Source: an uncultured Lentisphaerales bacterium
Lineage (GTDB): Bacteria; Verrucomicrobiota; Kiritimatiellia; RFP12; JAAYLN01
NCBI GenBank assembly: GCA_964592855.1
Contig: CAZQKI010000002.1
Span: forward strand, 4,356 to 68,355
Length of the DNA stretch: 64,000 bases
Direction of reading: 5' to 3'
In this document: positions 1 through 64,000 of the stretch, piece by piece
Numbering within the stretch: position 1 is the first letter of the stretch
Layout of the letters: each line of letters begins with the position of its first letter
Notes under the pieces: model-generated
Databases searched by the model: none
Seen by the model: only the letters and a program-made list of their open reading frames with translations
What the model was told of the DNA's origin: nothing
Made by a program: the position numbers and the translations under genes

Positions 1-1330
1 GGCCGATCCCCTCGCGGGCAATTTCGAGATAGCGGTCGGTGCCGAGGTAGCGATAGAGCAGGACGGCCCCGCGCAGGTAGCACGCATCGCGCCCGACCGC
101 CAGGCGCGGCCAGCTGTTCTTCTCGGTCCAATGGGCGGTTTCAATCACGGCCCGCGCGGCGTCGATGAGATAGGGATCGCCCGTCTCCAGCCAGGCGCCG
201 ATCGAGGCGAGGATTCGCGCCATTGGCAGCGCGAAGGCGTTGGGCGGAAACCCGTGCATGCGCACTTGTTTGGCGGCGTGGTCGATGATGACATCGGTGA
301 AGAACCAGGCGGCCCGCATGGCGGTGTCGTACACCTGGGCATCGCCCGTCCGCCAGGCCTGGAGGAACAGCCCGTAGGGCGCCTCGCCCTCCCATCCCGG
401 CTCGGGGCGATCGGAGCCTTCCACATAGCTCAGCCCCCGCGGGATGTTGCCGTCTTCGAAGCCCCCCGCATGTGTGTATTGCTTGGCGAATGTCGCCACG
501 CCGTCCAACAGCCGGTCGTACGTGTTGGAAACGGGCAGCCAGGGTCCCGCCCAGAACTCCTCGCAGGCGCCGTACCACCAGGCGGGGGCCACGTACCGCG
601 CGAGACGCGGCGAGCGCACGGGATTCAAGCTGAAGCGGAAGCGGATGGTCCGGGCCATGCCGCGGAGAAAGCGGTGCTCCCGGGAGCGGAGGATGAAGGG
701 ATCGCGTTTCTCGGCGTGCAAGCGCATGCCGCTGTACAACTCGGCGCCTTCATACGGCTGCCACACCAGAAACCCGTCCTCGGCATCCATCCGGCCGGGC
801 TGGCCGGGGGTCGCCAGCGCCGACGCTTCCGAGGCGTCGAATGCCACCGGGCCGAAGTCGAACGCCTCGCGGCTTCCGTCCCAGAGGCCGAGTCCGTTGA
901 ACCCGGCCGGGTCGGCATCGCCGCACCGGAACCCGATGACCGGCACGACATCGTCGAAGGCGGCGCCGTCGTCGGAGAACTTGCTGTTGATGTGGTGGGC
1001 GAAGATTTCGCAGACGCCGTTGGCATGCAGGCGGGCGTAGATGTGGCCGTTGAGCCAGTTGTGCTTGTGCAGGTGGGGATTTGTGAAGCCCGGGTGCTCC
1101 CGGAAGCTTTCGGCGCCGTAGGCATCCACGGGGATCGCCCCGCCCATCTCGACGACGGTGCAGCCGGGGGTACGCTCCACAACGACCAGCCGGCACGCCT
1201 CCCACCAATGCACTCCGCCCTGGGTGCGCAGCCCCATGGCAATCTGCGCCGTGACGCCGCCCCAGGTGATCCCGAGCGCGTGCTGTTCCCAGACGAAAAA
1301 CGGATCCGGGCTGCGCCGGATCGGAAGCAT
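1..1330 (-). CDS. Partial CDS (C-terminus beyond window start), hypothetical protein, possibly a polysaccharide-degrading enzyme
   Basis: Manual translation of the minus strand (codon tops congruent to 1 mod 3) gives a continuous sensible protein (...GFEDGNIPRGLSYVEGSDRPEPGWEGEAPYGLFLQAWRTGDAQVYDTAMRAAWFFTDVIIDHAAKQVRMHGFPPNAFALPMARILASIGAWLETGDPYLIDAAR...) running off the window edge. It is absent from the ORF track because no in-window stop exists. Start is uncertain; candidate ATG at 1330 (MLPIRRSPDPFFVWEQ...). The overlapping listed ORFs 131..1681(+) and 750..1706(-) are low-complexity antisense artefacts. Confidence 0.5.
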   Translation of the reverse strand, partial: MLPIRRSPDPFFVWEQHALGITWGGVTAQIAMGLRTQGGVHWWEACRLVVVERTPGCTVVEMGGAIPVDAYGAESFREHPGFTNPHLHKHNWLNGHIYARLHANGVCEIFAHHINSKFSDDGAAFDDVVPVIGFRCGDADPAGFNGLGLWDGSREAFDFGPVAFDASEASALATPGQPGRMDAEDGFLVWQPYEGAELYSGMRLHAEKRDPFILRSREHRFLRGMARTIRFRFSLNPVRSPRLARYVAPAWWYGACEEFWAGPWLPVSNTYDRLLDGVATFAKQYTHAGGFEDGNIPRGLSYVEGSDRPEPGWEGEAPYGLFLQAWRTGDAQVYDTAMRAAWFFTDVIIDHAAKQVRMHGFPPNAFALPMARILASIGAWLETGDPYLIDAARAVIETAHWTEKNSWPRLAVGRDACYLRGAVLLYRYLGTDRYLEIAREGIG

Positions 1331-1838
1331 GCCGGCCTGCGGCGGCGGCGCGACGGCCGGGGCACCGTTGGCGGTCAGGCGGAGGCTGGCGGGGGCCTCG
1401 CCCGCGTTGTCGGCGATGATGAGCGCGCGGCGGGGATTGCCGGGCGCCGCACCGGGCCAGTTGCCCAGCTCCTGGTTGTAGCTGCTGCGATTCGCGACGC
1501 TGTGGGGGACGACCTGTCCGCCGCGCGGGATCGGCACCGAAAGCGAGACGAGCCCAGCCGGCCCCGCCTCGCCGAGACGCTTGAATTCCAGTTGAGTAAG
1601 TTGCTGCTGAAGATAGGAAGAAGCCACAGTCGCTCCGATCGGGTATGCAATTCGAGAACAGGCGCCAATAAGCGGAAATGATGGCTGAGCCGTGTGCCGG
1701 ATGCAAGGAGAATGTGCATGCGTTTGCCCCGCGTTTGCCCCGCCGAAACGAACGACTAGTCTTTCGTGCGTGTTTCTGCTAGGATGAAACCCAAAAATCG
1801 TGCCGGACTTAATCCGCTGCACGGAGGAGAAGGTACTG

Positions 1839-3512
1839 ATGGCTTGGTTGACCGAGCGCAAAAACGAAGTGAAGATTCGACAGAGCAACGAGCTGTGGGC
1901 CGTTTGTCCCGCATGCAAGGGCCATGTCGATCGTTCCGTCTGGCAGAAGAACCTCCAGGTTTGTCCCAAGTGCAATGCGCACGAGCGGCTGAGCTGCCGT
2001 GAACGCATTGACCTTTTGACAGATGCCGGGTCTTTTCTGGAACTGAACGCAGCGGTGAGTTTCAACGATCCGCTGAATTTTTCGGATGACAGTGGAACCT
2101 ATGCGGCCAAGGCCAAAGCCACGGCCGTCAAGACGGGGATTGGCGAGGCGGTCGTCACCGGCACCGCGACGATGGGCGGAATGCCCGTCGTCCTGGGCGT
2201 CATGGACTTCCGCTTCATGGGCGGCAGCCTGGGCAGCGGGACCGGCGAACGCATCCTGCTGGCCTCGGAGGCGGCGCTGGCCAAGCGTCTGCCGCTGATC
2301 CTGGTGTCGGCCTCGGGGGGGGCGCGGATGCACGAGGGGATCGTCTCCCTGATGCAGATGGCGCGGACCTGCGCGGGGATCGCCCGCCTGCAGGAGGCGG
2401 GCCTGCCCTACCTCTCGGTCCTCACGGATCCCACGACGGGCGGCGTCTCGGCCAGCTATGCCATGGTCGGCGACTTGAACATCGCCGAGCCCAAGAGCCT
2501 GATCGGCTTCGCCGGCCGCCGGGTGATCGAGCAGACCATCAAGCAGAAGCTGCCGGACGATTTCCAGACGGCGGAATACCTGGAGGCGCATGGCTTCCTC
2601 GACAGCATTGTTCCGCGCAAGGAGATGAAGGCCTGGCTGGTCAACGTGATGAAGTACTACCGTCCCAGGCAGCCCAAGCTCACGGTACGGTCGGCGGCGC
2701 CGCTGGCGGCGAAGCGCGGCCAGAAGCTCACGCCGTGGGAAACGGTCCAGCTGGCGCGCCACGCCGAGCGGCCGACCATCCGCGACACCATCGCGGGCTG
2801 CTGCGACGACTTCGTCGAGCTGCACGGCGACCGCCTCTTCGGCGACGACCGCGGCATCATCGGCGGCTTCGCCACCCTGGGCGGCCTCCGCGTCATGCTG
2901 ATCGGCCACCAGAAGGGGAAGACGGTCGAGGAGAACATCGCCTCGAACTTCGGCATGGCCAACCCCGAAGGCTACCGCAAGGCGATGCGGCTGATGAAGC
3001 TGGCGGAGCGGTACGGGCTCCCCGTCGTCAGCCTGGTCGACACCCCCGGCGCCTACCCCGGCCTCGACGCCGAGGCCCGCGGCCAGGCCGAGGCGATCGC
3101 GCGCAACCTGACCGTCATGGCCACCCTGCGCACCCCCTATGTCGTCGTCGTCACGGGCGAAGGCGGCAGCGGCGGCGCCCTGGGCATTGCGGTGGGCGAT
3201 CGCGTGCTGATGCTTCAGAACGCCGTCTACTCGGTCATTTCGCCGGAAGGCTGCGCTTCGATCCTGTGGCGCGACGGCAAGAAGGCTCCCGAGGCGGCCG
3301 CGGCGCTGAAGATCACCTCCGACGAGCTGCTCAAGCTGGGCATCATCGACACGATCGTTCCCGAGCCCGCCGGGGGTGCGCACGTGGACCCGAAGACGGC
3401 GATCGAGGCGGTCAAGTCGGCCGTCCTTTCGGCGCTGGTGCCCCTGCTGAGCCTGCCGGTCGAGCAACTGGTTGCGCAGCGTTACGACAAATTCGCGGCG
3501 ATGGGGCGCTGA
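1839..3512 (+). CDS. accDA: Acetyl-CoA carboxylase carboxyltransferase, fused beta (AccD, N-terminal Zn-ribbon) and alpha (AccA) subunits
   Basis: N-terminal CxxC...CxxC zinc finger (CPACKG...CPKCNAH) and GMPVVLGVMDFRFMGGSLGSG are typical AccD. The C-terminal half (LTPWETVQLARHAERP...GGSGGALGIAVGDRVLMLQNAVYSVISPEGCASILW) is typical AccA. Start taken at MAWLTERK, preceded by GGAGGAGAAGG RBS. Confidence 0.85.
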   Translation: MAWLTERKNEVKIRQSNELWAVCPACKGHVDRSVWQKNLQVCPKCNAHERLSCRERIDLLTDAGSFLELNAAVSFNDPLNFSDDSGTYAAKAKATAVKTGIGEAVVTGTATMGGMPVVLGVMDFRFMGGSLGSGTGERILLASEAALAKRLPLILVSASGGARMHEGIVSLMQMARTCAGIARLQEAGLPYLSVLTDPTTGGVSASYAMVGDLNIAEPKSLIGFAGRRVIEQTIKQKLPDDFQTAEYLEAHGFLDSIVPRKEMKAWLVNVMKYYRPRQPKLTVRSAAPLAAKRGQKLTPWETVQLARHAERPTIRDTIAGCCDDFVELHGDRLFGDDRGIIGGFATLGGLRVMLIGHQKGKTVEENIASNFGMANPEGYRKAMRLMKLAERYGLPVVSLVDTPGAYPGLDAEARGQAEAIARNLTVMATLRTPYVVVVTGEGGSGGALGIAVGDRVLMLQNAVYSVISPEGCASILWRDGKKAPEAAAALKITSDELLKLGIIDTIVPEPAGGAHVDPKTAIEAVKSAVLSALVPLLSLPVEQLVAQRYDKFAAMGR

Positions 3513-3554
3513 GCGCGCCCCGGCCATTTCGTTCATCCGTAAAGATTTTCCACC

Positions 3555-5456
3555 ATGGCAAAAAAAGTAACAAAGATCCAGCCGGTTGACGGCACCGCCT
3601 CCGCGGTGCGTCCCCGCATTCATGTGACCGACACCACGCTCCGCGATGCGCATCAGTCCCTTTGGGCGACGCGCATGCGCATGGACGACATTCTGCCGGT
3701 CATCGACGTGATCGACCGCGCCGGCTACTATTCGCTCGAGTGCTGGGGCGGGGCGACCTTCGACGTCTGCCTCCGCTTCCTGCGCGAGAATCCCTGGGAG
3801 CGTCTCCGCCTCATCAAGGCGCGTTGCAAGACGCCGCTGCAGATGCTGCTGCGCGGACAGAACATCCTGGGCTACCGCAACTATCCCGACGATGTGCTCA
3901 AGCGCTTTGTCGAGCTGGCCGCGGCCAATGGCATCGACATCTTCCGCATCTTCGACGCGCTCAACGACACGCGCAACCTCGAACAGGCGATCCGCGCCGT
4001 CAAGGCCGTCGGCGCGCATGCACAGGGGACGATCAGCTACACCTTCAGCCCCGTCCACACGGTTGAAGCCTACGTGAAGCTGGCCCGGGAGATGGAGGCG
4101 CTCGGCGCCGATTCGATCTGCATCAAGGACATGGCGGGAATCCTGACGCCGTCGGCGGCGGAGGAACTGACGTCGGCGCTGACCACCGGCGTGAAGATTC
4201 CGGTTCAGCTGCATGCCCACATGACCAGCGGCATGGCGGTCGCGGCCTATCTCGCCGCGGTGCGCTCCGGCACCGGCGCCGTCGACTGTGCCGTGGCCTC
4301 GATGTCGGGCTGCGCGTCGCAGCCGGCTGTCGAAACCATCAACGCCGTGTTGAAGGCGGCTGGTTACGACACCGGACTGGACATGGACGCCATCCATGAG
4401 GTGAACCAGTACTTCCGCAAGCTCAAGCCCCTGCGCGAGCCCGATCACGGCATCGTCGATTTTGTCGATGTCAACGTGCTGGAGCACCACATTCCCGGCG
4501 GGATGATCTCCAACCTCCGCTCGCAGTTGCAGCAGCAGGGGGCTTTGGACCGGCTGGACGAGGTGCTGAAGGAGCTCCCCCGCGTCCGCGCCGACATGGG
4601 CTATCCGCCCCTCGTCACTCCCACCAGCCAGATCATCGGCGTCCAGGCAGTGCTCAACGTCATCGGCGGCGAGCGCTACGGCATGGTGCCGCAGGAGACG
4701 CGCGACTACGTGAAGGGCCTCTATGGCCGTTCGCCCGCCCCCATCGATCCGAAGTGGGCGAAGAAGATCCTCGGCGGCGAAAAGCCCGTCACCTGCCGCC
4801 CGGCCGACCTGCTCAAGCCCGGCCTGGCCGAGGCCGCCAGCGGCCTGGACGCCAAGCTCGTCCAAGCCGAGGAGGACATCCTCTCCTACTGCATCTTTCC
4901 CGAAGTGGCGCTGGGCTACTTCAAGTGGCGTGCGCTCCCGGTCGACCAGCGTCCGCCGTCGCCGGCCGAGCTGGAGCAGAAGGCCCAGGCGCCTGCTGCC
5001 GAAAAGCCGCCTGCGGCCGCGGCCGTGCCGGCTGCTGCCGACGACGATACCTTGCGCTTCGCCGAAATCGGTCGTACGCTGAGCCGGCTTTTCCGCCAGA
5101 TGGGCGGAGCGGCGCTTGGCCCGTGCGAGCCCCTTCCGGCGGATGCGCCGCCGGTCGCCGCCGCGCCGCAACCCCCCGCCGCCAAACCTGCGCCCGCCGC
5201 CGAGGCGGTTCCCGCGGGCGAGACGATCAACGCTCCCTTGAACGGCACCTTCTACCGGACCCCCGGCCCGGGCAAGGCGAATTTCGCCGAGGCGGGTGCG
5301 ACCTGCAAGGCCGGCGACACCGTCTGCGTCGTCGAGGCGATGAAACTCTTCAACAGCATCAAGGCCGCGAAGAACTGCAAGATCGTCAAGTTCCTGGTCG
5401 AGCACGGGGCCGTGGTGACCAAGGGGCAGCCCATGGCTGTAATCGAGACGCTGTAG
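3555..5456 (+). CDS. Biotin-dependent carboxyltransferase 5S subunit with C-terminal biotinyl (BCCP) domain: oxaloacetate decarboxylase alpha / pyruvate carboxylase subunit B family
   Basis: N-terminal HMGL-like TIM barrel ([23 protein letters not shown]), conserved carboxyltransferase domain, Ala/Pro-rich linker, and C-terminal biotin attachment motif [14 protein letters not shown]. Confidence 0.8.
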
Positions 5457-5458
5457 GA

Positions 5459-5950
5459 ATGAATGGGAGCGAACAGATCATCGAACGGCTGGCGCGGGCG
5501 GGGCAGAGCCTCGCCTGCGCCGAGTCGTGCACTGGCGGCCTGATTGCCGCGCGCCTGACGGATGTCCCGGGGGCATCGGCGGTTTTTCGCGGCGGCATCG
5601 TGGCCTACGCGAACGCCGTCAAGCAGACGCTGCTGGGCGTGGAGGAGTCGCTGCTCGAAACGGAGGGTGCGGTCAGCGCATCCTGCGCCTCGGTCATGGC
5701 CGAGGGGATACGCGACCGGCTGAAGAGCGACTGGGGTCTCGCGACAACGGGCATCGCGGGCCCCGGCGGCGCAACGCCGTCGAAGCCGGTGGGGTTGGTT
5801 TTCATTGCGGTGGCCGGCGCCGGCGAAACCCGCGTCGAACGCAACGTCTTTGCCGGCGACCGCGCCGGCGTGCGCGAACAGGCTGTCCACCGCGCGCTGG
5901 ACCTACTCCTCGCCTGCCTGGTGCCGGCCAGCGCTCACCCTTCGGCGTAG
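5459..5950 (+). CDS. CinA C-terminal domain protein / nicotinamide-nucleotide amidohydrolase (PncC-like)
   Basis: [38 protein letters not shown]...[12 protein letters not shown] matches the CinA_C / PncC family. ATG at 5459 lies 3 nt after the upstream stop. Confidence 0.75.
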
Positions 5951-6954
5951 CCCTGCGGATTCATCGACTGCCAGCGCCAGGCGTCGGCGCACATCGCGTC
6001 GATGCCGCGCCGGGCCTCCCACCCGAGCGCTTCGCGCGCAAAGGCGGGATCGGCATAGCAGGTCGCGACATCGCCGGGGCGGCGCGGCGAAATCGCGTAG
6101 GGAACGGGGCGTCCGCTGGCCTTCTCGAAGGCGTGGACCATGTCGAGCACGCTGTAGCCGTGGCCGGTGCCGAGGTTGACCGTGATCAATTCCCCGGGAT
6201 GCCCGCCGAGCCGGTCGATCGCCGCCAGGTGCCCTTGCGCCAGATCCACGACGTGGATGTAGTCGCGGACGCCCGTCCCGTCGGGGGTGGGGTAGTCGTT
6301 GCCGAAGACGCGCAACTGCTTCAGCTTGCCGACGGCGACTTGCGAGACGAAGGGGAGCAGGTTGTTGGGAATGCCGTTCGGATCCTCGCCGATGCGTCCG
6401 CTGATGTGGGCGCCGACGGGGTTGAAGTAGCGGAGGATGGCCATGCCCATCGCGGGGTCGGCGTGGTGGATGTCGCGGAGCATCTCTTCGATCATGAGCT
6501 TCGTCCGCCCGTAGGGGTTGGTTGCGCTCAGCGGAAAGTCTTCGCGGATCGGCACCGTCTCGGGAACGCCGTAGACGGTCGCCGACGAACTGAAGACCAG
6601 GTTCTTGACGCCGTGCGCGTTCATCGAGCCGATCAGCTCGATGGTGCTGATCAGATTGTTCCGGTAGTAGCGGAGGGGGATCGACACCGATTCACCGACG
6701 GCCTTGAGCCCGGCAAAGTGGATGACGGCATCGACGGGACGGGCGGCCATGACGGCGTCCAGCGCCGGGCGGTCCAGCAGATCGACCTGGTGGAAGACGG
6801 GGCTGCGCCCGGCCAGTTCCGCGATGCGCCGGACGGCTTCGGGCTTGCTGTTGACCAGGCTGTCGACGATGGTGACCTCGTCGCCGCGGGAGAGCAGCTC
6901 GACGACCGTGTGACTGCCAATATAGCCGGCGCCGCCGGTGACCAGAATGTGCAT
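5935..6954 (-). CDS. galE: UDP-glucose 4-epimerase
   Basis: [15 protein letters not shown] Rossmann motif, YGRTK catalytic motif, full-length GalE-like (340 aa). The listed ORF 5935..7089 carries a spurious 45-aa N-terminal extension; start chosen at MHILVTGG. Confidence 0.85.
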
Positions 6955-7094
6955 GTGCGTTAACCTCTCGAATGACCAGGCCGGAATTCTACGCCATGCC
7001 CCTCCGGTTGGCCATGAAATAATGTTCTGACATACTGCTTTCAATTTGGCTTGAGAGGGCCTAAAATATTGAGCGGAAGTGACGAACAAGAGCC

Positions 7095-7190
7095 GGTTGA
7101 CTGATAACTTGACCCATACTTGACTTATCCAGATACCGGTCTTATTTTGCGCAAGCGCTTATCGCAAAATAACGGATTGCGTTATGTTGA
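7095..7190. promoter_or_regulatory. Divergent promoter region with three phased TTGAC boxes and a 17-bp palindrome ATAACGgattgCGTTAT
   Basis: TTGAC at 7097, 7109 and 7120 (11-12 bp phasing). Perfect inverted repeat ATAACG-N5-CGTTAT at 7169..7185, about 50 bp upstream of the rmlD-like start. The region is markedly AT-rich relative to flanks. Confidence 0.3.
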
Positions 7191-7231
7191 AAAGCAAAAC
7201 AACGCTATGAAGAGACAACAGACAGTGAATT

Positions 7232-8143
7232 ATGACAAAGACAAAGCTGTTGATTACCGGTGCGACGGGGCTGCTGGGGCGGCCTCTCTTTCAATGCTGC
7301 CGTGCCGTCGATGACTGGCAGGTGACGGGGACGGCGTGGAGCCGGACCGGCCCCGGCCTGGAACGCATCGATCTGGCGGACACGGCGCGGCTGCCCGATT
7401 TTCTGCGCCGGATGTCGCCGCGGCTCATCATCCACTCCGCGGCGGAGCGCCGGCCGGACGTGAGCGAGAAGGATCCGGCTGGGACGCAGCGGCTGAATGT
7501 CGAAGCGACCGGGGTCATCGCGCAATGGGCCAAGGCCCACGGCGCGTTTCTGATCTACCTCTCCACGGACTACGTGTTCGACGGCACGAAGCCCCCGTAC
7601 CGTCACGACGACCCCACGCAGGCGATCAACGCCTATGGCCAGAGCAAGCTGGATGGCGAGCGGGCCATTTTGGCGGCCGGCGGTGCCGCGGCCGTGCTGC
7701 GCGTGCCGATTCTGTACGGTCCCTGCGAGAGCCTGGCCGAGTCGGCCGTCACGGTCCTGGCGCAGAACATGCTCGGTGCGCGCGCCGGGACTGGAACGCT
7801 CACGATGGAGCATTGGGCGACGCGCTACCCGACGCTGACGTCCGATCTGGCCGTCTTGCTGCGGCAGATGGCGGCGCGGCATCTCCGGGAGAACGACCTG
7901 GACGGCATCTACCATTGGAGCGGTGCGGAGCCCATGACCAAGTACGACATGGCGCTGGCGATGGGCCCGCAGCTTCGCTTCGATGTTGCGCGGCTCGTGG
8001 CCGACGCTCACCCGCCCGCGGGGGCGCCGCGGCCGAAGAACTGCCACCTCGACTCGGAGCGGCTGGAGCGGCTGGGCCTCGGACAGCGGACGCCCTTTGC
8101 CGTGGCGATCGCGCCGATTCTGGCGCAGTACGCGGGGGCGTAA
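7232..8143 (+). CDS. RmlD-like NAD(P)-dependent sugar reductase (dTDP-4-dehydrorhamnose reductase family)
   Basis: LLITGATGLLGRPL, IIHSAAERRPDV, YGQSKLDGE motifs of the RmlD substrate-binding-domain family. Confidence 0.7.
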   Translation: MTKTKLLITGATGLLGRPLFQCCRAVDDWQVTGTAWSRTGPGLERIDLADTARLPDFLRRMSPRLIIHSAAERRPDVSEKDPAGTQRLNVEATGVIAQWAKAHGAFLIYLSTDYVFDGTKPPYRHDDPTQAINAYGQSKLDGERAILAAGGAAAVLRVPILYGPCESLAESAVTVLAQNMLGARAGTGTLTMEHWATRYPTLTSDLAVLLRQMAARHLRENDLDGIYHWSGAEPMTKYDMALAMGPQLRFDVARLVADAHPPAGAPRPKNCHLDSERLERLGLGQRTPFAVAIAPILAQYAGA

Positions 8144-8203
8144 GCCCGTCGCTTGAAGCGGTCGAATCCCGCGCACGTGCGCGAAACCCACAAGGGAGAT
8201 CAG

Positions 8204-9190
8204 ATGGAAGCGAATGAACAGCTCAAGGTCCTGTTTCGCATCGCGAACGCCTTGGAGCGGATTGCCGCGGTCCTGGAGGGCAAGCGCCCGGCGGCGGCTG
8301 TCCCCGTCGTGACAACGCCCCCTCCGCCCCCGAAGCCCAGGCCCCCAAGGGCCACGGCGGTGCAGGCGCCGCCGGCACCACGTCCCGCGCCGGCCCCAGG
8401 CATGCCCCTCCCGCTGGTCCCGCGCATGACGAAAGCGCAAACGGCTGCAGCCGCCACCCTGGATGCATCCGCCCAGAGGGAACTCGTCGGCTATCTGCAG
8501 GCGTGCGGCTACAAGACGCAGGGACTGAAGTACAACGACGAATCGGAGACCTACAATCTGGCCAAGCAGATCTGGGCTTCGCGGACCATCTCGTTTCCCT
8601 TTCTGAAGTCGCTCCGCCACAATCTGGCCGACCGGGCCCGCTTCGCCTTTCCCTACAAGTCCTACGGCGACATGGACCGGGACCGGATGCGCTCGCTCTG
8701 CGACGTGCTGGGCAAGAAGGACATCATCGAGTATTACGAGGAGCCCGGGGCTTTTGTCGTGACGCCCAAGGTGGGCAATGCCAAGCAGCACTACATCACG
8801 GGCTTCTGGGGCGAGGAGATCGCGCTCTATCTGATCCGCAAGGTGATGACGGAGGTGTCGGCCCGGCAGAAGATGAAGTACAAGATCGTCCAGAATGTCG
8901 CGATGACCCGGCCGGGACCGGACGGCAAGTCCCAGTACCGCGCGGAGATCGACGCCGTGCTGCTGGTCAACCAGACCTTCTACTTCTTCGAAGTCAAAAC
9001 GGGCAACATTCTGAAGAAGTACGACGAGATGGCCCGTCTCCTGGCCGGCGAGCGGCACTTCTACATCATGTGCTGCATGGACCGTGCGAAGGGGCTCGAC
9101 AAGCTGCGCGAGACCAACCGGATCAAGGTGTTTCAACTGGATGCGCTGGAGCAGTCGTTGAAGACGCTCCTCGAATCGTCGCTGCGGTGA
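8204..9190 (+). CDS. Hypothetical protein with Pro-rich linker and C-terminal PD-(D/E)xK nuclease-like motif
   Basis: N-terminal helical segment (MEANEQLKVLFRIANALERIAAVLEG), Pro/Ala-rich linker (PPPPPKPRPPRATAVQAPPAPRPAPAP), C-terminal globular domain with WGEEIALYL ... EIDAVLLVNQ ... FYFFEVKTG (E...D...EVK arrangement). Start chosen at the second Met (MEANEQ). Confidence 0.55.
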   Translation: MEANEQLKVLFRIANALERIAAVLEGKRPAAAVPVVTTPPPPPKPRPPRATAVQAPPAPRPAPAPGMPLPLVPRMTKAQTAAAATLDASAQRELVGYLQACGYKTQGLKYNDESETYNLAKQIWASRTISFPFLKSLRHNLADRARFAFPYKSYGDMDRDRMRSLCDVLGKKDIIEYYEEPGAFVVTPKVGNAKQHYITGFWGEEIALYLIRKVMTEVSARQKMKYKIVQNVAMTRPGPDGKSQYRAEIDAVLLVNQTFYFFEVKTGNILKKYDEMARLLAGERHFYIMCCMDRAKGLDKLRETNRIKVFQLDALEQSLKTLLESSLR

Positions 9191-9261
9191 ACGCCGGGGT
9201 CACGTCAACTTCGTTGCCGCGCCGTTTGGAAGCCGAAAGGGCGCCATTATTCATCTCGCGC

Positions 9262-9358
9262 AAAGGGACGAAATGGACCCGGCGGTCCTCCGCCGTAGAG
9301 AAATGGAAGGTCGGGGCGGCTGCTCTTTTCGCCTACCGCCGGGGACGGCGGGGTCCAG
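9262..9358. repeat. REP-like element copy A (contains hairpin CGGCGGtcctCCGCCG)
   Basis: agggacgaaatggacccggcggtcctccgccgtagagaaatggaaggtcggggcggctgctcttttcgcctaccgccggggacggcggggtccag is near-identical to copy B 132 bp downstream; the core recurs at 45617. Confidence 0.7.
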
Positions 9359-9393
9359 TTCGTTCTATTTGCCGGAGGCCGAGGGGGCGGGTG

Positions 9394-9490
9394 CACAGGG
9401 ACGAAATGGACTCGGCGGTCCTCCGCCGTTGAGAATTGGAAGGTTGAGGCGGCTGCTCTTTTCGCCTGCCGCCGGGGACGGCGGGGTCCA
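9394..9490. repeat. REP-like element copy B
   Basis: About 90% identical direct repeat of copy A (ggactcggcggtcctccgccgttgagaattggaaggttgaggcggctgctcttttcgcctgccgccggggacggcggggtccag). Confidence 0.7.
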
Positions 9491-9705
9491 GTGCGGCTTC
9501 AGACGCCGAGTCGGGGGCACAATGAAGGGAGCCGTGGCAGGTTTGCGCCCCTTGTGCCTTGGGAGGCTATGCGCTTCATGGACAACGTCGGCATGCCTCT
9601 GCCGAATCTCGAGCATCCGACAAAGTTTGAGACAAAGCTCGCGACAAAGCTTCATGGGGGTAAACCAGACGGCCGGGGCGCAGATGCTCTGCAAGTCTCC
9701 TACTC

Positions 9706-9760
9706 GATCCAACTGGCCCGGCAAAGCCGGCCAGAGGCCGCACTGAATACTGAACCCTTG
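9706..9760. repeat. Second repeat module (hairpin CTGGCCCGGCAAAGCCGGCCAG + CACTGAA..CTGAACCCT)
   Basis: cgatccaactggcccggcaaagccggccagaggccgcactgaatactgaaccct matches gatccaactggcggccgccggccgccagaggccccactgaacgctgaaccct at 45653..45705. Confidence 0.65.
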
Positions 9761-9885
9761 CTACTCTGCGCGTCAACTATTTTTACGCGCACCCTGAACG
9801 CGGGCCGGCATTTTCCTCCGCTTGACTTTCGCGCAGATTCTGCGTACAACGGGGACGTTTGCACATTTTATTCGGAGGTTCCATC

Positions 9886-10713
9886 ATGGCTGAATACAAG
9901 ATTTCGCTGGCGTCGTACTCCTTCCACGGCATGCTGGGAGAAGGGGTCCGCGACGTTTTCGGCTATCTCGACGCGTTGAAGTACCGTCACCAGCTCGACT
10001 GGGCGGACATCTGGACGGGGTTCATTCCCACGCTCGACGACGCCTTCATCCGCAAGGTGCGGCAGGCCATGGATGCCCGCGGGATCCAGTTGGCCAACCT
10101 CTGTGTCGACGGTCCCTGCGTCTGGGTCGACACGCCGGAGAAGCGCCAGGCGAACAAGGCGCAGATGCTGCTGACGATCCAGGCCGCGCATCTGCTGGGC
10201 GCGAAGACGATCCGCATCGACTTCGGCGGCAAGGATGGCCACACCATGACCGAAGAGGCGTTCGACTGGATTGTCGCCACCTACCGCGAGTACTGCGCCA
10301 TCTGCGGCAATCTCGGCATGCGCATCGGCCCGGAGAACCACTGGGGCTGGGACCGGGTGCCGGCGTACCTCGAGCGTGTCCGCGCGGCGGTGGACTCGCC
10401 CGCCTACGGCCACCTGTATCACTTCACCAACTTTTTCGACGAGCCGGAGAAGGGGCAGGCGGTCGCGATATCCTATGCGATGCATACGCACATTCCGGCG
10501 AACAGTCTGCCGGTGGCGAAGGAGACGATCCGGAAACTCGCGGCCTCGGGCTACGCGGGCACCTATTCGGTCGAGCACCACTCCGGGGCGCATGAGGCGG
10601 AACGGGTGGAGTGGCAACTGGGTGCGGTGCGCAACTGCATCGTGGAACTGAAGGCGGAGGGCATTGGCGAGCCGGCGAAGACCGACTATGTCACCGCCCT
10701 CTACCAAAAATAA
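9886..10713 (+). CDS. Sugar phosphate isomerase/epimerase (xylose isomerase-like TIM barrel)
   Basis: MAEYKISLASYSF... AP-endonuclease-2 / xylose-isomerase-like TIM barrel pattern (IRIDFGG, GPENHWG, EHHSGAHE). Start at MAEYK, downstream of the spurious MHILFGGSI extension. Confidence 0.65.
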   Translation: MAEYKISLASYSFHGMLGEGVRDVFGYLDALKYRHQLDWADIWTGFIPTLDDAFIRKVRQAMDARGIQLANLCVDGPCVWVDTPEKRQANKAQMLLTIQAAHLLGAKTIRIDFGGKDGHTMTEEAFDWIVATYREYCAICGNLGMRIGPENHWGWDRVPAYLERVRAAVDSPAYGHLYHFTNFFDEPEKGQAVAISYAMHTHIPANSLPVAKETIRKLAASGYAGTYSVEHHSGAHEAERVEWQLGAVRNCIVELKAEGIGEPAKTDYVTALYQK

Positions 10714-10724
10714 GGAGCATGGAC

Positions 10725-11843
10725 ATGTCTGGCAAAATTCCCCTGGCCGTCATCGGCTGCGGCATCATTGGCGAGCAACACATCAGCACGTATGCGGACA
10801 ACCCGGATGCCGAGGTTGCGGCCATCTGCGACATCAACGAGGCGCGGCTCAACGCCATCGGCGACAAGTACCACATTGCCCGCCGGTTCACCCACATCGG
10901 GAAGCTGCTTCAGGAGAAGGATCTGGTCGCTGTGGACGTCTGCCTCCACAACAACCTGCACGCGCCGGTGTCGATCGCGGCCATGGAGGCGGGCAAGGAT
11001 GTCTACTGCGAGAAGCCCATGGCCGGCACCTATGCGGACGCACTGGCGATGCACGCGGCGATGAAACGGACGGGCCGGAGGCTGCACATTCAGCTGGCGC
11101 TGCTCTACACCGACGAATCCAAGGCGGCGAAGCGGATCATCGATGCCGGTCGCCTCGGAAATCTCTACCACATGCGCTCCTACGGCTTTCGCCGCCGGGG
11201 CCGGCCCTACGTGGACGGCTATGCCACGAAGGAGTTTGTGAACACCACGACCTCTGGCGGCGGTGCGCTGTTCGACATGGGCGTCTACCACATCTCGCAG
11301 CTGCTCTACCTCGCGGGGGTGCCCGTGCTGGAGCGTGTCACCGGTCAGACGTATGCCGAGATCGCGATGGACGAGAATCGCCGGGCGATCAGCGGTTTCA
11401 ACGTGGAGGAACTGGGGTGCGGATTCGCCACGTACGCCGGCGGACTGACGATGGACATCCTCGAAAGCTGGGCGATTCATGCGCGTCCTTTTCCCTCCTC
11501 GATCCTCTGCGGTTCGCAAGGCGGCCTCTCGCTTTCGCCCCTGGCGTTCCACTTCCGCGAGCAGGACATGGAAGCCGACCTGACGGTCGACCTCAAGGGG
11601 ATGAAAGGCTTGGACCACTCGGTCTATGCGGAATCGGCCTTTTACGACAGTTCCCAGTCGCACTGGACCCATGTGCTGGCGGGGCACTGCCCGCAGATCG
11701 ACACGCCGAGTATCGCTTTGGAGACGCAGAAGGTCCAGGAGGGCATCTACATCGCCACCCGGCTCGGACGTGAAGTCAGCGCGGAGGAGATCGAACGGCT
11801 ATCCGTCAGCCGCGCACTGGAGATTCCCAACCTGGCGCTCTAG
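10725..11843 (+). CDS. Gfo/Idh/MocA family NAD(P)-dependent oxidoreductase
   Basis: IPLAVIGCGIIGEQHISTY Rossmann N-terminus, EKPMA motif. AAGGAG RBS 6 nt upstream of ATG at 10725, immediately after the upstream stop. Confidence 0.8.
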   Translation: MSGKIPLAVIGCGIIGEQHISTYADNPDAEVAAICDINEARLNAIGDKYHIARRFTHIGKLLQEKDLVAVDVCLHNNLHAPVSIAAMEAGKDVYCEKPMAGTYADALAMHAAMKRTGRRLHIQLALLYTDESKAAKRIIDAGRLGNLYHMRSYGFRRRGRPYVDGYATKEFVNTTTSGGGALFDMGVYHISQLLYLAGVPVLERVTGQTYAEIAMDENRRAISGFNVEELGCGFATYAGGLTMDILESWAIHARPFPSSILCGSQGGLSLSPLAFHFREQDMEADLTVDLKGMKGLDHSVYAESAFYDSSQSHWTHVLAGHCPQIDTPSIALETQKVQEGIYIATRLGREVSAEEIERLSVSRALEIPNLAL

Positions 11844-11844
11844 C

Positions 11845-14094
11845 CTATCGGCCGCCGGCGAGCGTGCGGGCGAGGGTTTCGGCGGCCAGGCGGCGTCCGG
11901 CGTTGGTGAGCGTGCCGTCGACGACCGCGGGCGTCGCCTCGCGGGTGTGGCACATCGTGTAGAAATCGGCGACGGTGATGCCCAGGGCGTCGGCCACGCG
12001 GAGAACGGCTTCGGCGTAGGGGCGCATGGGGTCTTCGCCGGGATGTGTCGGGACCCGCATGTCGGCGGGCAGGAGGCCCGGCGGCGGCGTCATGAGAACC
12101 ACCTGGGCGGGCAGGGCGTCGCGGAGGAGGCCGGCGAGGGCGGCGAGTCGGCGCTCGAAGTCCTCCAGCGTTTCGCCTGCGGCGAGGCCGGGCATGTCGG
12201 GCGCGACCACGACGATGTCGGCGGGGTTCAGCCGGGCCAGCTGCGTCAGGGGCGCAAGACGGTCGAAGGTTCGCGTGGGAATGAATGCCTTGAGGGATTC
12301 AACGCTCTGCCTCCGGTAACGGATGGAATTGGCCGCGAGGCCGGGAATCTGCGCGCCGAATACCTGGATGTCGGAGAGGAACTGACGGTCAAACGCCAGA
12401 CCATTGTCCTCGCCGCCCAGTCCGGGCGGCGCCAGAAAGCCGTCGAGCAGGGTGATTTGCTGTCCGGGGCGAAGTCCGGTGAAGGGGGCCGGATGACCGC
12501 TGGAGGCGCGCCGCGGCATCAGCACGCAGGACGCCTCGCCCATGACCATGAAGCTGCCGTCGAGATCGTCGGGGAGGGCTTCGAAGGGTTGGCGGAGAAA
12601 GCGGATCGCCCCGTTGTTGACCGTGACGCCGGCATGGCTCACCGTCCAGCGGATGGAGGTGAAATCGTGGGCGGTGCCGACGGGGAGCACGAGGCGTGTC
12701 CATCCCTGCTGGAGGGTGACGACCTCGCGGTACATCTTCTCCACTCCCTCCGGCGTTGTCGTCCAGGCGGTCAGCGTCAAGGGCAGGGAATCGGGTGCCG
12801 TGCCGCGAAGGTGGATTTCGGGTTGGACGGGGTCGTCGTCGTAGCAGATGGCGGGGACGCCCTGCAGGCGCGTGGCCAGGCGGTATTCGTTGCCGATGGT
12901 GTCGGGAATCACAACCGTCAGGCGCGCGGTTTCGCAGGCCCCCGGCTTGTTCCGGACTTCCAGGTCAACGGGCAGGGCGCCGGTGTTGGTTGCGATGATG
13001 CGGCACCGGGGGGTTTCGCCCAGCGTGGCGCCCGCCTGTTTCCAAAGGCAGCTGACATCCTGCGCACCCTCCCAGGCGGCATGGATGCTGCGCAGCGAGA
13101 CGGGGGTGAAACGGGTCTCGTGGCCATAAAAGACGTAGCTGGGCTCCAAGGCGTAGTCGGCGCCCGCGTGCAGGGTGGCGCCGATGCGTTCGACGCGGGC
13201 GGCGACGGGATCGGCTCCGGTGAGCAGGGCCGCTTGCGGCAGCTCGACGATGGCGTCGGTTCCCGGCGGGATCCATCCCAGGTTAAGATTGATTTCGCGG
13301 TCGCAGAGCGTCAGCACGGTGTAGTCGAGGATGCCGGCGCGGAGTGGAATCGGATCGCTCGGCATCCAATCGTCGTCCTTGCGCGAACGCGAGCCGACCT
13401 GGAAGACCAGCTTGTCCTGAAGCAGGAGATAGACGGGTTTGCGGCTTTTGACGGCGAATCGGAATTCGCCGGACGCGGGGATCAGCATCTTGCCCGAGAG
13501 TTTGGCCACGTAGACGGGACGCCGCCAGCCGCCCTGGTACCAATTGCGCGGGCCCTGCTCGTTGCTGACGACGGGGATGAAGCCCTCCAGCGGAAACTGC
13601 ACCGGCTGCCGCCCCGGGCGCGTGGACATAAAGCGCATCTCCTCCCAAGTGGGGGGAGCTTCGTTGGCACCCGCCCGCTGGATTGAGACGGAGACCGGCT
13701 GCGGATCGACGAAGGGGCAATCGGGTGCAAGGGGCGTCGTGTTGGTGATGGCATAGAGCGCGACGACCGCCTGCGGCGCCAGACCCTCGCAATTGACCAG
13801 CACGCTCACGGCACCGGCATTGGTCGCGGCCACGCGCAGACTGCGGGGCGATGCCCCATGATAGGCGGCGACGCGGGAGATCTGGCCATCGACGACGGAT
13901 CCCGCGGGAATTTCGACCAGGGCAAGACGCTGATTCGCGGGAGCCTGGAAGACCACCCGCACGGGTGCATCGGCATGCTGCCACGGCGGATCCGGGGCTT
14001 GCGCCTGAACCGTCCCGGCGAAGGCCAGCGACACCGCCAGGAGCAGGTGCTGCCGGCCGTTTACTGATAAAAGATGGCGGATTCCGTGTTCCAT
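11845..14094 (-). CDS. Secreted multidomain protein with C-terminal SGNH/GDSL-like hydrolase domain
   Basis: Signal-peptide-like N-terminus (MEHGIRHLLSVNGRQHLLLAVSLAFAGTVQAQA). The C-terminal ~200 aa (DIVVVAPDMPGLAAGETLEDFERRLAALAGLL...ADFYT) resemble SGNH esterases. The N-terminal 39 codons of the listed ORF were excluded. Confidence 0.55.
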   Translation of the reverse strand: MEHGIRHLLSVNGRQHLLLAVSLAFAGTVQAQAPDPPWQHADAPVRVVFQAPANQRLALVEIPAGSVVDGQISRVAAYHGASPRSLRVAATNAGAVSVLVNCEGLAPQAVVALYAITNTTPLAPDCPFVDPQPVSVSIQRAGANEAPPTWEEMRFMSTRPGRQPVQFPLEGFIPVVSNEQGPRNWYQGGWRRPVYVAKLSGKMLIPASGEFRFAVKSRKPVYLLLQDKLVFQVGSRSRKDDDWMPSDPIPLRAGILDYTVLTLCDREINLNLGWIPPGTDAIVELPQAALLTGADPVAARVERIGATLHAGADYALEPSYVFYGHETRFTPVSLRSIHAAWEGAQDVSCLWKQAGATLGETPRCRIIATNTGALPVDLEVRNKPGACETARLTVVIPDTIGNEYRLATRLQGVPAICYDDDPVQPEIHLRGTAPDSLPLTLTAWTTTPEGVEKMYREVVTLQQGWTRLVLPVGTAHDFTSIRWTVSHAGVTVNNGAIRFLRQPFEALPDDLDGSFMVMGEASCVLMPRRASSGHPAPFTGLRPGQQITLLDGFLAPPGLGGEDNGLAFDRQFLSDIQVFGAQIPGLAANSIRYRRQSVESLKAFIPTRTFDRLAPLTQLARLNPADIVVVAPDMPGLAAGETLEDFERRLAALAGLLRDALPAQVVLMTPPPGLLPADMRVPTHPGEDPMRPYAEAVLRVADALGITVADFYTMCHTREATPAVVDGTLTNAGRRLAAETLARTLAGGR

Positions 14095-14291
14095 TACCTG
14101 TCTACTCGAGAATGCGGTCTTGTGAACAGAGCTTCTTGCGTTTCGACCATTTCCATGCTCAAACTCAGTCTGATGCCCGGTGAGCCGCATTATTTGCGGC
14201 GCGGGCGGCACCGTGCCGGACGGTGCTCCAATTCAACTGCCGTCGCATTTGCTCCCGCGTTCTGGCACGCTTTGTGCGTTTATTATCCCGC

Positions 14292-15098
14292 ATGTCAGCT
14301 CAGCCTCAACCTGCCGCGCGGCAACCCAACAGAGCCCAATCGGACTCTGCAGGGCATCCGTTGCAATTTGCGTGCCAGACGCGCGGCGGATTCACCCTTT
14401 TTGAGATGATGGTGGTGGTCTTGATCATCTCGATTCTGGCGGCCATGACGGCGGTGGCGGTCAACAGCGCCAAGGAGAAGGCGCGCCAGACCGACTGCAT
14501 GTCCAACCTTCGGCAACTGGGGACGGCGATCGTGACCTATCGCGCCGACAATCGCGGGCGCAACCCCGGCTGGCTTTCAAACCTCTATCCGACGTATATC
14601 GACGACAAACGGGTCTATATCTGCCGGAGTGACAAGGCGAGAGGCCTTGGCGATTGTCGTCCCGGTGTTTCCGAAATCAATGGCCAGGATAACGTCTTTG
14701 ACAATAGGGACAACGCTTTGAGGCGAAACCCCGCGCAGGTTCCACAGATGGCCAATGATGCCATAGAAGCATGCAGCTACTTCTATGAGTTTTCGGCGGC
14801 GCCAAGCCCCTGGTCTACGGAAGATCTTGATGGCGACGGATTCACGACCTGGTGCGATTTCAAGGAAAACCAGTTGGCGAAGGGCGATCAGAATAATGAG
14901 AACATGCCGTACAGCTCGTCACGGATGCCGATTGTGCGTTGCTATCACCACACAAATTCTGGCAAAATCAGGGGCTATGCCAATGAGAACGCGACCACGC
15001 CCTCGCTTGAGCCAATTACCCTCAACGTAGCGTATGCGGGCAATGTCATCATCTCACCGCTTTGGTGGGAGGGTGCGCTGGAACCCGGTGAACAGTAA
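14292..15098 (+). CDS. Prepilin-type N-terminal cleavage/methylation domain protein (pseudopilin-like, DUF1559-type)
   Basis: GFTLFEMMVVVLIISILAAM class III signal preceded by a long 32-aa leader. Start set at MSAQPQP; the earlier listed start gives an implausible Cys/Arg-rich extension. Confidence 0.7.
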   Translation: MSAQPQPAARQPNRAQSDSAGHPLQFACQTRGGFTLFEMMVVVLIISILAAMTAVAVNSAKEKARQTDCMSNLRQLGTAIVTYRADNRGRNPGWLSNLYPTYIDDKRVYICRSDKARGLGDCRPGVSEINGQDNVFDNRDNALRRNPAQVPQMANDAIEACSYFYEFSAAPSPWSTEDLDGDGFTTWCDFKENQLAKGDQNNENMPYSSSRMPIVRCYHHTNSGKIRGYANENATTPSLEPITLNVAYAGNVIISPLWWEGALEPGEQ

Positions 15099-15181
15099 CC
15101 CGACGGCATGCAGTCGGAAACCCTGAACCCTGCTTTGTTGCAAGATCCCCGGAAGCGAAGTTTCAAACACAGGAAAGCAAT

Positions 15182-17164
15182 ATGACTGGCATCATCTTCC
15201 AAATGAACGGTCCGGCGCGCCGTCTGCTGGCCGCCGTGGTCGGCGTGGCCCTTCTGGCCGGATGCGTGGCGACTCCGCCGGAGGAATTTTTCGTGCATCC
15301 GGATGTGGATCGTGCGACGGCGCTTTTCGATCAGGCCCGCTATGCGGACGCGATCATCGCCTGCACGGACATCAACCGGCGCGATCCGCTGACGCCCGGA
15401 CTGGTCGAACTGCAAAGCCGGATCATGCAGCGGCTGGCGGCACTGCGCCAGCGCGGGGTGGACATCCGGCAGGAGCCTTCGGATGCCTTGGCGATGGCGG
15501 ACTTGGACCGTCAGGGAATCCTGCCCGACACCTATCGCCAGCGCCGGCATGTCGTTGGCGAGACGAAGCCCATCAACAGCCTGCCGACCGCGATGCAGCA
15601 GATTCTGGATCGCCCCGTCAGCATCCATCTCGAGAATGTGATGCTCAGCGAGATCGTCGCGCAGATCGGCGCGTCCGAGAACGTCAACATGGTGGCGGAC
15701 GGTGCGCTGGACGACAAGACACTGACCATTCATGTCGAGAACACGCCGCTGGGCGAAGTGCTGGAGTATGTCGGCCGCAACCTGGGCGTGACCTTCGCCG
15801 TGGGGCAGAACATCATCTGGGTGACGCCGGGGAACAGCTCGGCGGGAACGGTGCCGCTGGTGACCCGCATCTACCGCCTGCGCAAGGGCCTTTCGAAAGA
15901 GGAGGTCGAGGGGGGGCCGGATTCGCTGGGTATCATCGAGGCGGTCACCCGCTTCGTTCCAACAGTCGAGGGTGCCGACATCCTCTTCAACATCAAGGCG
16001 CATGCGGTGATGGCGAAGAACTCGCGCGAGAACATGAAGTTGATCGAGGACATCATCGAGGTGCTGGACGTCCGCCCGCCGCAGGTGCTGATCGAAGCGC
16101 GCTTCATGAGCACCGGCGTGACGGACCTGCGGGAACTCGGCGTGGACTGGCTGTTGAATTCGTCGTATAAGGTGAGTGGCAAGGAAGGCGCTACGCGTTC
16201 CGCCGTGAATTCCGGGGCCACGATGGGCTTCACGGATTTCGCGAACCAGAAGTCGGGCTTGAACTTTACCTTCGAAGGCATTCTCACCGATCCGGCCTTC
16301 GAGGCCGTCATCCACGCGCTGGAAACGACGGGCAAGTCCCGCACGCTCTCCGTGCCGCGCGTCACGACGGTCAACAACCGCGAAGCTTCGCTGCGTGTCG
16401 GCGAAGACTTCCGCTATTTCGAAGAGTATGAAACCGAAGAGGTCCGGACCGGCACGACGCCGGAGGGACGCGACATCTACCAGTCGCGGCTCGTGCCGAC
16501 CGGCACCCCCACGCTGGAAGAGCTGGGCATCGAATTGGTCGTGACACCCAGCGTCGGCGCCGATCTGGCCACGATCTCGCTCAGCCTGGCGCCCGAGATC
16601 AGCGAGTTCGTCCGCTGGGAGTACTACGAGACCTCCTCGGGAGACAACAACAATAGCAGCAACAATGACAATAACAACACCACGACGAACGCCGGCTTGA
16701 GCATGATCAAGCTGCCGGTGTTCCGGCGGAGCCTGGTCGAGACCGAGGTGCTGGTGCGGAGCGGCGAAACGGTCGTCATGGGCGGCCTGGTCACCTCTTC
16801 GCGCGTCAAGGGCCGCGAGGGCATTCCCATCCTGTCGCGCCTGCCGCTCATCGGCCAGCTGTTCCGTCACGACACGTATGACGACATCAGCCAGAATCTG
16901 TTGATATTCGTCACCGCGACGCTGATCTCGGATGCGGGTGAAGAACTGATACCGCTGACGCCGAGCGAACCGGTCACGTCGGGCGGCAAGGTCGTCCTCG
17001 GCGAGAACGACGTCGTGGAGCCGGCGACGCCGTCCGATTCCGATGCGACGCCCGCGCCCGCCGATGCGACGCCCGCGCCCACCGCCACGCGCCCGCAGAC
17101 GACCCTCCCGGATGGCAAGCAGAATGGACCGACGGCTTTTCGCCGGGCGCCCGTCGATAATTGA
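15182..17164 (+). CDS. Secretin (PilQ/GspD family) lipoprotein
   Basis: Lipobox LLAGC, secretin_N-like repeats, C-terminal secretin domain (VLVRSGETVVMGGL...IPILSRLPLIGQLF). Contains an Asn-rich insert (SSGDNNNSSNNDNNNTTTNAG). Confidence 0.85.
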   Translation: MTGIIFQMNGPARRLLAAVVGVALLAGCVATPPEEFFVHPDVDRATALFDQARYADAIIACTDINRRDPLTPGLVELQSRIMQRLAALRQRGVDIRQEPSDALAMADLDRQGILPDTYRQRRHVVGETKPINSLPTAMQQILDRPVSIHLENVMLSEIVAQIGASENVNMVADGALDDKTLTIHVENTPLGEVLEYVGRNLGVTFAVGQNIIWVTPGNSSAGTVPLVTRIYRLRKGLSKEEVEGGPDSLGIIEAVTRFVPTVEGADILFNIKAHAVMAKNSRENMKLIEDIIEVLDVRPPQVLIEARFMSTGVTDLRELGVDWLLNSSYKVSGKEGATRSAVNSGATMGFTDFANQKSGLNFTFEGILTDPAFEAVIHALETTGKSRTLSVPRVTTVNNREASLRVGEDFRYFEEYETEEVRTGTTPEGRDIYQSRLVPTGTPTLEELGIELVVTPSVGADLATISLSLAPEISEFVRWEYYETSSGDNNNSSNNDNNNTTTNAGLSMIKLPVFRRSLVETEVLVRSGETVVMGGLVTSSRVKGREGIPILSRLPLIGQLFRHDTYDDISQNLLIFVTATLISDAGEELIPLTPSEPVTSGGKVVLGENDVVEPATPSDSDATPAPADATPAPTATRPQTTLPDGKQNGPTAFRRAPVDN

Positions 17165-17182
17165 ATGAGTTGAATTAGCACC

Positions 17183-18988
17183 ATGTCGCGCCTCAAACAA
17201 ATCGTTGGACTTGATCTTGGCACCCGCAATGTGCGGGCGGTCTGGGTGCAGCTCCGTGGCGGCGCGCCGCGCGTGGTGCGCACCGAACAGATGGCCCTGC
17301 CCCTCGAGGGGGGCGACACCGACGCGTTGCTGCACTCCTGGCTCGGACAGCTGGGCCTGCTCAAGGGGTTTGCTGCGTTGCAGATTTCGGGGACGCAGCT
17401 GGTCTTCCAGCCCGGACGTCTCAATCCCGGCGATCCGCGCTCGCCGCGGCAGGCGGCCGACATGGAGTTGGCGACCTTCAACGACATGGCGGGCGACAGC
17501 ATGGTCTCGGCGGTGGCGGCGCACGAATGGAGCCCCGGGCTTCGGGTCTACCTGATGGGCATGGCGCGGCCTTCGGTGATTGCCGCGACGCTGGCCGGCT
17601 TCGAGCCGATCGGCATCCGTCCGGCCGACTTGATTCCCGCACCGGTCGCCCTCTTCAATGCGCTCGCGCCGCTGGCGCCGAGCCAGGGAGGCACCGGCCT
17701 CTACGTCAACATCGGCCACAACCAGACGGAGCTGGCGATCGGCACGGCCAAGGGCATCTTGTTTGCACGCGCCTTCGCGATCGGCGGCAAGCAGTTCACC
17801 GAGGCGGTGGCGAAGCTGGCGGGCGTGCCGTTGACGCAAGCCGAGACCCAGAAGCAGCGGGAAGGGACGATCGAGACCGGCGGCCCCTTCGCCGAGGTGT
17901 TGCGGCCGCTGGCGGAACGCTGGTACACCCAGCTGGCGGCCTGCCTGAGCGCCTACCGCGGAGCCTTCACGGGCGAGCAGTTCGGTGTTTCGCGGATCAT
18001 CCTGTCCGGTGGCGGCGCGCAATTGCGCGGACTGCCGGCCTATGTTCAGCAGCGACTGGGGATTCCCGTCTGCCTGGCGGACGACCTGCCCGGCCTGGCC
18101 GGATTCCTGGGTGGCGGCGCATCGCGCGCCGGCGCACCGGTGGCTGCCGCATCCCCTGCAAGCAAGGCCGACCGGCCGACGTGGGGACAGTTCGACATCG
18201 CAGCGGGGCTGGCCATCACGGCGCTTGAACTGGCCCTCGCGCATCTTTCGCTCCTGCCGGAGAGTCTCCGCGGCGAAGTGGTCTTCCGTGAAAAGAAGCC
18301 CTATTTGATTGCCGCTTCGATCATGGGCGCCTTGACGCTGGGCGTGGTGACGGCCAGCATGGTCATCTCCTTGAGTGCGGAGACGGGCGTCCTGGACGCC
18401 GAACGCCAGGAACTGCGCCTTCGCGAGCAGATGGACAAGTCAATCACGGCCATCCGCCAGCGCGGCGAGGTGTTGCGGCAGCGTGGCGACCCCCTGCGTC
18501 AGCTGATTCTCGGCGGACCGATGATGCGTGAAGTGATCTCGCTGGTCGCCAACGCCATCTCGAAGGACGACTGGATTTCGATGATCTGCGAGGAGACCTC
18601 CTACAAAACGGCCAAAAAGGCGGGCGAGAAGCCCGCGCCGCCGGCCCCGCCGCCGCGCTCGGGGTTTTTCGTTCCCGGGTTCCGCAGCGCGACCAAGCCC
18701 GCCGCCAAGCCGACGGAGGCCGAATCGCTGCTGTCCGGGCTGACGCCTGCGCCGACCCCGTCCGATTTCAATGTCTACATCATCGAAGGCTACACGCCGG
18801 ATATGGGGTTGACGACCGTGAAGGCGATGATCCAGAATCTGGAGACGGCCACCCGCGTGCGGAAGGTGGACCTCCTGAGCGATGACCGCGTGCTTCCGCC
18901 GTCCCTCCCTGCGGAACTGCAGGAGCAGGGCGTGCAGCTGCCCAACATGCGCCGGTTCGTGATTCGGCTGGAGGTGAGTCCGCCATGA
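17183..18988 (+). CDS. pilMN: Type IV pilus assembly PilM (actin-like ATPase fold) fused to a PilN-like membrane domain
   Basis: IVGLDLGTRNVRAV and LYVNIGHNQTELAIG actin-fold motifs, followed by a TM segment (LIAASIMGALTLGVVTASMVISL) and coiled-coil region. Confidence 0.7.
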   Translation: MSRLKQIVGLDLGTRNVRAVWVQLRGGAPRVVRTEQMALPLEGGDTDALLHSWLGQLGLLKGFAALQISGTQLVFQPGRLNPGDPRSPRQAADMELATFNDMAGDSMVSAVAAHEWSPGLRVYLMGMARPSVIAATLAGFEPIGIRPADLIPAPVALFNALAPLAPSQGGTGLYVNIGHNQTELAIGTAKGILFARAFAIGGKQFTEAVAKLAGVPLTQAETQKQREGTIETGGPFAEVLRPLAERWYTQLAACLSAYRGAFTGEQFGVSRIILSGGGAQLRGLPAYVQQRLGIPVCLADDLPGLAGFLGGGASRAGAPVAAASPASKADRPTWGQFDIAAGLAITALELALAHLSLLPESLRGEVVFREKKPYLIAASIMGALTLGVVTASMVISLSAETGVLDAERQELRLREQMDKSITAIRQRGEVLRQRGDPLRQLILGGPMMREVISLVANAISKDDWISMICEETSYKTAKKAGEKPAPPAPPPRSGFFVPGFRSATKPAAKPTEAESLLSGLTPAPTPSDFNVYIIEGYTPDMGLTTVKAMIQNLETATRVRKVDLLSDDRVLPPSLPAELQEQGVQLPNMRRFVIRLEVSPP

Positions 18989-19746
18989 AGATGAAGCCCG
19001 CGCGCATCCGCATCTCGGAACGACAGCAGGTGCTGCTCATCATTCCCGTCGCGATCTTCGTGATGATCACGATCTGGGTCTGGGTTCTGAGCCCGCAGTT
19101 CGAGCGCCGCAGCGAAATCGCAATTCTCCGCAATCAGCTCGAGCACAGCGCCTATGCCCATGTCAGCATGGAAAATCTCGAAAAAATCGAGGCGCACGAG
19201 AAGGCGCTTGGCGCCCGTTTGGACGACGAGTGGTCGCGAACCATCGGCCGGTTGGCGACTTTTGAAAACCAGCGCGACCTGCGCGAATCGGAGTTCGGGC
19301 GCATCGACTTCAAGATGGAGCTCTACAAGGCGCGCCTGCGCCTGTCGCGGCGCTCGGAGGAACTGGGCATTCCGCTGATTCCCCAGGATCTCGGCCTGCA
19401 GGACGCCCTGGGCGGCAAGGATGCGGAGATCCGCATCCGCATGCTGCAGCTGCGTGCTGTCGAACTGCTGGTTGATCTGACGTTGAACCGGCGGATTCAG
19501 AAGCTCCATTCGATTCTGCCGCTGGCGCCGGTCAAGCATGAAGGGCCGGACAAGAAGCTGGTGGTCAGCGAGTATCCCGTCAGCGTGCAATTTGATGTCG
19601 GCTTCGACGATCTCTACCTGTTCTTTCAGGCGATCTTCCAGCAAAACCAGGTCTTCGTGTTTCGCAACCTTCGCATTGAGGCAGGGCCGACGCAGCAGGC
19701 ACCCTTGCGGGTCTCCGGCGTGATGAGCGCCCTGTTGTTTGAATAA
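18985..19746 (+). CDS. PilO/GspM-like pilus assembly protein
   Basis: Single N-terminal TM (LLIIPVAIFVMITIWVWVL) then coiled-coil and a small C-terminal domain. ATGA overlap with the upstream gene. Confidence 0.5.
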   Translation: MKMKPARIRISERQQVLLIIPVAIFVMITIWVWVLSPQFERRSEIAILRNQLEHSAYAHVSMENLEKIEAHEKALGARLDDEWSRTIGRLATFENQRDLRESEFGRIDFKMELYKARLRLSRRSEELGIPLIPQDLGLQDALGGKDAEIRIRMLQLRAVELLVDLTLNRRIQKLHSILPLAPVKHEGPDKKLVVSEYPVSVQFDVGFDDLYLFFQAIFQQNQVFVFRNLRIEAGPTQQAPLRVSGVMSALLFE

Positions 19747-19747
19747 T

Positions 19748-20425
19748 ATGGACCACTTTTGGAAATGGCTCATGCGCACGGATGCCCGCAGCATCTTCGT
19801 GATCTCGCTGCTGCTCTTCATTCTCGTCACCGGCTGGCGCGTCTGGATGGCGATGCAGCCGCGTCCTGCCGCCGAGCCGCCGCCGGTGACGGCCGAGCCC
19901 GTCAAGTCGACGCCGTTCCGGCCGCTGGGGGTCATGAACCTCATCTCGAATCAATTTTCGGCCCAGACCCTGGTTGTCCCCGTGAATCCCTTCCGTCCGA
20001 CCTTCGAGGCGATGGTGCGGAATCCCGAGAGCGGAGATTTGCAGGCCATTGCCGGCGTTCCTGCGGGCGGTGCCCAGCGCCAGTCCGACGGGCAACGGGA
20101 ACACGATACGCAGAGGGACCACGCGGACCACGGCCAGCAGCGCGGAGGGGGCCGTGATCGCGGCGGGAAACCCGATCCGGCAGACCCCGCCCCGCCGCCG
20201 ATTCCGCAGTTCGCCTTCAAGGGGATGTTCCAGCGTCCCGACGGGCGCATCGCGGCCTACGTGGGAAGCTCGGTGGGAGGCGGACAATTTCTGGCCGCCG
20301 GCGATAAGCTTGCGGGCTTCGAGGTGGTGGAGGCTTCGGCCGAAGGGGTGACGCTGAAGATGGCCGATGGCACGACGCGCGTGCTGGCCAAGGGTGACGA
20401 TCCGGTAGCCCTGGGGGTTGAATGA
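19748..20425 (+). CDS. PilP-like hypothetical membrane-anchored protein
   Basis: N-terminal TM (IFVISLLLFILVTGW), charged Gly/Arg/Asp-rich low-complexity middle, C-terminal small beta domain. Position between pilO and pilB. The listed ORF start at 19739 is a TTG; first ATG at 19748. Confidence 0.4.
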   Translation: MDHFWKWLMRTDARSIFVISLLLFILVTGWRVWMAMQPRPAAEPPPVTAEPVKSTPFRPLGVMNLISNQFSAQTLVVPVNPFRPTFEAMVRNPESGDLQAIAGVPAGGAQRQSDGQREHDTQRDHADHGQQRGGGRDRGGKPDPADPAPPPIPQFAFKGMFQRPDGRIAAYVGSSVGGGQFLAAGDKLAGFEVVEASAEGVTLKMADGTTRVLAKGDDPVALGVE

Positions 20426-20428
20426 GCC

Positions 20429-22204
20429 ATGGCTGAAGTTTCCGAATCCCCCGCCGTTGCTCCCGCGTCCGTGCCGCCGCCTGCCGTCGAGCAGGATCTG
20501 CGCTTCTACGGCGCCGACCTTGTCCAGGATTTCGTGACGCATCTGCTGGAGCATCAGCTGATTTCCGAGGAGCAGTTGACCGAGGTGCAGAATCGCTCCT
20601 CGCTCACGGGACAGCCGATCGACAAGCTCCTGATCGACGAGGCCATCATCGATGAGAAGGCGCTCCTCGCCGCGTACAGCGAGCTGAGCGGCATCCCCTT
20701 CCATAAAATCGGCGATTTCAAGATCGACCCCAGTCTCGCGGAGCGGGTCAATTCGCGACTGGCGCTGCGCCACCGCGTGGTGCCCGTGGCGCTGGCCGAC
20801 GGCGTCCTGACCCTGGCTGTCGCTCGCGTACCCCCGTCCATGACGGTCGAAGGCCTGCGCATGGTGCTGGAGATGCCCATCGCCTTCGTCCTCTGCACCG
20901 ACAGCGACGTCTCGCGGTCGCTGACCCATTTCTACGGCCTGGGGGCGGAGACGGTCGAAGAGCTGATCGCCAACGCGCCCGTCGATGAAAACGAAGACGC
21001 GGATGATGACATTTCCTCCATCTCGGACGAGACGGGCATGGTGCGTTTCATCAACATGATCATTGCCGAGGGCATCCGCATGGACGCCACCGACATCCAC
21101 ATCGAGCCCTTTGAGGACACGCTGCGCCTCCGTTGCCGCGTGGATGGCATCCTGCAGGAGGTGCCGCTGCCCAAGGGGGTCGAGAAGCTCCGGCGGTCGG
21201 TCTCCTCGGCCGTGAAGATCATGGCGGCAATGGACATCGCTGAACGCCGCAAGCCGCACGACGGACGCATCAAGGTCCGGTATGACAACGGCGAATACGA
21301 CTTGCGCGTCTCGGTCCTCCCCACCGGCTACGGGGAGACCTGCTGTCTGCGTATCCTGAACCGCAGTTCGGTCTTCACCGACCTCGACCGCCTCGGCCTC
21401 TCGCCCAATCAGCTGCCGAAGATCCGCGCCATGACCGACCTGCCGCATGGCGTCATTCTGCTGACGGGGCCGACGGGCAGCGGCAAGACGACCACGCTGT
21501 ATGCCATCCTGGCGCGGTTGAACGTCACGGGGGTGAAGATCATCACCGTGGAGGATCCCGTCGAATACCGGATGGACGGGGTGAGCCAGGTCCAGGTTCA
21601 CAGCAAGATCGACCTGACCTTCGCAAACGTGCTGCGGTCGGTGCTCCGCCACGACCCCGACGTGATTCTGATCGGGGAAATCCGCGACTCCGAAACGGCG
21701 GACATCGCCGTCCGCTCCTCGCTGACGGGCCATCTGGTGTTAAGCACGCTGCACACCAACGATGCCCCGAGCGCCATCACGCGTCTGACGGACATGGGCG
21801 TCGAACCCTATCTGATCGCCTCCTGCGTGGAGGGCATCGTCGCCCAGCGCCTCGTGCGCAAAGTCTGCACACAATGCGCACATCCCGATGAGCTGGCGCC
21901 GGGAATCCGCAGCGAGATCCTCGCCTTCTACCCGAGCTTCGCGGATACGGCCAAGTTCGTGCTGGGCAACGGCTGCCCCAACTGCGCCTTCACCGGGTAT
22001 CGCGGACGAAGCGCGATCAACGAAGTGATGGTGATGAGCGACCCCCTCCGCAGCCTGGTGGTGCGCCGTGATCCCGCGAATCTCATCAAGGATCTCGCGA
22101 TCGCCGAGGGGATGATCACCCTCCGCCGCGATGGCTACCTTCGCGTCGTCGAGGGGCGCACCTCGGTCGAAGAGGTGCTGCGCGTCGTCGGCAAGGGTGA
22201 CTAA
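20429..22204 (+). CDS. Type II secretion / type IV pilus assembly ATPase (GspE/PilB family)
   Basis: Walker A LLTGPTGSGKTTT, GspE signature VEDPVEY, His box, tetracysteine motif CTQC...CPNC. Confidence 0.9.
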   Translation: MAEVSESPAVAPASVPPPAVEQDLRFYGADLVQDFVTHLLEHQLISEEQLTEVQNRSSLTGQPIDKLLIDEAIIDEKALLAAYSELSGIPFHKIGDFKIDPSLAERVNSRLALRHRVVPVALADGVLTLAVARVPPSMTVEGLRMVLEMPIAFVLCTDSDVSRSLTHFYGLGAETVEELIANAPVDENEDADDDISSISDETGMVRFINMIIAEGIRMDATDIHIEPFEDTLRLRCRVDGILQEVPLPKGVEKLRRSVSSAVKIMAAMDIAERRKPHDGRIKVRYDNGEYDLRVSVLPTGYGETCCLRILNRSSVFTDLDRLGLSPNQLPKIRAMTDLPHGVILLTGPTGSGKTTTLYAILARLNVTGVKIITVEDPVEYRMDGVSQVQVHSKIDLTFANVLRSVLRHDPDVILIGEIRDSETADIAVRSSLTGHLVLSTLHTNDAPSAITRLTDMGVEPYLIASCVEGIVAQRLVRKVCTQCAHPDELAPGIRSEILAFYPSFADTAKFVLGNGCPNCAFTGYRGRSAINEVMVMSDPLRSLVVRRDPANLIKDLAIAEGMITLRRDGYLRVVEGRTSVEEVLRVVGKGD

Positions 22205-22213
22205 TGCGGGCCG

Positions 22214-22262
22214 GTAATCAGTAATCAGTCATCAGTAATCAGTGATCAGTAATCGGTGATCA
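22214..22262. repeat. Tandem heptanucleotide repeat (GTNATCA)x7
   Basis: gtaatca gtaatca gtcatca gtaatca gtgatca gtaatcg gtgatca read directly, 10 nt after the pilB stop. Confidence 0.9.
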
Positions 22263-22337
22263 GTGGGACAAGTTAGTTTCTCGCAAAGGCGCAAAGGCCG
22301 CAAAGGGTTTCAACCTTGACGTCTTTGGGTAACGTTC

Positions 22338-22453
22338 GAAAATCTGGACGCTCAGCCCCGAAAGGTGGGGCGAGCCGTCTCGGCGAGCCGCGCGATGGGG
22401 TGCGGGGGCGGCTCGGCGGGGACGCCTCGCCCTACCTTTGAAAATCTGGGCGC
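22338..22453. repeat. MITE-like palindromic element flanked by 14-bp direct repeats GAAAATCTGG(A/G)CGC
   Basis: DR at 22338..22351 and 22440..22453. Between them a ~17-bp outer stem (ccgaaaggtggggcgag / ctcgccctacctttg) enclosing inner hairpins gccgtctcggc and cgagccgc...gcggctcg. Confidence 0.6.
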
Positions 22454-22491
22454 ATGAGCCGAGTCGAGTAAGTGAGGATCGGGGAGCGTAT

Positions 22492-22815
22492 CCGGTTAAG
22501 GGTGGCGGTTAAGAGTAAGCGGTTAAGAGTGTGCGTTGCTCAGGACACTTAACCGTACACTTCGTCGCCACCCTTAAGCGGAATGGCGCGTACTTAAGGT
22601 CGTTTTGGGACAAAACGCCGTGATAGGCTTTGCCTGACGTTGTTTGTGGGTGTGTGAGTTTGTGAGTATGTGGGAAGTGTGCGAAAAGACAGGCGATACG
22701 TGACATTATTTCGCTCACACACTCACACACACACCCACACACCCACGCACCAGACAATTTGACCAACCATCGTCATGGCAATGGGCTTAAGTACGCGCCA
22801 TTCCCCTTAAGCGGA
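22492..22815. repeat. Nested inverted-repeat structure (candidate structured ncRNA or MITE)
   Basis: Tandem cggttaag(a/g)gt x3 (22492..22535). A 27-28 bp outer IR cccttaagcggaatggcgcgtacttaag (22571..22598) vs cttaagtacgcgccattccccttaagcgg (22786..22814). An inner ~40-bp GT-rich / CA-rich imperfect hairpin (22641..22751). A small hairpin cgttttgggacaaaacg at ~22602. The listed ORF 22509..22766(-) lies inside and is considered spurious. Confidence 0.6.
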
Positions 22816-23075
22816 TACCCGATCCCCGCTTATGCGATCCCGCCTGGGGGCGCCGGCAGCGGGAGAATCGAGGACGAGGACGAGAACGATGAAGATTGAT
22901 CGTTGTCGTGATCCTCGTAGCGATCTTCAACTGAGCATCCACGAGAAATCTCATATCTCATCCCGCTACGAGCACGGGATGGTCCACATAGCGCGCCGCG
23001 TAGGAAATACAGGCGCGAATATCCGCGGCATCCAAGTCTGGAAAGACGACAGTTTAGCCATTTCGCCCGTCAGGA

Positions 23076-23624
23076 TCAACTCGGTAGAACCAGCCCTTTT
23101 GCAACGGCGTCGGCAGTGGCTGCGCCGGCGAGCCGGCGGACGATGGCGAGGGCGAAGTCGAAGCTGGTGCCGGGACCCTGGCTGGTGATGATGTTGCCGT
23201 CCTCGACGACGCGGTCATCGATGCGCCGGGGCACGGTCAGCGCCCCGGCCACGCCGGGATGACAGGTCACGGTACATCCCGCCAGGAGGCCGGCGGCCTG
23301 CAGCACCAGCGGCCCGGCGCAGATCGCGGCCACGGGCTTGCCCTGCTCGACGAAGGTGCGCAAGGCCTGCAGCAGGCGTTCGTCCTTCTGCAGCAGCCGG
23401 GTGCCGCCCATGCCGCCGGGGATGGCGATCATGTCGAACGTGCCGGGATCGATTTTCGACCAGGCCGTGTCGGCCACCAGCTTGACGCCGCGCGAGGCGG
23501 TCACCTGCAGCGCATCGGTCATCGCGACGGCGACGGCTTCGATCTTCGCCCGCCGGAGGACATCCAGCAGGATCACGCATTCCATCTCTTCGACGCCTTC
23601 AGCCAGGGGAACCAGAACGCGCAT
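23076..23624 (-). CDS. DJ-1/PfpI family protein
   Basis: AAICAGP nucleophile elbow motif and overall DJ-1/ThiJ pattern (IAIPGGMGG). Confidence 0.8.
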   Translation of the reverse strand: MRVLVPLAEGVEEMECVILLDVLRRAKIEAVAVAMTDALQVTASRGVKLVADTAWSKIDPGTFDMIAIPGGMGGTRLLQKDERLLQALRTFVEQGKPVAAICAGPLVLQAAGLLAGCTVTCHPGVAGALTVPRRIDDRVVEDGNIITSQGPGTSFDFALAIVRRLAGAATADAVAKGLVLPS

Positions 23625-23643
23625 GGTGGGTCTCCTTGTCGGT

Positions 23644-25509
23644 TTAGCGGGCGAGGCGGCGGCGCGCCTGGCGCGTAAGGGGTTCGCCGCCTTCTCTACC
23701 GGCCGCCGGCGGAGCCGTGAAATCGGTGGGTGCCGCCGCGCTCTTTTTCTTCTGCCAGAGGAGCTGCGCGATGGCGAGGACCTGGCTCACGGTCCAGTAG
23801 AGGACGAGGGCGGAGGGCATCGTATAGAACATGAAGAGCATCATCCCGGGCATCATCCACATCATCATCTTCTGCTGCGCGGGATCGCCCATGGCGGGGG
23901 TGAGCTTGCTTTGCAGCAGCATCGTGCCCGCCATGAAGAAGGGGAGGATGTTGAGCGCGGGGACCAGGGGAAGGACGCCGGCCAGGAGATTCTCCGGCTC
24001 GCTGAGGTCGGCGATCCAGAGGAAGGGGGCGAAGCGCAGTTCGACGGCGCTGCGCAGAACGGTGAAGAGCGCGATGAAGACCGGGATCTGGACCAGCATG
24101 GGGAGGCAGCTCGACAGGGGGTTGACCTTGTTCTCGCGGTAGATCTTCCACGTCTCCTGCTGGAGCTTCTGGGGTTCGGTCTTGAACTGCGCCTGGATTT
24201 CCTTGAGCTTGGGCTGGATGGCCTGCATCCGCTTCATGCTCTCGGTGCTCTTGTGGGTGAGCGGCCAGAAGACGATGCGGACCAGGAGGGTCAGGAGGAT
24301 GATGGCGATGCCGTAGTTCGGGATCAGGCCGTAGAAGAAGTTCAGGGTGGGGACCAGCAGGACGCACATCCACTTGAAGGTGCCGAACTGCATGATTTCG
24401 GCGGAGCGGGGGGCATAGCGCTGCAGCAGGGCGAGCTTCTTCGGGCCGACGTAGAGCGTGTAGTTGCGTTCGAGGGTCGCTCCGGCGGCGCCGATGATGG
24501 CGGCGGGGAAGCGGATCTGCGCGGCGACATGCTGCAGGGTCAGGGGGCCGGCTCCGTCGAGGCGGGTGACGTCGACGCGGTAGCCGGCGTTGGTGGCGTC
24601 GCTCGTGAAGGCCTGCACGAAGAAGCGGGACTTGAGCGCGACCCACTCCTGGGGTTCGCCGACGTGCGTCGTGGCGACGAGGGGAAGGCCGTCGGCGGAT
24701 GGCGCGCCACCGCAGCCGCCGCCGCCCTTCCCGCCGGTGAAGAGCTTGTTCAGCTTGGTGTCCCAGTGGCGGACCTTGCCGAGGCGTCCGCCTTCGTCGC
24801 GCTGTGCGGCGAGTGTGTCGACGCCCAGGGTGTCGTTCTTGGAGAGTCCGCGATGGACGGCGCCCAGCGAGATTCCGCAGGCGGGGAGGGGGTGGGGAGT
24901 GTCGCCGGCATTGACGATCCGGTCGCGGACGGCGATGCGGTAATCGGGAAGGATCGAGATCCGGCGCTCCAAAGTCAGGCCGGACTCGTTCCGGCAGGCG
25001 AGAGTGACTGTCGTTTCGCCATCGGTTGAGACAAGGGTGTAGTCGGCATTGGCGCCGAAGCCGGGGATGTCCTTGTAGGCGAGGGCCGGAGAGGGGGCAA
25101 AGTCGAGGACGACGGGCTTGCTGCCGCGCTCCACGGTCGAGCGGTAGTCGAGGAGGGTTGCATCGCGCAGCGTGCCGCCCTTAGAGGAGAAGGTGAGCAT
25201 CATCTTGTCATTGGTCAGGACGGCGGTCTGTTCGGGGACGTCCGTGGCGGGTTCGTCGGCCGAAACGACGGGCGCGGGCGCTGCTGCCGGTGCGGCGGGG
25301 ACGCTGGTCGCCGTATTCGTGGCCTGCAGGAAGGCGGCGGAATTCTGCGCGTCGGGCGAAAGCGCAACCGCGGTCGTGTTGGTCGCGGCGGCGGCAGCGC
25401 GTTCGCGGACGGCGGCGATCCGCTGCTGGGTGACCCGGTTCTGATAGAAGAGCCAGCCGAGCAGCAGCACGGCGAGAACGACGACGATCGAGATATCCTG
25501 TTTGTTCAT
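23644..25509 (-). CDS. yidC: Membrane protein insertase YidC
   Basis: N-terminal TM then large periplasmic domain, C-terminal 5-TM core with conserved YidC motifs (GLIPNYGIAIILLTLLVRIVFWPL, QPKLKEIQ). Start at MNKQDISIVVVL (25509); the upstream 51 codons of the listed ORF are a Pro/Arg-rich artefact. ATGA overlap with the yidD stop. Confidence 0.85.
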   Translation of the reverse strand: MNKQDISIVVVLAVLLLGWLFYQNRVTQQRIAAVRERAAAAATNTTAVALSPDAQNSAAFLQATNTATSVPAAPAAAPAPVVSADEPATDVPEQTAVLTNDKMMLTFSSKGGTLRDATLLDYRSTVERGSKPVVLDFAPSPALAYKDIPGFGANADYTLVSTDGETTVTLACRNESGLTLERRISILPDYRIAVRDRIVNAGDTPHPLPACGISLGAVHRGLSKNDTLGVDTLAAQRDEGGRLGKVRHWDTKLNKLFTGGKGGGGCGGAPSADGLPLVATTHVGEPQEWVALKSRFFVQAFTSDATNAGYRVDVTRLDGAGPLTLQHVAAQIRFPAAIIGAAGATLERNYTLYVGPKKLALLQRYAPRSAEIMQFGTFKWMCVLLVPTLNFFYGLIPNYGIAIILLTLLVRIVFWPLTHKSTESMKRMQAIQPKLKEIQAQFKTEPQKLQQETWKIYRENKVNPLSSCLPMLVQIPVFIALFTVLRSAVELRFAPFLWIADLSEPENLLAGVLPLVPALNILPFFMAGTMLLQSKLTPAMGDPAQQKMMMWMMPGMMLFMFYTMPSALVLYWTVSQVLAIAQLLWQKKKSAAAPTDFTAPPAAGREGGEPLTRQARRRLAR

Positions 25510-25775
25510 CAAGGTGTTCCTAGCGAAGTGTGGGAGGTGCAACAGCGGGGCGGCGGGACGGGGTCGGGGCCGCAGGGGCCAAAGGGGTGGCAGCGCAGGA
25601 GGCGCCTGACGCCCAGCGCGAGTCCGCGGAGCGGGCCGTGGAGGCGCAGCGCCTCGATGCAATAGTTCGAGCAGGAGGGTTCAAACCGGCAGCACCCGTT
25701 GAAAAGCGGCGCCAGCACGACTTGGTAGGCCCGGACGCACAGGATCATCAGTTGGACGAGGAACCGGGCGATCAT
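25509..25775 (-). CDS. yidD: Membrane protein insertion efficiency factor YidD
   Basis: MIARFLVQLMILCVRAYQVVLAPLFNGCCRFEPSCSNYCIEALRLHG matches YidD (DUF37) with conserved Cys residues. Only the C-terminal 88 codons of the listed ORF 25509..26030. Confidence 0.8.
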   Translation of the reverse strand: MIARFLVQLMILCVRAYQVVLAPLFNGCCRFEPSCSNYCIEALRLHGPLRGLALGVRRLLRCHPFGPCGPDPVPPPRCCTSHTSLGTP

Positions 25776-26191
25776 ACGGGCTCCTTCCCGATCCGCGCCT
25801 GCCGGCAGATCTTCCGGAACTCGGCGGCCACGTCGGCCTGGCGGGCTTCGCGGATCGGCCGGCGCGCCAGCAGGATCAGATCGATTCCCGGGATCAGGTT
25901 GGGGCGGTTCAGCCGGTAGGTTTCGCGCAGCAGGCGCCGTGCACGGTTGCGGTCGACGGCGTGCGGGAGGATGCGCTTGGTCGCCACGACACCCAGTTGT
26001 CCCTGCGTCTCCTCGGTTTTTCGCAGCCACATGACAAAATAGCGCCCCGCGCGGGTGTCATTGCTGTCGAATGTCGCACGATAACCGGGTGGTTTGAGCC
26101 TGCGTTCGCGCGGAAGCCCGAAAGCCGCAACGCGAGCAGGCGGCGCCAAAGGGGGCGCCGCGTGGTTCACGCTTTGCTGACGCCCGCACAT
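25772..26191 (-). CDS. rnpA: Ribonuclease P protein component
   Basis: C-terminal LPRERRLKPPGYRATFD...GVVATKRILPHAVDRNRARRLLRETYRL matches RnpA. Located between rpmH and yidD. Start (26191, MCGRQQ) is uncertain. Confidence 0.7.
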   Translation of the reverse strand: MCGRQQSVNHAAPPLAPPARVAAFGLPRERRLKPPGYRATFDSNDTRAGRYFVMWLRKTEETQGQLGVVATKRILPHAVDRNRARRLLRETYRLNRPNLIPGIDLILLARRPIREARQADVAAEFRKICRQARIGKEPV

Positions 26192-26205
26192 GATGGACGG
26201 ATGCC

Positions 26206-26343
26206 TCAAACGGCGGTTAGGCGGACGCGGCCCTTCTGACGACGCCGCGCCAGAACCTTGCGTCCGCCGCGGGTTGCCATGCGTGCGCGGAACCCGAGCT
26301 TGCGGACGCGCTTGATCTTGGAAGGTTGCCAAAGTTGTTTCAT
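26206..26343 (-). CDS. rpmH: 50S ribosomal protein L34
   Basis: Manual translation of the minus strand gives [45 protein letters not shown], a near-consensus L34. Below the 60-aa cutoff of the ORF track. Confidence 0.9.
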
Positions 26344-26444
26344 GGTCAGGTAGCCTCGAATACGGCCCATTGAAGCGGGCGTGAATCAGAATTTTTAAGT
26401 TTACCAGAATGACGGCGAATGTCAACCCGGCAGCCGGGGTTGTT

Positions 26445-27821
26445 CTAGTAGCCCAGTTCCTTCTCGGTCTCGCCGATGGCTTCCTCGATGATGTCGATTC
26501 CCTTGATGAGGGCGGCATCTTCCATGATGACGGGGGGGCTCATGCGGAGGATGTGTCCGGCGGGCACCCAGGCCAGGCCTTTGGTGAAGGCCTTTTGATA
26601 GACGCGCTTTCCGGCCTCGTCGAAGGGCTCCTTCGTTGTGCGGTCCTTGACCAGTTCGATGCCCATCAGGCAGCCCTTGGCGCGGACATCGCCCACGATC
26701 TTGTGGCGTCCCATCATGGCGGTCATCCGCTTCATCGCCAGTTCGCCGAGATGCGTCGAGCGGGCGTTGAGGTTTTCCTCCTCGATGACTTCGATCGAGG
26801 CGAGGGCCGCGGCGCAGGCCATCGGGTTGCCGCCGTAGCTGCTGGAGGCGGAGATCGACTCGAAGCACTCCTTGTGGGCCTCGCGGACGGCGACGCAGGT
26901 GACGGGGAACCCGTTGCCGAATCCCTTGCCGAGTGTGACGACATCGGGAACGACATTCCAGTGCTCGCAGCACAGGAACTTGCCGGTGCGGGCCATGCTG
27001 GTCAGCACCTCGTCGGCCATGAGCAGGATGTGGTGGCGGTCGCATAAGGCGCGGACCTTCGGGAAGAAGTCATCTGGCGGAATGACGGATCCGGCCCAGC
27101 CCTGGATCGGTTCGAGGACGAACGCGGCCACCTGGTGCGCCGTGGCGCGGGCGATATATTCCTCGTAGAAGGCGATGTAGGCGTCGGTGTCAATGGTGCC
27201 GTCGGCCTTCTTCCAGTGCGGGCGGTAGGGATCGGGCCGGGGCATCATGTGGAAGCCGGGGGCGCGGGTGGGGCCGTAGACGTTGGAGCGGATCTCGCCC
27301 ATCGAGACGGCGCCATAGGTCTTGCCGTGGAAGTCGTTGAAGCAGGAGAGCATCTCGTGCTGCTTGGTGACGGCGCGGCAGACGCGCTGTCCGGCTTCGA
27401 CGGCGGCCGTGCCGCAATCGTAGAGTTGGAAGCCGTTCAGGTCGCCGGGGAGGATCGACGCGAGTTTCTCCATCAGTTGCATCTTGATGGGCGTGGTGAA
27501 GTCGTGGGCGTTCATCAGTTGCCCGGCGGCCTTCTGGACGGCCTCGGTGACTTTCGGGTGGCAGTGGCCGAGGGTGGTCACGTAGATGCCCGAGGAGAAG
27601 TCGAGGTAACGGTTGCCGTCGACGTCGACCAGTTCGCATCCCTTGCCCGAAGCGAAGGCGACGGGGAAGAGTTTGACCTGACCGCTCAACCCCTTGAAAT
27701 ACTTGCAGGTCCGGGCGTGCATTTCACGCGACTTGGGTCCGGGAGGTGCGATCTTGATGCTCGGCACCTGGTCGAGGGGAACATGCGCCCAGTAGGCGGG
27801 GCCTTCGGCGAATTTACTCAT
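26445..27821 (-). CDS. Class III pyridoxal-phosphate-dependent aminotransferase
   Basis: Aspartate-aminotransferase-family class III pattern (LMADEVLTSMARTGKF, TLGKGFGNGFPV with PLP-lysine). Confidence 0.7.
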   Translation of the reverse strand: MSKFAEGPAYWAHVPLDQVPSIKIAPPGPKSREMHARTCKYFKGLSGQVKLFPVAFASGKGCELVDVDGNRYLDFSSGIYVTTLGHCHPKVTEAVQKAAGQLMNAHDFTTPIKMQLMEKLASILPGDLNGFQLYDCGTAAVEAGQRVCRAVTKQHEMLSCFNDFHGKTYGAVSMGEIRSNVYGPTRAPGFHMMPRPDPYRPHWKKADGTIDTDAYIAFYEEYIARATAHQVAAFVLEPIQGWAGSVIPPDDFFPKVRALCDRHHILLMADEVLTSMARTGKFLCCEHWNVVPDVVTLGKGFGNGFPVTCVAVREAHKECFESISASSSYGGNPMACAAALASIEVIEEENLNARSTHLGELAMKRMTAMMGRHKIVGDVRAKGCLMGIELVKDRTTKEPFDEAGKRVYQKAFTKGLAWVPAGHILRMSPPVIMEDAALIKGIDIIEEAIGETEKELGY

Positions 27822-28042
27822 TTTTCTGATTCCTGATGCTTTTGCCGGGGTGCTGCACTGCGCGAGGCACCCGAGGGATGGAAGAAAGGCGGCATTTTGG
27901 CATTTTTGCTGCGGGGCGTCAAGTTTGCGGTTTTCCGCGGCGTGTCATAATCTTTTGGACTTGACCCGAGGGGGGTAAATCGCGCAAAATGCAACGCAAC
28001 GCGCATTAAGGGCATTGTGCATGCGTGTGGAAGTCGCCTACG

Positions 28043-29068
<1,026 letters not shown>

Positions 29069-29127
29069 TCATGATTTCATTTGCCTCCTCCTCGGAAACG
29101 ACCGGTTTGTCGGTTTGATGGAGTTGG

Positions 29128-29985
29128 ATGGCTAGAGGGACAAGAGCATGGGCAATCGCCTTGCTGCTGACGCTCGTGTTGCTGATTTTCGGCAGTACGC
29201 GCGGTTGGCTGCATCGGTCCGCCCGGGAAGGAACCTATCCTTTTGAGAACGGTGCCGCCTGGTTGAAATACCGGGTCTGGGGCCGTACGGTCCGGTTGTG
29301 GACGGCGTCGGGCGTTCTGAGCCGCAACATCAGCCTCGAAGCGGAGATTTCACGTTTGCGCATGGATGCCGCGGTGCTGGAGCAGGTTGCCGCGGAAAAC
29401 CGCGAGCTTCGCCGTCAACTGGGCCTGCCGCCTCGTGAGCAGGGACGGCTTGAGCCGTGCCTGGTCCTCTCGTCGGGGGGATCGACGGGGTGGTGGCGCC
29501 AGGTCCGTCTCAACAAGGGAGAGGCGCAAGGACTTGCCGTTGGCGATGCCGTTCTGACGGTCGACGGTCTGGTTGGGCGTGTCGCGGCGCTTTCCGGCTC
29601 GACGGCCGATGTGCGGCTGATCACCGATGCCAACAGCCGCATCGCCTGCCAGTTGGATCCGGTCTCTCCCGAGACGGGGGTTGTGCGCGGCATTCTCCAG
29701 GGGGCCGGCTGGCGGGCGGGTCCGGCGGAACTGCCGGAGTTCCTGCATGTCATCGAGCCCCTGCGTCTCCGCTATCTCGATCGCGATGTCACACCGCCGC
29801 CGCGCATGCGGGTGGTGACGTCCGGGATGGGCGGCGGTCTTCCCGCCGGGCTGCTGGTCGGCTTCCTGCTGGATTCGGCCGTCGACGAGAACGTCCTCTA
29901 CCGCACGGGGGATGTGATGCCGGCCGCGGATGTCAACGCCTTGTCGCTCGTGTTTGTCCTGACGGGAACGGGGGCACCGCCATGA
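29128..29985 (+). CDS. mreC: Rod shape-determining protein MreC
   Basis: N-terminal TM, coiled coil, beta-rich domain with GDAVLTVDGLVGRV. Gene order mreB-mreC-mreD. Confidence 0.75.
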   Translation: MARGTRAWAIALLLTLVLLIFGSTRGWLHRSAREGTYPFENGAAWLKYRVWGRTVRLWTASGVLSRNISLEAEISRLRMDAAVLEQVAAENRELRRQLGLPPREQGRLEPCLVLSSGGSTGWWRQVRLNKGEAQGLAVGDAVLTVDGLVGRVAALSGSTADVRLITDANSRIACQLDPVSPETGVVRGILQGAGWRAGPAELPEFLHVIEPLRLRYLDRDVTPPPRMRVVTSGMGGGLPAGLLVGFLLDSAVDENVLYRTGDVMPAADVNALSLVFVLTGTGAPP

Positions 29986-30506
29986 CGCTGGATCTCCCCG
30001 TCATGCTCATGCTGCTCGGCAGCGCCGCGGCGTTGCAGACGGCCCTTCCGCCGATTCCCGGCAGTTTGCTGAAGTTCCCCCTGCTGGCGGCCGTTGCGTT
30101 CTACTATGCCTCGAACCGTCCGATCTGGGTGACGCTGGTGGTTGCGTTGTGGGCCGGCATTCTCACGGATGGGCTGGGTGGCGTTCCACCGGGAACCTCT
30201 GCGATTGTCCTGGCGCTGATCGCCCTGGTGCTCGCCGGGCTGCGCAACGTCGTTCCCGAAGCCTCCTGGTCCAGCGCGGCGGTGCTCGGCGCGGTGGGCA
30301 TGCCCGTCTTGGCGTTGGCTCAGGTGCTGACGCTTCGCCGGCAGGGTTCCGACCTTCCCTTCGCCTGGCCGCTGTACGCTTCGCTGCTCCTGCTGATTCC
30401 TGTCGGTTCCGTGTTGGCCGGTTGTCTGTGGAGCGTCGGGCGGCAGTTGGACCTCTGGGCGGGCAACACCGAGCCCCGAAAGGAGATCGAAAATCGTGCC
30501 GGATGA
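29982..30506 (+). CDS. mreD: Rod shape-determining protein MreD
   Basis: Small polytopic membrane protein. ATGA overlap with the mreC stop. Lies in the frame of the listed ORF 29457..30506. Confidence 0.6.
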   Translation: MTLDLPVMLMLLGSAAALQTALPPIPGSLLKFPLLAAVAFYYASNRPIWVTLVVALWAGILTDGLGGVPPGTSAIVLALIALVLAGLRNVVPEASWSSAAVLGAVGMPVLALAQVLTLRRQGSDLPFAWPLYASLLLLIPVGSVLAGCLWSVGRQLDLWAGNTEPRKEIENRAG

Positions 30507-32310
30507 TCTCCAGGATTTCCCGCAGTGGCGGCTGGTGTGCATCGGCGTGCTGATGCTCGGCGGCTTTATTGTGCTGGCCAACCGCCTGCACAGCGTGCAG
30601 GTGAAAAACTCGCCGGTCTACACCGGTGCGCAGCAGCGTCAGAGCGTCAGGCGCGTGCTGCTGCCTGCGCCGCGGGGACGAATCTTCGACCGGAAGGGCC
30701 TTTGTCTGGCGGACAACCGGCCGAACTACTGCATCGCGGTCTATCTCGAGGAACTGCGCCGGCCGGGACGCTGGTCGCGGACCGTCGATGCGGTTGACCG
30801 GGAGGTCGACCGGATGGCGTCGTACCTGGATATTCCGCGCCAGATCACGCGCGACGACATCGAGCAGCACGTCTTCAAGCGGCTGCCGCTGCCGCTGCTG
30901 GCCTGGCAGGGCATCGACATGCGCACGCTGGCGCGCTTCTCGGAAAACATGGAGGCGACACCGGGCTTCGACGTCTATGTGCAGCCGGAACGCGTCTACC
31001 CCCGGGGGACGCTGGCCGCGCATCTTCTCGGCTATGTCGGACGCGACCGTCCCGTGTTGACGAATGAAGTCTTCCATTACGACATCCTGGGCATGCGGGG
31101 CCGCGCCGGCGTTGAGCGCACCGCCGATACCCAGCTCTCGGGCACGCCGGGAGGACAGCTCATCACCGTCACCGTCACGGGCTACAAGCACAGCACCACC
31201 AATCGCGCGGCCATTGCGGGTACGGATGTTCGGCTGACCCTGGATGCACTGCTGCAGCAGACGCTGGAGCGGCTGCTGGGCGGCCGCCGGGCGGCCGGGG
31301 TCATCCTGGATCCGCGCAACGGCGATGTGCTGGCCCTGGCGAGTCTGCCGGGCTTCGACCCCAATGGCATGAGCCCGGTGATTTCGCGTGCGGCCTGGAA
31401 ACGGCTGCAGGAGGATCGGGAGCGTCCGCTGCTGAACCGCGCCATCTCGGGCGTCTATCCGCCGGGAAGCATCTTCAAGCCGATGGTTGCGCTGGCGGCG
31501 CTGGCGCAGGGCGTTTCCCGGGATACGGTGTTTGAATGCACGGGCGCCTTTGCGCTCGGCAACATGCGTCTGCGCTGCTGGGCGCATGCCGGGCACGGCA
31601 CGCTCGCGATGCGCCAGGCGTTGGAACAGTCGTGCAATCCCTATTTCTGCAGCCTCGGCGTGAACCTGGGACTGGAGCCAATCCGCCTCATGTCGCAGCA
31701 GATGGGACTGGGGGCGAAGAACGGCATCGAGATTGCCGGCGAGGCGGCGGGCCTTGTCCCGAGCGATGTCTGGAAGCGTCGCGTCCAGCGGGACGCGTGG
31801 CGGGCGGGCGACACGGCGAACCTGTCGATCGGCCAGGGACAGTTGCTGGTCACGCCGTTGCAGATGGCAGTCTATGCGGCGGCGCTGGCTAACGGCGGCC
31901 GGGTCCTCCGCCCGCGTCTCTTCCTGAATCCGGCGTTGCCGGAAGGCGAATGCCTGCGCAAGCTCGAAGTGGCGCCGCAGGTGATGGAAACCGTCCGCGG
32001 CGGCATGTTCGATGTCATTCAGGCGGAGCGCGGCACGGGCAAGCGCGCCGCCGTGAAGGGGTTGCAGTTCGCGGGAAAGACGGGGACGGCGGAGTATGGC
32101 GCCGCACCCAACCGCCGGAAGCACACCTGGATGATCGCCTTCGCGCCTTTTGACAACCCGCAGGTGGCGCTGGCCATCCTGGTCGAGGACGGGGAGTCGG
32201 GGGGGCTGACGGTGGCCCCGATCGTCAATCAGATCATGCGCTACCTCTTCGTCCCCGACGCACCCGTGATCGAGACGCTCCTCCCCGTTGCTCCGGAGGA
32301 TGCCGCATGA
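30496..32310 (+). CDS. mrdA: Penicillin-binding protein 2 (peptidoglycan D,D-transpeptidase)
   Basis: N-terminal TM, PBP dimerisation domain, transpeptidase motifs SIFKP (SxxK), SCN and KTGTA. Confidence 0.85.
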   Translation: MPDDLQDFPQWRLVCIGVLMLGGFIVLANRLHSVQVKNSPVYTGAQQRQSVRRVLLPAPRGRIFDRKGLCLADNRPNYCIAVYLEELRRPGRWSRTVDAVDREVDRMASYLDIPRQITRDDIEQHVFKRLPLPLLAWQGIDMRTLARFSENMEATPGFDVYVQPERVYPRGTLAAHLLGYVGRDRPVLTNEVFHYDILGMRGRAGVERTADTQLSGTPGGQLITVTVTGYKHSTTNRAAIAGTDVRLTLDALLQQTLERLLGGRRAAGVILDPRNGDVLALASLPGFDPNGMSPVISRAAWKRLQEDRERPLLNRAISGVYPPGSIFKPMVALAALAQGVSRDTVFECTGAFALGNMRLRCWAHAGHGTLAMRQALEQSCNPYFCSLGVNLGLEPIRLMSQQMGLGAKNGIEIAGEAAGLVPSDVWKRRVQRDAWRAGDTANLSIGQGQLLVTPLQMAVYAAALANGGRVLRPRLFLNPALPEGECLRKLEVAPQVMETVRGGMFDVIQAERGTGKRAAVKGLQFAGKTGTAEYGAAPNRRKHTWMIAFAPFDNPQVALAILVEDGESGGLTVAPIVNQIMRYLFVPDAPVIETLLPVAPEDAA

Positions 32311-33509
32311 GTTCTGGCATTCTCGATCATCTCCCCTGCGATCTGGGGCGCCTGCGGCGGATGAATCCCATCCTCCTATTCTGCATGATCAGCCTCATGA
32401 TCGTTGGCGTTTGCTTCGTCTACAGTGCGAACTCCATCCGCGACAACCCCATCCTGCAGTCGCTCTACCTGGGGCATGCCAAACTGGCGGCCATCGGCGT
32501 CTTGCTCAATGTGGCGCTGGCCTATATCGACTACCGGCAGATTCTGAAATGGTCCTGGCTGTTTTACCTGGTGGCCGTCGGGCTGCTGGTTGCAGTGCTG
32601 GTGATCGGCGAGTCCCGCATGGGGGCCAGGCGCTGGGTGTTCGGCTTTCAGCCGTCGGAGTTCGCCAAGCTGGCAACGATCTTCGCGCTGGCCAGGCTGC
32701 TGGGACGCCCCGGGGCGCGTCGGGACTTCTGGGAATTTCTGCTGGCGGTCATCCTGACGGCCTTGCCGGTCGGCTTGATCATGAAACAACCCGATCTGGG
32801 AACGGCGCTGGTTTTCGGCCCGATCCTGTTGCTGATGCTTTTTGTGGCGGGGACTTCGCCCAGGACCTGGGTGGCGACGGTGGGCGCCGGACTGCTGGCG
32901 GTCTCCATCGTCCTGGGATCGATCCTGGCGCAGGAAAACCCGAAGACGACCGAGGGCTTCCGCCGGCTTTCCAGACAGGCCACGTTCTTCCTCGCCGATT
33001 ATCAGCGCGATCGCCTGGTGGATGCGCTCCATCCCGACCGGGACCCGCTGAACCTGGGGTGGAACCGTCGTCAATCCCAGATCGCCGTGGGCTCCGGCGG
33101 CCTCTGGGGAAAAGGGTATCTCAAGGGGGATCAGAATTTGCTAGGATACCTGCCACAGCAGGTGTCTGCCAACGACTTCATTTTTTCGGTGCTCGCCGAA
33201 GAGAAGGGGTACGTGGGTTCAGTTTGCGTGCTGCTGCTGTTTGCGGGCGTCGTTTTCGCCTCGCTCTATGCGGCGGCAACCAGCCGGGACGGCACCGGCC
33301 GGTTGCTTGGCGTGGGTGTTGCATCCTTGTTCTTCTGCCATGTTTTCGTCAACATCGCGATGACCATCGGACTGCTTCCAGTTACGGGATTGCCGTTGCC
33401 GTTCATTAGCTACGGCAGGACGTTCATGTTGACGGCTATTATAGCCTCGGGATTGCTGCAAAGTGTGGCGGTTCATGTGCGCCGGGAGACGGCGCAGGTG
33501 GATGCCTAG
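32307..33509 (+). CDS. rodA: Peptidoglycan glycosyltransferase RodA (SEDS family)
   Basis: FtsW/RodA/SpoVE family polytopic protein (PSEFAKL, GSGGLWGKGY, DFIFSVLAEE). ATGA overlap with mrdA. Confidence 0.85.
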   Translation: MSSGILDHLPCDLGRLRRMNPILLFCMISLMIVGVCFVYSANSIRDNPILQSLYLGHAKLAAIGVLLNVALAYIDYRQILKWSWLFYLVAVGLLVAVLVIGESRMGARRWVFGFQPSEFAKLATIFALARLLGRPGARRDFWEFLLAVILTALPVGLIMKQPDLGTALVFGPILLLMLFVAGTSPRTWVATVGAGLLAVSIVLGSILAQENPKTTEGFRRLSRQATFFLADYQRDRLVDALHPDRDPLNLGWNRRQSQIAVGSGGLWGKGYLKGDQNLLGYLPQQVSANDFIFSVLAEEKGYVGSVCVLLLFAGVVFASLYAAATSRDGTGRLLGVGVASLFFCHVFVNIAMTIGLLPVTGLPLPFISYGRTFMLTAIIASGLLQSVAVHVRRETAQVDA

Positions 33510-33545
33510 CGGGAATTGCCGACAGATCGAGAATGGAGTTGAACT

Positions 33546-35129
33546 ATGTTGGGATGGTTGATTAAAAAGCCGACGGAAAAGCGCGAGATCGTCGTGAATG
33601 CGGAGAAGCTCGAGACGCGTGTGGCCGTGGTGGAACACGGCCGCGTCGAGGAGTTTCAGGTCGAGCATCCGATGGAGGATCGGCTCGTGGGGAGCATCTT
33701 CAAGGGACGCATTCAGAACCTGGAACATGACCTGCAGGCCGCCTTTGTCGATATCGGGCTGAAAAAGAACGCCTTTCTGCACTATTGGGATATGTTCCCG
33801 GATGATGAAAGCCGCCTGGAAGACGACGATGAGAATGTGCAGCGCGTCTCGCGCCGCAAGCGCTTCACCAACGAGCAGATCACCAAGCGTTTTCCGCCCG
33901 GCTCCGAAATCATCGTGCAGGTGACCAAAAGCCCGATCGGAACCAAGGGGCCGCGCGTGAGCGCGAGCCTCAGCGTTCCCGGCCGCTATCTGGTGATGAT
34001 GCCGGGCTGCCGGCTGCGCGGCGTTTCGCGCAAGATCGGCGATGCCAAGGAACGCCTGCGTCTGAAGAAGATTCTGGACCGGCTCCCCTTGCCGCAGGAT
34101 ATCGGACTGATTGTCCGCACGATCGGGGCGGGGGCCTCCAAGCGCGCCTTCATCCGCGATCTCCGCGGGTTGCTCTCGATCTGGCAGGATCTGCAGGCCA
34201 ACATCCGCGACAAGGCCGCGCCCAGCTGCGTCTACCAGGAGCCCGACCTCATCGAGCGCGTTGTGCGCGACTGGCTGACCGAGGACATCGACCGCGTGGT
34301 CATCGACCAGAAGGATTCCTTCGAGCGGATCCGCTCCGTGGCGGCGCGGATTTCGCGCCACTCGCGCAACCTGATCCAGCTCTACGACGGCCAGCTGCCG
34401 ATCTTCGACAATCGCGGGATCGAGCGCCAGCTCGACGAGGCCTTCCGCCGCAAGGTCAACCTGAAGTGCGGCGGGTATCTCGTGATCGACGAGACGGAGG
34501 CGATGATTGCAATCGACGTGAACACGGGGCGTCACAAGGGTAAGGGTTCGCAGGAGGATGCCATCCTCGAGGTCAACCTGGATGCGGTCGAGGAGGTTGC
34601 GCGCCAGCTGCGCTTGCGCAATGTCGGGGGACTCGTGGTGCTGGACTTGATCGACATGAAGTCGCGCAAGCATCAGGCCGCGGTCTACAAGGCCATGAAG
34701 ACGGCGGTGAAGCGTGACAAGGCGCGCACCAACGTCCTGCCGATCTCCGAGCTGGGCTTGATGGAGATGACCCGCCAACGGCAGGAGGAGAGCCTGCTTT
34801 CGCAGACCTTCGAGGACTGCCCCTACTGCCACGGACACGGCGTGATCAAGTCGGCCCTCTCGCTGAGCGTCAACATTCAGCGTCAGATCGCAGGCGTCAT
34901 GCGCAAATGCCGTCTCGACGGCAGGGAAATCGACCTGCAGATCCTGGTGGCGCCGACGGTTCTGGACCGGCTGCGCCGCGAGGACGAGGAGATGCTGGTG
35001 GAATTGCAGCAGCAGTACAAGGGGCATCTCAGCTTCAAATCCGAGCCGCTCCGCCACCCCGAATCCTTTGCCATTCTGGAAACGACTGGCAAAGTCCTCT
35101 ATTCCGTTGGCGACAATAAAAGTGCATAA
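33546..35129 (+). CDS. rng: Ribonuclease G (RNase E/G family)
   Basis: N-terminal S1 domain, catalytic domain with conserved Zn-link CPYCHGHG. 527 aa with no long C-terminal scaffold, so RNase G rather than RNase E. Confidence 0.8.
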   Translation: MLGWLIKKPTEKREIVVNAEKLETRVAVVEHGRVEEFQVEHPMEDRLVGSIFKGRIQNLEHDLQAAFVDIGLKKNAFLHYWDMFPDDESRLEDDDENVQRVSRRKRFTNEQITKRFPPGSEIIVQVTKSPIGTKGPRVSASLSVPGRYLVMMPGCRLRGVSRKIGDAKERLRLKKILDRLPLPQDIGLIVRTIGAGASKRAFIRDLRGLLSIWQDLQANIRDKAAPSCVYQEPDLIERVVRDWLTEDIDRVVIDQKDSFERIRSVAARISRHSRNLIQLYDGQLPIFDNRGIERQLDEAFRRKVNLKCGGYLVIDETEAMIAIDVNTGRHKGKGSQEDAILEVNLDAVEEVARQLRLRNVGGLVVLDLIDMKSRKHQAAVYKAMKTAVKRDKARTNVLPISELGLMEMTRQRQEESLLSQTFEDCPYCHGHGVIKSALSLSVNIQRQIAGVMRKCRLDGREIDLQILVAPTVLDRLRREDEEMLVELQQQYKGHLSFKSEPLRHPESFAILETTGKVLYSVGDNKSA

Positions 35130-35197
35130 TGGTTGACAACTGCGGCAATCCCCCCGGAGGCGCCGGCCAGCGGCGCCTCCTCGAAAAGGATGTGAAC

Positions 35198-37420
35198 ATG
35201 ATTTTACCGAGACTGTTTTCCGGCCCGCTGCGCGTGGCCGCGTTGTTGCTGTTAGCCTTGTCGGCCGGAGCCGTGGATGTCATGCCCTCACGGGATGAGA
35301 TGCAGGCGCCGATCGACATCGAGGCGGATTCGTTTTCGGCGGAGATGGACGGATGGGTCGACGCCGCCGGCAACGTCCGGGTCCGTCAAGGCGATACGCA
35401 AGTCACCGCGGATCGGATCCGCGTGAACCGGACCACGGGCGAGATCAAAGCCGACGGGCATGTGATCCTGATCCGCCGGGGGCAGGTCGCCACGCGGACG
35501 GAGCGCCTGGTCTACAACTACAAGAGCGGCGAAGGACTGACGCCCTCGGTCGACATGCAGGTCGGCGCCTTCCGCGTGATCGCCAAGGATGCGGTCCGGA
35601 AGCCCGACGCCACCTTCAGCCTGCGCAATACCGTTGTGACCACCTGCACCAATGCGCTGGGGTCGCTCCATTACCACGTGCGTGGCAGGTCGGCCTCCAT
35701 GCGCCCGAACGAGTATGTGGCCGTTTCCGGCGTCGTCCCCTATTTCATGGGGGTTCCCTTCTTCTATTTCCCCTATTGGCGCCGTGAACTGGACGAGCAT
35801 TACGGGTGGCGCTTCGAACCCGGCTATGAATCCGACTGGGGCGCCTTTCTGCTCGCCACCTACAAGTTCAAGCTGATCGATTTCGGGGGCAAGTTCAAGG
35901 ATAGCCTCGATTCGCGCTCGCATTTCGACTACCGCACCGAACGCGGCGGCGCGATCGGACAGGATGTCCTCTGGCACTTTGGCGAGCCGGAGGCGGGTCA
36001 CAAGGGTTTTGTGTCGGCCTACTTCCTGGCCGATGACAAGCCGATGGACGCCAACTGGGATCGCGATCCGACCCGCGACATCGTCGAGGATTCGCGGTAC
36101 CGGTTGACCTTCCGGCATGATTCGCACCTGTCCGACCGTGATTTCCTGACCTTGCGCACGAGCTATTTGAGTGACAGCTATCTGCTGGAGGATTTCTACG
36201 AGGACGAGTACCGCGACCTCCGCCAGCCGGAGTCCTATGCCGCCTATACGCACACCGGAAACGGCTATTCGTTCGGACTGGGCGCCTATCAGCGCATCAA
36301 CGATTTCTTCGAATCCGTGAACCGCCTCCCCGAAGCGTGGCTCGATGTTCTCCGCACCGATATCGCCGGGTCGCGCTTCTACTACGAAAGTCAGACCCGC
36401 GGCGGAGCGTTGAAGCGGGAGTTTGCCGACTATGGCCTGCCGACGAACACCGTGGCCGAGGCGTATGACACCGTGCGGCTCGATTCGCGCCATGCGATCT
36501 ACATGCCCAACACCCTCTTTGGCTTTCTGAGCGTGGTGCCGCGCGCCGCCTACCGGGGGACCTACTATGGCGACACGTTCAAGGACCTGAGCGACGAGCC
36601 CAGCTCATCAACCAATGCGCCCGCGACAAGCCTCCTGATCGAGGATGGGGCGGCTCTGCGAAATCTCTTCGAGCTTGGACTCGAGAGCTCCTTCAAGGCC
36701 TACGGCATCTATCAGGACGAGGCCGGCCGCATCCGCCACATCGTCGAGCCGTACATGAACTACACGTTCGTGCCGGAGCCCAACCTGCGGCCCTTGCAGC
36801 TCCTGCAGTTCGACGACGTCGATGAACTGGACAAGGAACACAACGTCCGCTTCGGCATGCGCCATCAGATCCAGCGCCGGATCGGCCCCGCGATCCGCGT
36901 CCTGCTGGATGCCGACCTCTACGGCATCTATGACATCGAGGACGCCAACGACGAGTCGAAATTCCGCCTGGTCGGTTTGGAGAGCCGCTTCCGACCGACT
37001 GACGGCATTCGCTTCCAGTTGGATGGAACCTACGACGTGGAGGCGTCCGAGATCAATGAAATCAACGCCTGGGTCACCCTCTGGAACCATGAATTGTGGG
37101 AGGCGTCCGGTGCCGTCTTCTATCGCCCCGACGCCAGCGTGCTGTTCGCCGGAAACCTGACCTATGCGCTCACCGAGCGCTGGACGGTCAACATCTACTC
37201 GCGCTACGAGGCCGAGACCTCGCGGCTCGAAGAGCAGTCGGGCTACCTCCAGTACAATCTCGACTGCATCTCCCTCCGGCTGCGCGGCAGCGTCTTTCCC
37301 GGCTTCACCCGCGACGACGGCTCGGAGCTGGAGACCAAGTACAAGATCGCTTTCTACGCTTGGTTGCGCGCCTACCCCTCGGCTCCGAAGGAACGCATGC
37401 GTGGCCATCGTGACATCTAG
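35198..37420 (+). CDS. lptD: LPS-assembly protein LptD-like outer-membrane protein (OstA family)
   Basis: Signal peptide (MILPRLFSGPLRVAALLLLALSAGA), OstA-like N-terminal beta-jellyroll (VRVRQGDTQVTADRIRVNRTTGEIKADGHV), large Tyr/Phe-rich beta-barrel C-terminal region. Start at the internal Met, 23 codons into the listed ORF. Confidence 0.6.
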   Translation: MILPRLFSGPLRVAALLLLALSAGAVDVMPSRDEMQAPIDIEADSFSAEMDGWVDAAGNVRVRQGDTQVTADRIRVNRTTGEIKADGHVILIRRGQVATRTERLVYNYKSGEGLTPSVDMQVGAFRVIAKDAVRKPDATFSLRNTVVTTCTNALGSLHYHVRGRSASMRPNEYVAVSGVVPYFMGVPFFYFPYWRRELDEHYGWRFEPGYESDWGAFLLATYKFKLIDFGGKFKDSLDSRSHFDYRTERGGAIGQDVLWHFGEPEAGHKGFVSAYFLADDKPMDANWDRDPTRDIVEDSRYRLTFRHDSHLSDRDFLTLRTSYLSDSYLLEDFYEDEYRDLRQPESYAAYTHTGNGYSFGLGAYQRINDFFESVNRLPEAWLDVLRTDIAGSRFYYESQTRGGALKREFADYGLPTNTVAEAYDTVRLDSRHAIYMPNTLFGFLSVVPRAAYRGTYYGDTFKDLSDEPSSSTNAPATSLLIEDGAALRNLFELGLESSFKAYGIYQDEAGRIRHIVEPYMNYTFVPEPNLRPLQLLQFDDVDELDKEHNVRFGMRHQIQRRIGPAIRVLLDADLYGIYDIEDANDESKFRLVGLESRFRPTDGIRFQLDGTYDVEASEINEINAWVTLWNHELWEASGAVFYRPDASVLFAGNLTYALTERWTVNIYSRYEAETSRLEEQSGYLQYNLDCISLRLRGSVFPGFTRDDGSELETKYKIAFYAWLRAYPSAPKERMRGHRDI

Positions 37421-37445
37421 GCTTCCAGGCAGAAGGGCGGCAGGC

Positions 37446-37904
37446 ATGAAGCGTTCCGGCGCGTTGGAAATACATGGAGCCCGACAGGGGTTTTCGCTGG
37501 TTGAGCTGCTGGTGGCGGTCTCGATCATGCTGATCCTCGCGGGCGCCGTGGCCGTCAACCTGCTGCATGAGCCGGGCAAGGCGCGCCAGGCCCGCGCCAA
37601 GAGCGATCTCGCCACCTTCAAGACCGCCCTGCGGCTCTACCTGGACGACAACTCCACCCTGCCTTCGCAACGGCAGGGGCTGCCGGCGCTCGTCCAGCGC
37701 CCAACGACCCCGCCCGTTCCCCTGAACTGGCGGCCGGGCGGATACCTCGACCGCATCTCCTTGCCGCGCGACCCGTGGAACAACGATTACCTCTACTTCG
37801 TTCCCGGCCGCCAGCAGGAGCCGTTCGAAATCGTCTGCTATGGCGCCGATGGCCAGCAGGGGGGCGAGGGTGTGAATGTGGACCTCTCCAGTTCGTCGTT
37901 GTAG
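37446..37904 (+). CDS. Type II secretion system major pseudopilin GspG-like
   Basis: GFSLVELLVAVSIMLILAGA prepilin signal, GspG-like body with DPWNNDYLY. Lies in the frame of the listed ORF 37164..37904. Confidence 0.75.
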   Translation: MKRSGALEIHGARQGFSLVELLVAVSIMLILAGAVAVNLLHEPGKARQARAKSDLATFKTALRLYLDDNSTLPSQRQGLPALVQRPTTPPVPLNWRPGGYLDRISLPRDPWNNDYLYFVPGRQQEPFEIVCYGADGQQGGEGVNVDLSSSSL

Positions 37905-37907
37905 ATC

Positions 37908-38729
37908 ATGCAGGCGCCACTGAAAGAAGCTCGCGCGTGGCAACTGGCCTTGAAGCGCCTGCTCGCCATCGAAGCGGCCTGGGACGATTCCGCAGCCCGG
38001 CAGCGGGAGCTGCTGGCCTGCCGGCAGTGGCTGGCGGAACAGGTGCAGATCCCACGGCTCTGTCAACTGGCCGCCCTGCTGAATCCCGATGCCGACCGCG
38101 CCCGGTTCGCCCATGTGCTCGTCCCGGTGGAACGGGAAGTGGCGCGCCGACGCATCACGGATGTGCAGATTCTCGATCGGGATGTCCCGGCGTCCGCGTC
38201 GGCGGCGGCGTGCATGCCCGTGACGGTGGTGCTGGATTCCCTCCGGTCCGCATTCAACACGGGCGGCATTTTTCGGACGGCCGAGTGCTTCGGCGCCGCA
38301 GCGCTCTGGCTGTGCGGCTACACGGCCGCTCCGAACCATCCGCATGTCGCCGAAGCGGCCTTGGGCGCCGCCCAGCTGGTTCCCTGGCGCGCCTTTGCGC
38401 GCGCCGGCGATGCCGTTGCCGAACTGCGCCGGACGGGCGTCACGGTCATTGCCCTGGAAACCGTTGCCGACGCACCCGGCATCGAGGCGTTTGACTGGCC
38501 CTTTCCCTGCGCCCTCCTGCTGGGGAACGAACGCTTCGGACTGGATCCCGATATCATCCGCCAGTCGGACGCCTGTGTGCGCATCGCGGTCTACGGGCGG
38601 AAGAACTCGCTCAACGTCGTGAGCGCGGCGGCGATCGCCTTGCACGGCGCGCGGCGCGCCTGGCAGGCTGCCAATCCCCCTGCGCCCCCGATTCCCGGTG
38701 ATGGTCAAGAAGGAAGGAAGCTCCCATGA
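37908..38729 (+). CDS. SpoU/TrmH family RNA 2'-O-methyltransferase
   Basis: SPOUT motifs: VVLDSLRSAFNTGGIFRTAECFG, ALLLGNERFGLD, NSLNVVSAAAIALH. Confidence 0.75.
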   Translation: MQAPLKEARAWQLALKRLLAIEAAWDDSAARQRELLACRQWLAEQVQIPRLCQLAALLNPDADRARFAHVLVPVEREVARRRITDVQILDRDVPASASAAACMPVTVVLDSLRSAFNTGGIFRTAECFGAAALWLCGYTAAPNHPHVAEAALGAAQLVPWRAFARAGDAVAELRRTGVTVIALETVADAPGIEAFDWPFPCALLLGNERFGLDPDIIRQSDACVRIAVYGRKNSLNVVSAAAIALHGARRAWQAANPPAPPIPGDGQEGRKLP

Positions 38730-40096
38730 AATCGAACATTCTCTGCATCGGAGCCGGCTATGTCGGCGGCCCCACGATGGCCATGCTGGCGGACAAGTGT
38801 CCGGATCGCAAAGTCACCGTTGTCGATATCAATGCCGACCGCATCGCGGCCTGGAATTCAGATCATCTGCCCATCTACGAACCCGGCCTGACCGAGGTCG
38901 TCAAGGCCTGCCGCAACCGCAATCTCTTCTTCTCCACCGACGTCGAGCGCGGTATCCGGGAATGCGACATCATCTTCGTCAGCGTGAACACGCCGACCAA
39001 GACCTTTGGCCAGGGGGCCGGCCACGCCGCCGACCTGCAGTACTGGGAGCAGACGGCCCGCCAGATCAAGCGCTGCGCCACACGCGACAAGATCGTGGTG
39101 GAGAAGAGCACGCTGCCGGTTCGCACGGCGGCGGCCATGATGCGCATTCTCCGTGCGGGGGATACGGACGTCCATTTCGAGGTCCTCTCCAACCCCGAAT
39201 TCCTGGCCGAGGGCACGGCGATCGCCGACTTGAACAATCCCGACCGCGTGCTGATCGGCGGCAACGACACGCCCGCCGGACGTGACGCGGTCGCCGAACT
39301 CGTTTCGCTCTATGCCGCCTGGGTTCCCCGCGAACGGATCTTGACGACGAATGTCTGGTCGAGCGAACTGTCCAAGCTGGCCGCCAATGCCTTCCTGGCG
39401 CAGCGCGTCAGTTCCATCAATGCCATCAGCGAAATCTGCGAGGCGACCGAGGCGGATGTCACCGAAGTGTCGCGCGCGGTCGGCATGGACTCGCGCATCG
39501 GCGGCAAGTTTCTGAAGGCGGGCGTCGGCTTTGGCGGGTCCTGCTTCAAAAAGGACATCCTGAACCTCGTCTACCTGTGCGAGAGCTATGGATTGAACGC
39601 GGCCGCCGATTATTGGCGTCAGGTTGTCGATTTCAACAACCATCAGCAGGAGCGCTTTGTGACCCGGATGCTCAAGGCCATGTTCAATACGGTCTCGGGC
39701 AAGCGCATCGCCCTGTTCGGCTTTGCCTTCAAGGCCGATACGGGGGATACGCGCGAGTCGCCCGCCATCCGGATCGCCAAACTCCTTGTGGAAGAGCGCG
39801 CCGTGGTCGTGGTCAACGACCCCCAGGCCCTGGACAACGCCAGACGGGATCTGGCGGCCTCCGCCGACTGCATCGTTTTCGAACCCGATCCCTACCGTGC
39901 CATCGAGGGGGCGGATGCGCTGGCCTTGCTGACGGATTGGCGCCTGTACCGCGAACTCGATTACGCGCGGATCTTCGCGTCCATGCGCAAGCCCGCCTTC
40001 ATCTTCGACGGACGCAATTTTCTCGATCATGAAGCGCTGTTCGCGCTGGGGTTCAATGTCTTTGCCGTCGGCAAGAGCCCGAAAACAAGCATCTAG
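38726..40096 (+). CDS. ugd: UDP-glucose 6-dehydrogenase
   Basis: ILCIGAGYVGGPT Rossmann motif, catalytic GFGGSCFKKD motif, UDPG-DH C-terminal domain. ATGA overlap with the upstream gene. Confidence 0.85.
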   Translation: MKSNILCIGAGYVGGPTMAMLADKCPDRKVTVVDINADRIAAWNSDHLPIYEPGLTEVVKACRNRNLFFSTDVERGIRECDIIFVSVNTPTKTFGQGAGHAADLQYWEQTARQIKRCATRDKIVVEKSTLPVRTAAAMMRILRAGDTDVHFEVLSNPEFLAEGTAIADLNNPDRVLIGGNDTPAGRDAVAELVSLYAAWVPRERILTTNVWSSELSKLAANAFLAQRVSSINAISEICEATEADVTEVSRAVGMDSRIGGKFLKAGVGFGGSCFKKDILNLVYLCESYGLNAAADYWRQVVDFNNHQQERFVTRMLKAMFNTVSGKRIALFGFAFKADTGDTRESPAIRIAKLLVEERAVVVVNDPQALDNARRDLAASADCIVFEPDPYRAIEGADALALLTDWRLYRELDYARIFASMRKPAFIFDGRNFLDHEALFALGFNVFAVGKSPKTSI

Positions 40097-40131
40097 CGGT
40101 CGTCGCACGACCTTCACAAAGGAAGCCATCC

Positions 40132-42258
40132 ATGCCCCTTTCTTATCTGCACGATCTGGATCACCCGGTGCCGCACCGGCTGGCGCCGGCGACCGTGGCC
40201 CTGGCGCGCGTTTATCTGGAGACGGATGCCATCCGCGCCACGCTGGTCCAGGCCATCCTGGACGTGCCGCCGCGTGGCGAACGCTCCCTCCACGAGCACT
40301 ACGCCGACAACGTCCGGCAGATCGCGGAACAGGCCCCGCTGCGGATCCGGTCCGACGAGCGGATCATTGGTGCCGCCACCTTTCTGGAGGCTCCCGGTCA
40401 TGCCTGCCCCGGCGGCTTGTACGGCGGCACCAGCCATACGACGCTCAACTTCGGCAAGGCCCTGCAACTGGGGCTTGCCGGGATTGAGGCGGAGATCCAT
40501 GCCGTGCAGCACACCCGCCGACTCGATGCGGATGAGACCGGTTACCTGAAGGGATCCCTGGGCTGCATCGCGGCCATGCGGATCTGGCGGGATCGCTATC
40601 TGCAGGCCCTTCCTGGCAGCGGGCCGCATGCCGAAGCCCTGCTCAAAATCCTGCAGCAGGTCCCCGAACAACCGGCGCGGCATTTTGCAGAGGCGGTCCA
40701 GTCGCTCTGGTTCTTCTTCGAATTTCAGCGCCTGTGCGGAAACTGGTCGGGGCTCGGACGGGTGGACGCCTTGCTCGGGCCGTATCTAGAAGCCGACCTG
40801 GCGGCGGGCGTCGTGACGCAGGATGAAGCCCGCGATTATCTGGCCCATTTCTGGATCAAGGGGACCGAATGGAAGGGCGTCATGCAGGGCTCCGGCGACG
40901 CTCAGCACTATCAGAACGTCATCCTCGGCGGGATCGATGCGACAGGGCGCGACATTTCAAATACGGTGACCGAACTCGTGCTGGATGTCGTCGAAGAACT
41001 TCACATCAGCGACTATCCCATCGCGGTACGTGTGAACGATCAGACCACCGAGGCGATGTGGCGGCGGATCGCCGCGATTCAACGGCAGGGTGGGGGAATC
41101 GTTTCGATCTACAACGAGCCCATCGTCCTGGAGGCGCTGCAGCGCTTCGGCTACCCCGCCGACGAGGCGGCCGGCTTCACCAACGACGGCTGCTGGGAGG
41201 TCATCATCCCCGGCAAGACGGCCTTCACCTACTGGCCCTTCGATGCGCTGCAGATCCTGCAGCGGACGCTGGGGCTGGTCCCCGGTCAGCCCCCGGGGAA
41301 CCCCGCGACGTTTGAGACGCTGTATGACGATTTCAAGCTGGGACTGGGCGAGGTCATCGAGCAGCAGAACCGGCTGATCCCCGGCTATTTCCGCGATGAA
41401 TTCCGGGAGTCGCGCTGCCGCAATGCCAAGGCCACCCCGCAGCCGACAACGCTCCTCTCGCTCCTGATGGACGACTGCATCCCGCGCGCCCGCAGCTACA
41501 ACAACCGCGGGGCCAAATACGCGGTGGCGGCCGTCCATGCCGGCGGGCTTCCCGATGTCGTCAACAGCCTGCTGGCGATCAAGCGTTTCGTCTACGACGA
41601 GCGCCGGCTCACGCTCGACGAATTGCGCGCCTGCCTCATGAACGACTGGCAGGGGGCGGAGCCGTTGCGCCAGGAGATTGCAGCCTCGGGCATCGGGTAT
41701 GGCAATGACGACGATGCCGCCGACGCGATGATGCAGCGGGTGTTCGACGACTATTGCGCCATCGTCGGCGAGTCCCGCGAGGTTGACGGCGTGCTGCGTC
41801 CGGCAGGCATCAGCACCTTCGGACGCGAACTGGCCTACGCCCCCGGCCGGACCGCGACGGCGTTCGGCTTCCGCAAAGGCGTCATCCTCGCCCCCAACCT
41901 GGCGCCGACCCCGGGAACCGACCGTAACGGGCCGACGGCCGTGGTCAAGTCCTTCTGCAAGAACGATTTTCGCAAACTGCCGAACGGGTGTCCGCTCGAC
42001 CTCAAATTTCATGCAGGTTCGGTCTCGGGCGAGCAGGGGCTCGAGGCGTTGGCGGCCTTGCTCAAGACCTTTGTCGCCTGCGGCGGCTACTATCTGCAAG
42101 TGGATGTCGCGGACGCCGCGATGCTCCGGGATGCGCAGCAGCACCCCGAGCGCTACCCCAATCTCTCCGTCCGCATTTCAGGCTGGTCCGCCCGCTTCAC
42201 GACGCTGGCTGCCGACTGGCAGGAGATGGTCATCCGGCGCACGGAGCAGCGCTTCTAG
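40132..42258 (+). CDS. Glycyl radical enzyme family protein (PFL-like fold)
   Basis: C-terminal glycine-radical-like motif NLSVRISGWSARFTTLAADWQEMVIRRTEQRF (compare PFL RVSGYAVRF...VITRTF). 708 aa. Confidence 0.6.
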   Translation: MPLSYLHDLDHPVPHRLAPATVALARVYLETDAIRATLVQAILDVPPRGERSLHEHYADNVRQIAEQAPLRIRSDERIIGAATFLEAPGHACPGGLYGGTSHTTLNFGKALQLGLAGIEAEIHAVQHTRRLDADETGYLKGSLGCIAAMRIWRDRYLQALPGSGPHAEALLKILQQVPEQPARHFAEAVQSLWFFFEFQRLCGNWSGLGRVDALLGPYLEADLAAGVVTQDEARDYLAHFWIKGTEWKGVMQGSGDAQHYQNVILGGIDATGRDISNTVTELVLDVVEELHISDYPIAVRVNDQTTEAMWRRIAAIQRQGGGIVSIYNEPIVLEALQRFGYPADEAAGFTNDGCWEVIIPGKTAFTYWPFDALQILQRTLGLVPGQPPGNPATFETLYDDFKLGLGEVIEQQNRLIPGYFRDEFRESRCRNAKATPQPTTLLSLLMDDCIPRARSYNNRGAKYAVAAVHAGGLPDVVNSLLAIKRFVYDERRLTLDELRACLMNDWQGAEPLRQEIAASGIGYGNDDDAADAMMQRVFDDYCAIVGESREVDGVLRPAGISTFGRELAYAPGRTATAFGFRKGVILAPNLAPTPGTDRNGPTAVVKSFCKNDFRKLPNGCPLDLKFHAGSVSGEQGLEALAALLKTFVACGGYYLQVDVADAAMLRDAQQHPERYPNLSVRISGWSARFTTLAADWQEMVIRRTEQRF

Positions 42259-42272
42259 GCTCACGTCCGACA

Positions 42273-43394
42273 TCAGCGGATCTTGATCAGGATCACGAAC
42301 AGCGCCGGGGTCAGGAAAGCCTGCACGAGGACAAAGCGCAGCAGCACCTCGGTATTCGACCAGTGCATGTTCTTCCGGCAGTGGTCGTGCAGCGGGAAAC
42401 GGTAGCGGTGGAGGGCGCGGACCAGCACATGCTGCTGGGCGGCCGCCTCGGGGGTGAGTTTGCTGGGTGGCGTCGTGTCGAACCCGATCCACTTGAGGAA
42501 CCGGAGCAGAGCCACCTTCAACATGCCGGTGCCGCCGTTGACCAGCACGACCGGTGCCACGACGATGACGAGAAAGGGGTTGCCTGCCACCAGTACGGCG
42601 ATGCCCACGAGCAGGCCGAGCATGCGCGAGCCCGCATCACCCATCAGGACACGGCTGGGTTCGGCATTGTGCCACAGATATCCCGCGAGGCCGCCGGCCA
42701 CTGTGGCCGTGAGAATCGCCCAGCGCGCGCTGTCGGCATAGTGCGGAATCAGCAGGTATCGCGCGATGGGTTGATAACCGACGACGCCGTAAAGCAGCGC
42801 CGCCAGCGAGAAGAGCGAAATCAGCGTGAGCGAACCGGCCAGACCATCCACGCCATCGCTGCAGTTCGTCGCGTTCATCGTGAACCAGAGCAGGGCGGCG
42901 GCGCCGGGAATGTAGAGCCAGGGGCTGACTGTCAGCGAGGTCTTGACGAAGGGCATCCAGAGCGTCATCGGTTCGCCTTGGCACAGGCAGAAGGCGGCGA
43001 TGAGCGCCACCACGCCATCCAGCAGCCCCTTCTTGAGTTCGCCCCAGGGCCGCTTGCTGGAGTCGTCGAGATAGCCGCAATACATGGCGAGGTAGAGGCA
43101 GATGATAACGCCCCAGATACTGGGATTGGGCGGTACGACGAGGAGGATCACCGGGAGGATCAGCAGGCTGATCCAATACCCCGCGCCCGTGGGTTTGCCT
43201 TCCGACCGGACGCCTCCGTCGGCGGCCAGCTTCTTCCCCTTGTCCCGGGGCAGGCGACACCACAGCCTGGGAAGTCGGCTCCAGACCAGCAGGCCGCTCA
43301 GCAGGGTGCCCATGGCAATCAACATCAAATGCGAATTGAGAAGCCGGAGGGGACCCCAGAGGTCGCCGAACCATTTGCCAATTAGAAAGAGCAT
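42273..43394 (-). CDS. Glycosyltransferase family 4 phospho-sugar transferase (MraY/WecA family)
   Basis: Polytopic. YLDDSSKRPWG and MNATNCSDGVDGLAGS motifs characteristic of MraY/WecA. Start at MLFLIGKWF (43394), trimming the 40-codon extension of the listed ORF. Confidence 0.65.
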   Translation of the reverse strand: MLFLIGKWFGDLWGPLRLLNSHLMLIAMGTLLSGLLVWSRLPRLWCRLPRDKGKKLAADGGVRSEGKPTGAGYWISLLILPVILLVVPPNPSIWGVIICLYLAMYCGYLDDSSKRPWGELKKGLLDGVVALIAAFCLCQGEPMTLWMPFVKTSLTVSPWLYIPGAAALLWFTMNATNCSDGVDGLAGSLTLISLFSLAALLYGVVGYQPIARYLLIPHYADSARWAILTATVAGGLAGYLWHNAEPSRVLMGDAGSRMLGLLVGIAVLVAGNPFLVIVVAPVVLVNGGTGMLKVALLRFLKWIGFDTTPPSKLTPEAAAQQHVLVRALHRYRFPLHDHCRKNMHWSNTEVLLRFVLVQAFLTPALFVILIKIR

Positions 43395-43423
43395 GAGCGA
43401 AAATCCCTTCAAGTGTGAAAACG

Positions 43424-43690
43424 CTAAATAAGAATACGGACGCCTTCGACCGTGCGCAAGGCCTGGTCCAGGCGGAGATGGTCGGCACGATTGAGCAGAC
43501 GCACCGAGACGCACAGCGATTGATAGCGGCCCTGTTGCGAAACTTGTCCCGGCGCGAGCGGGGCGACCACGTCGAAAACCCGGAGCACCTGTTCGAGGCC
43601 CGCCTGGGCCGGGCTCCCGGCAAGGACGATGATCCGGAAATGGTGCTCCGCCGGATAGACCTGGGTCTCTTCGATCGGGAACGAATTCAT
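43424..43690 (-). CDS. YbeD-like UPF0250 (DUF493) family protein
   Basis: FPIEETQVYPAEHHFRIIVLAG...QGRYQSLCVSVRL...VEGVRILI resembles E. coli YbeD (FPTPFTYKVMG...KGNYHSVSITI...IDIVRMVL). Confidence 0.5.
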   Translation of the reverse strand: MNSFPIEETQVYPAEHHFRIIVLAGSPAQAGLEQVLRVFDVVAPLAPGQVSQQGRYQSLCVSVRLLNRADHLRLDQALRTVEGVRILI

Positions 43691-43702
43691 AGCGACTCCC
43701 CC

Positions 43703-45001
43703 TCAGGTCTGGAAGCGAATCGTCCCCGAACGCGCATGGGCATCAAGGCCTTCGATGGCGCCAAAGGTCTCAATGATGCTCAGCGCGTCCTTCAGATCAT
43801 TGCGGGCATACTCGATGAGGCTGGTGCGTCGGCGGAAATCCTCGACGGTCAGTCCCGAGAAGCAGCGCGCGGAACCGCCGGTGGGGAGGACATGGCTGGG
43901 GCCGGCGGCAAAATCGCCGGCCGACTCGGGTGTCCAGTGGCCCACGAAAATTGCGCCTGCGGCGGTGAGCATGGGGAGGAAGCGGCGGGGGCGCACAACC
44001 ATCAGCTCCAGATGCTCCGGCGCGAAGCGATTGCACAGGTCGGCCCCTTGCTCCAGCGTCGGCGCCACGACCAGCAGCAGTGCCTTGTCCAGCATGGGCA
44101 CGATGCGATCCGCCCGGCTCAGATTCGGCAGCTGCCAGGCGAGCTGGTCGCTGACGCTCTGCGCCAGCTCGGCGCTGTCCGTCACCAGCAGCGCCTTCTC
44201 ATGTCCGGTTCCATGCTCGAGCTGCGAGAGAAGATCGGCGGCGACCCAGGCGGGCTTGGCCGTCTTGTCGGCCAAAATGGCAATTTCGCTCGGGCCGGCG
44301 ACAAGGTCCAGGGCCACATGGCCATAGACCTGGCGCTTGGCGGCGGTGACGAAGGCCCCCCCCGGGCCGACGATCTTCTGAACGGGGCGGACGGACTGAG
44401 TGCCGAAGGCCATCATGCCGATGGCCTGGATGCCGCCGACGCGATAGACCTCGGTCGCGCCGGCAAGCTTGAGCGCATGGAGCAGAACGGGATCCACGAC
44501 CTTGTTTTTGCCGCACGGGGTGCAGGCGACGATCTCCCGGACGCCTGCGACCTTGGCCAGGGTCGCGGTCATGATGGCGGTGGAGGCGAGCGGGGCGGCA
44601 CCGCCGGGAATATAGACCCCGACGCGGTCCAGCGGCAGAAAGCGCTCGCCGAGCTTGCCGCCGTGAAGGGTGGTGATCTGCCAGTCCTTGCGGAGTCCGG
44701 CCTTGGCGAACTTGGCGACCCGGCGATGCGCCTCCCGCACGGCATGGCGGACGCTGGCCGTGACGCCCTTCGATGCGGCTTCGAGCTGGGCGTCGGTAAA
44801 CAGCATCTCGGAAGGCTTCAGGGCCACGCCGTCGAAACGTTCCGCCGCGGCGACGACCGCGAGGTCGCCGCGGGCGCGGATGTCGGCAAGCACGGTGGCG
44901 GCGGCAGTCTCGGCGACGGGATCGAAGGCGGGACGCTGCAGAAACGCGTCGATTTCCGCGGTCGATTTCCGGTTCGACCAAAAAGCTATGGGGACAGGCA
45001 T
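43703..45001 (-). CDS. hisD: Histidinol dehydrogenase
   Basis: Full-length HisD pattern (GPGGAFVTAAKRQVYGHVALDLVAGPSEIAILAD, SQLEHG, HLELMV). Confidence 0.85.
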   Translation of the reverse strand: MPVPIAFWSNRKSTAEIDAFLQRPAFDPVAETAAATVLADIRARGDLAVVAAAERFDGVALKPSEMLFTDAQLEAASKGVTASVRHAVREAHRRVAKFAKAGLRKDWQITTLHGGKLGERFLPLDRVGVYIPGGAAPLASTAIMTATLAKVAGVREIVACTPCGKNKVVDPVLLHALKLAGATEVYRVGGIQAIGMMAFGTQSVRPVQKIVGPGGAFVTAAKRQVYGHVALDLVAGPSEIAILADKTAKPAWVAADLLSQLEHGTGHEKALLVTDSAELAQSVSDQLAWQLPNLSRADRIVPMLDKALLLVVAPTLEQGADLCNRFAPEHLELMVVRPRRFLPMLTAAGAIFVGHWTPESAGDFAAGPSHVLPTGGSARCFSGLTVEDFRRRTSLIEYARNDLKDALSIIETFGAIEGLDAHARSGTIRFQT

Positions 45002-45284
45002 GGCAGTTCTCTAAAAAGATGTGGGTAAGCGGGACTCGATCCCCGACCTCTGGTTGATTTCTGAAGCAGTGGTGAAAATGGCTTTCAAGCTGATGAAAAC
45101 GGCATCTAGCTACTCTGTTCGAGCGACCGTGAGCAGGGGTTTGCCGAGCCAAGCGAACAGGTGAATTTTATCAATTTATCACTTCGCTGGCAAGGATGCG
45201 ACAGGATACAATTGACCTTGAACGGTCCGATACGTCCCGCTCCACCGCTCGCGCCCGGATCGATGCGTCCGCACAAGCTTCGGC

Positions 45285-45530
45285 GGACGCTTACGGCGAC
45301 GCTTACGGTCGACGACAAGACGGTGCTTCTCGTAATCCGTAAGCGTCGCCGAACGCGTCATCCGGGTCCCACGGCAGTTACCCGATTCTTTGTCTCGATC
45401 TTTGTCTCGATCTTCGTCGATCTGAAGCTATGTCCCGATCCTCGTCCCGATCTTTGTCGGTCGACAATGATCGGAACAAGGATCAAGACAAGGATCAGGA
45501 CAACGATCCGGAGCCCCGATACTGACCGAG
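45285..45530. repeat. Repeat-rich leader region upstream of hisD (direct and inverted repeats)
   Basis: gacgcttacgg x2 with inverted copy ccgtaagcgtcgcc (45290..45355). ctttgtctcgat x2 plus gtcccgatc repeats, mirrored by gatcaagacaaggatcaggacaa (45385..45510). Confidence 0.6.
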
Positions 45531-45598
45531 AAAGGGCCGAACGACGGTGTACAGGGTAGGCTCGCAAGCTCGCCCCCATGACGCCGGAGCGTTATCCG

Positions 45599-45720
45599 TC
45601 TCGCGCAAAGGTGATCTGGACTCGGCGGTCCTCCGCCGTAGAGAAATCCCACTTGATCCAACTGGCGGCCGCCGGCCGCCAGAGGCCCCACTGAACGCTG
45701 AACCCTGTCCCCTGAACCCT
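45599..45720. repeat. REP-like composite element (same family as 9262..9760)
   Basis: cgcgcaaagg...ggactcggcggtcctccgccgtagagaaat followed by gatccaactggcggccgccggccgccagaggccccactgaacgctgaaccct. Both modules adjacent here, separated by ~300 bp at the first locus. Confidence 0.7.
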
Positions 45721-45791
45721 CGGTGCACGGCAACGCAGTTGACGCGCATCCGATGGATGCGGGCCCGGTCGGGTGGTGCGCCGCACGCCGA

Positions 45792-46676
45792 TCAGGGTTT
45801 GCTCAGCAGGTCTTCGAAAGGGCGGAGGACGGCGCTGGCGTAGTCGCCGGCGTAGGTCCCGTCCAGAAAGCGCGGGTAGGCTTCGTCGTGAAACCGCTGC
45901 CACGAGGCCGCTTCGTCGCCGGGCAGGATCGGATAGAAATGCACGCCGCAGGTTCGGGCAGCCTCACGGTCGCCAATGGCGTCGCCGATCATCAGCACGC
46001 CCGTGGCCGGATAGCGCCCGCCGTTGGCCAGTTGCAACTGCTGGGTCTTGCTGCCCTGTTCCTGTCCGGCCATGCAGGGCACGAGGCGGTCGATGCCGTG
46101 CTGCTGCCACTCGCGCCGGAGCGCGGCTTCGGGGGTCTGGGAGATCACCACCCGGTCGCTTTTCGTTGCCAGCAGCTCCAGGCTGCGCCGGACCCAGGCG
46201 AAGAGGGGGACAGGCTCCATGCGGGTGTCGATGTCGTGGCTGAGCGCCCGGCTCCAGGCGAGGACATGGATCAACTCGGTATCCTGCGTCCGTTCGACCT
46301 CCGCGGCCAGCGTGGCGTCGCCGAGCGTCTGCATGGAGTCGCAGTAGCGCCGCAGCGCGGCGAAGTCCGGCAGGGCGATCCCGCTTTGCCGGATGGCCGG
46401 TTCGCGCGCCAGCGCTTCAAAGAGCCGGACGAGGTTGGGAAACCGGTTGCTTCCACGGGTGCGAGAAAAGAGATTGATGTGCTCGATATGCCTGAGCACG
46501 AGATCGGCGATGGCCTCCAGTCCCCACCAGCGGATGATGAGCGGGGCGAAGTGATTGCGCTGCTTGATCCCCATGGTGTCGAAGACGCAGCCATCCGAAT
46601 CAATGCCGACAAGTGTCTCGTGCTGTTTCGGGGGCGGAGCGAAGCCATCGGCCGGTTGGATTGAGGAGGGGGTCAT
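45792..46676 (-). CDS. HAD superfamily hydrolase
   Basis: HAD motif I GIDSDGCVFDT near the N-terminus, motif IV-like MIGDAIGD near the C-terminus. Confidence 0.6.
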   Translation of the reverse strand: MTPSSIQPADGFAPPPKQHETLVGIDSDGCVFDTMGIKQRNHFAPLIIRWWGLEAIADLVLRHIEHINLFSRTRGSNRFPNLVRLFEALAREPAIRQSGIALPDFAALRRYCDSMQTLGDATLAAEVERTQDTELIHVLAWSRALSHDIDTRMEPVPLFAWVRRSLELLATKSDRVVISQTPEAALRREWQQHGIDRLVPCMAGQEQGSKTQQLQLANGGRYPATGVLMIGDAIGDREAARTCGVHFYPILPGDEAASWQRFHDEAYPRFLDGTYAGDYASAVLRPFEDLLSKP

Positions 46677-49204
46677 GGCGCGGGCGGGTTCAGGGGCTCA
46701 AGTTCGAGGGCGATGACGCGGATGGGGATGTGGCGGTGGTAATGGTACTCCAGGCGCAACGGAAGCCCGCCGTCGTAGTCGAACTCGCAGGAGACGGGGA
46801 TGCCGGCCCGAACGGGAGCATGGCCGATAACCGTTCCCGCCTGCCCGATTGTGATGGCCCGCAGATCGCCCTCGGCGCGGTCGGCATCGTTTGGCGTTGT
46901 GGCTTCCGTGATCAGCGTGGCACGGTAGCGTCCTGCCGGGAAGGGGAGGTCGGGGCCGTACAACACCAGCCCCTGCAAGACGCGGAGAGGGTCGATATGG
47001 ATGCTCCCCGTGATGACGTCGGTTGCGCCTTGGTGGAAGAAATCCGCCGCCGGCCAACGATAGCGTCCCTCCTGCAGGGGGCCGGCACCATCGCCGGCGA
47101 ACAGCAGGGCATGTTCCAGCCTCGGCTGCCCCGATGTGACGCGCCACGTGTCGCCGTGGGGTGACGACAGGGGGGTCTCCAGCCAGGTGGCTGCGGCGGG
47201 GATTGCGAGGGTTGTGCCGCTGCTGGAGAGGAGCGTGCCGCCGCCGGAAACCCGCATCAGGTAGCGGAGGTTCGGCGCCCGTGGTGCCGGGGTCCGCATC
47301 GTGAGCGGAAAATCGAATTGCATGTCGGCAATGCCGGGTTGGGTATTGAATGCCCATTGTCTGGACGGCCAGTAGCGGGGCGGGCCCCACAGTTCGGGAA
47401 TGTCGGCTGCATCGTGCGGGTTATCCCGGATCACAAAGCTCCGAATGGGGCCTTCGGCGGCAAGCGGATCGAGCCAGGGATTCTGCAACAGGCCCCGCAG
47501 TGCGATGGCGGACGGGAAGAAACTGCCCCTCGTGGGATAGGGCTGCTCGTGAAAGATGATGTAGCGCACGGAGAGTGCCTTCAGGGCGGCCAACTGCTTT
47601 TCGGCAAGAACGCCGTGATTGAGACAAGACAGCGGTTCGACCACGCGTTTGAGATACCGCTTGGGGACGGCCGGGCTATAGCCGTTGAGCAGGCGGACGT
47701 GCGAGCGGATGATCCCATATTCGTATACCGACGAAAAATGGGATTCGCCGGGCCATAGCGGAATGGCCAGCGCATACGGTTGCCCCAACCGCTGTTCGTC
47801 CGCATGTGTGGCGATTGCTTCATAGGGCGGCATGTCCTTGGGCAACGAGCAGAGACCGATGCGGAACCACAAGGCCGATTCCACGAAAATCAGCGAACCC
47901 AGCAGGACGAAAATCCCCATCAGACACCTTTTCCACACCCTTGACCAGGCGGGCCTCTCCGCAAAGAGCAGAGCCAGTAGAATGGTCAGCAGCGTGGGCA
48001 TCAGACAGAAGATCTTGGTCGTCTGGCGGATCATCGTGAACTTATGAAGCACACTGCGCGCGAGTTTCAGCGGCAAGCCCGAAAAAGGACCATTCACGCC
48101 CAGGGATACCAATATGGTTGCCAGGATTCCGAGTGTGACAATGATCAATAGCCAGTCGGGGTGAGCCGCGCCTTTGCCTTGCTGTGGCACGGTCGCTGCC
48201 CGCGAGCGTGCCTGCAGTTTGCTGACACCCTTCAGCGCATACCCGAAGACGATCAGCGCGGTCAGTGAAGCGCCGAAATAGATATGGTTGGAGTATCCCA
48301 GCGGGCCCCAGTATAACAGCCCGCGTAGTATCGGCGAACACAGCTTCACGTCATTCCAACTTCGGCCGTGGGCCACGTCGGAGCCTGACAGGTGGCGGCT
48401 GGACAATACGCTCAGCCCCGCAGCCAATGCGGCACAGATCAGCGTCGGCAGGAGGGCGATGAAAGTTGCACGGATGCGGGGCCAGGTGATGTCCAGCGGC
48501 TTCGCCTCCGTTCCCCAGGCGATGGCGCACCAGAACGGCGTGAGGAGTGATGCGAAATAGAAGCAGTGGAGATCCGTGCCATAGGCGCCGAGTAGGGTTA
48601 GTCCGGCCAGGAAACCGCCCGAGGGACGGTGGTCGCGGACCGCCTGGTCGAGGCCGACGATCAGCCAGGGAAGCAGGCCCATGCCAAAGCCCGTCGGGCT
48701 CCCGCCCAGCAGCGTGATCCAGCGAAAAGGGAAGGCGGTGACAATGAGCGCGATGGCCAGGGACAGCCAGCGTGAGTTTGCGTAGCGTTGAGCCAGTGCA
48801 AAACAGCCGAAGATTCCGAGGAGGACCGACGCCAATCCCGCCAGATTCCAACCTGCAGGGTCGCCCAGCCAGGGGGATGTCGCGGCAAAAATGAGCGAGA
48901 AGGGGACATAATAGGGACTGAAGTGTGCCTGGCGCGAGTCGTTCCCCATGTTGAATTCATAGACGTTGTTGAAGGGAGGTGTCTTTCCCGCCAGCATGTC
49001 GCGCGCCAGCCAGAAGTGGTAGTAGAGCTGGAGATGGTCGCCGGGGTTCAATTCCATGAACTGGGACATGGAGATGTGGAGGCGGTCGGTCGAGGGAATG
49101 GTGTCGTTGAAATGCAATGGCAATGGCCAGGTGATCAAGGCCCAGATCATGAGGCCGCCAAGAAACAATGCAATGCGGGAGGATGTTATTGAAGTCATGG
49201 TCAA
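46673..49204 (-). CDS. Large polytopic membrane protein (GT-C-like / YfhO-like), hypothetical
   Basis: At least 12 predicted TM segments in the first ~550 aa, then a ~290-aa soluble C-terminal domain. ATGA overlap with the downstream HAD gene. Confidence 0.5.
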   Translation of the reverse strand: MTMTSITSSRIALFLGGLMIWALITWPLPLHFNDTIPSTDRLHISMSQFMELNPGDHLQLYYHFWLARDMLAGKTPPFNNVYEFNMGNDSRQAHFSPYYVPFSLIFAATSPWLGDPAGWNLAGLASVLLGIFGCFALAQRYANSRWLSLAIALIVTAFPFRWITLLGGSPTGFGMGLLPWLIVGLDQAVRDHRPSGGFLAGLTLLGAYGTDLHCFYFASLLTPFWCAIAWGTEAKPLDITWPRIRATFIALLPTLICAALAAGLSVLSSRHLSGSDVAHGRSWNDVKLCSPILRGLLYWGPLGYSNHIYFGASLTALIVFGYALKGVSKLQARSRAATVPQQGKGAAHPDWLLIIVTLGILATILVSLGVNGPFSGLPLKLARSVLHKFTMIRQTTKIFCLMPTLLTILLALLFAERPAWSRVWKRCLMGIFVLLGSLIFVESALWFRIGLCSLPKDMPPYEAIATHADEQRLGQPYALAIPLWPGESHFSSVYEYGIIRSHVRLLNGYSPAVPKRYLKRVVEPLSCLNHGVLAEKQLAALKALSVRYIIFHEQPYPTRGSFFPSAIALRGLLQNPWLDPLAAEGPIRSFVIRDNPHDAADIPELWGPPRYWPSRQWAFNTQPGIADMQFDFPLTMRTPAPRAPNLRYLMRVSGGGTLLSSSGTTLAIPAAATWLETPLSSPHGDTWRVTSGQPRLEHALLFAGDGAGPLQEGRYRWPAADFFHQGATDVITGSIHIDPLRVLQGLVLYGPDLPFPAGRYRATLITEATTPNDADRAEGDLRAITIGQAGTVIGHAPVRAGIPVSCEFDYDGGLPLRLEYHYHRHIPIRVIALELEPLNPPAP

Positions 49205-49348
49205 CTATCCGAAGCGGCAAGGGGGCAGAGAGGGAAGGCCCCGCAGCAGTCATCCAATAGGCGCGATCATATCAAATGCAGGCTTCGGACGGAATTGAAA
49301 ACCTTCGGACTTGGCAGAACGGCCCGGAATGCGTATGCTTCACCGCTC

Positions 49349-49606
49349 ATGAAACCGCAAGAAATCGAAACCCGGCTGAAACAACTGATCGTGGATCGCC
49401 TGTTCCTCAAGGTGGAGCCTGAAGCACTCGAAGCCGAGGCCTCGTTGATCGATGTCTACGGCGTGGATTCCGTTTGCCTGCTGGAACTGGTCGTGGGGCT
49501 TGAAGACGAGTTTGGCCTCCAGATCGAGGACGGCGATTTCAACGTGGCCAATTTTGAGTCGGTGGCCGCGTTGTCGGCCTTCGTCCAGACACGCCTGCCC
49601 GCTTGA
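49349..49606 (+). CDS. Acyl carrier protein-like (phosphopantetheine attachment site)
   Basis: MKPQEIETRLKQLIVDRLFLKVEPEALEAEASLIDVYGVDSVCLLELVVGLEDEFGLQIEDGDF, with DS Ser in the typical helix-2 position. Start at the internal Met of the listed ORF 49295..49606. Confidence 0.65.
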   Translation: MKPQEIETRLKQLIVDRLFLKVEPEALEAEASLIDVYGVDSVCLLELVVGLEDEFGLQIEDGDFNVANFESVAALSAFVQTRLPA

Positions 49607-49616
49607 GGTAGCCGCC

Positions 49617-50513
49617 ATGACGAAACCGCTTGCTGCCGGCGGGGGCGCCGCCATTCCTCAAACGCTGACCGCCGTCGCCGTCGCGGTGCCGCGCGAATTC
49701 ACGGAGGCGCTGGCCGACTTCCTGGCCGAGGCTGGCGTCATCGCCTCCGCCTGGGAGGATTGGGAGGGCGGTCCCAGCCGCGTTGAAATCTTTCTGGAAA
49801 CCCCGGAAGGTGTGCCGGATGCGGAGCTTGCGCTCAAGCGGGCGGGGGCGGCCTATGGCCTGGCGCTTCAGCCGGTCGTCAGCACCCTCCAGTCCGAGGA
49901 TTGGACGGAGACCTGGAAACGCTTCTTCCACACGGCGCAGATTTCGCCGCGGCTGGTGGTGCGGCCCCCCTGGGAATCCTATGCGCCCCGGGCGGACGAG
50001 CAGGTGATCATCCTCGATCCCGGCATGAGCTTTGGCACGGGACGTCACGGTACAACGCAGGCCTGCATGCAGATGCTGGACGAACTGGCGCTGGGCGATC
50101 GCTCGCGCGGCGTGCTCGACATCGGCTGCGGCTCAGGCATCCTCTCCATTGCCGCCGCGAAACTGGGATTCGCGAATGTCCGCGGCTACGACTCCGACCC
50201 CGATGCCGTCCGGATCGCCGCGGAGAATGCGGCGATCAACGGTGTCGCGGTCGCCTATGCCACGGGCGACCTGGCGACGGACGCCACGAAAGACGACATC
50301 GTCGTGGCCAATGTGCTCGCCGTCGTGCTTTGCGAATACGCGCCGCAGGTGGCGGCCGCGGTCCACAACGTCCCCGGCCACGCGCTGCTGCTCTCCGGCA
50401 TCCTGGACGGCCAGTATCCGAAGGTCGTGGAATGCTACGCCCGGCAGGGCTTCCGGGAGCAGAAGAGCATCCTGATCGGCGAATGGCGCAGCGGCTGGTT
50501 TGTCCGCGGCTAG
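49617..50513 (+). CDS. prmA: Ribosomal protein L11 methyltransferase
   Basis: PrmA pattern: VVRPPWESY, ILDPGMSFGTGRHGTT, VLDIGCGSGILSIAAAKLG SAM-binding motif. ATG at 49617 within the frame of the listed ORF 49452..50513. Confidence 0.8.
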   Translation: MTKPLAAGGGAAIPQTLTAVAVAVPREFTEALADFLAEAGVIASAWEDWEGGPSRVEIFLETPEGVPDAELALKRAGAAYGLALQPVVSTLQSEDWTETWKRFFHTAQISPRLVVRPPWESYAPRADEQVIILDPGMSFGTGRHGTTQACMQMLDELALGDRSRGVLDIGCGSGILSIAAAKLGFANVRGYDSDPDAVRIAAENAAINGVAVAYATGDLATDATKDDIVVANVLAVVLCEYAPQVAAAVHNVPGHALLLSGILDGQYPKVVECYARQGFREQKSILIGEWRSGWFVRG

Positions 50514-51424
50514 AGACGGATCAGGTCGGCGTGGTCCGGGTCGTCGTGCGGGTTGATGTGGATCATGACATCGCCGACGCTGGGATCGGCCGCGAAGATC
50601 TTCTGCTTCACGATTGTCGCGATCTCGTGCGAGTGCTGCACGGTCATGGCAGGATCCATTTCGAGCTTGAGATCCACGATGATGTACTGCCCGGAGCGGC
50701 GTCCGCGGATTTCATGGACATGCTCGACGCCGGCCACGGCCGCGGCCAGCAGGCTGATGGCGTTGAGATGCGTTTCCGGCAACGCCGCATCGATGAGGTC
50801 ATGCGTCGCGTTGCGCATCGTTTCGATGCCGACATGCGCGATCATCAATCCCGTGATGCCGGCGAAAATGGGGTCGAAGATCGGCCATCCCAAAAACGCC
50901 GCACCGCAGCCGATGAGCGTGCCGATCGAGGTGATCGCATCTTTGCGGTGATCGTGGGCGAGGGCGCTCAGGACCGGGCTGTAGAGCCGGTCGGCCCTGC
51001 GGAATGTCAGGCGGGCCAGCCACTCCTTGATGGCGATCGTCAAGGCGGCGACCCCGACGGTCAGCACGTGCGGGCGGACGCTGGCGCCGGCGGCAACGGC
51101 GGTTATCGAGGTGTAGAGGATCCAGACGCTGGTGAAGATGATGACCAGCCCGACCATGAACGCACCCAGGCTCTCCGCCCGTCCGTGGCCGTAGGGGTGG
51201 CGGCGGTCGAAGGGCTGCCGGCTGAAGCGGAGCATCGCCAATGAAGCGGCCGAGATGGCCAGATCGCACGCGCTTTCGATGCCATCGGCAAAGAGGGCCT
51301 CGGATCGGCCGACGTGACCGACCAGCATCTTGCCGATCATCAAAATGCAGTTCACCGCCAGGCCGATGCGAACCATCGCTTCGGCTTGGTGAAAGCGCTC
51401 CTGGCGTTTGAGTTCGGCAGTCAT
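50510..51424 (-). CDS. Cation diffusion facilitator family transporter
   Basis: CDF signature in TM2 (SEALFADGIESACDLAISAASLAML), HD motifs in TM5 (LALAHDHRKDAITSIG) and C-terminal cytoplasmic domain. Only the last 304 codons of the listed 700-aa ORF; the upstream part is an Arg/Gly-rich artefact overlapping the real upstream gene. Confidence 0.8.
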   Translation of the reverse strand: MTAELKRQERFHQAEAMVRIGLAVNCILMIGKMLVGHVGRSEALFADGIESACDLAISAASLAMLRFSRQPFDRRHPYGHGRAESLGAFMVGLVIIFTSVWILYTSITAVAAGASVRPHVLTVGVAALTIAIKEWLARLTFRRADRLYSPVLSALAHDHRKDAITSIGTLIGCGAAFLGWPIFDPIFAGITGLMIAHVGIETMRNATHDLIDAALPETHLNAISLLAAAVAGVEHVHEIRGRRSGQYIIVDLKLEMDPAMTVQHSHEIATIVKQKIFAADPSVGDVMIHINPHDDPDHADLIRL

Positions 51425-52797
51425 CAGTTGTTCAGGCTGTGAATCGGTGCGGGAATGTGTCCGCCGCGCCGCACAAAAGCCTCGCCTCCACAGGGACAGG
51501 CGGGCGTGGTCACCGTGCCGGCTCCGAACAGCCCGCCGAAATCGACGTGATCGCCCTTGACCGCCCCGGGCACGGGGATGACGCGCACGCCGGTCGTCTT
51601 GCGGTTGGCCATGCCGATGGCCGCCTCGTCCATGATGATCCCCGCGATTGTCTCGGGCGTCGTGTCGCCGGGCAGCAGGATCATGTCGAGCCCCACCGAG
51701 CAGACGGCGGTCATGGCCTCGAGCTTCTCCAGCGTGAGCGTCCCCTGCGTGACGGCGTCGGAAAGGACGTGGTCCTCCATGACGGGGATGAAGGCGCCGG
51801 AGAGTCCGCCCACCGCGCTGGAGGCGAATGCGCCGCCTTTCTTGACCGCGTCGTTCAGCAGCATGACGGCGGCGGTCGTTCCCGGGGCGCCGACCTTCAG
51901 GACGCCCATGGCCTGGTAGATCTCGCCGACGCTGTCGCCGACGCGGGGCGTGGGGGCCAGCGACAGGTCGACCACGCCGAAGGGGACGCCGAGCTTGATG
52001 GCCACTTCGCGCCCGATCAGTTCGCCGGTGCGGGTGACGCGGAAGGCGGTGTGCTTGATCTCCTCCGCCACCTCGTCCAGCGTGGCGTCGGGATGCTCGC
52101 GGAGCAGGCGCTCCACGGCGCGCTTGACCACGCCGGGGCCGCTGACGCCCACGTTGATCACCGTGTCGGGCTCGCCGGCGCCAAGCATGGCGCCCGCCAT
52201 GAAGGGATTGTCCTCGGGCATGTTGGCGAATACGACGATCTTGGCGGTGGCGAAGCCCTTTTGCGCAGCGCTGGCGGCGGCCGTGTCCACGATGGTTTGC
52301 GCGACGGAGAGGATGGCATCCACATTCATGCCCGCGCGTGTCGTGGCGACGTTGATGGACGAGCAGACGCGCTTCGTGCGCGTCAGCGCCCGGGGGAGCG
52401 AGGCGATCAGGGTGCGTGCGCCGGGCGTCATGCCTTTGTGGACCAGTGCCGAAAAACCGCCCAGCAGGTCGATGTTGACGGCGTCCGCCGCGCGGTCCAG
52501 CGCCTCCGCCAGCAGCACGGCGGCGTCGACGTCGTGGTCTTCGAGCAGCACGCTTGCGGGCGAAATGGCGATGCGCTTGTTGACGATGGGGAGGCCGTAG
52601 CGGTCCGAACACAGGTTGCAGACAGGCACCAGATTCCGGGCGCAGTCCACGATCCGCGCGTAGACGGCCTCCGCCTGCGCCACGGGATCGCGTCGCGCGC
52701 AGCGGTTGAGGTTGATGCCAAGGGTCACGGTACGGACGTCCAGGTGTTCCTCCTGAACCATGCGAAGCGTGCCGAGAATGTCCTTTTGTCTGAGCAT
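51424..52797 (-). CDS. UPF0210 (DUF711) family protein
   Basis: ~457 aa, Gly/Ala-rich. Resembles the UPF0210 family, which is typically encoded next to an ACT-domain protein, as here. ATGA overlap with the CDF gene. Confidence 0.55.
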   Translation of the reverse strand: MLRQKDILGTLRMVQEEHLDVRTVTLGINLNRCARRDPVAQAEAVYARIVDCARNLVPVCNLCSDRYGLPIVNKRIAISPASVLLEDHDVDAAVLLAEALDRAADAVNIDLLGGFSALVHKGMTPGARTLIASLPRALTRTKRVCSSINVATTRAGMNVDAILSVAQTIVDTAAASAAQKGFATAKIVVFANMPEDNPFMAGAMLGAGEPDTVINVGVSGPGVVKRAVERLLREHPDATLDEVAEEIKHTAFRVTRTGELIGREVAIKLGVPFGVVDLSLAPTPRVGDSVGEIYQAMGVLKVGAPGTTAAVMLLNDAVKKGGAFASSAVGGLSGAFIPVMEDHVLSDAVTQGTLTLEKLEAMTAVCSVGLDMILLPGDTTPETIAGIIMDEAAIGMANRKTTGVRVIPVPGAVKGDHVDFGGLFGAGTVTTPACPCGGEAFVRRGGHIPAPIHSLNN

Positions 52798-52823
52798 GTT
52801 TGTGAGTCCCTGGCGCGTGGCCG

Positions 52824-53426
52824 TTAAGCGGGGGGAAGCAGGGCGCCGATGGGGCCGATTTCGTTAGTGGCCCGGAAGATGTTCTCGTGGGCCAGCGTGG
52901 CGGTCAGGCCGTGCAGCGCCATCTGGTCGCGAAAGGCCTGCTGGATGGCGTGGGTGTCGGACGCGGCCGGCAGCGTGACCTGCGCGATGTAGACGACGCG
53001 GTCGTTCTCGACTTCGACCTGCCAGTCGGCGATGTTGACGCCGTATTGCACGAAGAAGTTGCTGATGGCATGAATGGTCCCGGCCTTGTCGGGGCCGCTG
53101 GTGAGGGCGATGAAAGGGTGACCGTCGGGCAGGACGGGCTGTGGCGTCTGGCGGATGGACCGCACGGCGACGGCGGACTCGGTTCCCAGCGCCTGTTGAA
53201 GCGCCAGGGTAAGCGCTGCGGGGGTGATCGGCTTCTCGAGGATCGCCGTGAAGGTCAGGCTGAAGAAGCCGTCGACGATGGATTGGCGGATGCCGCCGAT
53301 GTTCCCTTTGCTGTCGAGGATGACACGGGTGACATCGCGGAGGATGCCGACGCGGTCCGGCAGCAGGATGGTTGCGACAATGGCGTTTGCAGGTTGCATG
53401 GGGTCGGCCCGGTCGTGTGCCGTCAT
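52824..53426 (-). CDS. Tandem ACT-domain protein (GcvR / UPF0237-like)
   Basis: Two ACT-like beta-alpha-beta-beta-alpha-beta units (IVATILLPDRVGILRDVTRVILDSKGNIGG... and FIALTSGPDKAGTIHAISNFFVQYGVNIAD...). Start at MTAHDRADP; alternative start 53399. Confidence 0.6.
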   Translation of the reverse strand: MTAHDRADPMQPANAIVATILLPDRVGILRDVTRVILDSKGNIGGIRQSIVDGFFSLTFTAILEKPITPAALTLALQQALGTESAVAVRSIRQTPQPVLPDGHPFIALTSGPDKAGTIHAISNFFVQYGVNIADWQVEVENDRVVYIAQVTLPAASDTHAIQQAFRDQMALHGLTATLAHENIFRATNEIGPIGALLPPA

Positions 53427-53926
53427 TGGGGAATCAGAACCATGGCCACTTCCGGGCAGGTGAAGGGATTGGCGTGCTTGGTGCAGTTGATGCACCCCAT
53501 GTAGATCTTGTGCATGATCTGGGTCTTGGGGATCTCGGTGAAGCCCAGGGTGCGGAAGAACTCCGGCGCAAAGGTCAGGACGATCAACTGGGAGACTTTC
53601 AGCGGGACGACGTGGTCGATGACCGCCTGCACGAGTTTGCGGCCCAGCCCGGTGTTCCGCCAGTCGCGGAGCACGGCGACGGACTTGATTTCGACGGCCG
53701 TGTGCGAGATGTCGCCGACTTCGGGCAGGATGCTCCAGGCGGCGCAGCCCACGATTTGTCCGTCCTGGTCGGCGATGAAAAAGCGGTCGATGTTCTGGAC
53801 AATGTCGTTGAACGAGCGGGCGATCAGTTCGGCCGGATGATTGCGGATGAGGTCGAAGATGCCGGGCACATCGTTCAAACTGGCGGAGCGGACCAGAGGC
53901 GCGCCGGCGGCTGGTTTTTCTTTCAT
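53423..53926 (-). CDS. GNAT family N-acetyltransferase with C-terminal Cys cluster
   Basis: GNAT motif A (VAVLRDWRNTGLGRKLVQ) and C-terminal CINCTKHANPFTCPE. Only the last 167 codons of the listed 605-aa ORF. Confidence 0.7.
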   Translation of the reverse strand: MKEKPAAGAPLVRSASLNDVPGIFDLIRNHPAELIARSFNDIVQNIDRFFIADQDGQIVGCAAWSILPEVGDISHTAVEIKSVAVLRDWRNTGLGRKLVQAVIDHVVPLKVSQLIVLTFAPEFFRTLGFTEIPKTQIMHKIYMGCINCTKHANPFTCPEVAMVLIPQ

Positions 53927-53979
53927 GGCGGCTATCCTACACGATTTTCCAAACGTCGGCAAAGGCTTTGCCTGAGGCG

Positions 53980-56127
53980 TCAGCGGATGGTCCTGAACTC
54001 GGCTGGCGCGAGGGTGATCACATCGTCCCTGCCGCCATGGTGGAGGTGGAGGGTGTGCGGGTTTTCGAAGTCGATGTTGTAGAGGCAGATTTCGCCGTTT
54101 TCGGGGAAGCAGGTGTAGACGACATGCTGGCATTCCGTTCCCGGAAGCTGTCCGTCGTCGGTGATGTACGTATCGCCCCGTGTTTCCAGGGCGATCTTGC
54201 GGTAGATGGCGCCGATGAAGCCGACGCTGTCGCGCGTGGCGCTCGGGCCGACGTCGCTGTCGAGCGCGCCCGGATATTCCCACACGTTCAGAAAATAGAC
54301 CGTCCCCTTGCCCAGCTTGTGCCGGATCAGCAACGGGGTGAACTGCTCGTCCTCGACGGCGATCACTTCCGTCGCCGGCCCCAGTTCGATGTCGCCGCGG
54401 TGGGTCATGCAGATGCCGAACTTGCGGAAGGGGGAGACGCCCAGCGGCCGGTCGTTGCCCGGCGTGATCGCCCAGTAGAACTGCTTGCCGCGCCCGGTGA
54501 CCTTGACGCCGCAAAGCTCCGAGAAGTCGCCCCCGTGGATGAGTTCGTCGGTGCCGTAGCTGGTGAAATTGCGTGTGGTGTTGGTGGAGAGATGAGGGAT
54601 GGAGATGAACAGGGTCCCGCCTTGGCGGACATAGGCCACCAGCGCCTCGTACTGCTTCGCGGTGCAGGTGTTCCAGCCGGCAAAGAGCAAGGCCGCGTAC
54701 TGCCCGGCGAGGAAGTCCGCGTCGGGATCGGCCGCGAAGCTCACGATGTCCGTGATGCCGTATGGCGTCCCCGAGAGGAAGGGGTTGGGGTATTCGCCCA
54801 GCACGGGCGGCCGCGGGTAGAAGGTCCTGGCAAAGATATCCCAGCTGCGCTCGGGCATCGACTGGAACCAGCGGGCATCCTTGTCCGCCAGGTCGTACTG
54901 GCCGGCGATGACCGCGTTGGGGTGGTAGCCGGGGCCGGCCAGGTCGAGGTTCCCCTTGATGGCCGCAATGCGTGTGGCGGGCTGCCCCGCCGGCGTGCCG
55001 CTGGCCTTCAGGAAGTCGTAGAAGTCGGAGATGCGGCGGCGGTACTCCCGGCAGACGGGGGAGTTGTAGTTGATGTTGAGATAGTGCTTGCGCGCCTCGT
55101 CGACATACGGCGCCGTCAGGTGCGGGTCGTTGGTGTGGATGGGACCCAGGGCGAGCTTGGGCACCTGATGCATCGGCGTGTCCTCGACATGGTCGCTCTG
55201 CTGCCACCAGTTGCCGCTTTCGACGAGCAGGAGCTTGCATCCGCTCATGTACTTCAAATACAGCGAAGCCGTGAGCAACGGCATTTTGAGAAGGCTGGCA
55301 TAGGGCAGGAAGGAATAATGCTCATGGGCGATGTCCGTTCCCCAGATCGGCAGATCGAACTGGCGGTACAGGCCGCGCGAAATCGCGGAGGCGATGTTGA
55401 TGTGCGGAACGGCGAAGTCCTCGACGGCGGGGATTTCGATCCCGCCGATGATTTCGTAGTCCAGCGTGGCGATGCCGCCCGTGACCATCATCTGCGACCA
55501 GCCATCCGCCTTGTGCTTCCGCACGCAGCGCTGCACGCTCTGAATGAAGTTGTTTGCCAGTTGCCGGAGATCGCCGGTCGTCGCCTGCTTGGCCAGGGCC
55601 AGCACGGGATCTTCCTCGGAATTGAGGCGGAAGGTGAAGACCTCGCCGACATTGCAGCCGAGAAAACGGTTCAGATAGGGCTTCATCCGCTTCAGCTGCC
55701 TGGGGTCGGCTTCGGTGTAGATGGTCATCAGCGCCAGATCATTCTCCTCCGCCTGCTTCAGCATGCGGACCAGGCCGGCGCCCAGGCGCTCGGGATGCCT
55801 GCCGATCTCATCCCAGTCGCCCGGCGTGAGGTTCGTGCCGTTCTTCCAGTCGGGCTGTGGAATGGCGAGTCCGAGTTCATCGAGCGCCATGTAGTCGGCC
55901 ATGGCAAGCAGGCTTTGCTTGGTGGCGCCGCCGTCCCAGATGGCCACCAGGTTTCCCTGGTTGTCCTGGATGGTCTGGTTGATGTACCAGGCCGCGTCAT
56001 GATCTTCTGAAACCCAGCTCGTGTAGAAGAGGCCGGAGGTCTGGAAGACCGTATCGCCCCGGTGGAGGTAGACGGGAGTGCCGAGAAAGGTGCCGCAGGC
56101 CGGGAGTTTGGTTTTCGGATGTTTCAT
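53980..56127 (-). CDS. Hypothetical 715-aa protein, possibly a glycoside hydrolase
   Basis: Long, Trp/Tyr-rich, no obvious signal peptide. The segment QYEALVAYVRQGGTLFISIPHL is reminiscent of the GATase-like trimerisation domain of GH42-type enzymes. Weak assignment. Confidence 0.35.
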   Translation of the reverse strand: MKHPKTKLPACGTFLGTPVYLHRGDTVFQTSGLFYTSWVSEDHDAAWYINQTIQDNQGNLVAIWDGGATKQSLLAMADYMALDELGLAIPQPDWKNGTNLTPGDWDEIGRHPERLGAGLVRMLKQAEENDLALMTIYTEADPRQLKRMKPYLNRFLGCNVGEVFTFRLNSEEDPVLALAKQATTGDLRQLANNFIQSVQRCVRKHKADGWSQMMVTGGIATLDYEIIGGIEIPAVEDFAVPHINIASAISRGLYRQFDLPIWGTDIAHEHYSFLPYASLLKMPLLTASLYLKYMSGCKLLLVESGNWWQQSDHVEDTPMHQVPKLALGPIHTNDPHLTAPYVDEARKHYLNINYNSPVCREYRRRISDFYDFLKASGTPAGQPATRIAAIKGNLDLAGPGYHPNAVIAGQYDLADKDARWFQSMPERSWDIFARTFYPRPPVLGEYPNPFLSGTPYGITDIVSFAADPDADFLAGQYAALLFAGWNTCTAKQYEALVAYVRQGGTLFISIPHLSTNTTRNFTSYGTDELIHGGDFSELCGVKVTGRGKQFYWAITPGNDRPLGVSPFRKFGICMTHRGDIELGPATEVIAVEDEQFTPLLIRHKLGKGTVYFLNVWEYPGALDSDVGPSATRDSVGFIGAIYRKIALETRGDTYITDDGQLPGTECQHVVYTCFPENGEICLYNIDFENPHTLHLHHGGRDDVITLAPAEFRTIR

Positions 56128-56209
56128 GGTGTCTCACGTGGGTTGAACGAGCTGTCAAAATAGCGCAATCGCCGGGTTATGATAAGACAAACGTTGTGCG
56201 CCTCGCGGT

Positions 56210-57034
56210 TTACGACTGGCAGCATGGACAGAAGTGCGTGCCGCGCTGGGCGACGACGGACCGCGCGAGAATCGTCCGGCAGCGGGGACAGGGTTGACCG
56301 TCGCGGCGGAAGACGTTGAGATGACCCGCATGTCGCCCGCGGTGTCCGGGCACGCTGTAGAAGTTGGTCTGGCCGCTGCCGAGCGTCGTTCCGGAATGCC
56401 GGACCGCCGCTGCCAGAACCTGGCGGATGGCCCGATGCAGCGCTTTCAGTTCCTGAGGCGTCAGACTGCCCGCCGGTCGCTCCGGGTGGATTCCGGCGAG
56501 CCAGAGCGATTCGTCCACGTAGATGTTGCCCAGCCCCGCCACGACGGTCTGATCCAGCAGCACGGGCTTGATCTTTCGCTTGTGGCGGTCGAGCCGGGCT
56601 TTGAAGCAGGCCAGCGTGAAAGACGCTTCGAGCGGCTCGGGACCCAAGGGCGCCAGCGGATTCACGGTTGGCGAGCAGAGGACGAACCGCCCGAATTTGC
56701 GCGTGTCGTTGTAGACGAGGCGGCGCTGGTCGGTGAAGGTGATGACCACGTGGTCGTGCTTGCCGACCGGCGTGGCGGCGTCGATGAAGTGGAGTTTGCC
56801 GGTCATGCGCAGATGCACCAGCACGCGGGCGCCGTCGTCGAGGTCGAGCACGATGTATTTGGCCCGCCGTCCCACCTGCGCCACGCTGCGCCCGGTCAGT
56901 GCCTGCAGCAGCGCCCGGGGTTTCGCCCCGAAGATCTGCGGACACCGAAGGTCGATCGCGATGATCTGTGCGCCCACGAGCCCATGCGCGATCAGTCCGC
57001 GGACAACAGTTTCCACTTCCGGCAATTCAGGCAT
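56210..57034 (-). CDS. mutM: Formamidopyrimidine-DNA glycosylase
   Basis: MPELPEVETV N-terminus with catalytic Pro2/Glu3, H2TH domain, C-terminal zinc finger CPRC...CPCC. Only the last 274 codons of the listed 740-aa ORF. Confidence 0.9.
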   Translation of the reverse strand: MPELPEVETVVRGLIAHGLVGAQIIAIDLRCPQIFGAKPRALLQALTGRSVAQVGRRAKYIVLDLDDGARVLVHLRMTGKLHFIDAATPVGKHDHVVITFTDQRRLVYNDTRKFGRFVLCSPTVNPLAPLGPEPLEASFTLACFKARLDRHKRKIKPVLLDQTVVAGLGNIYVDESLWLAGIHPERPAGSLTPQELKALHRAIRQVLAAAVRHSGTTLGSGQTNFYSVPGHRGRHAGHLNVFRRDGQPCPRCRTILARSVVAQRGTHFCPCCQS

Positions 57035-57114
57035 GCGGTAAATCTCCCGTTCAGCGGTTGCGGGTACATGAATCTGGAACGATGGAAAGCAGGTGAGCAG
57101 GCGGGGCCGCCGGC

Positions 57115-58383
57115 CTATTCCCATTCGATCGTGGAAGGCGGCTTGTTCGTGATGTCGTAGACGACGCGGTTGACGCCCTTGACCTTCGTTGCGATCTCCC
57201 CGGCCACCTCGATCAGGAACTCGATGGGCAGGGGAACGACCTTGGCTGTCATGAAGTCGGGCGTCTGGATGGCCCGCAGGCAGATGACATAGCCGTAGGT
57301 GCGCGCGTGGTCGGCGACACCGACGGTCTGGACATTGGTCAGCACGGCGAAGAACTGGCTGGACTGCGCCGCATAGCCCTTGTCGTCCATGGCTTGGCGG
57401 AACAGGGCGTCGGCCTCGCGGAGGATGTCGAGTTTGTCCTTGGTCAATTCGCCCAGGCAGCGCACGCCGAGCCCGGGGCCGGGGAAGGGCTGGCGATTCG
57501 TGATGATGGCGGGGATTCCGAGGCACTCGCCGACTTTGCGCACCTCGTCCTTGAAAAGGTATTTGACCGGTTCGACGATCCCTTTGAATGCGATCCGTTC
57601 GGGAAGTCCGCCGACATTGTGGTGCGCCTTGACGGGTTTTCCGCCGTCCCAGCCGCTTTCGATGATGTCGGGATAGATCGTGCCCTGGACGAAGTAGTCG
57701 AGTTCGCCCAGCTTGCCGGCCTCTTCCTCGAAGACGCGGATGAACGCCTCGCCAATGGTCTTGCGCTTGGCTTCGGGGTCGGTCACGCCGGCCAGTTTGG
57801 CCAGAAAGCGGGCTTCGGCGTCGATCACCACGAGGTTGATGCCGAACTGGTTGCGGAAGATATCGACAACTTGCCGGGGTTCGTCCTTGCGCATGCAGCC
57901 GTGGTCGACGAAAACACAGGTGAGCTGCTTGCCGACGGCACGATGGAGCAGAACGGCGCAGACGGAGGAATCGATGCCGCCGGACATGGCGAGCAGCACC
58001 TGTCTGTCGCCGATTTGCGCGCGGAGGTCGACAATGGTCTCGTCGATGAAGCGCTGGATGGTCCAGTCCTGCTTGAATCCGCACGTGCAGACCAGGAAGG
58101 TCTTGAGTGTTGCGGCATCGCAGGCCGCGTGCAGCAGGTCCAGAACCGGGAGAGCCAGCTGGGCGATGTCGGCGGATGCTTCGCGTTTCAGGGTACGTTC
58201 GCCCGCGGCCGCTCCACGCTGGAGGATGAGCGCCTTGGGATTCAACTTCCGGATGCGTTCCAGTGTGGCGGTATAGGGAAGCACCTCGCAATAGATGTTG
58301 AGTTGGCGGACGGCTTTGGCTGCCATCTGGGCGTTGATGGCGCCAAAATCGAGGATGACAACGGTGTCGTGCTGCTTGGACAT
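57115..58383 (-). CDS. guaA: GMP synthase, ATP-pyrophosphatase/dimerisation domains intact, N-terminal glutaminase domain shortened and degenerate
   Basis: PP-loop AMSGGIDSSV, GMP synthase C-terminal domain ending ...VVYDITNKPPSTIEWE. The N-terminus starts like a class I GATase (VVILDFGAINAQ...LNPKALIL) but is ~100 aa shorter than E. coli GuaA and lacks the GxCxGxQ catalytic Cys motif. Confidence 0.75.
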   Translation of the reverse strand: MSKQHDTVVILDFGAINAQMAAKAVRQLNIYCEVLPYTATLERIRKLNPKALILQRGAAAGERTLKREASADIAQLALPVLDLLHAACDAATLKTFLVCTCGFKQDWTIQRFIDETIVDLRAQIGDRQVLLAMSGGIDSSVCAVLLHRAVGKQLTCVFVDHGCMRKDEPRQVVDIFRNQFGINLVVIDAEARFLAKLAGVTDPEAKRKTIGEAFIRVFEEEAGKLGELDYFVQGTIYPDIIESGWDGGKPVKAHHNVGGLPERIAFKGIVEPVKYLFKDEVRKVGECLGIPAIITNRQPFPGPGLGVRCLGELTKDKLDILREADALFRQAMDDKGYAAQSSQFFAVLTNVQTVGVADHARTYGYVICLRAIQTPDFMTAKVVPLPIEFLIEVAGEIATKVKGVNRVVYDITNKPPSTIEWE

Positions 58384-58509
58384 GGAATTGACCTCTTTGA
58401 TTTCGATTCGTTACCAGGTGCCCGGTTCGCATGATCGGGACCAGGACGTTTCTTAAAATCGCATCTTACTGATTGTCATGCTGCCACGACAAGCAAAATG
58501 GCCATGCGC

Positions 58510-58529
58510 TTGATCATTGATCATTGACC
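58510..58529. repeat. Tandem TTGATCA heptamer x2 followed by TTGACC
   Basis: ttgatca ttgatca ttgacc in the divergent guaA / SHD1-protein intergenic region; palindromic TGATCA cores. Confidence 0.5.
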
Positions 58530-58758
58530 GATGTCCGTAGCGCCGATCTCCGAATCGGTGCAGCGCGGAGGACCCGCGCTAAAATGAAGATCCGGGCGTA
58601 TTCCATCCCTCCTCTTCTCGGCAAGTTGCACTTGTGGCGGATTCGGACTAAACTATCCGACATGACTTCTCGGAGTGATCCATGCACGCGTTGGAAGTGC
58701 GTGTAAGCAACGAGGAAAGTGGAATGCTGAACGGTTTACAGGGGAGGGGGAGGGGAAG

Positions 58759-59457
58759 ATGAATCTCGACAGGTTGAGCATGGTGGCTGTGGGTTTGATG
58801 CTGGCGGGTATCGCTTGGGCCGGGGACCCACCCAAGTCGGCCGACCTTGCCGCGGCCCTGGCGCAGGCCAAGACCGAAGACAAATTGCTTTTTGTCCAAT
58901 ACGGACGGGAGGCCTGCGGAAACTGTCAGGCGCTCAAGGGGATGATCCGGAGCAAGCAGGTGAAGCTGTCGGAGAAGGACTTTGTCTATGCGGATCTCAA
59001 TTGCGACGACGCCGCCACTTCACTTGCTTTCAGAAAGTCGTTCAAAGTCGAGGGGAACATGCTCCCCTTCGTCGTGATCGCCGATCCCGACGGCAAGCAG
59101 TTGGCATCACGGGCGGGCTACGGCGATGCCGAAACATTCGAGGACTTGGTCAAGGAAACCCGGCGTGCCTATGACAAATCCCGGAAAGCTCTCGCCGAAC
59201 CCCGGACACTTTTGCGTCCCTCCACATCGAGCCTTGCCGATACGGGCATCGCCAAGGCTGATGACCGCGAGGTGCGTGTCTGGACGGCGACCAGCGGCGA
59301 CCAGGTGACCGCCAGGCTCATCGAATTGCGCGAGGGGATGGTGCATCTCCAGAAGGACGACGGGAACCCGCTCCGGATCCGTCCGCAATCGCTGAGCAAG
59401 GGCGACCAGGACTACTTGGCGGAACTGCGCAAGCCGGTTGCGGCTCAGGTCAAGTAG
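58759..59457 (+). CDS. Secreted thioredoxin-like protein with C-terminal SHD1 (SLA1 homology) domain
   Basis: Signal peptide MNLDRLSMVAVGLMLAGIAWAG, CGNC (CxxC) thioredoxin-fold motif, C-terminal REVRVWTATSGDQVTARLIELREGMVHLQKDDGNPLRIRPQSLSKGDQDYL matching the SHD1 domain. G-rich RBS upstream. Confidence 0.6.
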   Translation: MNLDRLSMVAVGLMLAGIAWAGDPPKSADLAAALAQAKTEDKLLFVQYGREACGNCQALKGMIRSKQVKLSEKDFVYADLNCDDAATSLAFRKSFKVEGNMLPFVVIADPDGKQLASRAGYGDAETFEDLVKETRRAYDKSRKALAEPRTLLRPSTSSLADTGIAKADDREVRVWTATSGDQVTARLIELREGMVHLQKDDGNPLRIRPQSLSKGDQDYLAELRKPVAAQVK

Positions 59458-59489
59458 TCTATAGAGTTTGAAGCGCACCCCCTGCGCGC

Positions 59490-61535
59490 CTATTCTTCGT
59501 AGCGTCTGACGTTCGCCGTCGCCGCCTTGTTGTCTGAAGTGAAGACGACCTCGTCGATGTTCAGGCCGGGACGGTTGGAAATGAGGGTGCGTTCCCCCGC
59601 GATTTCGACGTCGATGACCGTGGCGCACATCTTGTCGATGCGCTTCACGTTGACGCGGAGCATGAAGGGCTTGTCCATCACGTCGACGTTCTCGATGCAG
59701 AAGTTGTGGCCGTTGAAGTGGAGTCCGTTGTCCTCCGAGGCGCGGAGCCACCAGCAAAGGTTGTCCTTCTGGTCCACCTCCGCGATGGCCTCGCGGACGG
59801 TCATCAGCGTGCGCCAGAACAGTCCGGGCGCGGAGGGGCAAGGCGCGAACTGCGCGCGCTTCCCGCCGAAGTTGAGTTGGAACTCGCAGGACTCCCCGGG
59901 GTTCGTCTTGTCGATGAAGCGCATCGCGAAATGCGCTTGGCCCTTGCCGGGGTCGATCTGAATCTCGTAGTAGCGCGACGCTCTGGACGGAAAGGGCTCG
60001 GTGTAGATTTCGCCCCTCTTGAAGGTCATCGTTTCCGTTCCCTCGACGGGTCGCTCGTGCGAGGGCAGAAGTTCGGCGGGCCATTTCATGCCGAGACGTC
60101 CGCCTTTGTGGAAGGTGAGTTCGCGGAGGATGAGGCAACTGCCCCAGCCGATGCCCTTCAGCCAGCCGCCGATCAGGCGGCGGTTGTCGTGATACGGGGC
60201 GACCATCGGGACGGCGAGGCCGTCGTAGATATCGTAGCCCTCGGCGGCGGAGTTCTCGTAAGACCCGTCTCCCGTCGCGGTCCAGAAGCCGGTAACGCCC
60301 ATGATGAGAAAACGGTGGCCGTTCCACAAGAAGAACGATGGGCACTCGCAGGAATTGCGCATGGGCTCCAGGATGCCGTCGCGCGGGAAGTTCGGGTCGA
60401 GCAGTTTCCAGGGTGACTCGATGTTCGCGGCGCGCCAGGTGCCCTCGCCGCAGTAGAGGTTGATCGATCCGTCGGGATTCGTGTAGACGCTCGGGTTCCA
60501 AGCGTCGTGGATGAACCTGTGCGAGTGCTTGAAGTGCACGCCATCGCTGCTGTACAGGTAGCTCGCGCCCAGGGGAGGAAGGTCAGGGTAGTCTCTCTCG
60601 TCGAGGATACCCATCTCGCCGGTGGCCTTGTACTTTTCCTGAATCGTTCCGATGAGCGTGCGCTCGACCGGGACGACGCGGTCGGTGTGCCAGCCGAAGG
60701 CGAAGATATACTTGCCCTGGTTGTAGCACATCGTGCCGGTGCCGAACGACTGCCAGGGCTCGGTGAGTTCCTGCATCGGACCGTGGTCTGTCCAGTTCAC
60801 GAGGTCGGCCGTGTTGAGGTGGCAGAAGGTGTGCGCGCCCATGCCCCAGCGGCTGCCGTGGTGGCGGCGGTCGTGAAGGTACATCACGTGAAAGACGCCG
60901 TCGTGGTAGAAGCTCACGAAGTCGCCGGCCCAACTGTTGTAACCGTGCGGCATGTAGTACTGGAACGAGGTGTCGAGCTTCTCGGTAACCTTGCGGCGCG
61001 TGATATGCACGGTGTCCGTTGCGACTTCGAGCCCGGCGAGCGTGGCAGTGTCCGCGTCGATTGTGCCGGCAAGCGGGTCGAGCTCGCCGACAGGGAGGTT
61101 CTCGTCCTGAATATCGCCGTCAATCAGGATCTGGAAGCGCAACCCGGTGTAGACGATGGCGATTTCGCGCTTCGCCCAGTTCGTGCCGAGGAGCGGCAGG
61201 GGGATGCCGATGCAGAGGTGGCGCCAGGTCGGGCGGTCGGCGTAACTGACTCGGATTTCCGCTTCAATGAGCTGGCGTCCGCCCCTGTCGTCTGTGAACG
61301 AAGTGTAATTGGCGAGTTGGTCGTCCACTGGGACGGACTTGTATCCCCCCTTGAGGTAGCGTGTGCTGATGCGGAACTGACCGGGGTATTCGAGGAGCGT
61401 CGTGCCGGCGTCGGTCGTCGGATACTTGCCGAGCTTGAAGCGGAACACGAAGCCGTTGCGAATGTCCGCCGCTAACAGGTCGGTGCCGAAGGACATCTTG
61501 CGGAAGTTGTAGCGGTATAGATCTCTTGTGATCAT
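59490..61535 (-). CDS. Glycoside hydrolase, 5-bladed beta-propeller type (GH32/GH43-like) with C-terminal domain
   Basis: NSCECPSFFLW (GH32 EC motif), FPRDG (RDP-like motif), HGYNSWAGDF...YHDGVFHVMYLHD N-terminal propeller blade. No signal peptide. Start at MITRDLYRY. Confidence 0.5.
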   Translation of the reverse strand: MITRDLYRYNFRKMSFGTDLLAADIRNGFVFRFKLGKYPTTDAGTTLLEYPGQFRISTRYLKGGYKSVPVDDQLANYTSFTDDRGGRQLIEAEIRVSYADRPTWRHLCIGIPLPLLGTNWAKREIAIVYTGLRFQILIDGDIQDENLPVGELDPLAGTIDADTATLAGLEVATDTVHITRRKVTEKLDTSFQYYMPHGYNSWAGDFVSFYHDGVFHVMYLHDRRHHGSRWGMGAHTFCHLNTADLVNWTDHGPMQELTEPWQSFGTGTMCYNQGKYIFAFGWHTDRVVPVERTLIGTIQEKYKATGEMGILDERDYPDLPPLGASYLYSSDGVHFKHSHRFIHDAWNPSVYTNPDGSINLYCGEGTWRAANIESPWKLLDPNFPRDGILEPMRNSCECPSFFLWNGHRFLIMGVTGFWTATGDGSYENSAAEGYDIYDGLAVPMVAPYHDNRRLIGGWLKGIGWGSCLILRELTFHKGGRLGMKWPAELLPSHERPVEGTETMTFKRGEIYTEPFPSRASRYYEIQIDPGKGQAHFAMRFIDKTNPGESCEFQLNFGGKRAQFAPCPSAPGLFWRTLMTVREAIAEVDQKDNLCWWLRASEDNGLHFNGHNFCIENVDVMDKPFMLRVNVKRIDKMCATVIDVEIAGERTLISNRPGLNIDEVVFTSDNKAATANVRRYEE

Positions 61536-61802
61536 GAAAACGAGTGCCTTGCGGCAGTTTTCCAATACGCTTCACGGGGAATCCATTCATGATGCCGAGG
61601 CGTTTGATGGATACACATTGATCATCAAGATAGCGCGGCTGGCGGCGGGTGGCAAGGACGGAAGATGAATCGTCATGCAGACTCATTGAAATCACATGCT
61701 GTTCTCACATGCCCGTAATCGAAAGACGCCATCCTGTGCCCCATGAGCGACGTTGAAGGCGATGCGGGCGAGCTGGAGCTCACCGCTGATGAAAGGACTG
61801 AT

Positions 61803-62648
61803 ATGGCCTGCATGAATTACACCGCCCCGTATTCCGGACCGCTGAAGCTCGCGGTGCTGGATCTGGCTGGAACCGTGGTTGATTATGGCAGCCTGGCGCC
61901 GACGGGGGCTTTTATCGAGCTGTTCGCGCGACACGGCATCGCCCTCGCGAACGCGGAAGTCCGCGGTCCGATGGGCATGCACAAACGCGATCATATCGCC
62001 GCGCTCTGCGACCTGCCGGACGTGCAAAAGGCTTGGCGCGAATGCCACGGGCGCGCAATCACCGGAGACGACATCGACAAGCTCTATGCCGACTTCATTC
62101 CGCTGCAACTCGAAACACTGTCCCAGTATGCCGAGCCCGTCCCCGGCGCGGCAGCGGCGATCGCTGCACTCCGCGCGCGCGGCCTCCTCATCGGCTTCAC
62201 GACGGGCTATTCGCGCGAGATGACCAACGTCGTGCTGGCCGCAGCGGCTGCGCGAGGGCTGGTTGCCGATGTCGTCGTCTGTGCGACGGAGGTGCCGGCC
62301 GGGCGGCCCGCACCCTGGATGGCCATGGCGTGCGCGCAGCAGACCGGCGTGTACCCGCCGGCTGCCTGCATCAAGTTCGGAGACACCCTGGTGGACATCG
62401 GCGAAGGACGCCATGCCGGCATGTGGAGCGTCGGCGCCGCCGTCACCGGCAACATGGCCGGCTGTTCGCAAGCCGAATGGGAGTCGCTGCCGGCCGACCG
62501 GCAGCAGGCAATTCGCGAATCCGCCAGAGAGGCGTTCCTGGGCGTTGGTGCGCATGCCGTCCTGGACGGCATCGCCGATCTGCCGGACCTTGTGGACGCC
62601 ATCAATGTTTACATGAAGAAGGGGGGTGCTCCCGATATTGTCGCCTAA
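61803..62648 (+). CDS. phnX: Phosphonoacetaldehyde hydrolase (phosphonatase)
   Basis: Strong resemblance to PhnX: LKLAVLDLAGTVVDYGSLAPTGAFIELF (DxAGT HAD motif I), RGPMGMHKRDHIAAL with Schiff-base Lys, GFTTGYSREM, AGRPAPWMA. Start could be 61743, 61803 or 61812. Confidence 0.8.
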   Translation: MACMNYTAPYSGPLKLAVLDLAGTVVDYGSLAPTGAFIELFARHGIALANAEVRGPMGMHKRDHIAALCDLPDVQKAWRECHGRAITGDDIDKLYADFIPLQLETLSQYAEPVPGAAAAIAALRARGLLIGFTTGYSREMTNVVLAAAAARGLVADVVVCATEVPAGRPAPWMAMACAQQTGVYPPAACIKFGDTLVDIGEGRHAGMWSVGAAVTGNMAGCSQAEWESLPADRQQAIRESAREAFLGVGAHAVLDGIADLPDLVDAINVYMKKGGAPDIVA

Positions 62649-62744
62649 CCACATGCACGCGCTTGAAGGCGGTCTTCCGCCGATAAATATTTTTTGGAAT
62701 CACCCTCGCATTAATTCACGCACAAGGAAAGGAACCGTTCAATC

Positions 62745-63764
62745 ATGAAGAAATATCCATTGGCACTTGTAACCGCAGCTGTTGGTCTCGCGCTGACGGC
62801 GCGGACATCCGCCGCCGAAATCACGGTCTATACGGCGTTGGAGGACGACGAACTGGCGGTCTATGTACCGGCCTTTGAAAAGGCACATCCCGACATCAAG
62901 CTGAGCATCATCCGCGACTCGACCGGCATCATCACCGCCCGTATCCTGGCTGAGCGGGAGAATCCCGTGGCGGACGCCATCTGGGGCACGGCGGTCACCA
63001 GCCTGCTGGTTTGCGATGAACTCGGCATGCTGGCGCCGTACAACCCTCAGGGCATCGAAAAGGTCCGCAAGAGCATGAAGGATGCGGCGAACAGCACCGC
63101 ACATTGGGTCGGCATCAAGGCCTGGGAGACCGGCATTGTCGGCAACACGATCGAGATGAAGGCCAAGGGGCTGGCGATGCCGGCATCCTACGCCGATCTG
63201 GTCAAGCCGGAATACCGCGGCATGCTGGTGATGCCCAATCCGGCCTCCTCCGGCACGGGCTTTCTGACTGTCTCGGCCATTCTGCAGTTGATGGGCGAGG
63301 AGAAAGGCTGGGCCTATCTCGACCGGTTGCACGAGAATATGGCGCTGTATACACACTCCGGATCGGCCCCCGCAAAAATGGCCGGCAAGGGCGAATTCCC
63401 GATCGGCATTTCGTTCGCCTACCGGGGGTTCAAGCAGCGGGCGGCGGGCGAACCGGTGACCGTCGTGTTCCCCAGCGAGGGATCGGGATACGACATCGAA
63501 GCGAACGCGCTGATCCGCAAAACGCGCATCAAGCCGGAGGCGAATGTCTTTCTCGACTGGGCCATCAGCGATGCAGCGATGATGCTTTACGCAAAGGTCT
63601 ATCCGAACGTTGCGACGGATGTCGCGGTGCCGGTGCCCGAGGGCTGGCCGAAGGATCCGATGTCGGTTCTGATCAAGAACGATTTGATCTGGGCGGCAAA
63701 GAACCGGCAGCGCATTCTGGAGGAGTGGACCCGCCGCTACGACGGCAAGAGTCAGAAACGGTAA
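62745..63764 (+). CDS. phnS: 2-aminoethylphosphonate ABC transporter substrate-binding protein
   Basis: Signal peptide [24 protein letters not shown]. Periplasmic iron/AEP-binding family pattern ([18 protein letters not shown]). Context next to phnX and a downstream ABC ATPase. Confidence 0.65.
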
Positions 63765-63828
63765 ACTTCCGGCGCGGAGGCCGCCGTCATCGGACGGCGG
63801 TTCTCGGCGCCAGCTTGCAGGAACCTCA

Positions 63829-64000
63829 TCATGAGCCATCGATCAGCCGGTCAACACGAGCCGCTTCGGGACTTCTTTATGGAAGTCCGCAACGTGAACA
63901 AGCATTTCGGCGCGTTTTCGGCCTTGAGCGACGTCAGCCTGGGTGTGAGGCGCGGCGAATTCGTCTCGGTGCTCGGCCCCAGCGGCTGCGGCAAGACGAC
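63829..64000 (+). CDS. ABC transporter ATP-binding protein (PhnT-like), 5' fragment
   Basis: [57 protein letters not shown] with Walker A; truncated by window end. Confidence 0.7.

Follow-up and report, generated by a model that had tools for sequence, protein, structure and literature searches.

What are the hairpin-forming repeats that occupy two distant regions of this DNA, and by what means did they reach both places? The window (the whole stretch of DNA that was analysed, 64 kb) carries them at two loci, both intergenic by gene calls and overlapped by ORFs without a Pfam match. An earlier note had taken them for a dispersed REP/BIME-like element or a small-RNA gene family. The anatomy of the repeats, their dispersal and their association with a RAYT transposase gene in relatives and on one co-occurring contig are established by the observations given below. 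We consider it very probable that the REP-bearing repeats of both loci are non-autonomous REPINs, made and spread by a RAYT encoded elsewhere in the genome, and that they lie inside a larger repeat mosaic.

REP and REPIN anatomy and dispersal

Two direct copies of ~97 bp with one hairpin each had been reported at the first locus. The direct repeat is present and extends over 103 nt (9260-9362 and 9393-9495, 92% identity, start-to-start distance of 133 nt), but each copy contains two inverted REPs, only one hairpin of which had been described. Each ~97-nt copy is an imperfect palindrome, in which a REP of type a faces an inverted REP of type b, i.e. one REPIN. The features of this locus are listed below (labels beginning with L denote loci outside the window).

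9257-9273, plus strand: leader/linker CGCGCAAAGGGACGAAA, which precedes each REP a within the 133-nt tandem unit and is conserved at 45602-45616 as well as in the units of L064 and L073
9274-9296, plus strand: REP a1, T-GGAC-C-CGGCGG-TCCT-CCGCCG-T, a 6-bp ssDNA hairpin
9335-9357, minus strand: REP b1, inverted, T-GGAC-C-CCGCCG-TCCC-CGGCGG-T, which together with a1 makes up REPIN 1 (9274-9357, 84 nt)
9358-9406, plus strand: conserved linker between the tandem REPINs, GTTCGTTCTATTTGCCGGAGGCC..., also present between the units of L064, L065 and L073
9407-9429, plus strand: REP a2, with the core match and the REP anatomy
9468-9490, minus strand: REP b2, inverted, which together with a2 makes up REPIN 2 (9407-9490)
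9491-9539, plus strand: junction after the last REPIN, GTGCGGCTTCAGACGCCGAGTCGGGGGC..., collinear with L073 4127-4175 and L073 ~505-541

A REP is 23 nt long: the unpaired tag (T)GGAC at its 5' end is followed, after one spacer base, by a perfect G+C stem of 6 bp that closes a 4-nt TCC(T/C) loop, and a T stands at the 3' end. Its hairpin forms in ssDNA. REP a follows the formula T-GGAC-N-CGGCGG-TCCT-CCGCCG-T; REP b has the tag and the loop in common with it, whereas the stem arms are exchanged (CGGCGG versus CCGCCG). Because the two partners swap their stem arms and keep the tag and the loop, each small hairpin persists within the larger REPIN fold. In both REPINs of the first locus, which are 93% identical, a REP a is paired with an inverted REP b around a spacer of ~38 nt, giving 84 nt overall, and the two stand head-to-tail with a period of 133 nt. 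Five REPs were found at the two loci in the 64 kb. The 21-nt core GGACCCGGCGGTCCTCCGCCG occurs at 9275, 9408 and 45618 (at most one mismatch), each time on the plus strand; the expectation from shuffles was 0.05, and three copies were reached in none of 100 shuffled sequences. Tandem REPINs with conserved linkers constitute a BIME-2-like array, with two units in the window, ~1.5 at each L073 locus and ~3.5 on each side of the L064 RAYT gene. Module 1, as the first of the two repeat modules is called here, is a REPIN pair stacked as in E. coli BIME-2, and the second locus holds a truncated copy with one REP.

In 171 kb of PVC loci, an unbiased census counted 70 hairpins whose 6-bp G+C stem is perfect and whose loop is TCCY. 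TGGAC was located at positions -6 to -2 in 61 of them, and the base at +1 was T in 66. The tag also precedes 30 of the 32 REPs of type b, a type absent from every search pattern. Four stem variants were observed, each perfectly complementary. The conserved unpaired motif of the 70 hairpins is TGGAC, 5' of the stem, and not the GTAG or CGTC tag of the described superfamilies (Di Nocera 2013); on the 3' side, the bases after the T vary, TAG and TAA being common. Folded as ssDNA, the REPIN adopts an outer stem between the two tags and two REP hairpins, with z-scores of -2.5 to -3.6 in three of four units; for REPIN 1, z was -3.35 as ssDNA and -3.07 as RNA.

The REP core was found at 13 loci in MAGs of Lentisphaerae, Victivallales, Kiritimatiellia, Verrucomicrobiota and PVC bacteria. 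Near-identical REPIN units are present at L064, L073 and L074, in metagenomes that also hold the strain of the window; the last two of these loci were found in the set of metagenomes that gave the strain-identical assemblies. Scanning metagenome contigs with REP a gave 32 matches, each single-copy and from samples unrelated to that of the window, and scans of viral contigs with REP a and with the hairpin of module 2 gave none. A match in Micromonospora (L019) was rejected as a family member, having neither a T ahead of GGAC nor a partner REP, and is probably due to chance, judging by its sequence. The earlier reading of a dispersed and structured REP/BIME-like family, as opposed to a local duplication, is borne out by the 13 MAG loci, by the units at L064, L073 and L074 and by the RAYT-type transposase gene flanked by REPs in four relatives. 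The common start that had been noted for both loci, CGCGCAAAGG, is likewise present, at 9257-9266 and 45602-45611.

The RAYT transposase and its REP flanks

No RAYT gene was detected in the 64-kb window by tblastn. The ORF at 1618-2097 of L024 and its 26 homologues share an invariant P-D-H-x-H (mostly MPDHVHFF; the HUH motif), (D)CWDTQ and Y-x3-NP-x-R-x2-L. Residues H71, H73, Y129, N133 and P134 (P0002 numbering) are invariant among 23 aligned homologues, and the same columns are invariant in an alignment of 25 rows. The motif test covered the relatives and L064, whose proteins are predicted Y1 HUH enzymes with an HUH motif and a single putative catalytic Tyr in Y-x3-NP-x-R. All 25 homologues tested matched the NCBIfam model REP_Tyr_transpos (best E = 1.3e-22), one of them matching the IS200 model too. 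The curated NF047646 cutoff of 80 bits was not reached by the L024 ORF, the one homologue with a score on record (41.3 bits), and Pfam Y1_Tnp was matched with E < 0.01 by only 4 of the 25. By their sequences, the RAYT homologues are a divergent clade. In a profile search of the PDB, the best match was 4ER8 (E. coli TnpA-REP; E = 5.7e-12), IS200-type transposases scoring E ≥ 0.02. The AF2 model of P0002 (pLDDT 87) was nearest to 4ER8_A (TM 0.67, rmsd 2.3 Å; ~21% identity over the aligned fold), whereas IS200, IS608 and ISDra2 gave TM values of 0.43-0.50. Profile and predicted fold clearly place the associated protein closer to TnpA-REP than to IS200/IS605 transposases.

At L064, a 158-aa HUH/Y1 protein, whose nearest relative by profile and predicted fold is E. 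coli TnpA-REP (RAYT, PDB 4ER8), is encoded amid 84-nt REPINs. There and at L065, the RAYT gene is inserted in the spacer of a REPIN and has ~3.5 tandem units on either side, the arrangement of a REPtron; these REPINs are 87-94% identical to REPIN 1 of the window. The arrays around the L064 gene consist of REPINs only and contain no module 2. The homologues at L024, L066 and L075 are preceded by a forward REP and followed by an inverted one. REPs inverted relative to each other flank the gene on its two sides at L024, L064/L065, L066 and L075. The L070 homologue lies within arrays of its own hairpin repeats, and the inverted flank geometry is known for the loci just named only. Across the homologues, the REP sequences co-vary with the RAYT protein. 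JGI sample 3300044990, the source of L064, also yielded a 99.9% identical copy of positions 1213-14318 of the window; this shared sample and the identity of the repeats suggest that the L064 RAYT may belong to the window's own genome.

Most likely, the RAYT (TnpA-REP, an HUH/Y1 tyrosine transposase) would make, move and amplify REPINs on single-stranded DNA, and its gene would sit in a 'REPtron', inside one REPIN and with REPIN arrays around it. The action of E. coli TnpA-REP on ssDNA is the model for REP binding and cleavage (PMC3333891; 4ER8), by analogy with which the RAYT presumably cleaves at the tag and hairpin. The exchange of stem arms between REPs a and b, together with the invariant tag and loop, makes a clear prediction on what the transposase reads. 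The repeats may also affect their host through protection of mRNA 3' ends, attenuation or protein binding.

The repeat mosaic and alternative explanations

The REPINs of the window are set among other repeats, the features of which are listed below.

45384-45528, plus strand: GATC/GACAAG palindrome made of 12-nt tandem units, the left-hand module of the mosaic; 89% identical to L073 3796-3913 and 78% to L073 137-308, always left of the REPIN block
45592-45647, plus strand: truncated REPIN consisting of the leader, a lone REP a3 (45617-45639) and 9 nt of spacer; 45618 is the exact end of four independent short-read contigs
45647-45751, plus strand: module 2, short subtype, with a hairpin at 45662-45682; 86% identical to L073 4237-4338 and 89% to L026 54-1, and alignable with the long subtype
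9562-9795, plus strand: module 2, long subtype; 84% identical to L073 674-903 and 85% to L026 310-482

Both modules had been said to recur at the second locus. Module 2 does, but module 1 is represented there only by the leader and one REP (45592-45647, 58 aligned nt with 86% identity), without the inverted partner REP. Module 2 at the first locus had been given as 55 nt (9706-9760) and is in fact ~230 nt long (9562-9795), and a core described as 32 bp measures 30 nt. The long subtype contains GACAAAG three times (9619-9651), a 9-bp hairpin (9713-9734), a CACTGAAyrCTGAACCCT motif and a terminal hairpin GCGCGT...ACGCGC (9768-9790). The module-2 core CCAGAGGCCnCACTGAAnnCTGAACCC is found at 9731 and 45679, with no occurrence expected by chance. 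The hairpins of the two subtypes, CTGGCCCGGCAAAGCCGGCCAG at 9713-9734 and CTGGCGGCCGCCGGCCGCCAG at 45662-45682, differ by two compensatory pairs, because of which the module-2 hairpin is REP-like in appearance by itself.

In the mosaic, the modules follow one another in the order GATC/GACAAG palindrome, REPINs, junction, module 2. Module 2 and the palindrome are found beside REPINs at at least four further loci, mostly in the same order. This recurrence was probably brought about by duplication of whole blocks, by REP-bearing spacers recombining with one another or by the transposase taking up flanking sequence. Independent short-read assemblies of the identical strain break within the repeats, at 9754 in five of five contigs, at 45618 in four and at 45686 in one. 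The repeats explain two kinds of trouble in MAG annotation, namely contig breaks and spurious 'hypothetical proteins' laid over them (L064 1171-1746, L073 94-861). A search of protein databases with the pseudo-ORF of module 2 gave no candidates, and HMMER, run exhaustively with pseudo-ORF 9273-9743 of the window, returned no more than eight matches, among them a 90%-identical ORF of 158 aa, L073, L064 and one module-2-like fragment.

It is possible, although we regard it as rather unlikely, that the spreading unit is the whole mosaic (palindrome, REPIN or REPINs, junction and module 2). It would then be a larger, non-autonomous composite or an intergenic cassette kept by the host, whose copies arise en bloc or are made alike through recombination or gene conversion; the REPINs would form just one passenger or constituent of it, and module 2 and the palindrome would be separate undescribed families. 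The order of modules is common to the second locus and both L073 regions, and the first locus retains the part from REPIN through junction to module 2. Conservation extends to the parts other than REPs: the junction is included in a 209-nt match between 9331-9539 and L073 3967-4175 (91%), module 2 is 84-89% identical and the palindrome 78-89%. Furthermore, the second locus resembles a deletion derivative of L073 3768-4464, in which the REPIN spacer meets module 2 at ...GAAAT|CCCACT, the module-2 hairpin has its own compensatory pairs between subtypes, and short-read assemblies break within module 2 as well (9754, 45686). However, the order varies: L026 has module 2 upstream of the REPIN, at a distance of 430 nt, with a reversed partial copy further left, and differing extra modules are placed between the same neighbours (L073 540-660; L073 4176-4228). 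The point at which the palindrome joins the REPIN differs from locus to locus, as would be expected of independent events or of recombination more than of a single fixed element. Neither terminal inverted repeats nor target duplications were found, and the arrays flanking the L064 RAYT gene lack module 2.

A further view is that spacers in this lineage are built of at least five co-travelling repeat families (TGGAC REPINs, module 2, GATC/GACAAG 12-mer palindromes, GACAAAG triplets, and other hairpin and tandem modules), mostly in a constant order, and that together they make the mosaic a composite element in its own right, which the RAYT mobilises with captured flanks or which the host keeps as a protein-binding or nucleoid-organising cassette. 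We hold this to be improbable; if it were true, module 2 and the palindromes would be repeat classes without a described counterpart. The surrounding mosaic is the sole part of the system that may hold something new.

Much less probable still is that the repeats descend, as MITE- or PATE-like miniatures, from an ordinary multicopy IS200/IS605 element and not from a RAYT that is domesticated and single-copy. In favour of this, the associated protein and the IS200/IS605 transposases are Y1 HUH enzymes of one superfamily, as reflected in the few matches to Pfam Y1_Tnp (4 of 25) and to the NCBIfam IS200 model (1), and IS200/IS605 elements too have subterminal hairpins at their ends. Against this, the profile and predicted fold favour TnpA-REP over IS200, IS608 and ISDra2, the gene has no adjoining tnpB-like second ORF, and its flanks carry many short REPs in both orientations instead of distinct left and right ends. 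Each homologue was seen on only one to five contigs.

We attach hardly any probability to the notion that the repeats are structured-RNA genes or cis-elements, i.e. a small-RNA family, a tandem riboswitch or attenuator ahead of the sugar-phosphate isomerase gene, or selected 3'-UTR stabilisers. REPs are known to influence mRNA stability and attenuation (reviewed in PMC3733652, PMC3333891), the REPIN and the module-2 hairpin have stable RNA folds (z = -3.07 for copy A), compensatory changes preserve both hairpins, and the block at the first locus runs in the direction of both flanking genes, its end lying ~90 nt ahead of the ATG at 9886. However, RNA folding of copy B and of the second locus was no better than that of shuffles (z = -0.6), and Rfam 15 had no match in the window at the gathering score, relaxed searches of both loci giving only chance-level matches of miRNA or sRNA type that arise from the hairpin shape. 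Promoter- and terminator-like sites were not above the level in shuffles, and a scan for tRNA and tmRNA found none. At the second locus, the block is antisense to both neighbours, so the orientation of the repeats relative to genes at the two window loci is not fixed; the neighbouring genes differ and are unrelated among loci. The same repeats surround a transposase gene, and covariation that preserves hairpins is equally expected from ssDNA recognition by a RAYT. The suggestion of a small-RNA gene family is thus not upheld.

Three further candidates were rejected: a CRISPR array (a constant spacer-repeat pattern is absent, and the repeats come as inverted pairs), integron attC sites (R'/R'' core sites are absent and the repeats go with a RAYT) and coding sequence. 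The copies of module 2 differ by a frame-shifting indel, Pfam matches are lacking and no genes are called, on JGI contigs identical to the window either, in agreement with the earlier view that ORFs over 9190-9860 are artefacts.

Comparison with known repeat systems

REPtron and BIME-2 architecture, with y and z REP types that are unlike yet complementary, was described in E. coli (Ton-Hoang et al. 2012, PMC3333891). As there, the REPs studied here are short G+C-rich hairpins with an unpaired 5' tag and come in two types with different yet complementary stems; they form inverted pairs with a linker, amplified in tandem with the linkers conserved, and a Y1/HUH transposase gene, with 4ER8 as the best match by profile and fold, is placed between inverted REPs. 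Unlike in E. coli, the tag is TGGAC and not GTAG, and the hairpin closes its 4-nt loop with a perfect stem of 6 bp, whereas the E. coli REP is an imperfect palindrome of 30-40 nt. The host belongs to the PVC group, the REPINs are set among unrelated repeat modules, and the protein is only ~21% identical to E. coli TnpA-REP, its one recorded score lying under the NCBIfam cutoff. The REPINs and RAYTs of Pseudomonas fluorescens SBW25 (Bertels & Rainey 2011, PMC3116915; Bertels et al. 2017, PMC5581495) are similar in that a REP doublet of ~60-110 nt can fold into a long hairpin, copies are ~87-95% identical, and the RAYT lies amid the REPINs that it presumably disseminates.

REPs with a GTAG tag are known in the PVC bacteria Opitutus terrae and Rhodopirellula baltica (Di Nocera et al. 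2013, PMC3733652). Since REP families have already been described in the PVC superphylum (PMC3733652), REPs there are not novel per se. Those elements likewise form head-to-head or tail-to-tail dimers in Verrucomicrobia and Planctomycetes, but the unpaired motif of the present family is neither GTAG nor CGTC; G-TAG is frequent, yet unconserved and misplaced, being located 3' of the hairpin. REPs with the conserved tag TGGAC are beyond both described tag superfamilies. The biology of REPs, REPINs and RAYTs reaches uncultured bacteria of the Verrucomicrobiota/Lentisphaerae type, through a divergent RAYT clade mostly overlooked by Pfam. The mosaic recalls regions of Neisseria in which REP-type CGTC-1 elements are found among other repeats (cited in PMC3733652), as its long spacers are made of several co-recurring small repeat families; the repeat families and the host are unrelated to those of Neisseria, and the order of modules is here partly conserved among loci.

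Hairpin repeats at two loci

The repeats occupy two distant spacers of the window. At locus 1 the block runs in the same direction as both flanking genes; at locus 2 it is antisense to both.

8153-9190, + strand: 345-aa gene upstream of locus 1, with a weak NERD domain
9191-9885: locus-1 spacer, 695 nt, between the 345-aa gene and the sugar-phosphate isomerase/AP_endonuc_2 gene
9274-9296 and 9407-9429, + strand: REP a (forward), T-GGAC-N-CGGCGG-TCCT-CCGCCG-T
9335-9357 and 9468-9490, - strand: REP b (inverted), T-GGAC-C-CCGCCG-TCCC-CGGCGG-T as read on the other strand
9886-10713, + strand: sugar-phosphate isomerase/AP_endonuc_2 gene downstream of locus 1
43703-45001, - strand: hisD, neighbour of locus 2
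45002-45791: locus 2, between hisD and the HAD-like hydrolase gene
45792-46676, - strand: HAD-like hydrolase gene, neighbour of locus 2

The NERD (nuclease-related) match of the 8153-9190 product (E = 3.5e-4) is just under the Pfam cutoff, and the N-terminal part of this protein is proline-rich.

The repeat finder, run on the window, returned a direct repeat of 103 nt (9260-9362 and 9393-9495; 92% identity, spacing 133), whose 31-nt core is also present at 45617-45647. The 21-nt REP core occurs three times in the window (0.05 expected) and the module-2 core twice (0 expected), and CGCGCAAAGG is found at both loci, at 9257 and 45602, so the repeat observation of the earlier note was correct. 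Its modules do recur at locus 2, module 1 with its left part only. The two copies of ~97 nt, each described as carrying a hairpin, are in fact each an inverted pair of hairpins, with REP b located ~38 nt downstream of REP a.

REP a and REP b have the tag and the loop in common and exchange the stem arms; the four substitutions between them are all compensatory. As single-stranded DNA, the 84-nt REPIN is predicted to fold into an outer stem formed by the two tags plus two small hairpins; of four units folded, three had z-scores between -2.5 and -3.6. A census restricted to perfect 6-bp G+C stems with a TCCY loop yielded 70 hairpins in 171 kb of related loci. TGGAC was located at -6 to -2 in 61 of them, including 30 of the 32 b-type hairpins, which had been selected by no search pattern, and T at +1 in 66. 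TCCT, TCCC and their complements made up nearly all loops on such stems, and each of the four stem variants was perfectly complementary. Judged from sequence, the tag together with the kept hairpin is the signature of a recognition site read by structure plus tag, not of a drifting duplication.

Neither an RNA nor a coding reading of the repeats gained support: no Rfam family matched, no tRNA or tmRNA was found, promoter and terminator signals did not rise above chance, ORFs across both loci had no Pfam match, and JGI called no genes in the locus-1 spacer on contigs identical to the window. In three comparison loci, gene callers placed 'hypothetical proteins' of 191-255 aa (L064 1171-1746, L073 94-861 and L074 960-1559); these are translated REPIN arrays or mosaic modules, and hence spurious protein-database entries.

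A divergent RAYT and its REPtron

Contig L024, from a Lentisphaerales MAG, contains five a-type and many b-type REPs around a 159-aa ORF (1618-2097, - strand), for which 26 homologues, most on very short contigs, were present in the protein collection. Their alignments showed an invariant P-D-H-x-H (mostly MPDHVHFF; HUH motif), an invariant (D)CWDTQ and Y-x3-NP-x-R-x2-L with an invariant tyrosine. All 25 tested members matched NCBIfam NF047646 'REP-associated tyrosine transposase' (best E = 1.3e-22); the sole bit score recorded, that of the L024 ORF, was 41.3 against a curated cutoff of 80. Only one member also matched the IS200 model, and only four reached Pfam Y1_Tnp. A family profile search retrieved E. 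coli TnpA-REP (4ER8) with E = 5.7e-12, and IS200-type transposases only at E of at least 0.02. The AlphaFold2 model of P0002, the 158-aa homologue encoded on L064 (pLDDT 87), was closest to 4ER8_A (TM 0.67, rmsd 2.3 Å, 128 columns), with TM 0.43-0.50 for IS200, IS608 and ISDra2. The P0002/L024-type protein is therefore a divergent RAYT.

P0002 is encoded on L064 (JGI 3300044990) and L065 (3300044987); the former sample also contains L001, a 13.1-kb contig that matches window 1213-14318 at 99.9% identity. The RAYT gene of L064 (698-1174) lies within the spacer of a single REPIN, between REP a (581-601) and REP b (1207-1227), and is flanked by ~3.5 tandem REPIN units on each side. These units contain the window linker, GGTCCAGTTCGTTCTATTTGCCGGAGGCC...GCGCAAAGGGA(C/T)GAA(A/G)TGGACC.

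Identity of window REPIN 1 to other units over the 84-nt REPIN
L064 units: 87-94%
L073 units: 94-95%
Window REPIN 2: 93%

The forward REP-gene-inverted REP geometry was likewise found at three other RAYT homologues (L024, L066 and L075), where the REP sequences vary together with the RAYT protein. A fourth homologue, on L070, is embedded in arrays of hairpin repeats that are its own and differ from these. A RAYT gene set between forward and inverted REPs corresponds to the REPtron known from E. coli. The window REPINs appear to be tied to the RAYT through their co-occurrence and the identity of the repeats, on separate contigs.

There are detailed descriptions of REPs, REPINs, BIMEs and RAYTs (PMC3116915, PMC3333891, PMC5581495), and roughly one in four species with a complete genome has a RAYT. 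An E. coli BIME-2 array repeats two REP types in tandem; its linkers are conserved, the number of units varies, and the y and z REPs 'differ ... but nevertheless retain complementarity' (PMC3333891). Within the PVC superphylum, Opitutus terrae and Rhodopirellula baltica are already known to carry GTAG-tagged REPs (PMC3733652). The window family differs from described systems in its TGGAC tag, divergent RAYT clade and particular mosaic. Overall, the best explanation, which we regard as probable, is that the module-1 repeats are REP/REPIN elements of a RAYT, organized in BIME-like arrays.

Dispersal and copy number

When 185,579 species genomes, the window's own not among them, were scanned for GGACNCGGCGGTCCTCCGCCGT, 14 loci matched, 13 of them from Lentisphaerae, Lentisphaerales, Victivallales, Kiritimatiellia, Verrucomicrobiota or 'PVC group' MAGs, several with clusters of REPs. 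The remaining match, in Micromonospora, had no family features and was rejected.

Independent same-strain assemblies (99.9-100% identity) were compared with the window. Five Logan contigs, one from each of five sequencing runs, share a start at 9754, within module 2; four stop at 45618, where the GGAC tag of a REP begins, and one at 45686. A further two contigs, from JGI, end at 9326 and 45472. Breaks that fall on one base across unrelated assemblies are typical of multi-copy sequence. All five positions fall within repeat modules; contig ends of this kind are a practical multi-copy marker and contribute to the fragmentation of MAGs.

Module 2 and the mosaic of spacer repeats

Module 2, placed by the earlier note at 9706..9760, proved much longer, and it is not a REP of the TGGAC family.

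9562-9795: module 2, long subtype; matches L073 674-903, 84%
9618-9794: part of the long subtype; matches L026 310-482, 85%
45647-45751: module 2, short subtype; matches L073 4237-4338 (86%) and L026 54-1 (89%)

Every copy ends on the right in ...ACGCGCA(C/T)CC. Two base pairs of the 9-bp hairpin differ between subtypes, both compensated, and a coding role was ruled out by a 1-nt indel in the stem. At 9619-9651, GACAAAG occurs three times at 12-nt spacing, as it also does in L026 310-345, L073 731-761, L074 1403-1433 and L055 4060-4093. The two-motif GACAAAG pattern had six matches in the window (0.06 expected), five in the two loci and one, with three mismatches, at 31752; the triplet may serve as a protein-binding array. 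The upstream gene's stop codon is immediately followed by GTCACGTCAACTTCGTTGCCGCGCC (9199-9223), an inverted copy of the short-subtype right terminus (compare 45727-45751 and L026 1-30). Module-2 termini thus bracket locus 1 loosely; so short a match does not qualify as a terminal inverted repeat.

L073, retrieved with a spurious ORF called by JGI across REPINs as the query, comes from sample 3300045131, which also contains the window strain. Its two spacers are built like those of the window, in the order GATC/GACAAG 12-mer palindrome, 1.5 REPIN units, junction, optional extras and module 2 (long subtype in one, short in the other). The palindromes are 78-89% identical to window 45384-45528, the junction (window 9491-9539) is present in both, and window 9331-9539 matches L073 3967-4175 with 91% identity over 209 nt. 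Locus 2 looks as if a deletion had produced it from the second L073 arrangement. Module order is different in L026, inserted extras differ between loci, and each locus has its own palindrome-REPIN join point. The REPINs are thus embedded in a BIME-like mosaic to which several repeat families contribute; mosaic intergenic regions interleaving REPs with other repeats are known in Neisseria (PMC3733652). TnpA-REP is able to cut at a distance and can thereby 'sequester additional flanking sequences' (Ton-Hoang et al., PMC3333891), and by analogy such cleavage by the transposase may have built the mosaic; recombination between REP-bearing spacers would be another route.

The palindrome at 45384-45528 (~150 nt, GATC-rich) consists of 12-nt tandem units, (CTTTGTCnCGAT)n facing (GATCnnGACAAG)n, with a DNA fold z of -2.4; miRNA-type Rfam matches on it were spurious. 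Its copies, L073 137-308 (78%) and 3796-3913 (89%), always lie left of the REPIN block, and L057 has a partial match. A shared module at 45213-45277 (…GTCCGATACGTCCCG…) is 91% identical to L074 867-931, where it occurs as an inverted pair, and 83% to L026 729-773. The hairpin repeat TATGCGCCCGCGCAGCGGGA (stem CCCGC/GCGGG) is found twice per locus in L073 540-660 and L026 1270-1350, between REPIN and module 2, and has no copy in the window; the lineage thus seems to have several REP-like families side by side. Tandem 12-mers in the same short-tandem style as the window spacers, CAACGAGGAAGC and then AACGAATTA, occupy L064 2240-2340, upstream of an acetyltransferase gene adjoining the REPtron. 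A third repeat-dense spacer of the window, 22205-22940, is devoid of REPs and contains the following repeats.

22214-22264: GTAATCA, seven times
22282-22306: CGCAAAGG, three times
22493-22531: CGGTTAAGAGTG, three times; compare CGACTAAGAGTG, seven times in L026 1070-1170
22573-22598 and 22786-22811: inverted repeat, 26 nt, 96% complementarity
22642-22750: GT-rich and CA-rich mirror tracts
22863-22891: GAGGAC, three times; 97% identical to L073 4200-4227

Follow-up and report, generated by a model that had tools for sequence, protein, structure and literature searches.

Can2 and Card1 are textbook nucleases that are switched on by cyclic oligoadenylate (cOA) via a fused CARF domain. They form the CARF4 group together with VC1899 and Cdn1 (Card1_endonuc, PF09002, formerly DUF1887), are associated with type III CRISPR-Cas systems or a cOA-producing Cas10, and act as homodimers whose active sites point into a central substrate channel. 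In Can2 and VC1899, the nuclease core is preceded by an extra motif of four helices flanking two antiparallel strands, and E276 and D278 have been published as active-site residues of SthCan2 (PMC7969007). The equivalent Glu and Asp of TbrCan2 coordinate two catalytic Mn2+ ions, and in SthCan2 and Card1 the ECK motif takes part in binding the metal (PMC10783487). Stand-alone nucleases are also known in defence, for example ZwsA, a NERD-type RNA-phage defence nuclease with an E/D/ExK active site, and NERD proteins are frequent in defence islands (bioRxiv 10.64898/2026.04.06.716636).

The present study deals with a gene for a protein of 328 amino acids located in a 64-kb window, i.e. the whole stretch of DNA that was analysed. 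Sequence and model comparisons assign its product as a nuclease module of the Can2/Card1/VC1899 type without a CARF domain. The gene and its ribosome-binding region are as follows:

8192..8199, + strand: Shine-Dalgarno-like AAGGGAGA, 4 nt upstream of the ATG, read from the sequence and kept in the relative L162
8204..9190, + strand: coding sequence of the nuclease, 328 aa, stop codon included, supported by the ORF list, GC3, dN/dS and the exact protein on metagenome/MAG contigs

The longest ORF at the locus covers 8153..9190 (+), a longer reading that would be TTG-initiated. In the related strain L162, AAGGGAGA and the ATG are unchanged although the surrounding bases diverge, and 8 of the 17 residues encoded upstream of the ATG differ, versus 3% divergence within the protein. 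Hence, the ATG at 8204 is the true start, in agreement with the initial annotation, whose quoted strings were likewise all found in the translation (WGEEIALYL at 202-210, DAVLLVNQ at 250-257, FYFFEVKTG at 259-267 and the Pro-rich stretch at 39-65). The GC3 of 0.86 equals that of the neighbouring genes and the base composition is indistinguishable from host genes. Moreover, several independent metagenome or MAG contigs encode an identical or near-identical protein, in each case behind the same RmlD-like gene. The comparison with the 97%-identical L162 copy gave a dN/dS of 0.10 overall, 0.19 for residues 1-86 (helix and linker) and 0.06 for residues 87-328 (the domain), at a whole-gene dS of 0.19. 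The low ratio in the domain at this level of synonymous divergence demonstrates that the gene is real and under strong purifying selection.

The protein can be divided into four parts:

8210..8281, + strand: N-terminal amphipathic helix, residues 3-26 (AF2 pLDDT 83-94; helix also aligned in A2 and A4; comparable N-termini in remote clusters)
8282..8461, + strand: disordered Pro/Ala-rich linker, residues 27-86 (pLDDT, composition, variability, dN/dS 0.19)
8462..8773, + strand: helical/beta-hairpin sub-domain, residues 87-190 (AF2 secondary structure with pLDDT >85; PADLOC and VC1899 profile alignments)
8774..9187, + strand: PD-(D/E)xK nuclease core, residues 191-328

The helical N-terminal segment, which had already been noticed in the sequence, shows a heptad-like a/d pattern (L7, L10, A14, L17, A21, L24) and turned out to be conserved throughout the family rather than incidental. 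The Pro-rich linker described between this helix and the domain is also present; it consists of 32% Pro and 23% Ala, is predicted to be disordered with a pLDDT below 50 in the AF2 model for residues 29-85, and differs in length and sequence from homologue to homologue. The profile alignment of the following sub-domain region covers residues 194-311 of VC1899, and in the model, residues 87-190 correspond to the extra motif of Can2 and VC1899.

The structure prediction that had been proposed as a check yielded a PD-(D/E)xK nuclease fold. AF2 reached a pLDDT of only 40 from the single sequence; the model used here was calculated with an alignment of 50 family sequences and has a mean pLDDT of 83.6 and a pTM of 0.72, with values >90 over residues 90-328. 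The confidently modelled C-terminal domain of about 240 residues displays the alpha/beta core typical of this fold (alpha-beta-beta-beta-alpha-beta). When the model was compared to the PDB with Foldseek, the top 16 matches were exclusively VC1899, Cdn1 or Can2 (E 8.6e-12 to 1.5e-6), and MspJI, Bax1, SduA, Can1 and AF1548 appeared only from E ~4e-4. The structural comparison gave the following scores:

SthCan2: 15.3 (199 aligned residues)
TbrCan2: 13.9
Cdn1: 13.7
VC1899: 13.0
Can1: 10.5
Card1: 9.7
Type II restriction endonucleases (next group): 8.1 or lower

Profile comparisons point in the same direction. The family profile matches Can2 (7BDV, E=3.3e-8), VC1899 (2.7e-6) and Cdn1 (6e-4). The PADLOC model CARF4--CARF_PDDEXK matches the target with E 4e-8, aligning residues 87-273 to positions 132-308 of the 364 in the profile, a stretch that lies wholly behind the CARF part; it also matches 25 of the 50 family members. 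Pfam Card1_endonuc recognizes 8 of the 50 and Pfam NERD 22 of the 50 (E<0.01), while no match to Pfam CARF was found among family members. The target itself scores 21.6 bits against NERD (E=3.3e-4, residues 200-272), where the Pfam gathering threshold is 22.1. Single-sequence searches of the PDB with the target returned no real match, and the fold search of BFVD gave weak generic nuclease matches only. A 'hypothetical protein' without Pfam match above threshold has thereby received a specific, structure-supported assignment.

The alignment to SthCan2 (7BDV) allowed the active-site codons to be located:

8813..8815, + strand: codon of E204 in the GGWAE helix, equivalent to SthCan2 E243, invariant in the family
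8945..8953, + strand: codons of E248-I249-D250 (the 'EID' strand), matching E276 and D278 of the SthCan2 active site
8990..8998, + strand: codons of E263-V264-K265 (the ExK strand), equivalent to SthCan2 E291-C292-K293

In this alignment, E204 corresponds to E243, E248 to E276, D250 to D278, E263 to E291 and K265 to K293. The initial annotation had proposed an E...D...EVK triad and had suggested to check its conservation in homologues. The triad is real: in the alignment of 50 family sequences (18-30% identity), E204 does not vary, and W202, D250, Y260, E263, K265 and G267 each reach a conservation of 90% or more. Beyond this triad, E248 of the 'EID' motif adds an acidic residue that matches E276 of Can2. 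The elements that characterize PD-(D/E)xK enzymes, namely acidic residue(s) on beta-2, a (D/E)xK on beta-3 and a helix glutamate, are thus all present and conserved in homologues, and the active site is complete, with nothing that looks degenerate.

Relatives were searched exhaustively using phmmer with residues 75-328 as query against 1.84 billion cluster representatives. This search found 52 proteins at E<=1e-3, 24 of them at E<=1e-10, which share 22-35% identity with the target and in most cases measure 270-370 aa. This is a rare family of divergent proteins. No relative was detected when 185,579 species-representative genomes were scanned with the target as query; tblastn found nothing in the plasmid collection, its matches in the phage collection were insignificant and due to chance (E=0.4), and IMG/VR contigs scanned with the main sub-family contained no match either. 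Word-indexed protein searches with the full length, the C-terminal part or the family alignment returned essentially the query alone, as a word index cannot cope with the low-complexity linker and with relatives as divergent as these. All members share the architecture of N-terminal helix, variable linker, helical sub-domain and nuclease core. In most of them the N-terminal region is a longer, heptad-patterned stretch of 40-100 residues, and linkers rich in Pro, Ala and Lys are confined to the small sub-group of the target (P0009, P0021, P0022). The N-terminal helix bears the motif RIAxALExI/L in this sub-group and LE[YF]Axx(L)LE in the main sub-family, and the motif recurs in clusters whose nuclease domains share no more than about 20% identity. 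Literature searches turned up no account of such an architecture or of its occurrence within restriction-modification (R-M) loci.

The genomic surroundings of homologues, which had been suggested as a further check, were analysed with the main sub-family. An alignment of the full set of 50 proved too divergent to search for loci, and scanning metagenomes with the sub-group of the target gave no match. The scan with the main sub-family, which is only 20-27% identical to the target, yielded 72 loci, in which ORFs were called, neighbours clustered and recurrent clusters annotated with Pfam. At about 25 of the 44 informative loci (at least 3 kb), defence-type genes adjoin the homologue (Type I R-M, Mrr, Fic, AAA_21, TIR, RT, RhuM), an association that is strong yet unquantified, as the loci include several near-duplicates and many neighbouring ORFs lack an annotation. 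Among them are Type I R-M operons in which the homologue lies between hsdS and hsdR (L136, L142-L145, L150, L151 and L154), often trailed by Fic, a Y1-transposase-like protein, AAA_21 or RhuM. An Mrr_cat plus Zn-ribbon endonuclease directly adjoins the homologue at 7 loci, and Fic lies beside it at about 9; other defence-type neighbours in the main sub-family are TIR/SEFIR, a 980-aa RT and a KAP-like NTPase. Some loci are not obviously related to defence, with FGE-sulfatase (by Pfam) or desulfoferrodoxin/FeoB-like and HemN-like proteins (by sequence inspection) as neighbours. Within the target's own sub-group, P0022 directly follows genes for a C5 DNA methylase and an HNH endonuclease, which form their own pair. 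A 189-aa double-wHTH protein is encoded near P0009 and P0022, the two copies being 52% identical; it was rejected as a conserved partner, since no homologue occurs in the window. Genes for cas, CARF, SAVED, Cas10 or CD-NTase proteins were found neither beside the target nor among the annotated recurrent neighbour clusters.

The target's own surroundings include the following features:

7232..8143, + strand: gene of an RmlD-like reductase, upstream and co-oriented (Pfam RmlD_sub_bind 5e-62), the same neighbour on all contigs carrying the nuclease gene
9260-9362 and 9393-9495, no strand assigned: two copies of a 103-nt imperfectly palindromic unit, 92% identical, 3' of the nuclease stop codon

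The neighbourhood scan covered 20 surrounding proteins from about 8 kb upstream to about 13 kb downstream. Upstream are genes for an acetyl-CoA carboxylase carboxyltransferase, OadA (an oxaloacetate-decarboxylase-type carboxylase), CinA (identified from the precomputed Pfam assignment on identical Logan contigs), a GalE-like epimerase and the RmlD-like reductase; downstream follow a xylose-isomerase-like TIM barrel, a Gfo/Idh/MocA oxidoreductase, prepilin, secretin, PilM, T2SSE, YidC, MreB and PBP2. This is a housekeeping neighbourhood, and the initial observation that a recognisable partner gene such as a methylase or an ATPase is lacking nearby was borne out for all scanned neighbours. No methyltransferase was found in the scanned ~8 kb upstream and ~13 kb downstream, no integrase or transposase near the nuclease gene, and no R-M, CRISPR or other defence gene, CRISPR-like array or tRNA in the window; Rfam gave no match in the nuclease region or the whole window. 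The family as a whole is associated with defence islands, but the target gene stands alone among housekeeping genes. The sole promoter-like site (7120-7148) precedes the RmlD-like gene and none is seen in the 60-nt gap before the nuclease gene; hence, both genes probably form one transcription unit. A functional link between the reductase and the nuclease is not evident. In a genome scan, the best matches of the rmlD-like neighbour were Kiritimatiellia MAGs with 62-63% identity. The fetched Kiritimatiellia loci carrying this gene contain no homologue of the nuclease, and an insertion-site comparison was not possible because synteny is not conserved.

The palindromic units belong to what had been called a REP-like repeat island. 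Such an island does exist directly downstream of the gene; it is small, with two adjacent copies only, and evidence for dispersal is lacking in the window, since no further copy of the unit occurs elsewhere in the 64 kb. Assemblies break inside copy 1 (9260-9362), which hints at further genomic copies. In L162, the repeat region is absent or rearranged, and the intergenic region is strain-variable and partly inverted. The repeats possibly represent a terminator or a MITE/REP-like element, and they have no demonstrated part in the function of the nuclease.

Regarding function, we lean towards an active, metal-dependent endonuclease of the Can2/Card1/VC1899 type that lacks the CARF domain and would act as a stand-alone or accessory enzyme, most likely against phages or other mobile genetic elements and outside the control of cyclic oligoadenylate. 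The position of the CARF domain is taken by the conserved amphipathic helix of about 25 residues on a disordered Pro-rich tether of about 60 residues. By analogy to Can2 and Card1, the protein is probably homodimeric, and the N-terminal helix, which is a longer coiled coil in most relatives, may supply or regulate the oligomerisation, as its conservation and heptad spacing suggest. The substrates of the enzyme are probably DNA and/or single-stranded RNA, which it would nick or degrade without much regard to sequence. Its role would most likely be defence against phages or other mobile elements, independent of cyclic oligoadenylate, and in the present genome the gene would be a lone copy that shares its transcript with a sugar-nucleotide gene of unrelated function. 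The suggestion of the initial annotation that a stand-alone nuclease, possibly of defence, is encoded here has gained support from the genomic context of the homologues (about 25 of 44 loci). The housekeeping neighbourhood of the target, without a defence gene in the window, counts against a defence role, as does the fact that most of the contextual evidence stems from the main sub-family with its 20-27% identity to the target.

This neighbourhood would also suit a housekeeping nuclease in DNA repair, recombination or RNA processing without any defence role, analogous to enzymes of the EndoMS/NucS, Hjc or RecU type. The probable co-transcription with the RmlD-like gene, the native GC3, the strong purifying selection and the presence at the same locus in every strain or contig seen are consistent with such a role. 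However, homologues are extremely scarce and scattered (52 clusters in 1.84 billion representatives, 0 of 185,579 species-representative genomes with the target query), and the closest Kiritimatiellia genomes possess the rmlD-like gene without a homologue in the fetched loci. Moreover, the best structural relatives are defence effectors rather than repair enzymes, and the relatives sit in R-M and defence islands, which together make a pure housekeeping function unlikely. The mobility suggested by the very different contexts of family members leads to another explanation, in which a mobile element or a decayed defence island left the gene behind or brought it along as cargo, for example as an orphaned toxin-like nuclease or one delivered with the palindromic repeats, and is kept selfishly or addictively. 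It would account for a solo copy without partner, for the palindromic repeats and the strain-variable, partly inverted intergenic region immediately downstream, and for the assembly breaks in the repeat. Nevertheless, we regard it as rather improbable: base composition and GC3 match the host genes, no integrase, transposase or tRNA is found nearby, the plasmid collection gave no match, the phage collection only chance matches (E=0.4) and IMG/VR none (scanned with the main sub-family), and the dN/dS of 0.06 indicates a function in current use.

Two other possibilities concern the activity of the protein and its control. Inactive PD-(D/E)xK relatives typically lose active-site residues. The initial annotation had allowed for an inactive fold relative, and the target could be a catalytically inactive or purely nucleic-acid-binding protein serving as regulator or scaffold; the helical, wHTH-like sub-domain could bind DNA, and the close structural relative VC1899 is inactive in vitro (PMC7969007). 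This is very unlikely, as the target has all five residues E204, E248, D250, E263 and K265, which its family conserves as well, and the domain evolves with a dN/dS of 0.06. Similarly low is the probability that the protein is still a cyclic-nucleotide-controlled effector whose sensor acts in trans, i.e. a separate CARF or SAVED protein docking on the N-terminal helix. The conservation of the helix motif across very divergent members would fit such a sensor in trans, as would the listing of the CARF-less PD_DExK of PADLOC, matched by 6 of the 50 members, among CRISPR-linked genes; yet, CARF, SAVED, Cas10 and CD-NTase genes are lacking beside the target and among the annotated recurrent neighbour clusters, and the window contains no CRISPR array.

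The reading as a CARF-less nuclease with a probable defence role can be extended to the family in a more tentative manner. It is conceivable that the target and its about 50 relatives form an undescribed defence-nuclease family, which originated from the Can2/Card1 module, became uncoupled from cOA signalling and uses the helix or coiled coil in place of CARF for another type of control, be it oligomerisation, autoinhibition or partner docking. Its members would be repeatedly placed between hsdS and hsdR or paired with Mrr or Fic, and the Kiritimatiellia-type copy might be a domesticated solo version. The family keeps the full nuclease module and the active site while the sensor is gone, and it occurs within R-M and other defence loci. 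Since an unregulated non-specific nuclease would be toxic, a control mechanism is needed, and this raises the question of how a potentially toxic enzyme of this kind is controlled without the known switch. It might also be asked whether effector modules of CRISPR signalling now serve as defence genes in their own right. The members of this small family are compact (about 290-330 aa) and easy to express, which makes the question directly testable. The main advance over the initial annotation is the assignment to a specific nuclease family.

Several known systems have the PD-(D/E)xK core in common with the target, among them Shedu (SduA) and type II/IV restriction endonucleases such as NgoMIV, PfoI, MspJI and Mrr. 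Shedu follows a similar general logic of a nuclease joined to a variable N-terminal regulatory part; the SduA models in PADLOC did not match the target and Foldseek reached SduA only with E 2e-3 and a TM of 0.21. The adjacent cognate methyltransferase that defines a type II R-M system is lacking at the target. The NERD (PF08378) nucleases show the same E...D...ExK arrangement in their PD-(D/E)xK core. However, ZwsA is a large multidomain protein (VHS, DUF647, NERD, S4), whereas the target family is small and carries the Can2-type extra sub-domain. The idea of a CARF-less Can2-type nuclease is not unprecedented, because PADLOC already catalogues such a version of the same module as PDLC01131 ('PD_DExK, same family as the one fused to CARF (PDB 1XMX)'). 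This model matches 6 of the 50 family members (best E 4e-7) and not the target itself at E<=1e-3; it stems from censuses of CRISPR-linked genes, whereas the present family occurs in R-M, Mrr and Fic contexts and the target in a housekeeping context.

The closest resemblance is to Can2 and Card1, with which the target shares both the nuclease domain and the extra helical/beta-hairpin motif at an identity of 11-20%, so that a single-sequence phmmer search with the target reaches neither of them. Their N-terminal, cA4-binding CARF domain with its Rossmann-like fold is absent from the target, which has only the 26-residue helix and the disordered linker, and thus possesses neither a cA4 binding site nor the allosteric activation relay of Can2. 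Type III CRISPR-Cas or Cas10 loci, with which Can2 and Card1 are associated, were not found beside the target, judged by the 20 scanned neighbours and the lack of a CRISPR-like array in the 64-kb window. The target was modelled as a monomer. Because the CARF domain is missing, the target is not a member of the Can2/Card1 group; by analogy, it very probably works like the nuclease half of these enzymes.

The intergenic region 3' of the nuclease gene is inverted or rearranged between the strain studied here and the related strain L162: about 35 nt past the end of the nuclease gene, the L162 sequence matches window positions ~9663-9775 in reverse complement (compared stretches: window 9225-9775 and L162 1505-1651). 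Upstream, the two sequences share 90% nucleotide identity. The L162 contig reaches only ~146 nt past the stop codon. A 27-nt block, GCAAGTCTCCTACTCGATCCAACTGGC, shows no differences between window and L162 despite a dS of 0.19 in the adjoining gene, and the hairpin beside it has been kept with a changed sequence (CTGGCCCGGCAAAGCCGGCCAG versus CTGGCGGCCTCTGGCCGCCAG in the same comparison). This could be either a small RNA or a regulatory element that can be inverted.

A 103-nt unit is found downstream of the nuclease gene in two neighbouring copies (window 9260-9495; 92% identical, spacing 133), each an imperfect palindrome of ~95 nt. The predicted folding of copy 1 (-58.9 kcal/mol, z = -3.0) is far stronger than that of copy 2 (z = -0.35). 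Further copies were not found elsewhere in the 64-kb window, and the unit has no match in Rfam. Four short-read contigs with the nuclease gene break off within copy 1, which hints at additional copies elsewhere in the genome.

Other repeats and large reading frames in the window are the following:

45277-45512, three distinct short tandem arrays, each repeating every 12 nt, units GCTTACGGCGAC, TCTTTGTCTCGA and GACAAGGATCAG
22214-22264, separate 7-nt array, GTAATCA x7
11845-14211, minus strand, 788-aa ORF with host-like GC3
131-1681, plus strand, 516-aa ORF with host-like GC3

The 12-nt-period arrays sit in an apparent 570-nt gap separating long ORFs (45152-45723), and the GTAATCA array lies directly past the T2SSE-like gene. 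At E<=1e-5, neither ORF matched any family in Pfam. The 788-aa ORF has the prepilin/secretin cluster on one side and the Gfo/Idh/MocA oxidoreductase gene on the other.

Both members of the target's own small sub-group with available context have a gene for a double-wHTH protein close to the nuclease homologue:

L086, 1575-2165, minus strand
L089, 5418-5987, plus strand

These proteins (189-196 aa, 52% identical to each other) contain two MarR/TrmB/ArsR-like wHTH domains, and no counterpart was detected within the 64-kb window.

In five metagenome loci of the main sub-family (L145, L150, L151, L152, L154), the nuclease homologue is located within a Type I R-M operon. Directly after it, at a distance of 5-52 nt, comes a conserved protein of 430-570 aa, and RhuM is often next in order. 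The nuclease homologue and this protein, with or without RhuM, could form a conserved two- or three-gene cassette between hsdS and hsdR. The 430-570-aa protein itself weakly matches the IS200-like Y1 transposase (E 6e-4, under the Pfam cut-off).

Follow-up and report, generated by a model that had tools for sequence, protein, structure and literature searches.

The closest described counterpart of the main element at this locus is the S23p-type intervening sequence (IVS), known from Leptospira, Coxiella, Xanthomonas and Brucella and located in helix 9, 25 or 45 of 23S rRNA. The Coxiella IVS, which has been called selfish, combines an S23p (four-helix-bundle) ORF with tandem heptamers, three GACAGAT units of variable copy number, and RNase III cleaves the stem formed by its inverted repeats (PMC4990558). 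Smaller elements have other counterparts. MITEs such as Correia, RUP and MIC231 are small and non-coding, with terminal inverted repeats, a flanking duplication and a hairpin fold. REP/BIME sequences are GC-rich imperfect palindromes in spacers at gene ends. Cyanobacterial STRR sequences are 7-bp repeats of unknown function that can form hairpins, namely when inverted copies are present (PMC2670836).

A variable gap between two conserved gene blocks

The window analysed here is a stretch of 64,000 nt (64 kb) from an uncultured Lentisphaerales bacterium, a PVC-type host. Two gene blocks converge in it on a gap of ~870 bp (22205–23075): the pilM...pilB operon ends with a T2SSE/MshEN ATPase gene of PilB/GspE type (pilB, 20429–22204, plus strand), and the rpmH-rnpA-yidD-yidC-DJ-1 block ends with a DJ-1/PfpI gene (23076–23624, minus strand). 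The GC content of the gap region is 0.50–0.58, compared with ~0.65. The repeats that a first-pass annotation had listed here (heptamers, a palindrome with direct repeats, a triplet and inverted repeats) all lie where it placed them and go far beyond chance: the inverted-repeat arm was observed 2 times, the heptamer array 6 times and the TTAAG unit 4 times, each with about zero expected from shuffled windows. The list was nevertheless incomplete, lacking a fourth, inverted TTAAG unit, a 12-bp repeat, the outer inverted repeats and a hairpin of GATC-containing units. The gap is also not unique in the window, since a second repeat-rich spacer lies at 45030–45720.

Similarity to close relatives is lost immediately beyond both flanking genes. 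In L192, whose DJ-1 is 94% identical, the 27 nt past the stop codon are identical and the sequence is unrelated from ~23049 on; the aligned DJ-1 3' flank (23050–23075, minus strand) is the sole portion of the gap common to the window and this closest relative. In L193 (73% identity) DJ-1 is followed 12 nt on by queC, and pilB is absent. On the other side, L008 (PilB 83% identical) differs straight after the pilB stop codon and has a TTAAG triplet, CGTTTAAG(C/G)GTG, ~215 nt downstream of it, in the position corresponding to that of the window's TTAAG element; the contig ends there.

We consider it likely that the junction of these two conserved gene blocks is hypervariable and has filled with small non-coding repeat elements: a gene-less copy of a TTAAG-unit hairpin, an insert nested in it and other modules, namely a GC-rich palindrome and an STRR-type heptamer array to the left and, to the right, a GATC-unit hairpin next to what may be a decayed toxin-antitoxin pair. 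It is probably neither a gene nor a switch. Among the three options that the first-pass annotation had named (structured ncRNA, a nest of non-autonomous mobile elements, a regulatory or recombination site), the mobile-element nest is favoured because two modules recur at many unrelated loci, because the insert has a terminal inverted repeat and a duplication and its removal restores the host element, and because the locus differs even in the relative with a 94%-identical DJ-1. Besides the TTAAG element, the palindrome arm is seen elsewhere (in L184 and L107), as is the heptamer unit (on unrelated plasmids).

The TTAAG-unit hairpin and its gene-carrying relatives

The main occupant of the gap (22461–22582 plus 22804–22840) belongs to a multicopy family of hairpins, of which it is a copy without a gene. 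Its left part, delimited by TRF, repeat search and blastn, extends from 22461 to the insertion point at 22582. It opens with the left terminus TAAGTGAGGATCGGGG, followed by three direct units and, after a short loop, by the inverted units with which the right arm begins. The direct GGTTAAG(G/A)GT units occupy 22494–22530 with a period of 13–14 nt (TRF: CGGTTAAGAGTGG x2.9 at 22493–22531), and inverted units lie at about 22545–22555, 22571–22582 and 22804–22815. The cggttaagagt triplet noticed earlier is the left arm of this hairpin. The right terminus, CCCTTAAGCGGATACCCGATCCCCGCTTATGCGA at 22804–22840, repeats the left terminus at 22464–22502 as its inverted complement (outer inverted repeats 22464–22502 / 22804–22837 in the repeat search) and aligns with family right ends (...CCGGATACGCTTAAACGACCCGCTTAATCGA). 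Family termini follow the rule TAAG(C/T)G(G/A)G..TCGG ... CCGA..C(C/T)CGCTTA, and the window has TAAGTGAGGATCGGGG ... CCCGATCCCCGCTTA. By blastn, the 22461–22582 stretch finds dozens of metagenome loci with homology reaching beyond the unit pattern; it aligns end to end with L130, L185, L184, L141, L088 and L159, and the inner-arm segment cgtacacttcgtcgccaccctta is identical in the window, L130 and L159. A local profile built from the family's four-helix-bundle (4HB) proteins found no 4HB gene in the 64-kb window and the arms of the window copy are 14 nt apart; it is therefore the gene-less form, with the same inverted-array layout as 32 gene-less family hairpins. The region 22455–22845 is predicted to fold into one giant hairpin on either strand (z = -10.5 and -12.8).

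In family members, G(G/T)TTAAGNGT units of 13–14 nt are repeated directly along each of two mutually inverted arms, with a 10-nt core recurring at a variable 3–4-nt spacer, and the arms end in TAAGCGGGTCGG ... CCGACCCGCTTA. Arm length varies widely, and direct arrays reach ten or more units. A metagenome scan with a three-unit pattern gave 104 stretches, many of them at contig ends and many with two or three arrays in both orientations; 32/46 plus/minus arm pairs were less than 60 nt apart, that is, gene-less. Several elements can share one contig (four in L088, at least three in L179), and from such related metagenome contigs we infer that the family is multicopy in the window's own genome as well. 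It was seen in PVC-type bacteria (Kiritimatiellia, Lentisphaerales, Verrucomicrobia) and is a widespread, apparently undescribed cassette family.

Full-length copies have one or two 4HB genes (PF05635, '23S rRNA intervening-sequence protein'; TIGR02436) between their arms. The between-arm ORFs of L179, L089, L119, L163 and L108 match PF05635 (E = 1e-10 to 1e-25) and TIGR02436, and the cargo is usually a double 4HB protein of ~249 aa; a HEPN/nucleotidyltransferase-like pair (judged from sequence, without a Pfam scan) and a URO-D-like gene also occur between arms. L179 has a hairpin-gene-hairpin-gene order, each gene being preceded by an array hairpin. The association also held in reverse: on all contigs of three database homologues of the L179 protein (L197, L198/199, L200, L201 and L202/203), GGTTAAGGGT-type arrays lay upstream of the gene and those of ACCCTTAACC type downstream of it, and the L197 termini are the same as the family termini. 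In gene-carrying elements the 140-nt flanks of the gene pair over ~100 bp, and G-U pairs were slightly more numerous on the sense than on the antisense strand in 6/6 usable elements. This link to 4HB gene cassettes is not visible from the window sequence alone. No transposase, recombinase, reverse transcriptase or integrase was associated with the family in the loci examined, and its mobility is therefore read from its distribution only.

The family shares with S23p-type IVSs the cargo family (PF05635, 'S23p'), its placement within inverted repeats that form a long stem, and short tandem repeats beside the ORF; decay or loss of the ORF likewise occurs in IVSs, which are described as selfish (PMC4990558). 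The stem surrounds an ORF in full-length members, whereas the window copy, unlike an S23p-type IVS, has the stem without an ORF. The arms also differ from those of IVSs in being direct arrays of 13–14-nt units, and the cargo in being usually double. Finally, while IVSs lie inside a 23S rRNA helix, TTAAG elements lie in spacers between protein-coding genes, as the window copy does; an rRNA search found none in the window or in 12 TTAAG-family loci. Gene-less hairpins relate to gene-carrying copies as MITEs do to parent IS elements, although the full-length cargo is not a transposase.

As a tentative idea, which we rate as possible rather than likely, the G(G/T)TTAAGNGT arrays could be specific binding or processing sites for the enclosed double 4HB (S23p/Avd-like) protein. 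Arrays and protein would then jointly form an undescribed class of PVC selfish cassettes, a free-living relative of S23p-type rRNA intervening sequences that resides outside rRNA and leaves gene-less, MITE-like hairpins as in the window. If true, the idea would offer a first way into the function of a very large, functionally uncharacterized protein family. The elements may spread as DNA into non-essential spacers, via an unknown trans-acting activity or by recombination. Where read-through from pilB or DJ-1 places the long stems in the tail of the RNA, they might, by analogy with S23p-type intervening-sequence stems, be cleaved by RNase III, and they may separate the two convergent genes as a 3' barrier.

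The nested insert and alternative readings of the gap

The first-pass annotation had treated the triplet, a 28-bp inverted repeat and a GT/CA hairpin as one element, but these belong to two nested ones: a 221-bp element (22583–22803), recognized by its terminal inverted repeats and flanking direct duplication, was inserted later into the right arm of the TTAAG hairpin, duplicating 10–12 bp of target. Its terminal inverted repeats, (GA)ATGGCGCGTACTTAAG / CTTAAGTACGCGCCAT(TC), are identical at 16/16 positions (18 with the GA/TC extension) and form part of a 26-nt inverted repeat of 96% identity (22573–22598 / 22786–22811); the arm has two sites only in the window, with 0 expected. Inside is a GT-rich / CA-rich hairpin (22641–22672 / 22714–22750) with arms 81–85% complementary. 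The insert is flanked by the 12-bp direct repeat CCCTTAAGCGGA (22571–22582 / 22804–22815, 12/12 identical). When 22583–22815, the insert plus one repeat copy, was deleted, the remainder gave a contiguous, collinear match to the family right arm, and the window copy then aligned end to end with family members. The CCCTTAAGCGGA copies, which sit inside an array of similar units, could instead be neighbouring array units.

Being small and non-coding, folding as a hairpin and nested in another repeat, with terminal inverted repeats, a duplication and a restored empty site, the insert resembles MITEs; its 10–12-bp duplication is long for a MITE. The annotation had proposed a copy-number check by blastn, and on metagenome loci the TTAAG element and the palindrome arm had further copies, unlike the insert, of which neither the window nor the 1.5 Mb of fetched loci has a second one. 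The insert-arm 19-mer was not found in a genome-contig collection that excludes the window's own genome, and neither the insert nor the TTAAG element could be linked to a parent IS or a transposase. The label 'MITE' therefore derives solely from the terminal inverted repeat, the duplication and the restored host sequence.

Could the gap instead encode stand-alone structured ncRNAs, for instance a hairpin sRNA of some length or a protein sponge in which repeated GGUUAAG(A/G)GU motifs titrate an RNA-binding protein? The very stable predicted folds, the resemblance of the variably spaced 10-nt cores to a binding-site array and the sense-strand G-U excess of gene-containing members fit such a reading. 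However, the fold is equally good on both strands, as expected of a DNA palindrome; Rfam has no family in the gap at the gathering threshold, with only generic GT/CA miRNA-type hairpins below it; a consensus scan of the gap gave one weak promoter-like site and no convincing terminator; and the locus is not conserved in close relatives while the same element appears in many unrelated contexts. We regard ncRNA as unlikely. A cassette system of the integron type, with the TTAAG hairpins as attC-like sites and the gap as a degenerate cassette array, seems more doubtful still. The alternating order in L179, the varied between-arm cargo, the fit of GTTAAGC and GTTAAGT units to the GTTRRRY core and a possible toxin-antitoxin remnant abutting the TTAAG element would suit it, but most units are GTTAAGG or GTTAAGA, which do not fit that core; known sites have one R/L box pair per arm rather than long direct arrays, arm lengths vary widely and no locus examined has an integrase.

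Even less credible is an invertible switch in which the 26-nt inverted repeats flip the 187-bp segment between them by site-specific recombination. Their length and spacing do fit known invertons and short-read contigs break within the segment, yet the breaks are located in the GT/CA low-complexity tract and all same-strain contigs that reach the segment (JGI L004–L007, Logan L001–L003) have the window orientation. The neighbouring genes scanned include no recombinase. There is no promoter-like site between the arms, nor anything for a promoter to drive, because both flanking genes end at the gap; the 12-bp flanking repeat and the restored host element fit insertion instead. Neither the ncRNA option nor the recombination-switch option of the annotation has positive evidence behind it. 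Nor do we give more than minimal weight to iterons or centromere-like sites of a chromosomal function (replication origin, partition site, dif-like site). Ordered direct and inverted short repeats and the lower GC are as such a site would have, and rpmH-rnpA-yidD-yidC adjoins the gap; an rpmH-rnpA-yidC block often marks origin regions. DnaA boxes, however, are not enriched (five near-matches in 64 kb against 4 expected, 0 in the gap), no dnaA is found among the neighbouring ORFs scanned and the cumulative GC skew has no sign change at the gap. Moreover, genes converge on the gap, which is absent or different in relatives, and elsewhere single contigs have many of these arrays.

Modules on either side of the hairpin

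To the left of the TTAAG hairpin, a tandem array of 7.3 copies of the heptamer ATCAGTN (= GTNATCA; TRF, as GTAATCA x7.3) lies at 22214–22264, beginning 10 nt after the pilB stop codon. Its units match at 84% (TRF), six overlapping matches stand against 0.06 expected in window shuffles, and it is the single such array in the 64-kb window; its copy number did not differ across four same-strain metagenome contigs. Plasmids of Microcystis aeruginosa, Pantoea and Mycetohabitans have nearly identical ATCAGTA/G/T arrays; the match on the Microcystis plasmid is 92% over 50 nt, and this plasmid also has an ATCAGTT array of 58.6 copies. Like STRR sequences, the array consists of tandem 7-bp units in non-coding DNA adjoining gene ends, and it shares the unit ATCAGTN exactly with the Microcystis plasmid arrays; STRR hosts are cyanobacteria, with many dispersed loci in filamentous ones, whereas here one array was seen in a PVC-type host. 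A short tandem array, CGCAAAGG(C) in 2.9 copies (22282–22306, TRF), has no further copy in the fetched loci except same-strain contigs.

The GC-rich palindrome with its bracketing direct repeats (22338–22453; stem arms 22361–22384 / 22416–22439) has a fold energy of -75.8 kcal/mol (z = -4.9 for 22330–22460). The bracketing 14-bp repeats, GAAAATCTGG(A/G)CGC, lie at 22338–22351 and 22440–22453; the repeat search gave GAAAATCTGGRCGC at 22338 and 22440, extending to 20 nt at 85%. The palindrome arm CGGCTCGGCGGGGACGCCTCGCCCTACC also occurs in L184 (27/28) and twice in L107 near contig ends, as a hairpin of opposite order. The palindrome proper (22352–22439) looks like the REP type: it is GC-rich and imperfect, sits in a spacer at gene ends, and its 27–28-nt arm is found at unrelated loci, either alone or in inverted pairs of both orders. 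The 14-bp flanking repeat is not a REP feature.

The first-pass annotation had dismissed an 85-aa ORF at 22509–22766 as spurious, and the frames scanned agree, giving no Pfam match for it. This ORF is the longest in the gap but not, as had been stated, the only one: six further ORFs of 41–118 aa start within the gap. Two frames across the insert (22512–22772, minus; 22666–22896, plus) lack Pfam matches too, and among ten stop-to-stop gap frames the one match was a sub-threshold hit of the minus frame 22961–23053 (31 aa), which ends like a DUF433 protein (..DAADIRACISYAARYV..; E = 0.0022, profile positions 41–56 of 56, below the curated cut-off). An overlapping ATG after this end opens MRFLVDAQL, an N-terminus that we take to be DUF5615-like, and reads straight into the GATC-unit hairpin. 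Going by stop-to-stop frames and this sub-threshold match, 22930–23053 (minus strand) is possibly a decayed toxin-antitoxin pair; it starts just where L192 loses all similarity. The hairpin itself (22866–22927) is small, with ~12-nt GATC-containing units and local fold energies of -29.6 and -22.8 kcal/mol. It is related to a hairpin at 45387–45512 in the second spacer (blastn 17/18, GATCGTTGTCGTGATCCT vs GATCGTTGTCCTGATCCT), where TRF arrays span 45277–45512, and is the only module of the gap with a second relative inside the 64-kb window.

Repeats at the junction of the pilB and DJ-1 genes

The spacer at 22205-23075 separates two convergent genes: that for a PilB/GspE-type ATPase (20429-22204, plus strand; Pfam domains T2SSE and MshEN; preceded by a PilM-like gene) and that for a DJ-1/PfpI protein (23076-23624, minus strand, followed on the same strand by yidC, yidD, rnpA and rpmH). 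It is best explained as a variable junction where small selfish repeats form a nest, and probably contains no hidden gene or switch. All the repeats listed in the first-pass annotation were recovered by TRF and a repeat search, and their counts lie far above those of window shuffles (2 to 6 matches observed, ~0 expected). The inventory comprises tandem arrays of GTAATCA (x7.3, 22214-22264), CGCAAAGG(C) (x2.9, 22282-22306) and CGGTTAAGAGTGG (x2.9, 22493-22531); 14-bp direct repeats GAAAATCTGGRCGC at 22338 and 22440 that bracket a GC-rich hairpin (arms 22361-22384 and 22416-22439); a 26-nt inverted repeat of 96% identity (22573-22598 / 22786-22811); and GT-rich and CA-rich arms at 22641-22672 and 22714-22750. 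Four further features had been overlooked. One more TTAAG unit, inverted, makes a fourth (22545-22555); the 12-mer CCCTTAAGCGGA occurs twice without mismatch as a direct repeat (22571-82 and 22804-15); outer arms at 22464-22502 and 22804-22837 form a further inverted repeat; and a small hairpin of GATC units lies at 22866-22927. The GC content is 0.50-0.58 in the gap versus ~0.65 in its flanks, and the 14-bp direct repeat, the inverted-repeat arm, the heptamer and the TTAAG unit have no further copies within the window.

Loci and contigs fetched for comparison, mostly metagenomic, carry L-numbers here. Contigs L001-L007, from metagenomes and Logan, encode flanking proteins identical to those of the window and have the same gap except for two SNPs, in a single orientation and with the heptamer array unchanged in length; they are uninformative on conservation because they represent the same strain as the window. 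In L192, whose DJ-1 is 94% identical, similarity ends 27 nt past the stop codon (near window position 23049) and the sequence beyond is unrelated. L193 (DJ-1 73%) keeps the order rpmH-rnpA-yidD-yidC-DJ-1 but lacks pilB, and queC lies 12 nt past its DJ-1 gene. L008 (PilB 83%) diverges directly past the pilB stop codon. The pilB/DJ-1 junction is therefore variable. The TTAAG motif recurs at it in L008, as CGTTTAAGCGTGG CGTTTAAGGGTGC CGTTTAAGCGTG ~215 nt downstream of the pilB stop, where the contig ends. The stretch downstream of DJ-1 in L192 (1262-1524) bears no resemblance to that of the window; an unrelated ORF on the minus strand apparently ends there.

A six-frame Pfam scan of the gap gave a sole, weak match, to a DUF433 C-terminus (22961-23053, minus strand; E = 0.0022, below the curated cut-off). 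An ATG overlapping this frame opens MRFLVDAQL, which has the look of a DUF5615-like N-terminus, and is interrupted by the GATC hairpin. Judged by sequence, the two may form a toxin-antitoxin remnant; this putative remnant begins exactly where the L192 similarity stops. As to the source lineage, PilB has its nearest relatives in MAGs that bear the label uncultured Lentisphaerales (identity 83-87%) or Kiritimatiellia (68%), and the closest source-named DJ-1 relatives are from Kiritimatiellae and Verrucomicrobia. The window ORF at 14223-15098 joins an N-terminal methylation motif to DUF1559 (SBP_bac_10), a pairing typical of Planctomycetes, Verrucomicrobia and Lentisphaerae that fits a PVC-type window.

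The TTAAG-unit family and a nested insert

We scanned metagenomes with the pattern TTAAGNGT-N2-4-CGKTTAAGNGT-N2-4-CGKTTAAGNGT. This three-unit pattern matched 104 stretches of lake, sediment, sludge, gut and marine assemblies; a large share of these lie at contig ends, and many have 2-3 arrays in both orientations. Family arrays run up to ten or more units, single contigs carry several elements, and a typical member is laid out as TAAGCGGGTCGG-(TTAAGGGTATCCGG...)n-short loop-(...CCGGATACCCTTAA)n-CCGACCCGCTTA. The window element (22461-22582 and 22804-22840) has this inverted-array form: in Blastn comparisons of the gap with the fetched loci, dozens match across 22461-22582, well past the pattern itself, and the inner segment cgtacacttcgtcgccaccctta is identical in the window, L130 and L159. 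The viral contig collection gave 0 matches to the three-unit pattern, and in the plasmid collection the heptamer array was the sole gap module with matches. Pattern matches in L112 and L174 (telomere-like repeats) and in L111, L157, L187 and L190 (AT-rich 15-nt arrays) were rejected as family members. The latter four have TTAAGGGTACTTCGT x9 arrays, inverted and ~1.7 kb apart, around small ORFs, and look like a different repeat system, possibly viral or eukaryotic. Hairpins composed of several kinds of unit seem to be frequent: in L088 and L184 (e.g. L184 13380-13560) TTAAG hairpins are nested in outer inverted arms built from other units (aactttgtcgattccaatcgc... and taacttNgtcgc arrays).

The family alignment tracks the window to ...CCACCCTTAAGCGGA (22582) and then ends; when 22583-22815 is deleted, the window becomes collinear with family right arms through ...GGATACCCGATCCCCGCTTATGCGA. 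The intervening 221 bp (22583-22803) have the termini ATGGCGCGTACTTAAG and CTTAAGTACGCGCCAT (18 bp counting the GA/TC extension), hold the GT/CA hairpin and are flanked by the 12-bp duplication. By its sequence this piece looks like a MITE-type insertion into the right arm, the duplicated 12-mer being itself an array unit. The first-pass annotation had joined the TTAAG triplet and the GT/CA hairpin in one module; these are in fact two elements, because removal of the insert restores a collinear family arm. The insert has no second copy in the window or the fetched loci, and its 19-mer inverted-repeat arm had 0 matches in the genome contig collection, in which the source genome is absent. Together, the TTAAG element and the insert fold into one 380-nt hairpin on either strand (z = -10.5 and -12.8), the equal folding of both strands that would be expected of a DNA palindrome.

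Four-helix-bundle genes between the arms

Where the arms lie 500-800 nt apart, they enclose ORFs that start M(T)QxFGHEKLxVYQK and match Pfam PF05635 '23S rRNA-intervening sequence protein' (E = 1e-10 to 1e-25) and NCBIfam TIGR02436 'four helix bundle protein' (4HB). Proteins of these families are related to the Avd protein of diversity-generating retroelements. In PVC bacteria, cyanobacteria and Bacteroidota, their genes belong to the most frequent small genes that still lack an explanation. In this lineage, inverted arrays of a single conserved 10-nt unit bracket the genes of one 4HB subfamily. When the proteins encoded beside arrays were clustered, 4HB proteins were the sole recurrent family, and there was no transposase, integrase or reverse transcriptase among them. 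For a reverse test we started from the L179 protein, which has 628 homologues at E <= 1e-10. Most of these are on 1-3-kb contigs, and three with long contigs were examined for arms; among the matches listed most were ~249-aa double-domain proteins, and the named ones came from Verrucomicrobia and Kiritimatiellia. In L197, L198/199, L200, L201 and L202/203 the 4HB gene is without exception preceded by arrays of the GGTTAAGGGT type and followed by arrays of the ACCCTTAACC type, and L197 shares the termini of the family. The 140-nt flanks of the cargo gene pair over ~100 bp, and G-U pairs are more frequent on the sense than on the antisense strand in 6/6 usable elements, which weakly suggests RNA-level pairing.

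Small cargo of other kinds may also lie between the arms. In L159 (296-1979) the genes between inverted TTAAG arrays look, by sequence, like a HEPN/nucleotidyltransferase toxin-antitoxin pair rather than a 4HB gene, and the L179 cargo also includes a URO-D-like gene. The order in L179 (3150-5460) is hairpin, 4HB gene, hairpin, URO-D-like gene, hairpin, and abutting element ends there have the palindrome GCTTAAGC in common. Most arm pairs (32/46) lie <60 nt apart and are gene-less, the window copy among them; the 64-kb window contains no 4HB gene. Such gene-less, MITE-like derivatives of 4HB cassettes are dispersed in spacers.

Among described systems, the S23p-type intervening sequence (IVS) of 23S rRNA comes closest. 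That of Coxiella, described as a selfish element, has an S23p (four-helix-bundle) ORF, variable-number tandem heptamers just upstream of the ORF, and an inverted-repeat stem that RNase III cleaves (PMC4990558). The TTAAG family shares with it the gene family and the design of a stem around a gene, but sits between protein-coding genes, builds its arms from arrays of a 13-14-nt unit and leaves gene-less hairpins behind. In the literature searched, non-rRNA 4HB cassettes with tandem-unit arms are not described. The bracketed subfamily and its gene-less copies tie 4HB genes to the selfish S23p IVS, and 4HB protein and TTAAG array make a concrete protein/repeat pairing that is open to testing. For the window itself the result is mostly housekeeping: a nest of selfish repeats is ordinary in kind, and the bracketed subfamily is a by-product worth following. 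The mechanism by which the repeats spread, and any part that they might play in RNA processing, are what we infer.

Alternative readings and the remaining modules

Three readings of the gap had been offered: structured ncRNA, a nest of non-autonomous mobile elements, or a regulatory or recombination site. The second is favoured, as modules recur elsewhere (by BLASTN, the TTAAG element, the GC-palindrome arm and the GATC hairpin, but not the 221-bp insert); the other two are not. A stand-alone structured ncRNA is unlikely: folding is strand-symmetric, we saw no convincing promoter or terminator, the locus is unconserved, and the TTAAG element is multicopy in unrelated contexts. Neither the window nor 12 family loci had a match at the Rfam gathering threshold, the family hairpins had none in Rfam 15, a permissive Rfam search returned GT/CA miRNA-type hairpins only, and a tRNA/tmRNA search found none. 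That the TTAAG hairpins are integron attC-like sites is very improbable: the gene/hairpin alternation of L179 is suggestively cassette-like, but the direct arrays are not attC-like and integrase is absent from the loci examined, L179 included. An inverton was rejected (one orientation in all contigs, no recombinase among the neighbouring genes scanned, no inter-arm promoter), as was a replication origin or partition site, since the gap lacks DnaA boxes, the skew does not switch there and the genes converge.

The other modules in the nest of repeats are of several kinds. The GC-rich palindrome (fold z = -4.9) has an arm, CGGCTCGGCGGGGACGCCTCGCCCTACC, that is also found in L184 (27/28) and twice in L107 near contig ends, there in a hairpin with the opposite arm order; we take it as a REP-like family, a reading that leaves the 14-bp flanking repeat unexplained. 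The heptamer unit ATCAGTN forms near-identical arrays on Microcystis aeruginosa, Pantoea and Mycetohabitans plasmids. The Microcystis array lies at a gene end and matches that of the window at 92% over 50 nt. The window array agrees with the published description of cyanobacterial STRR repeats, which are 7 bp long and capable of hairpin formation, and to which no function has been assigned (PMC2670836). Plasmid p1 of M. aeruginosa NIES-88 (L204) has 58.6 copies of ATCAGTT at 2-411 and 7.7 copies of ATCAGTA/G/T at 835-888, where an ASCH-domain gene ends.

The GATC-unit hairpin has 17/18 nt in common with arrays in a second long, repeat-rich spacer of the window (45030-45720); tandem-unit hairpins are thus not peculiar to the pilB-DJ-1 gap. 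That spacer contains three tandem arrays of 12-nt units (GCTTACGGCGAC x3, TCTTTGTCTCGA x5.7, GACAAGGATCAG x4.2), which together make up two strong hairpins, and also a GC-rich motif, ggtaggctcgcaagctcgccc, that resembles the palindrome arm at 22361-22439.

Finally, short-read assemblies of this lineage break at the gap because of the GT/CA tract and the TTAAG arrays, repeats that are systematic assembly breakers in the lineage. The window's short-read contigs end within the GT/CA tract (22726-22774), and in L198 (~9800-9900) and L199 (~4940-5045) runs of N mark scaffold gaps within the TTAAG arrays that precede the 4HB gene.
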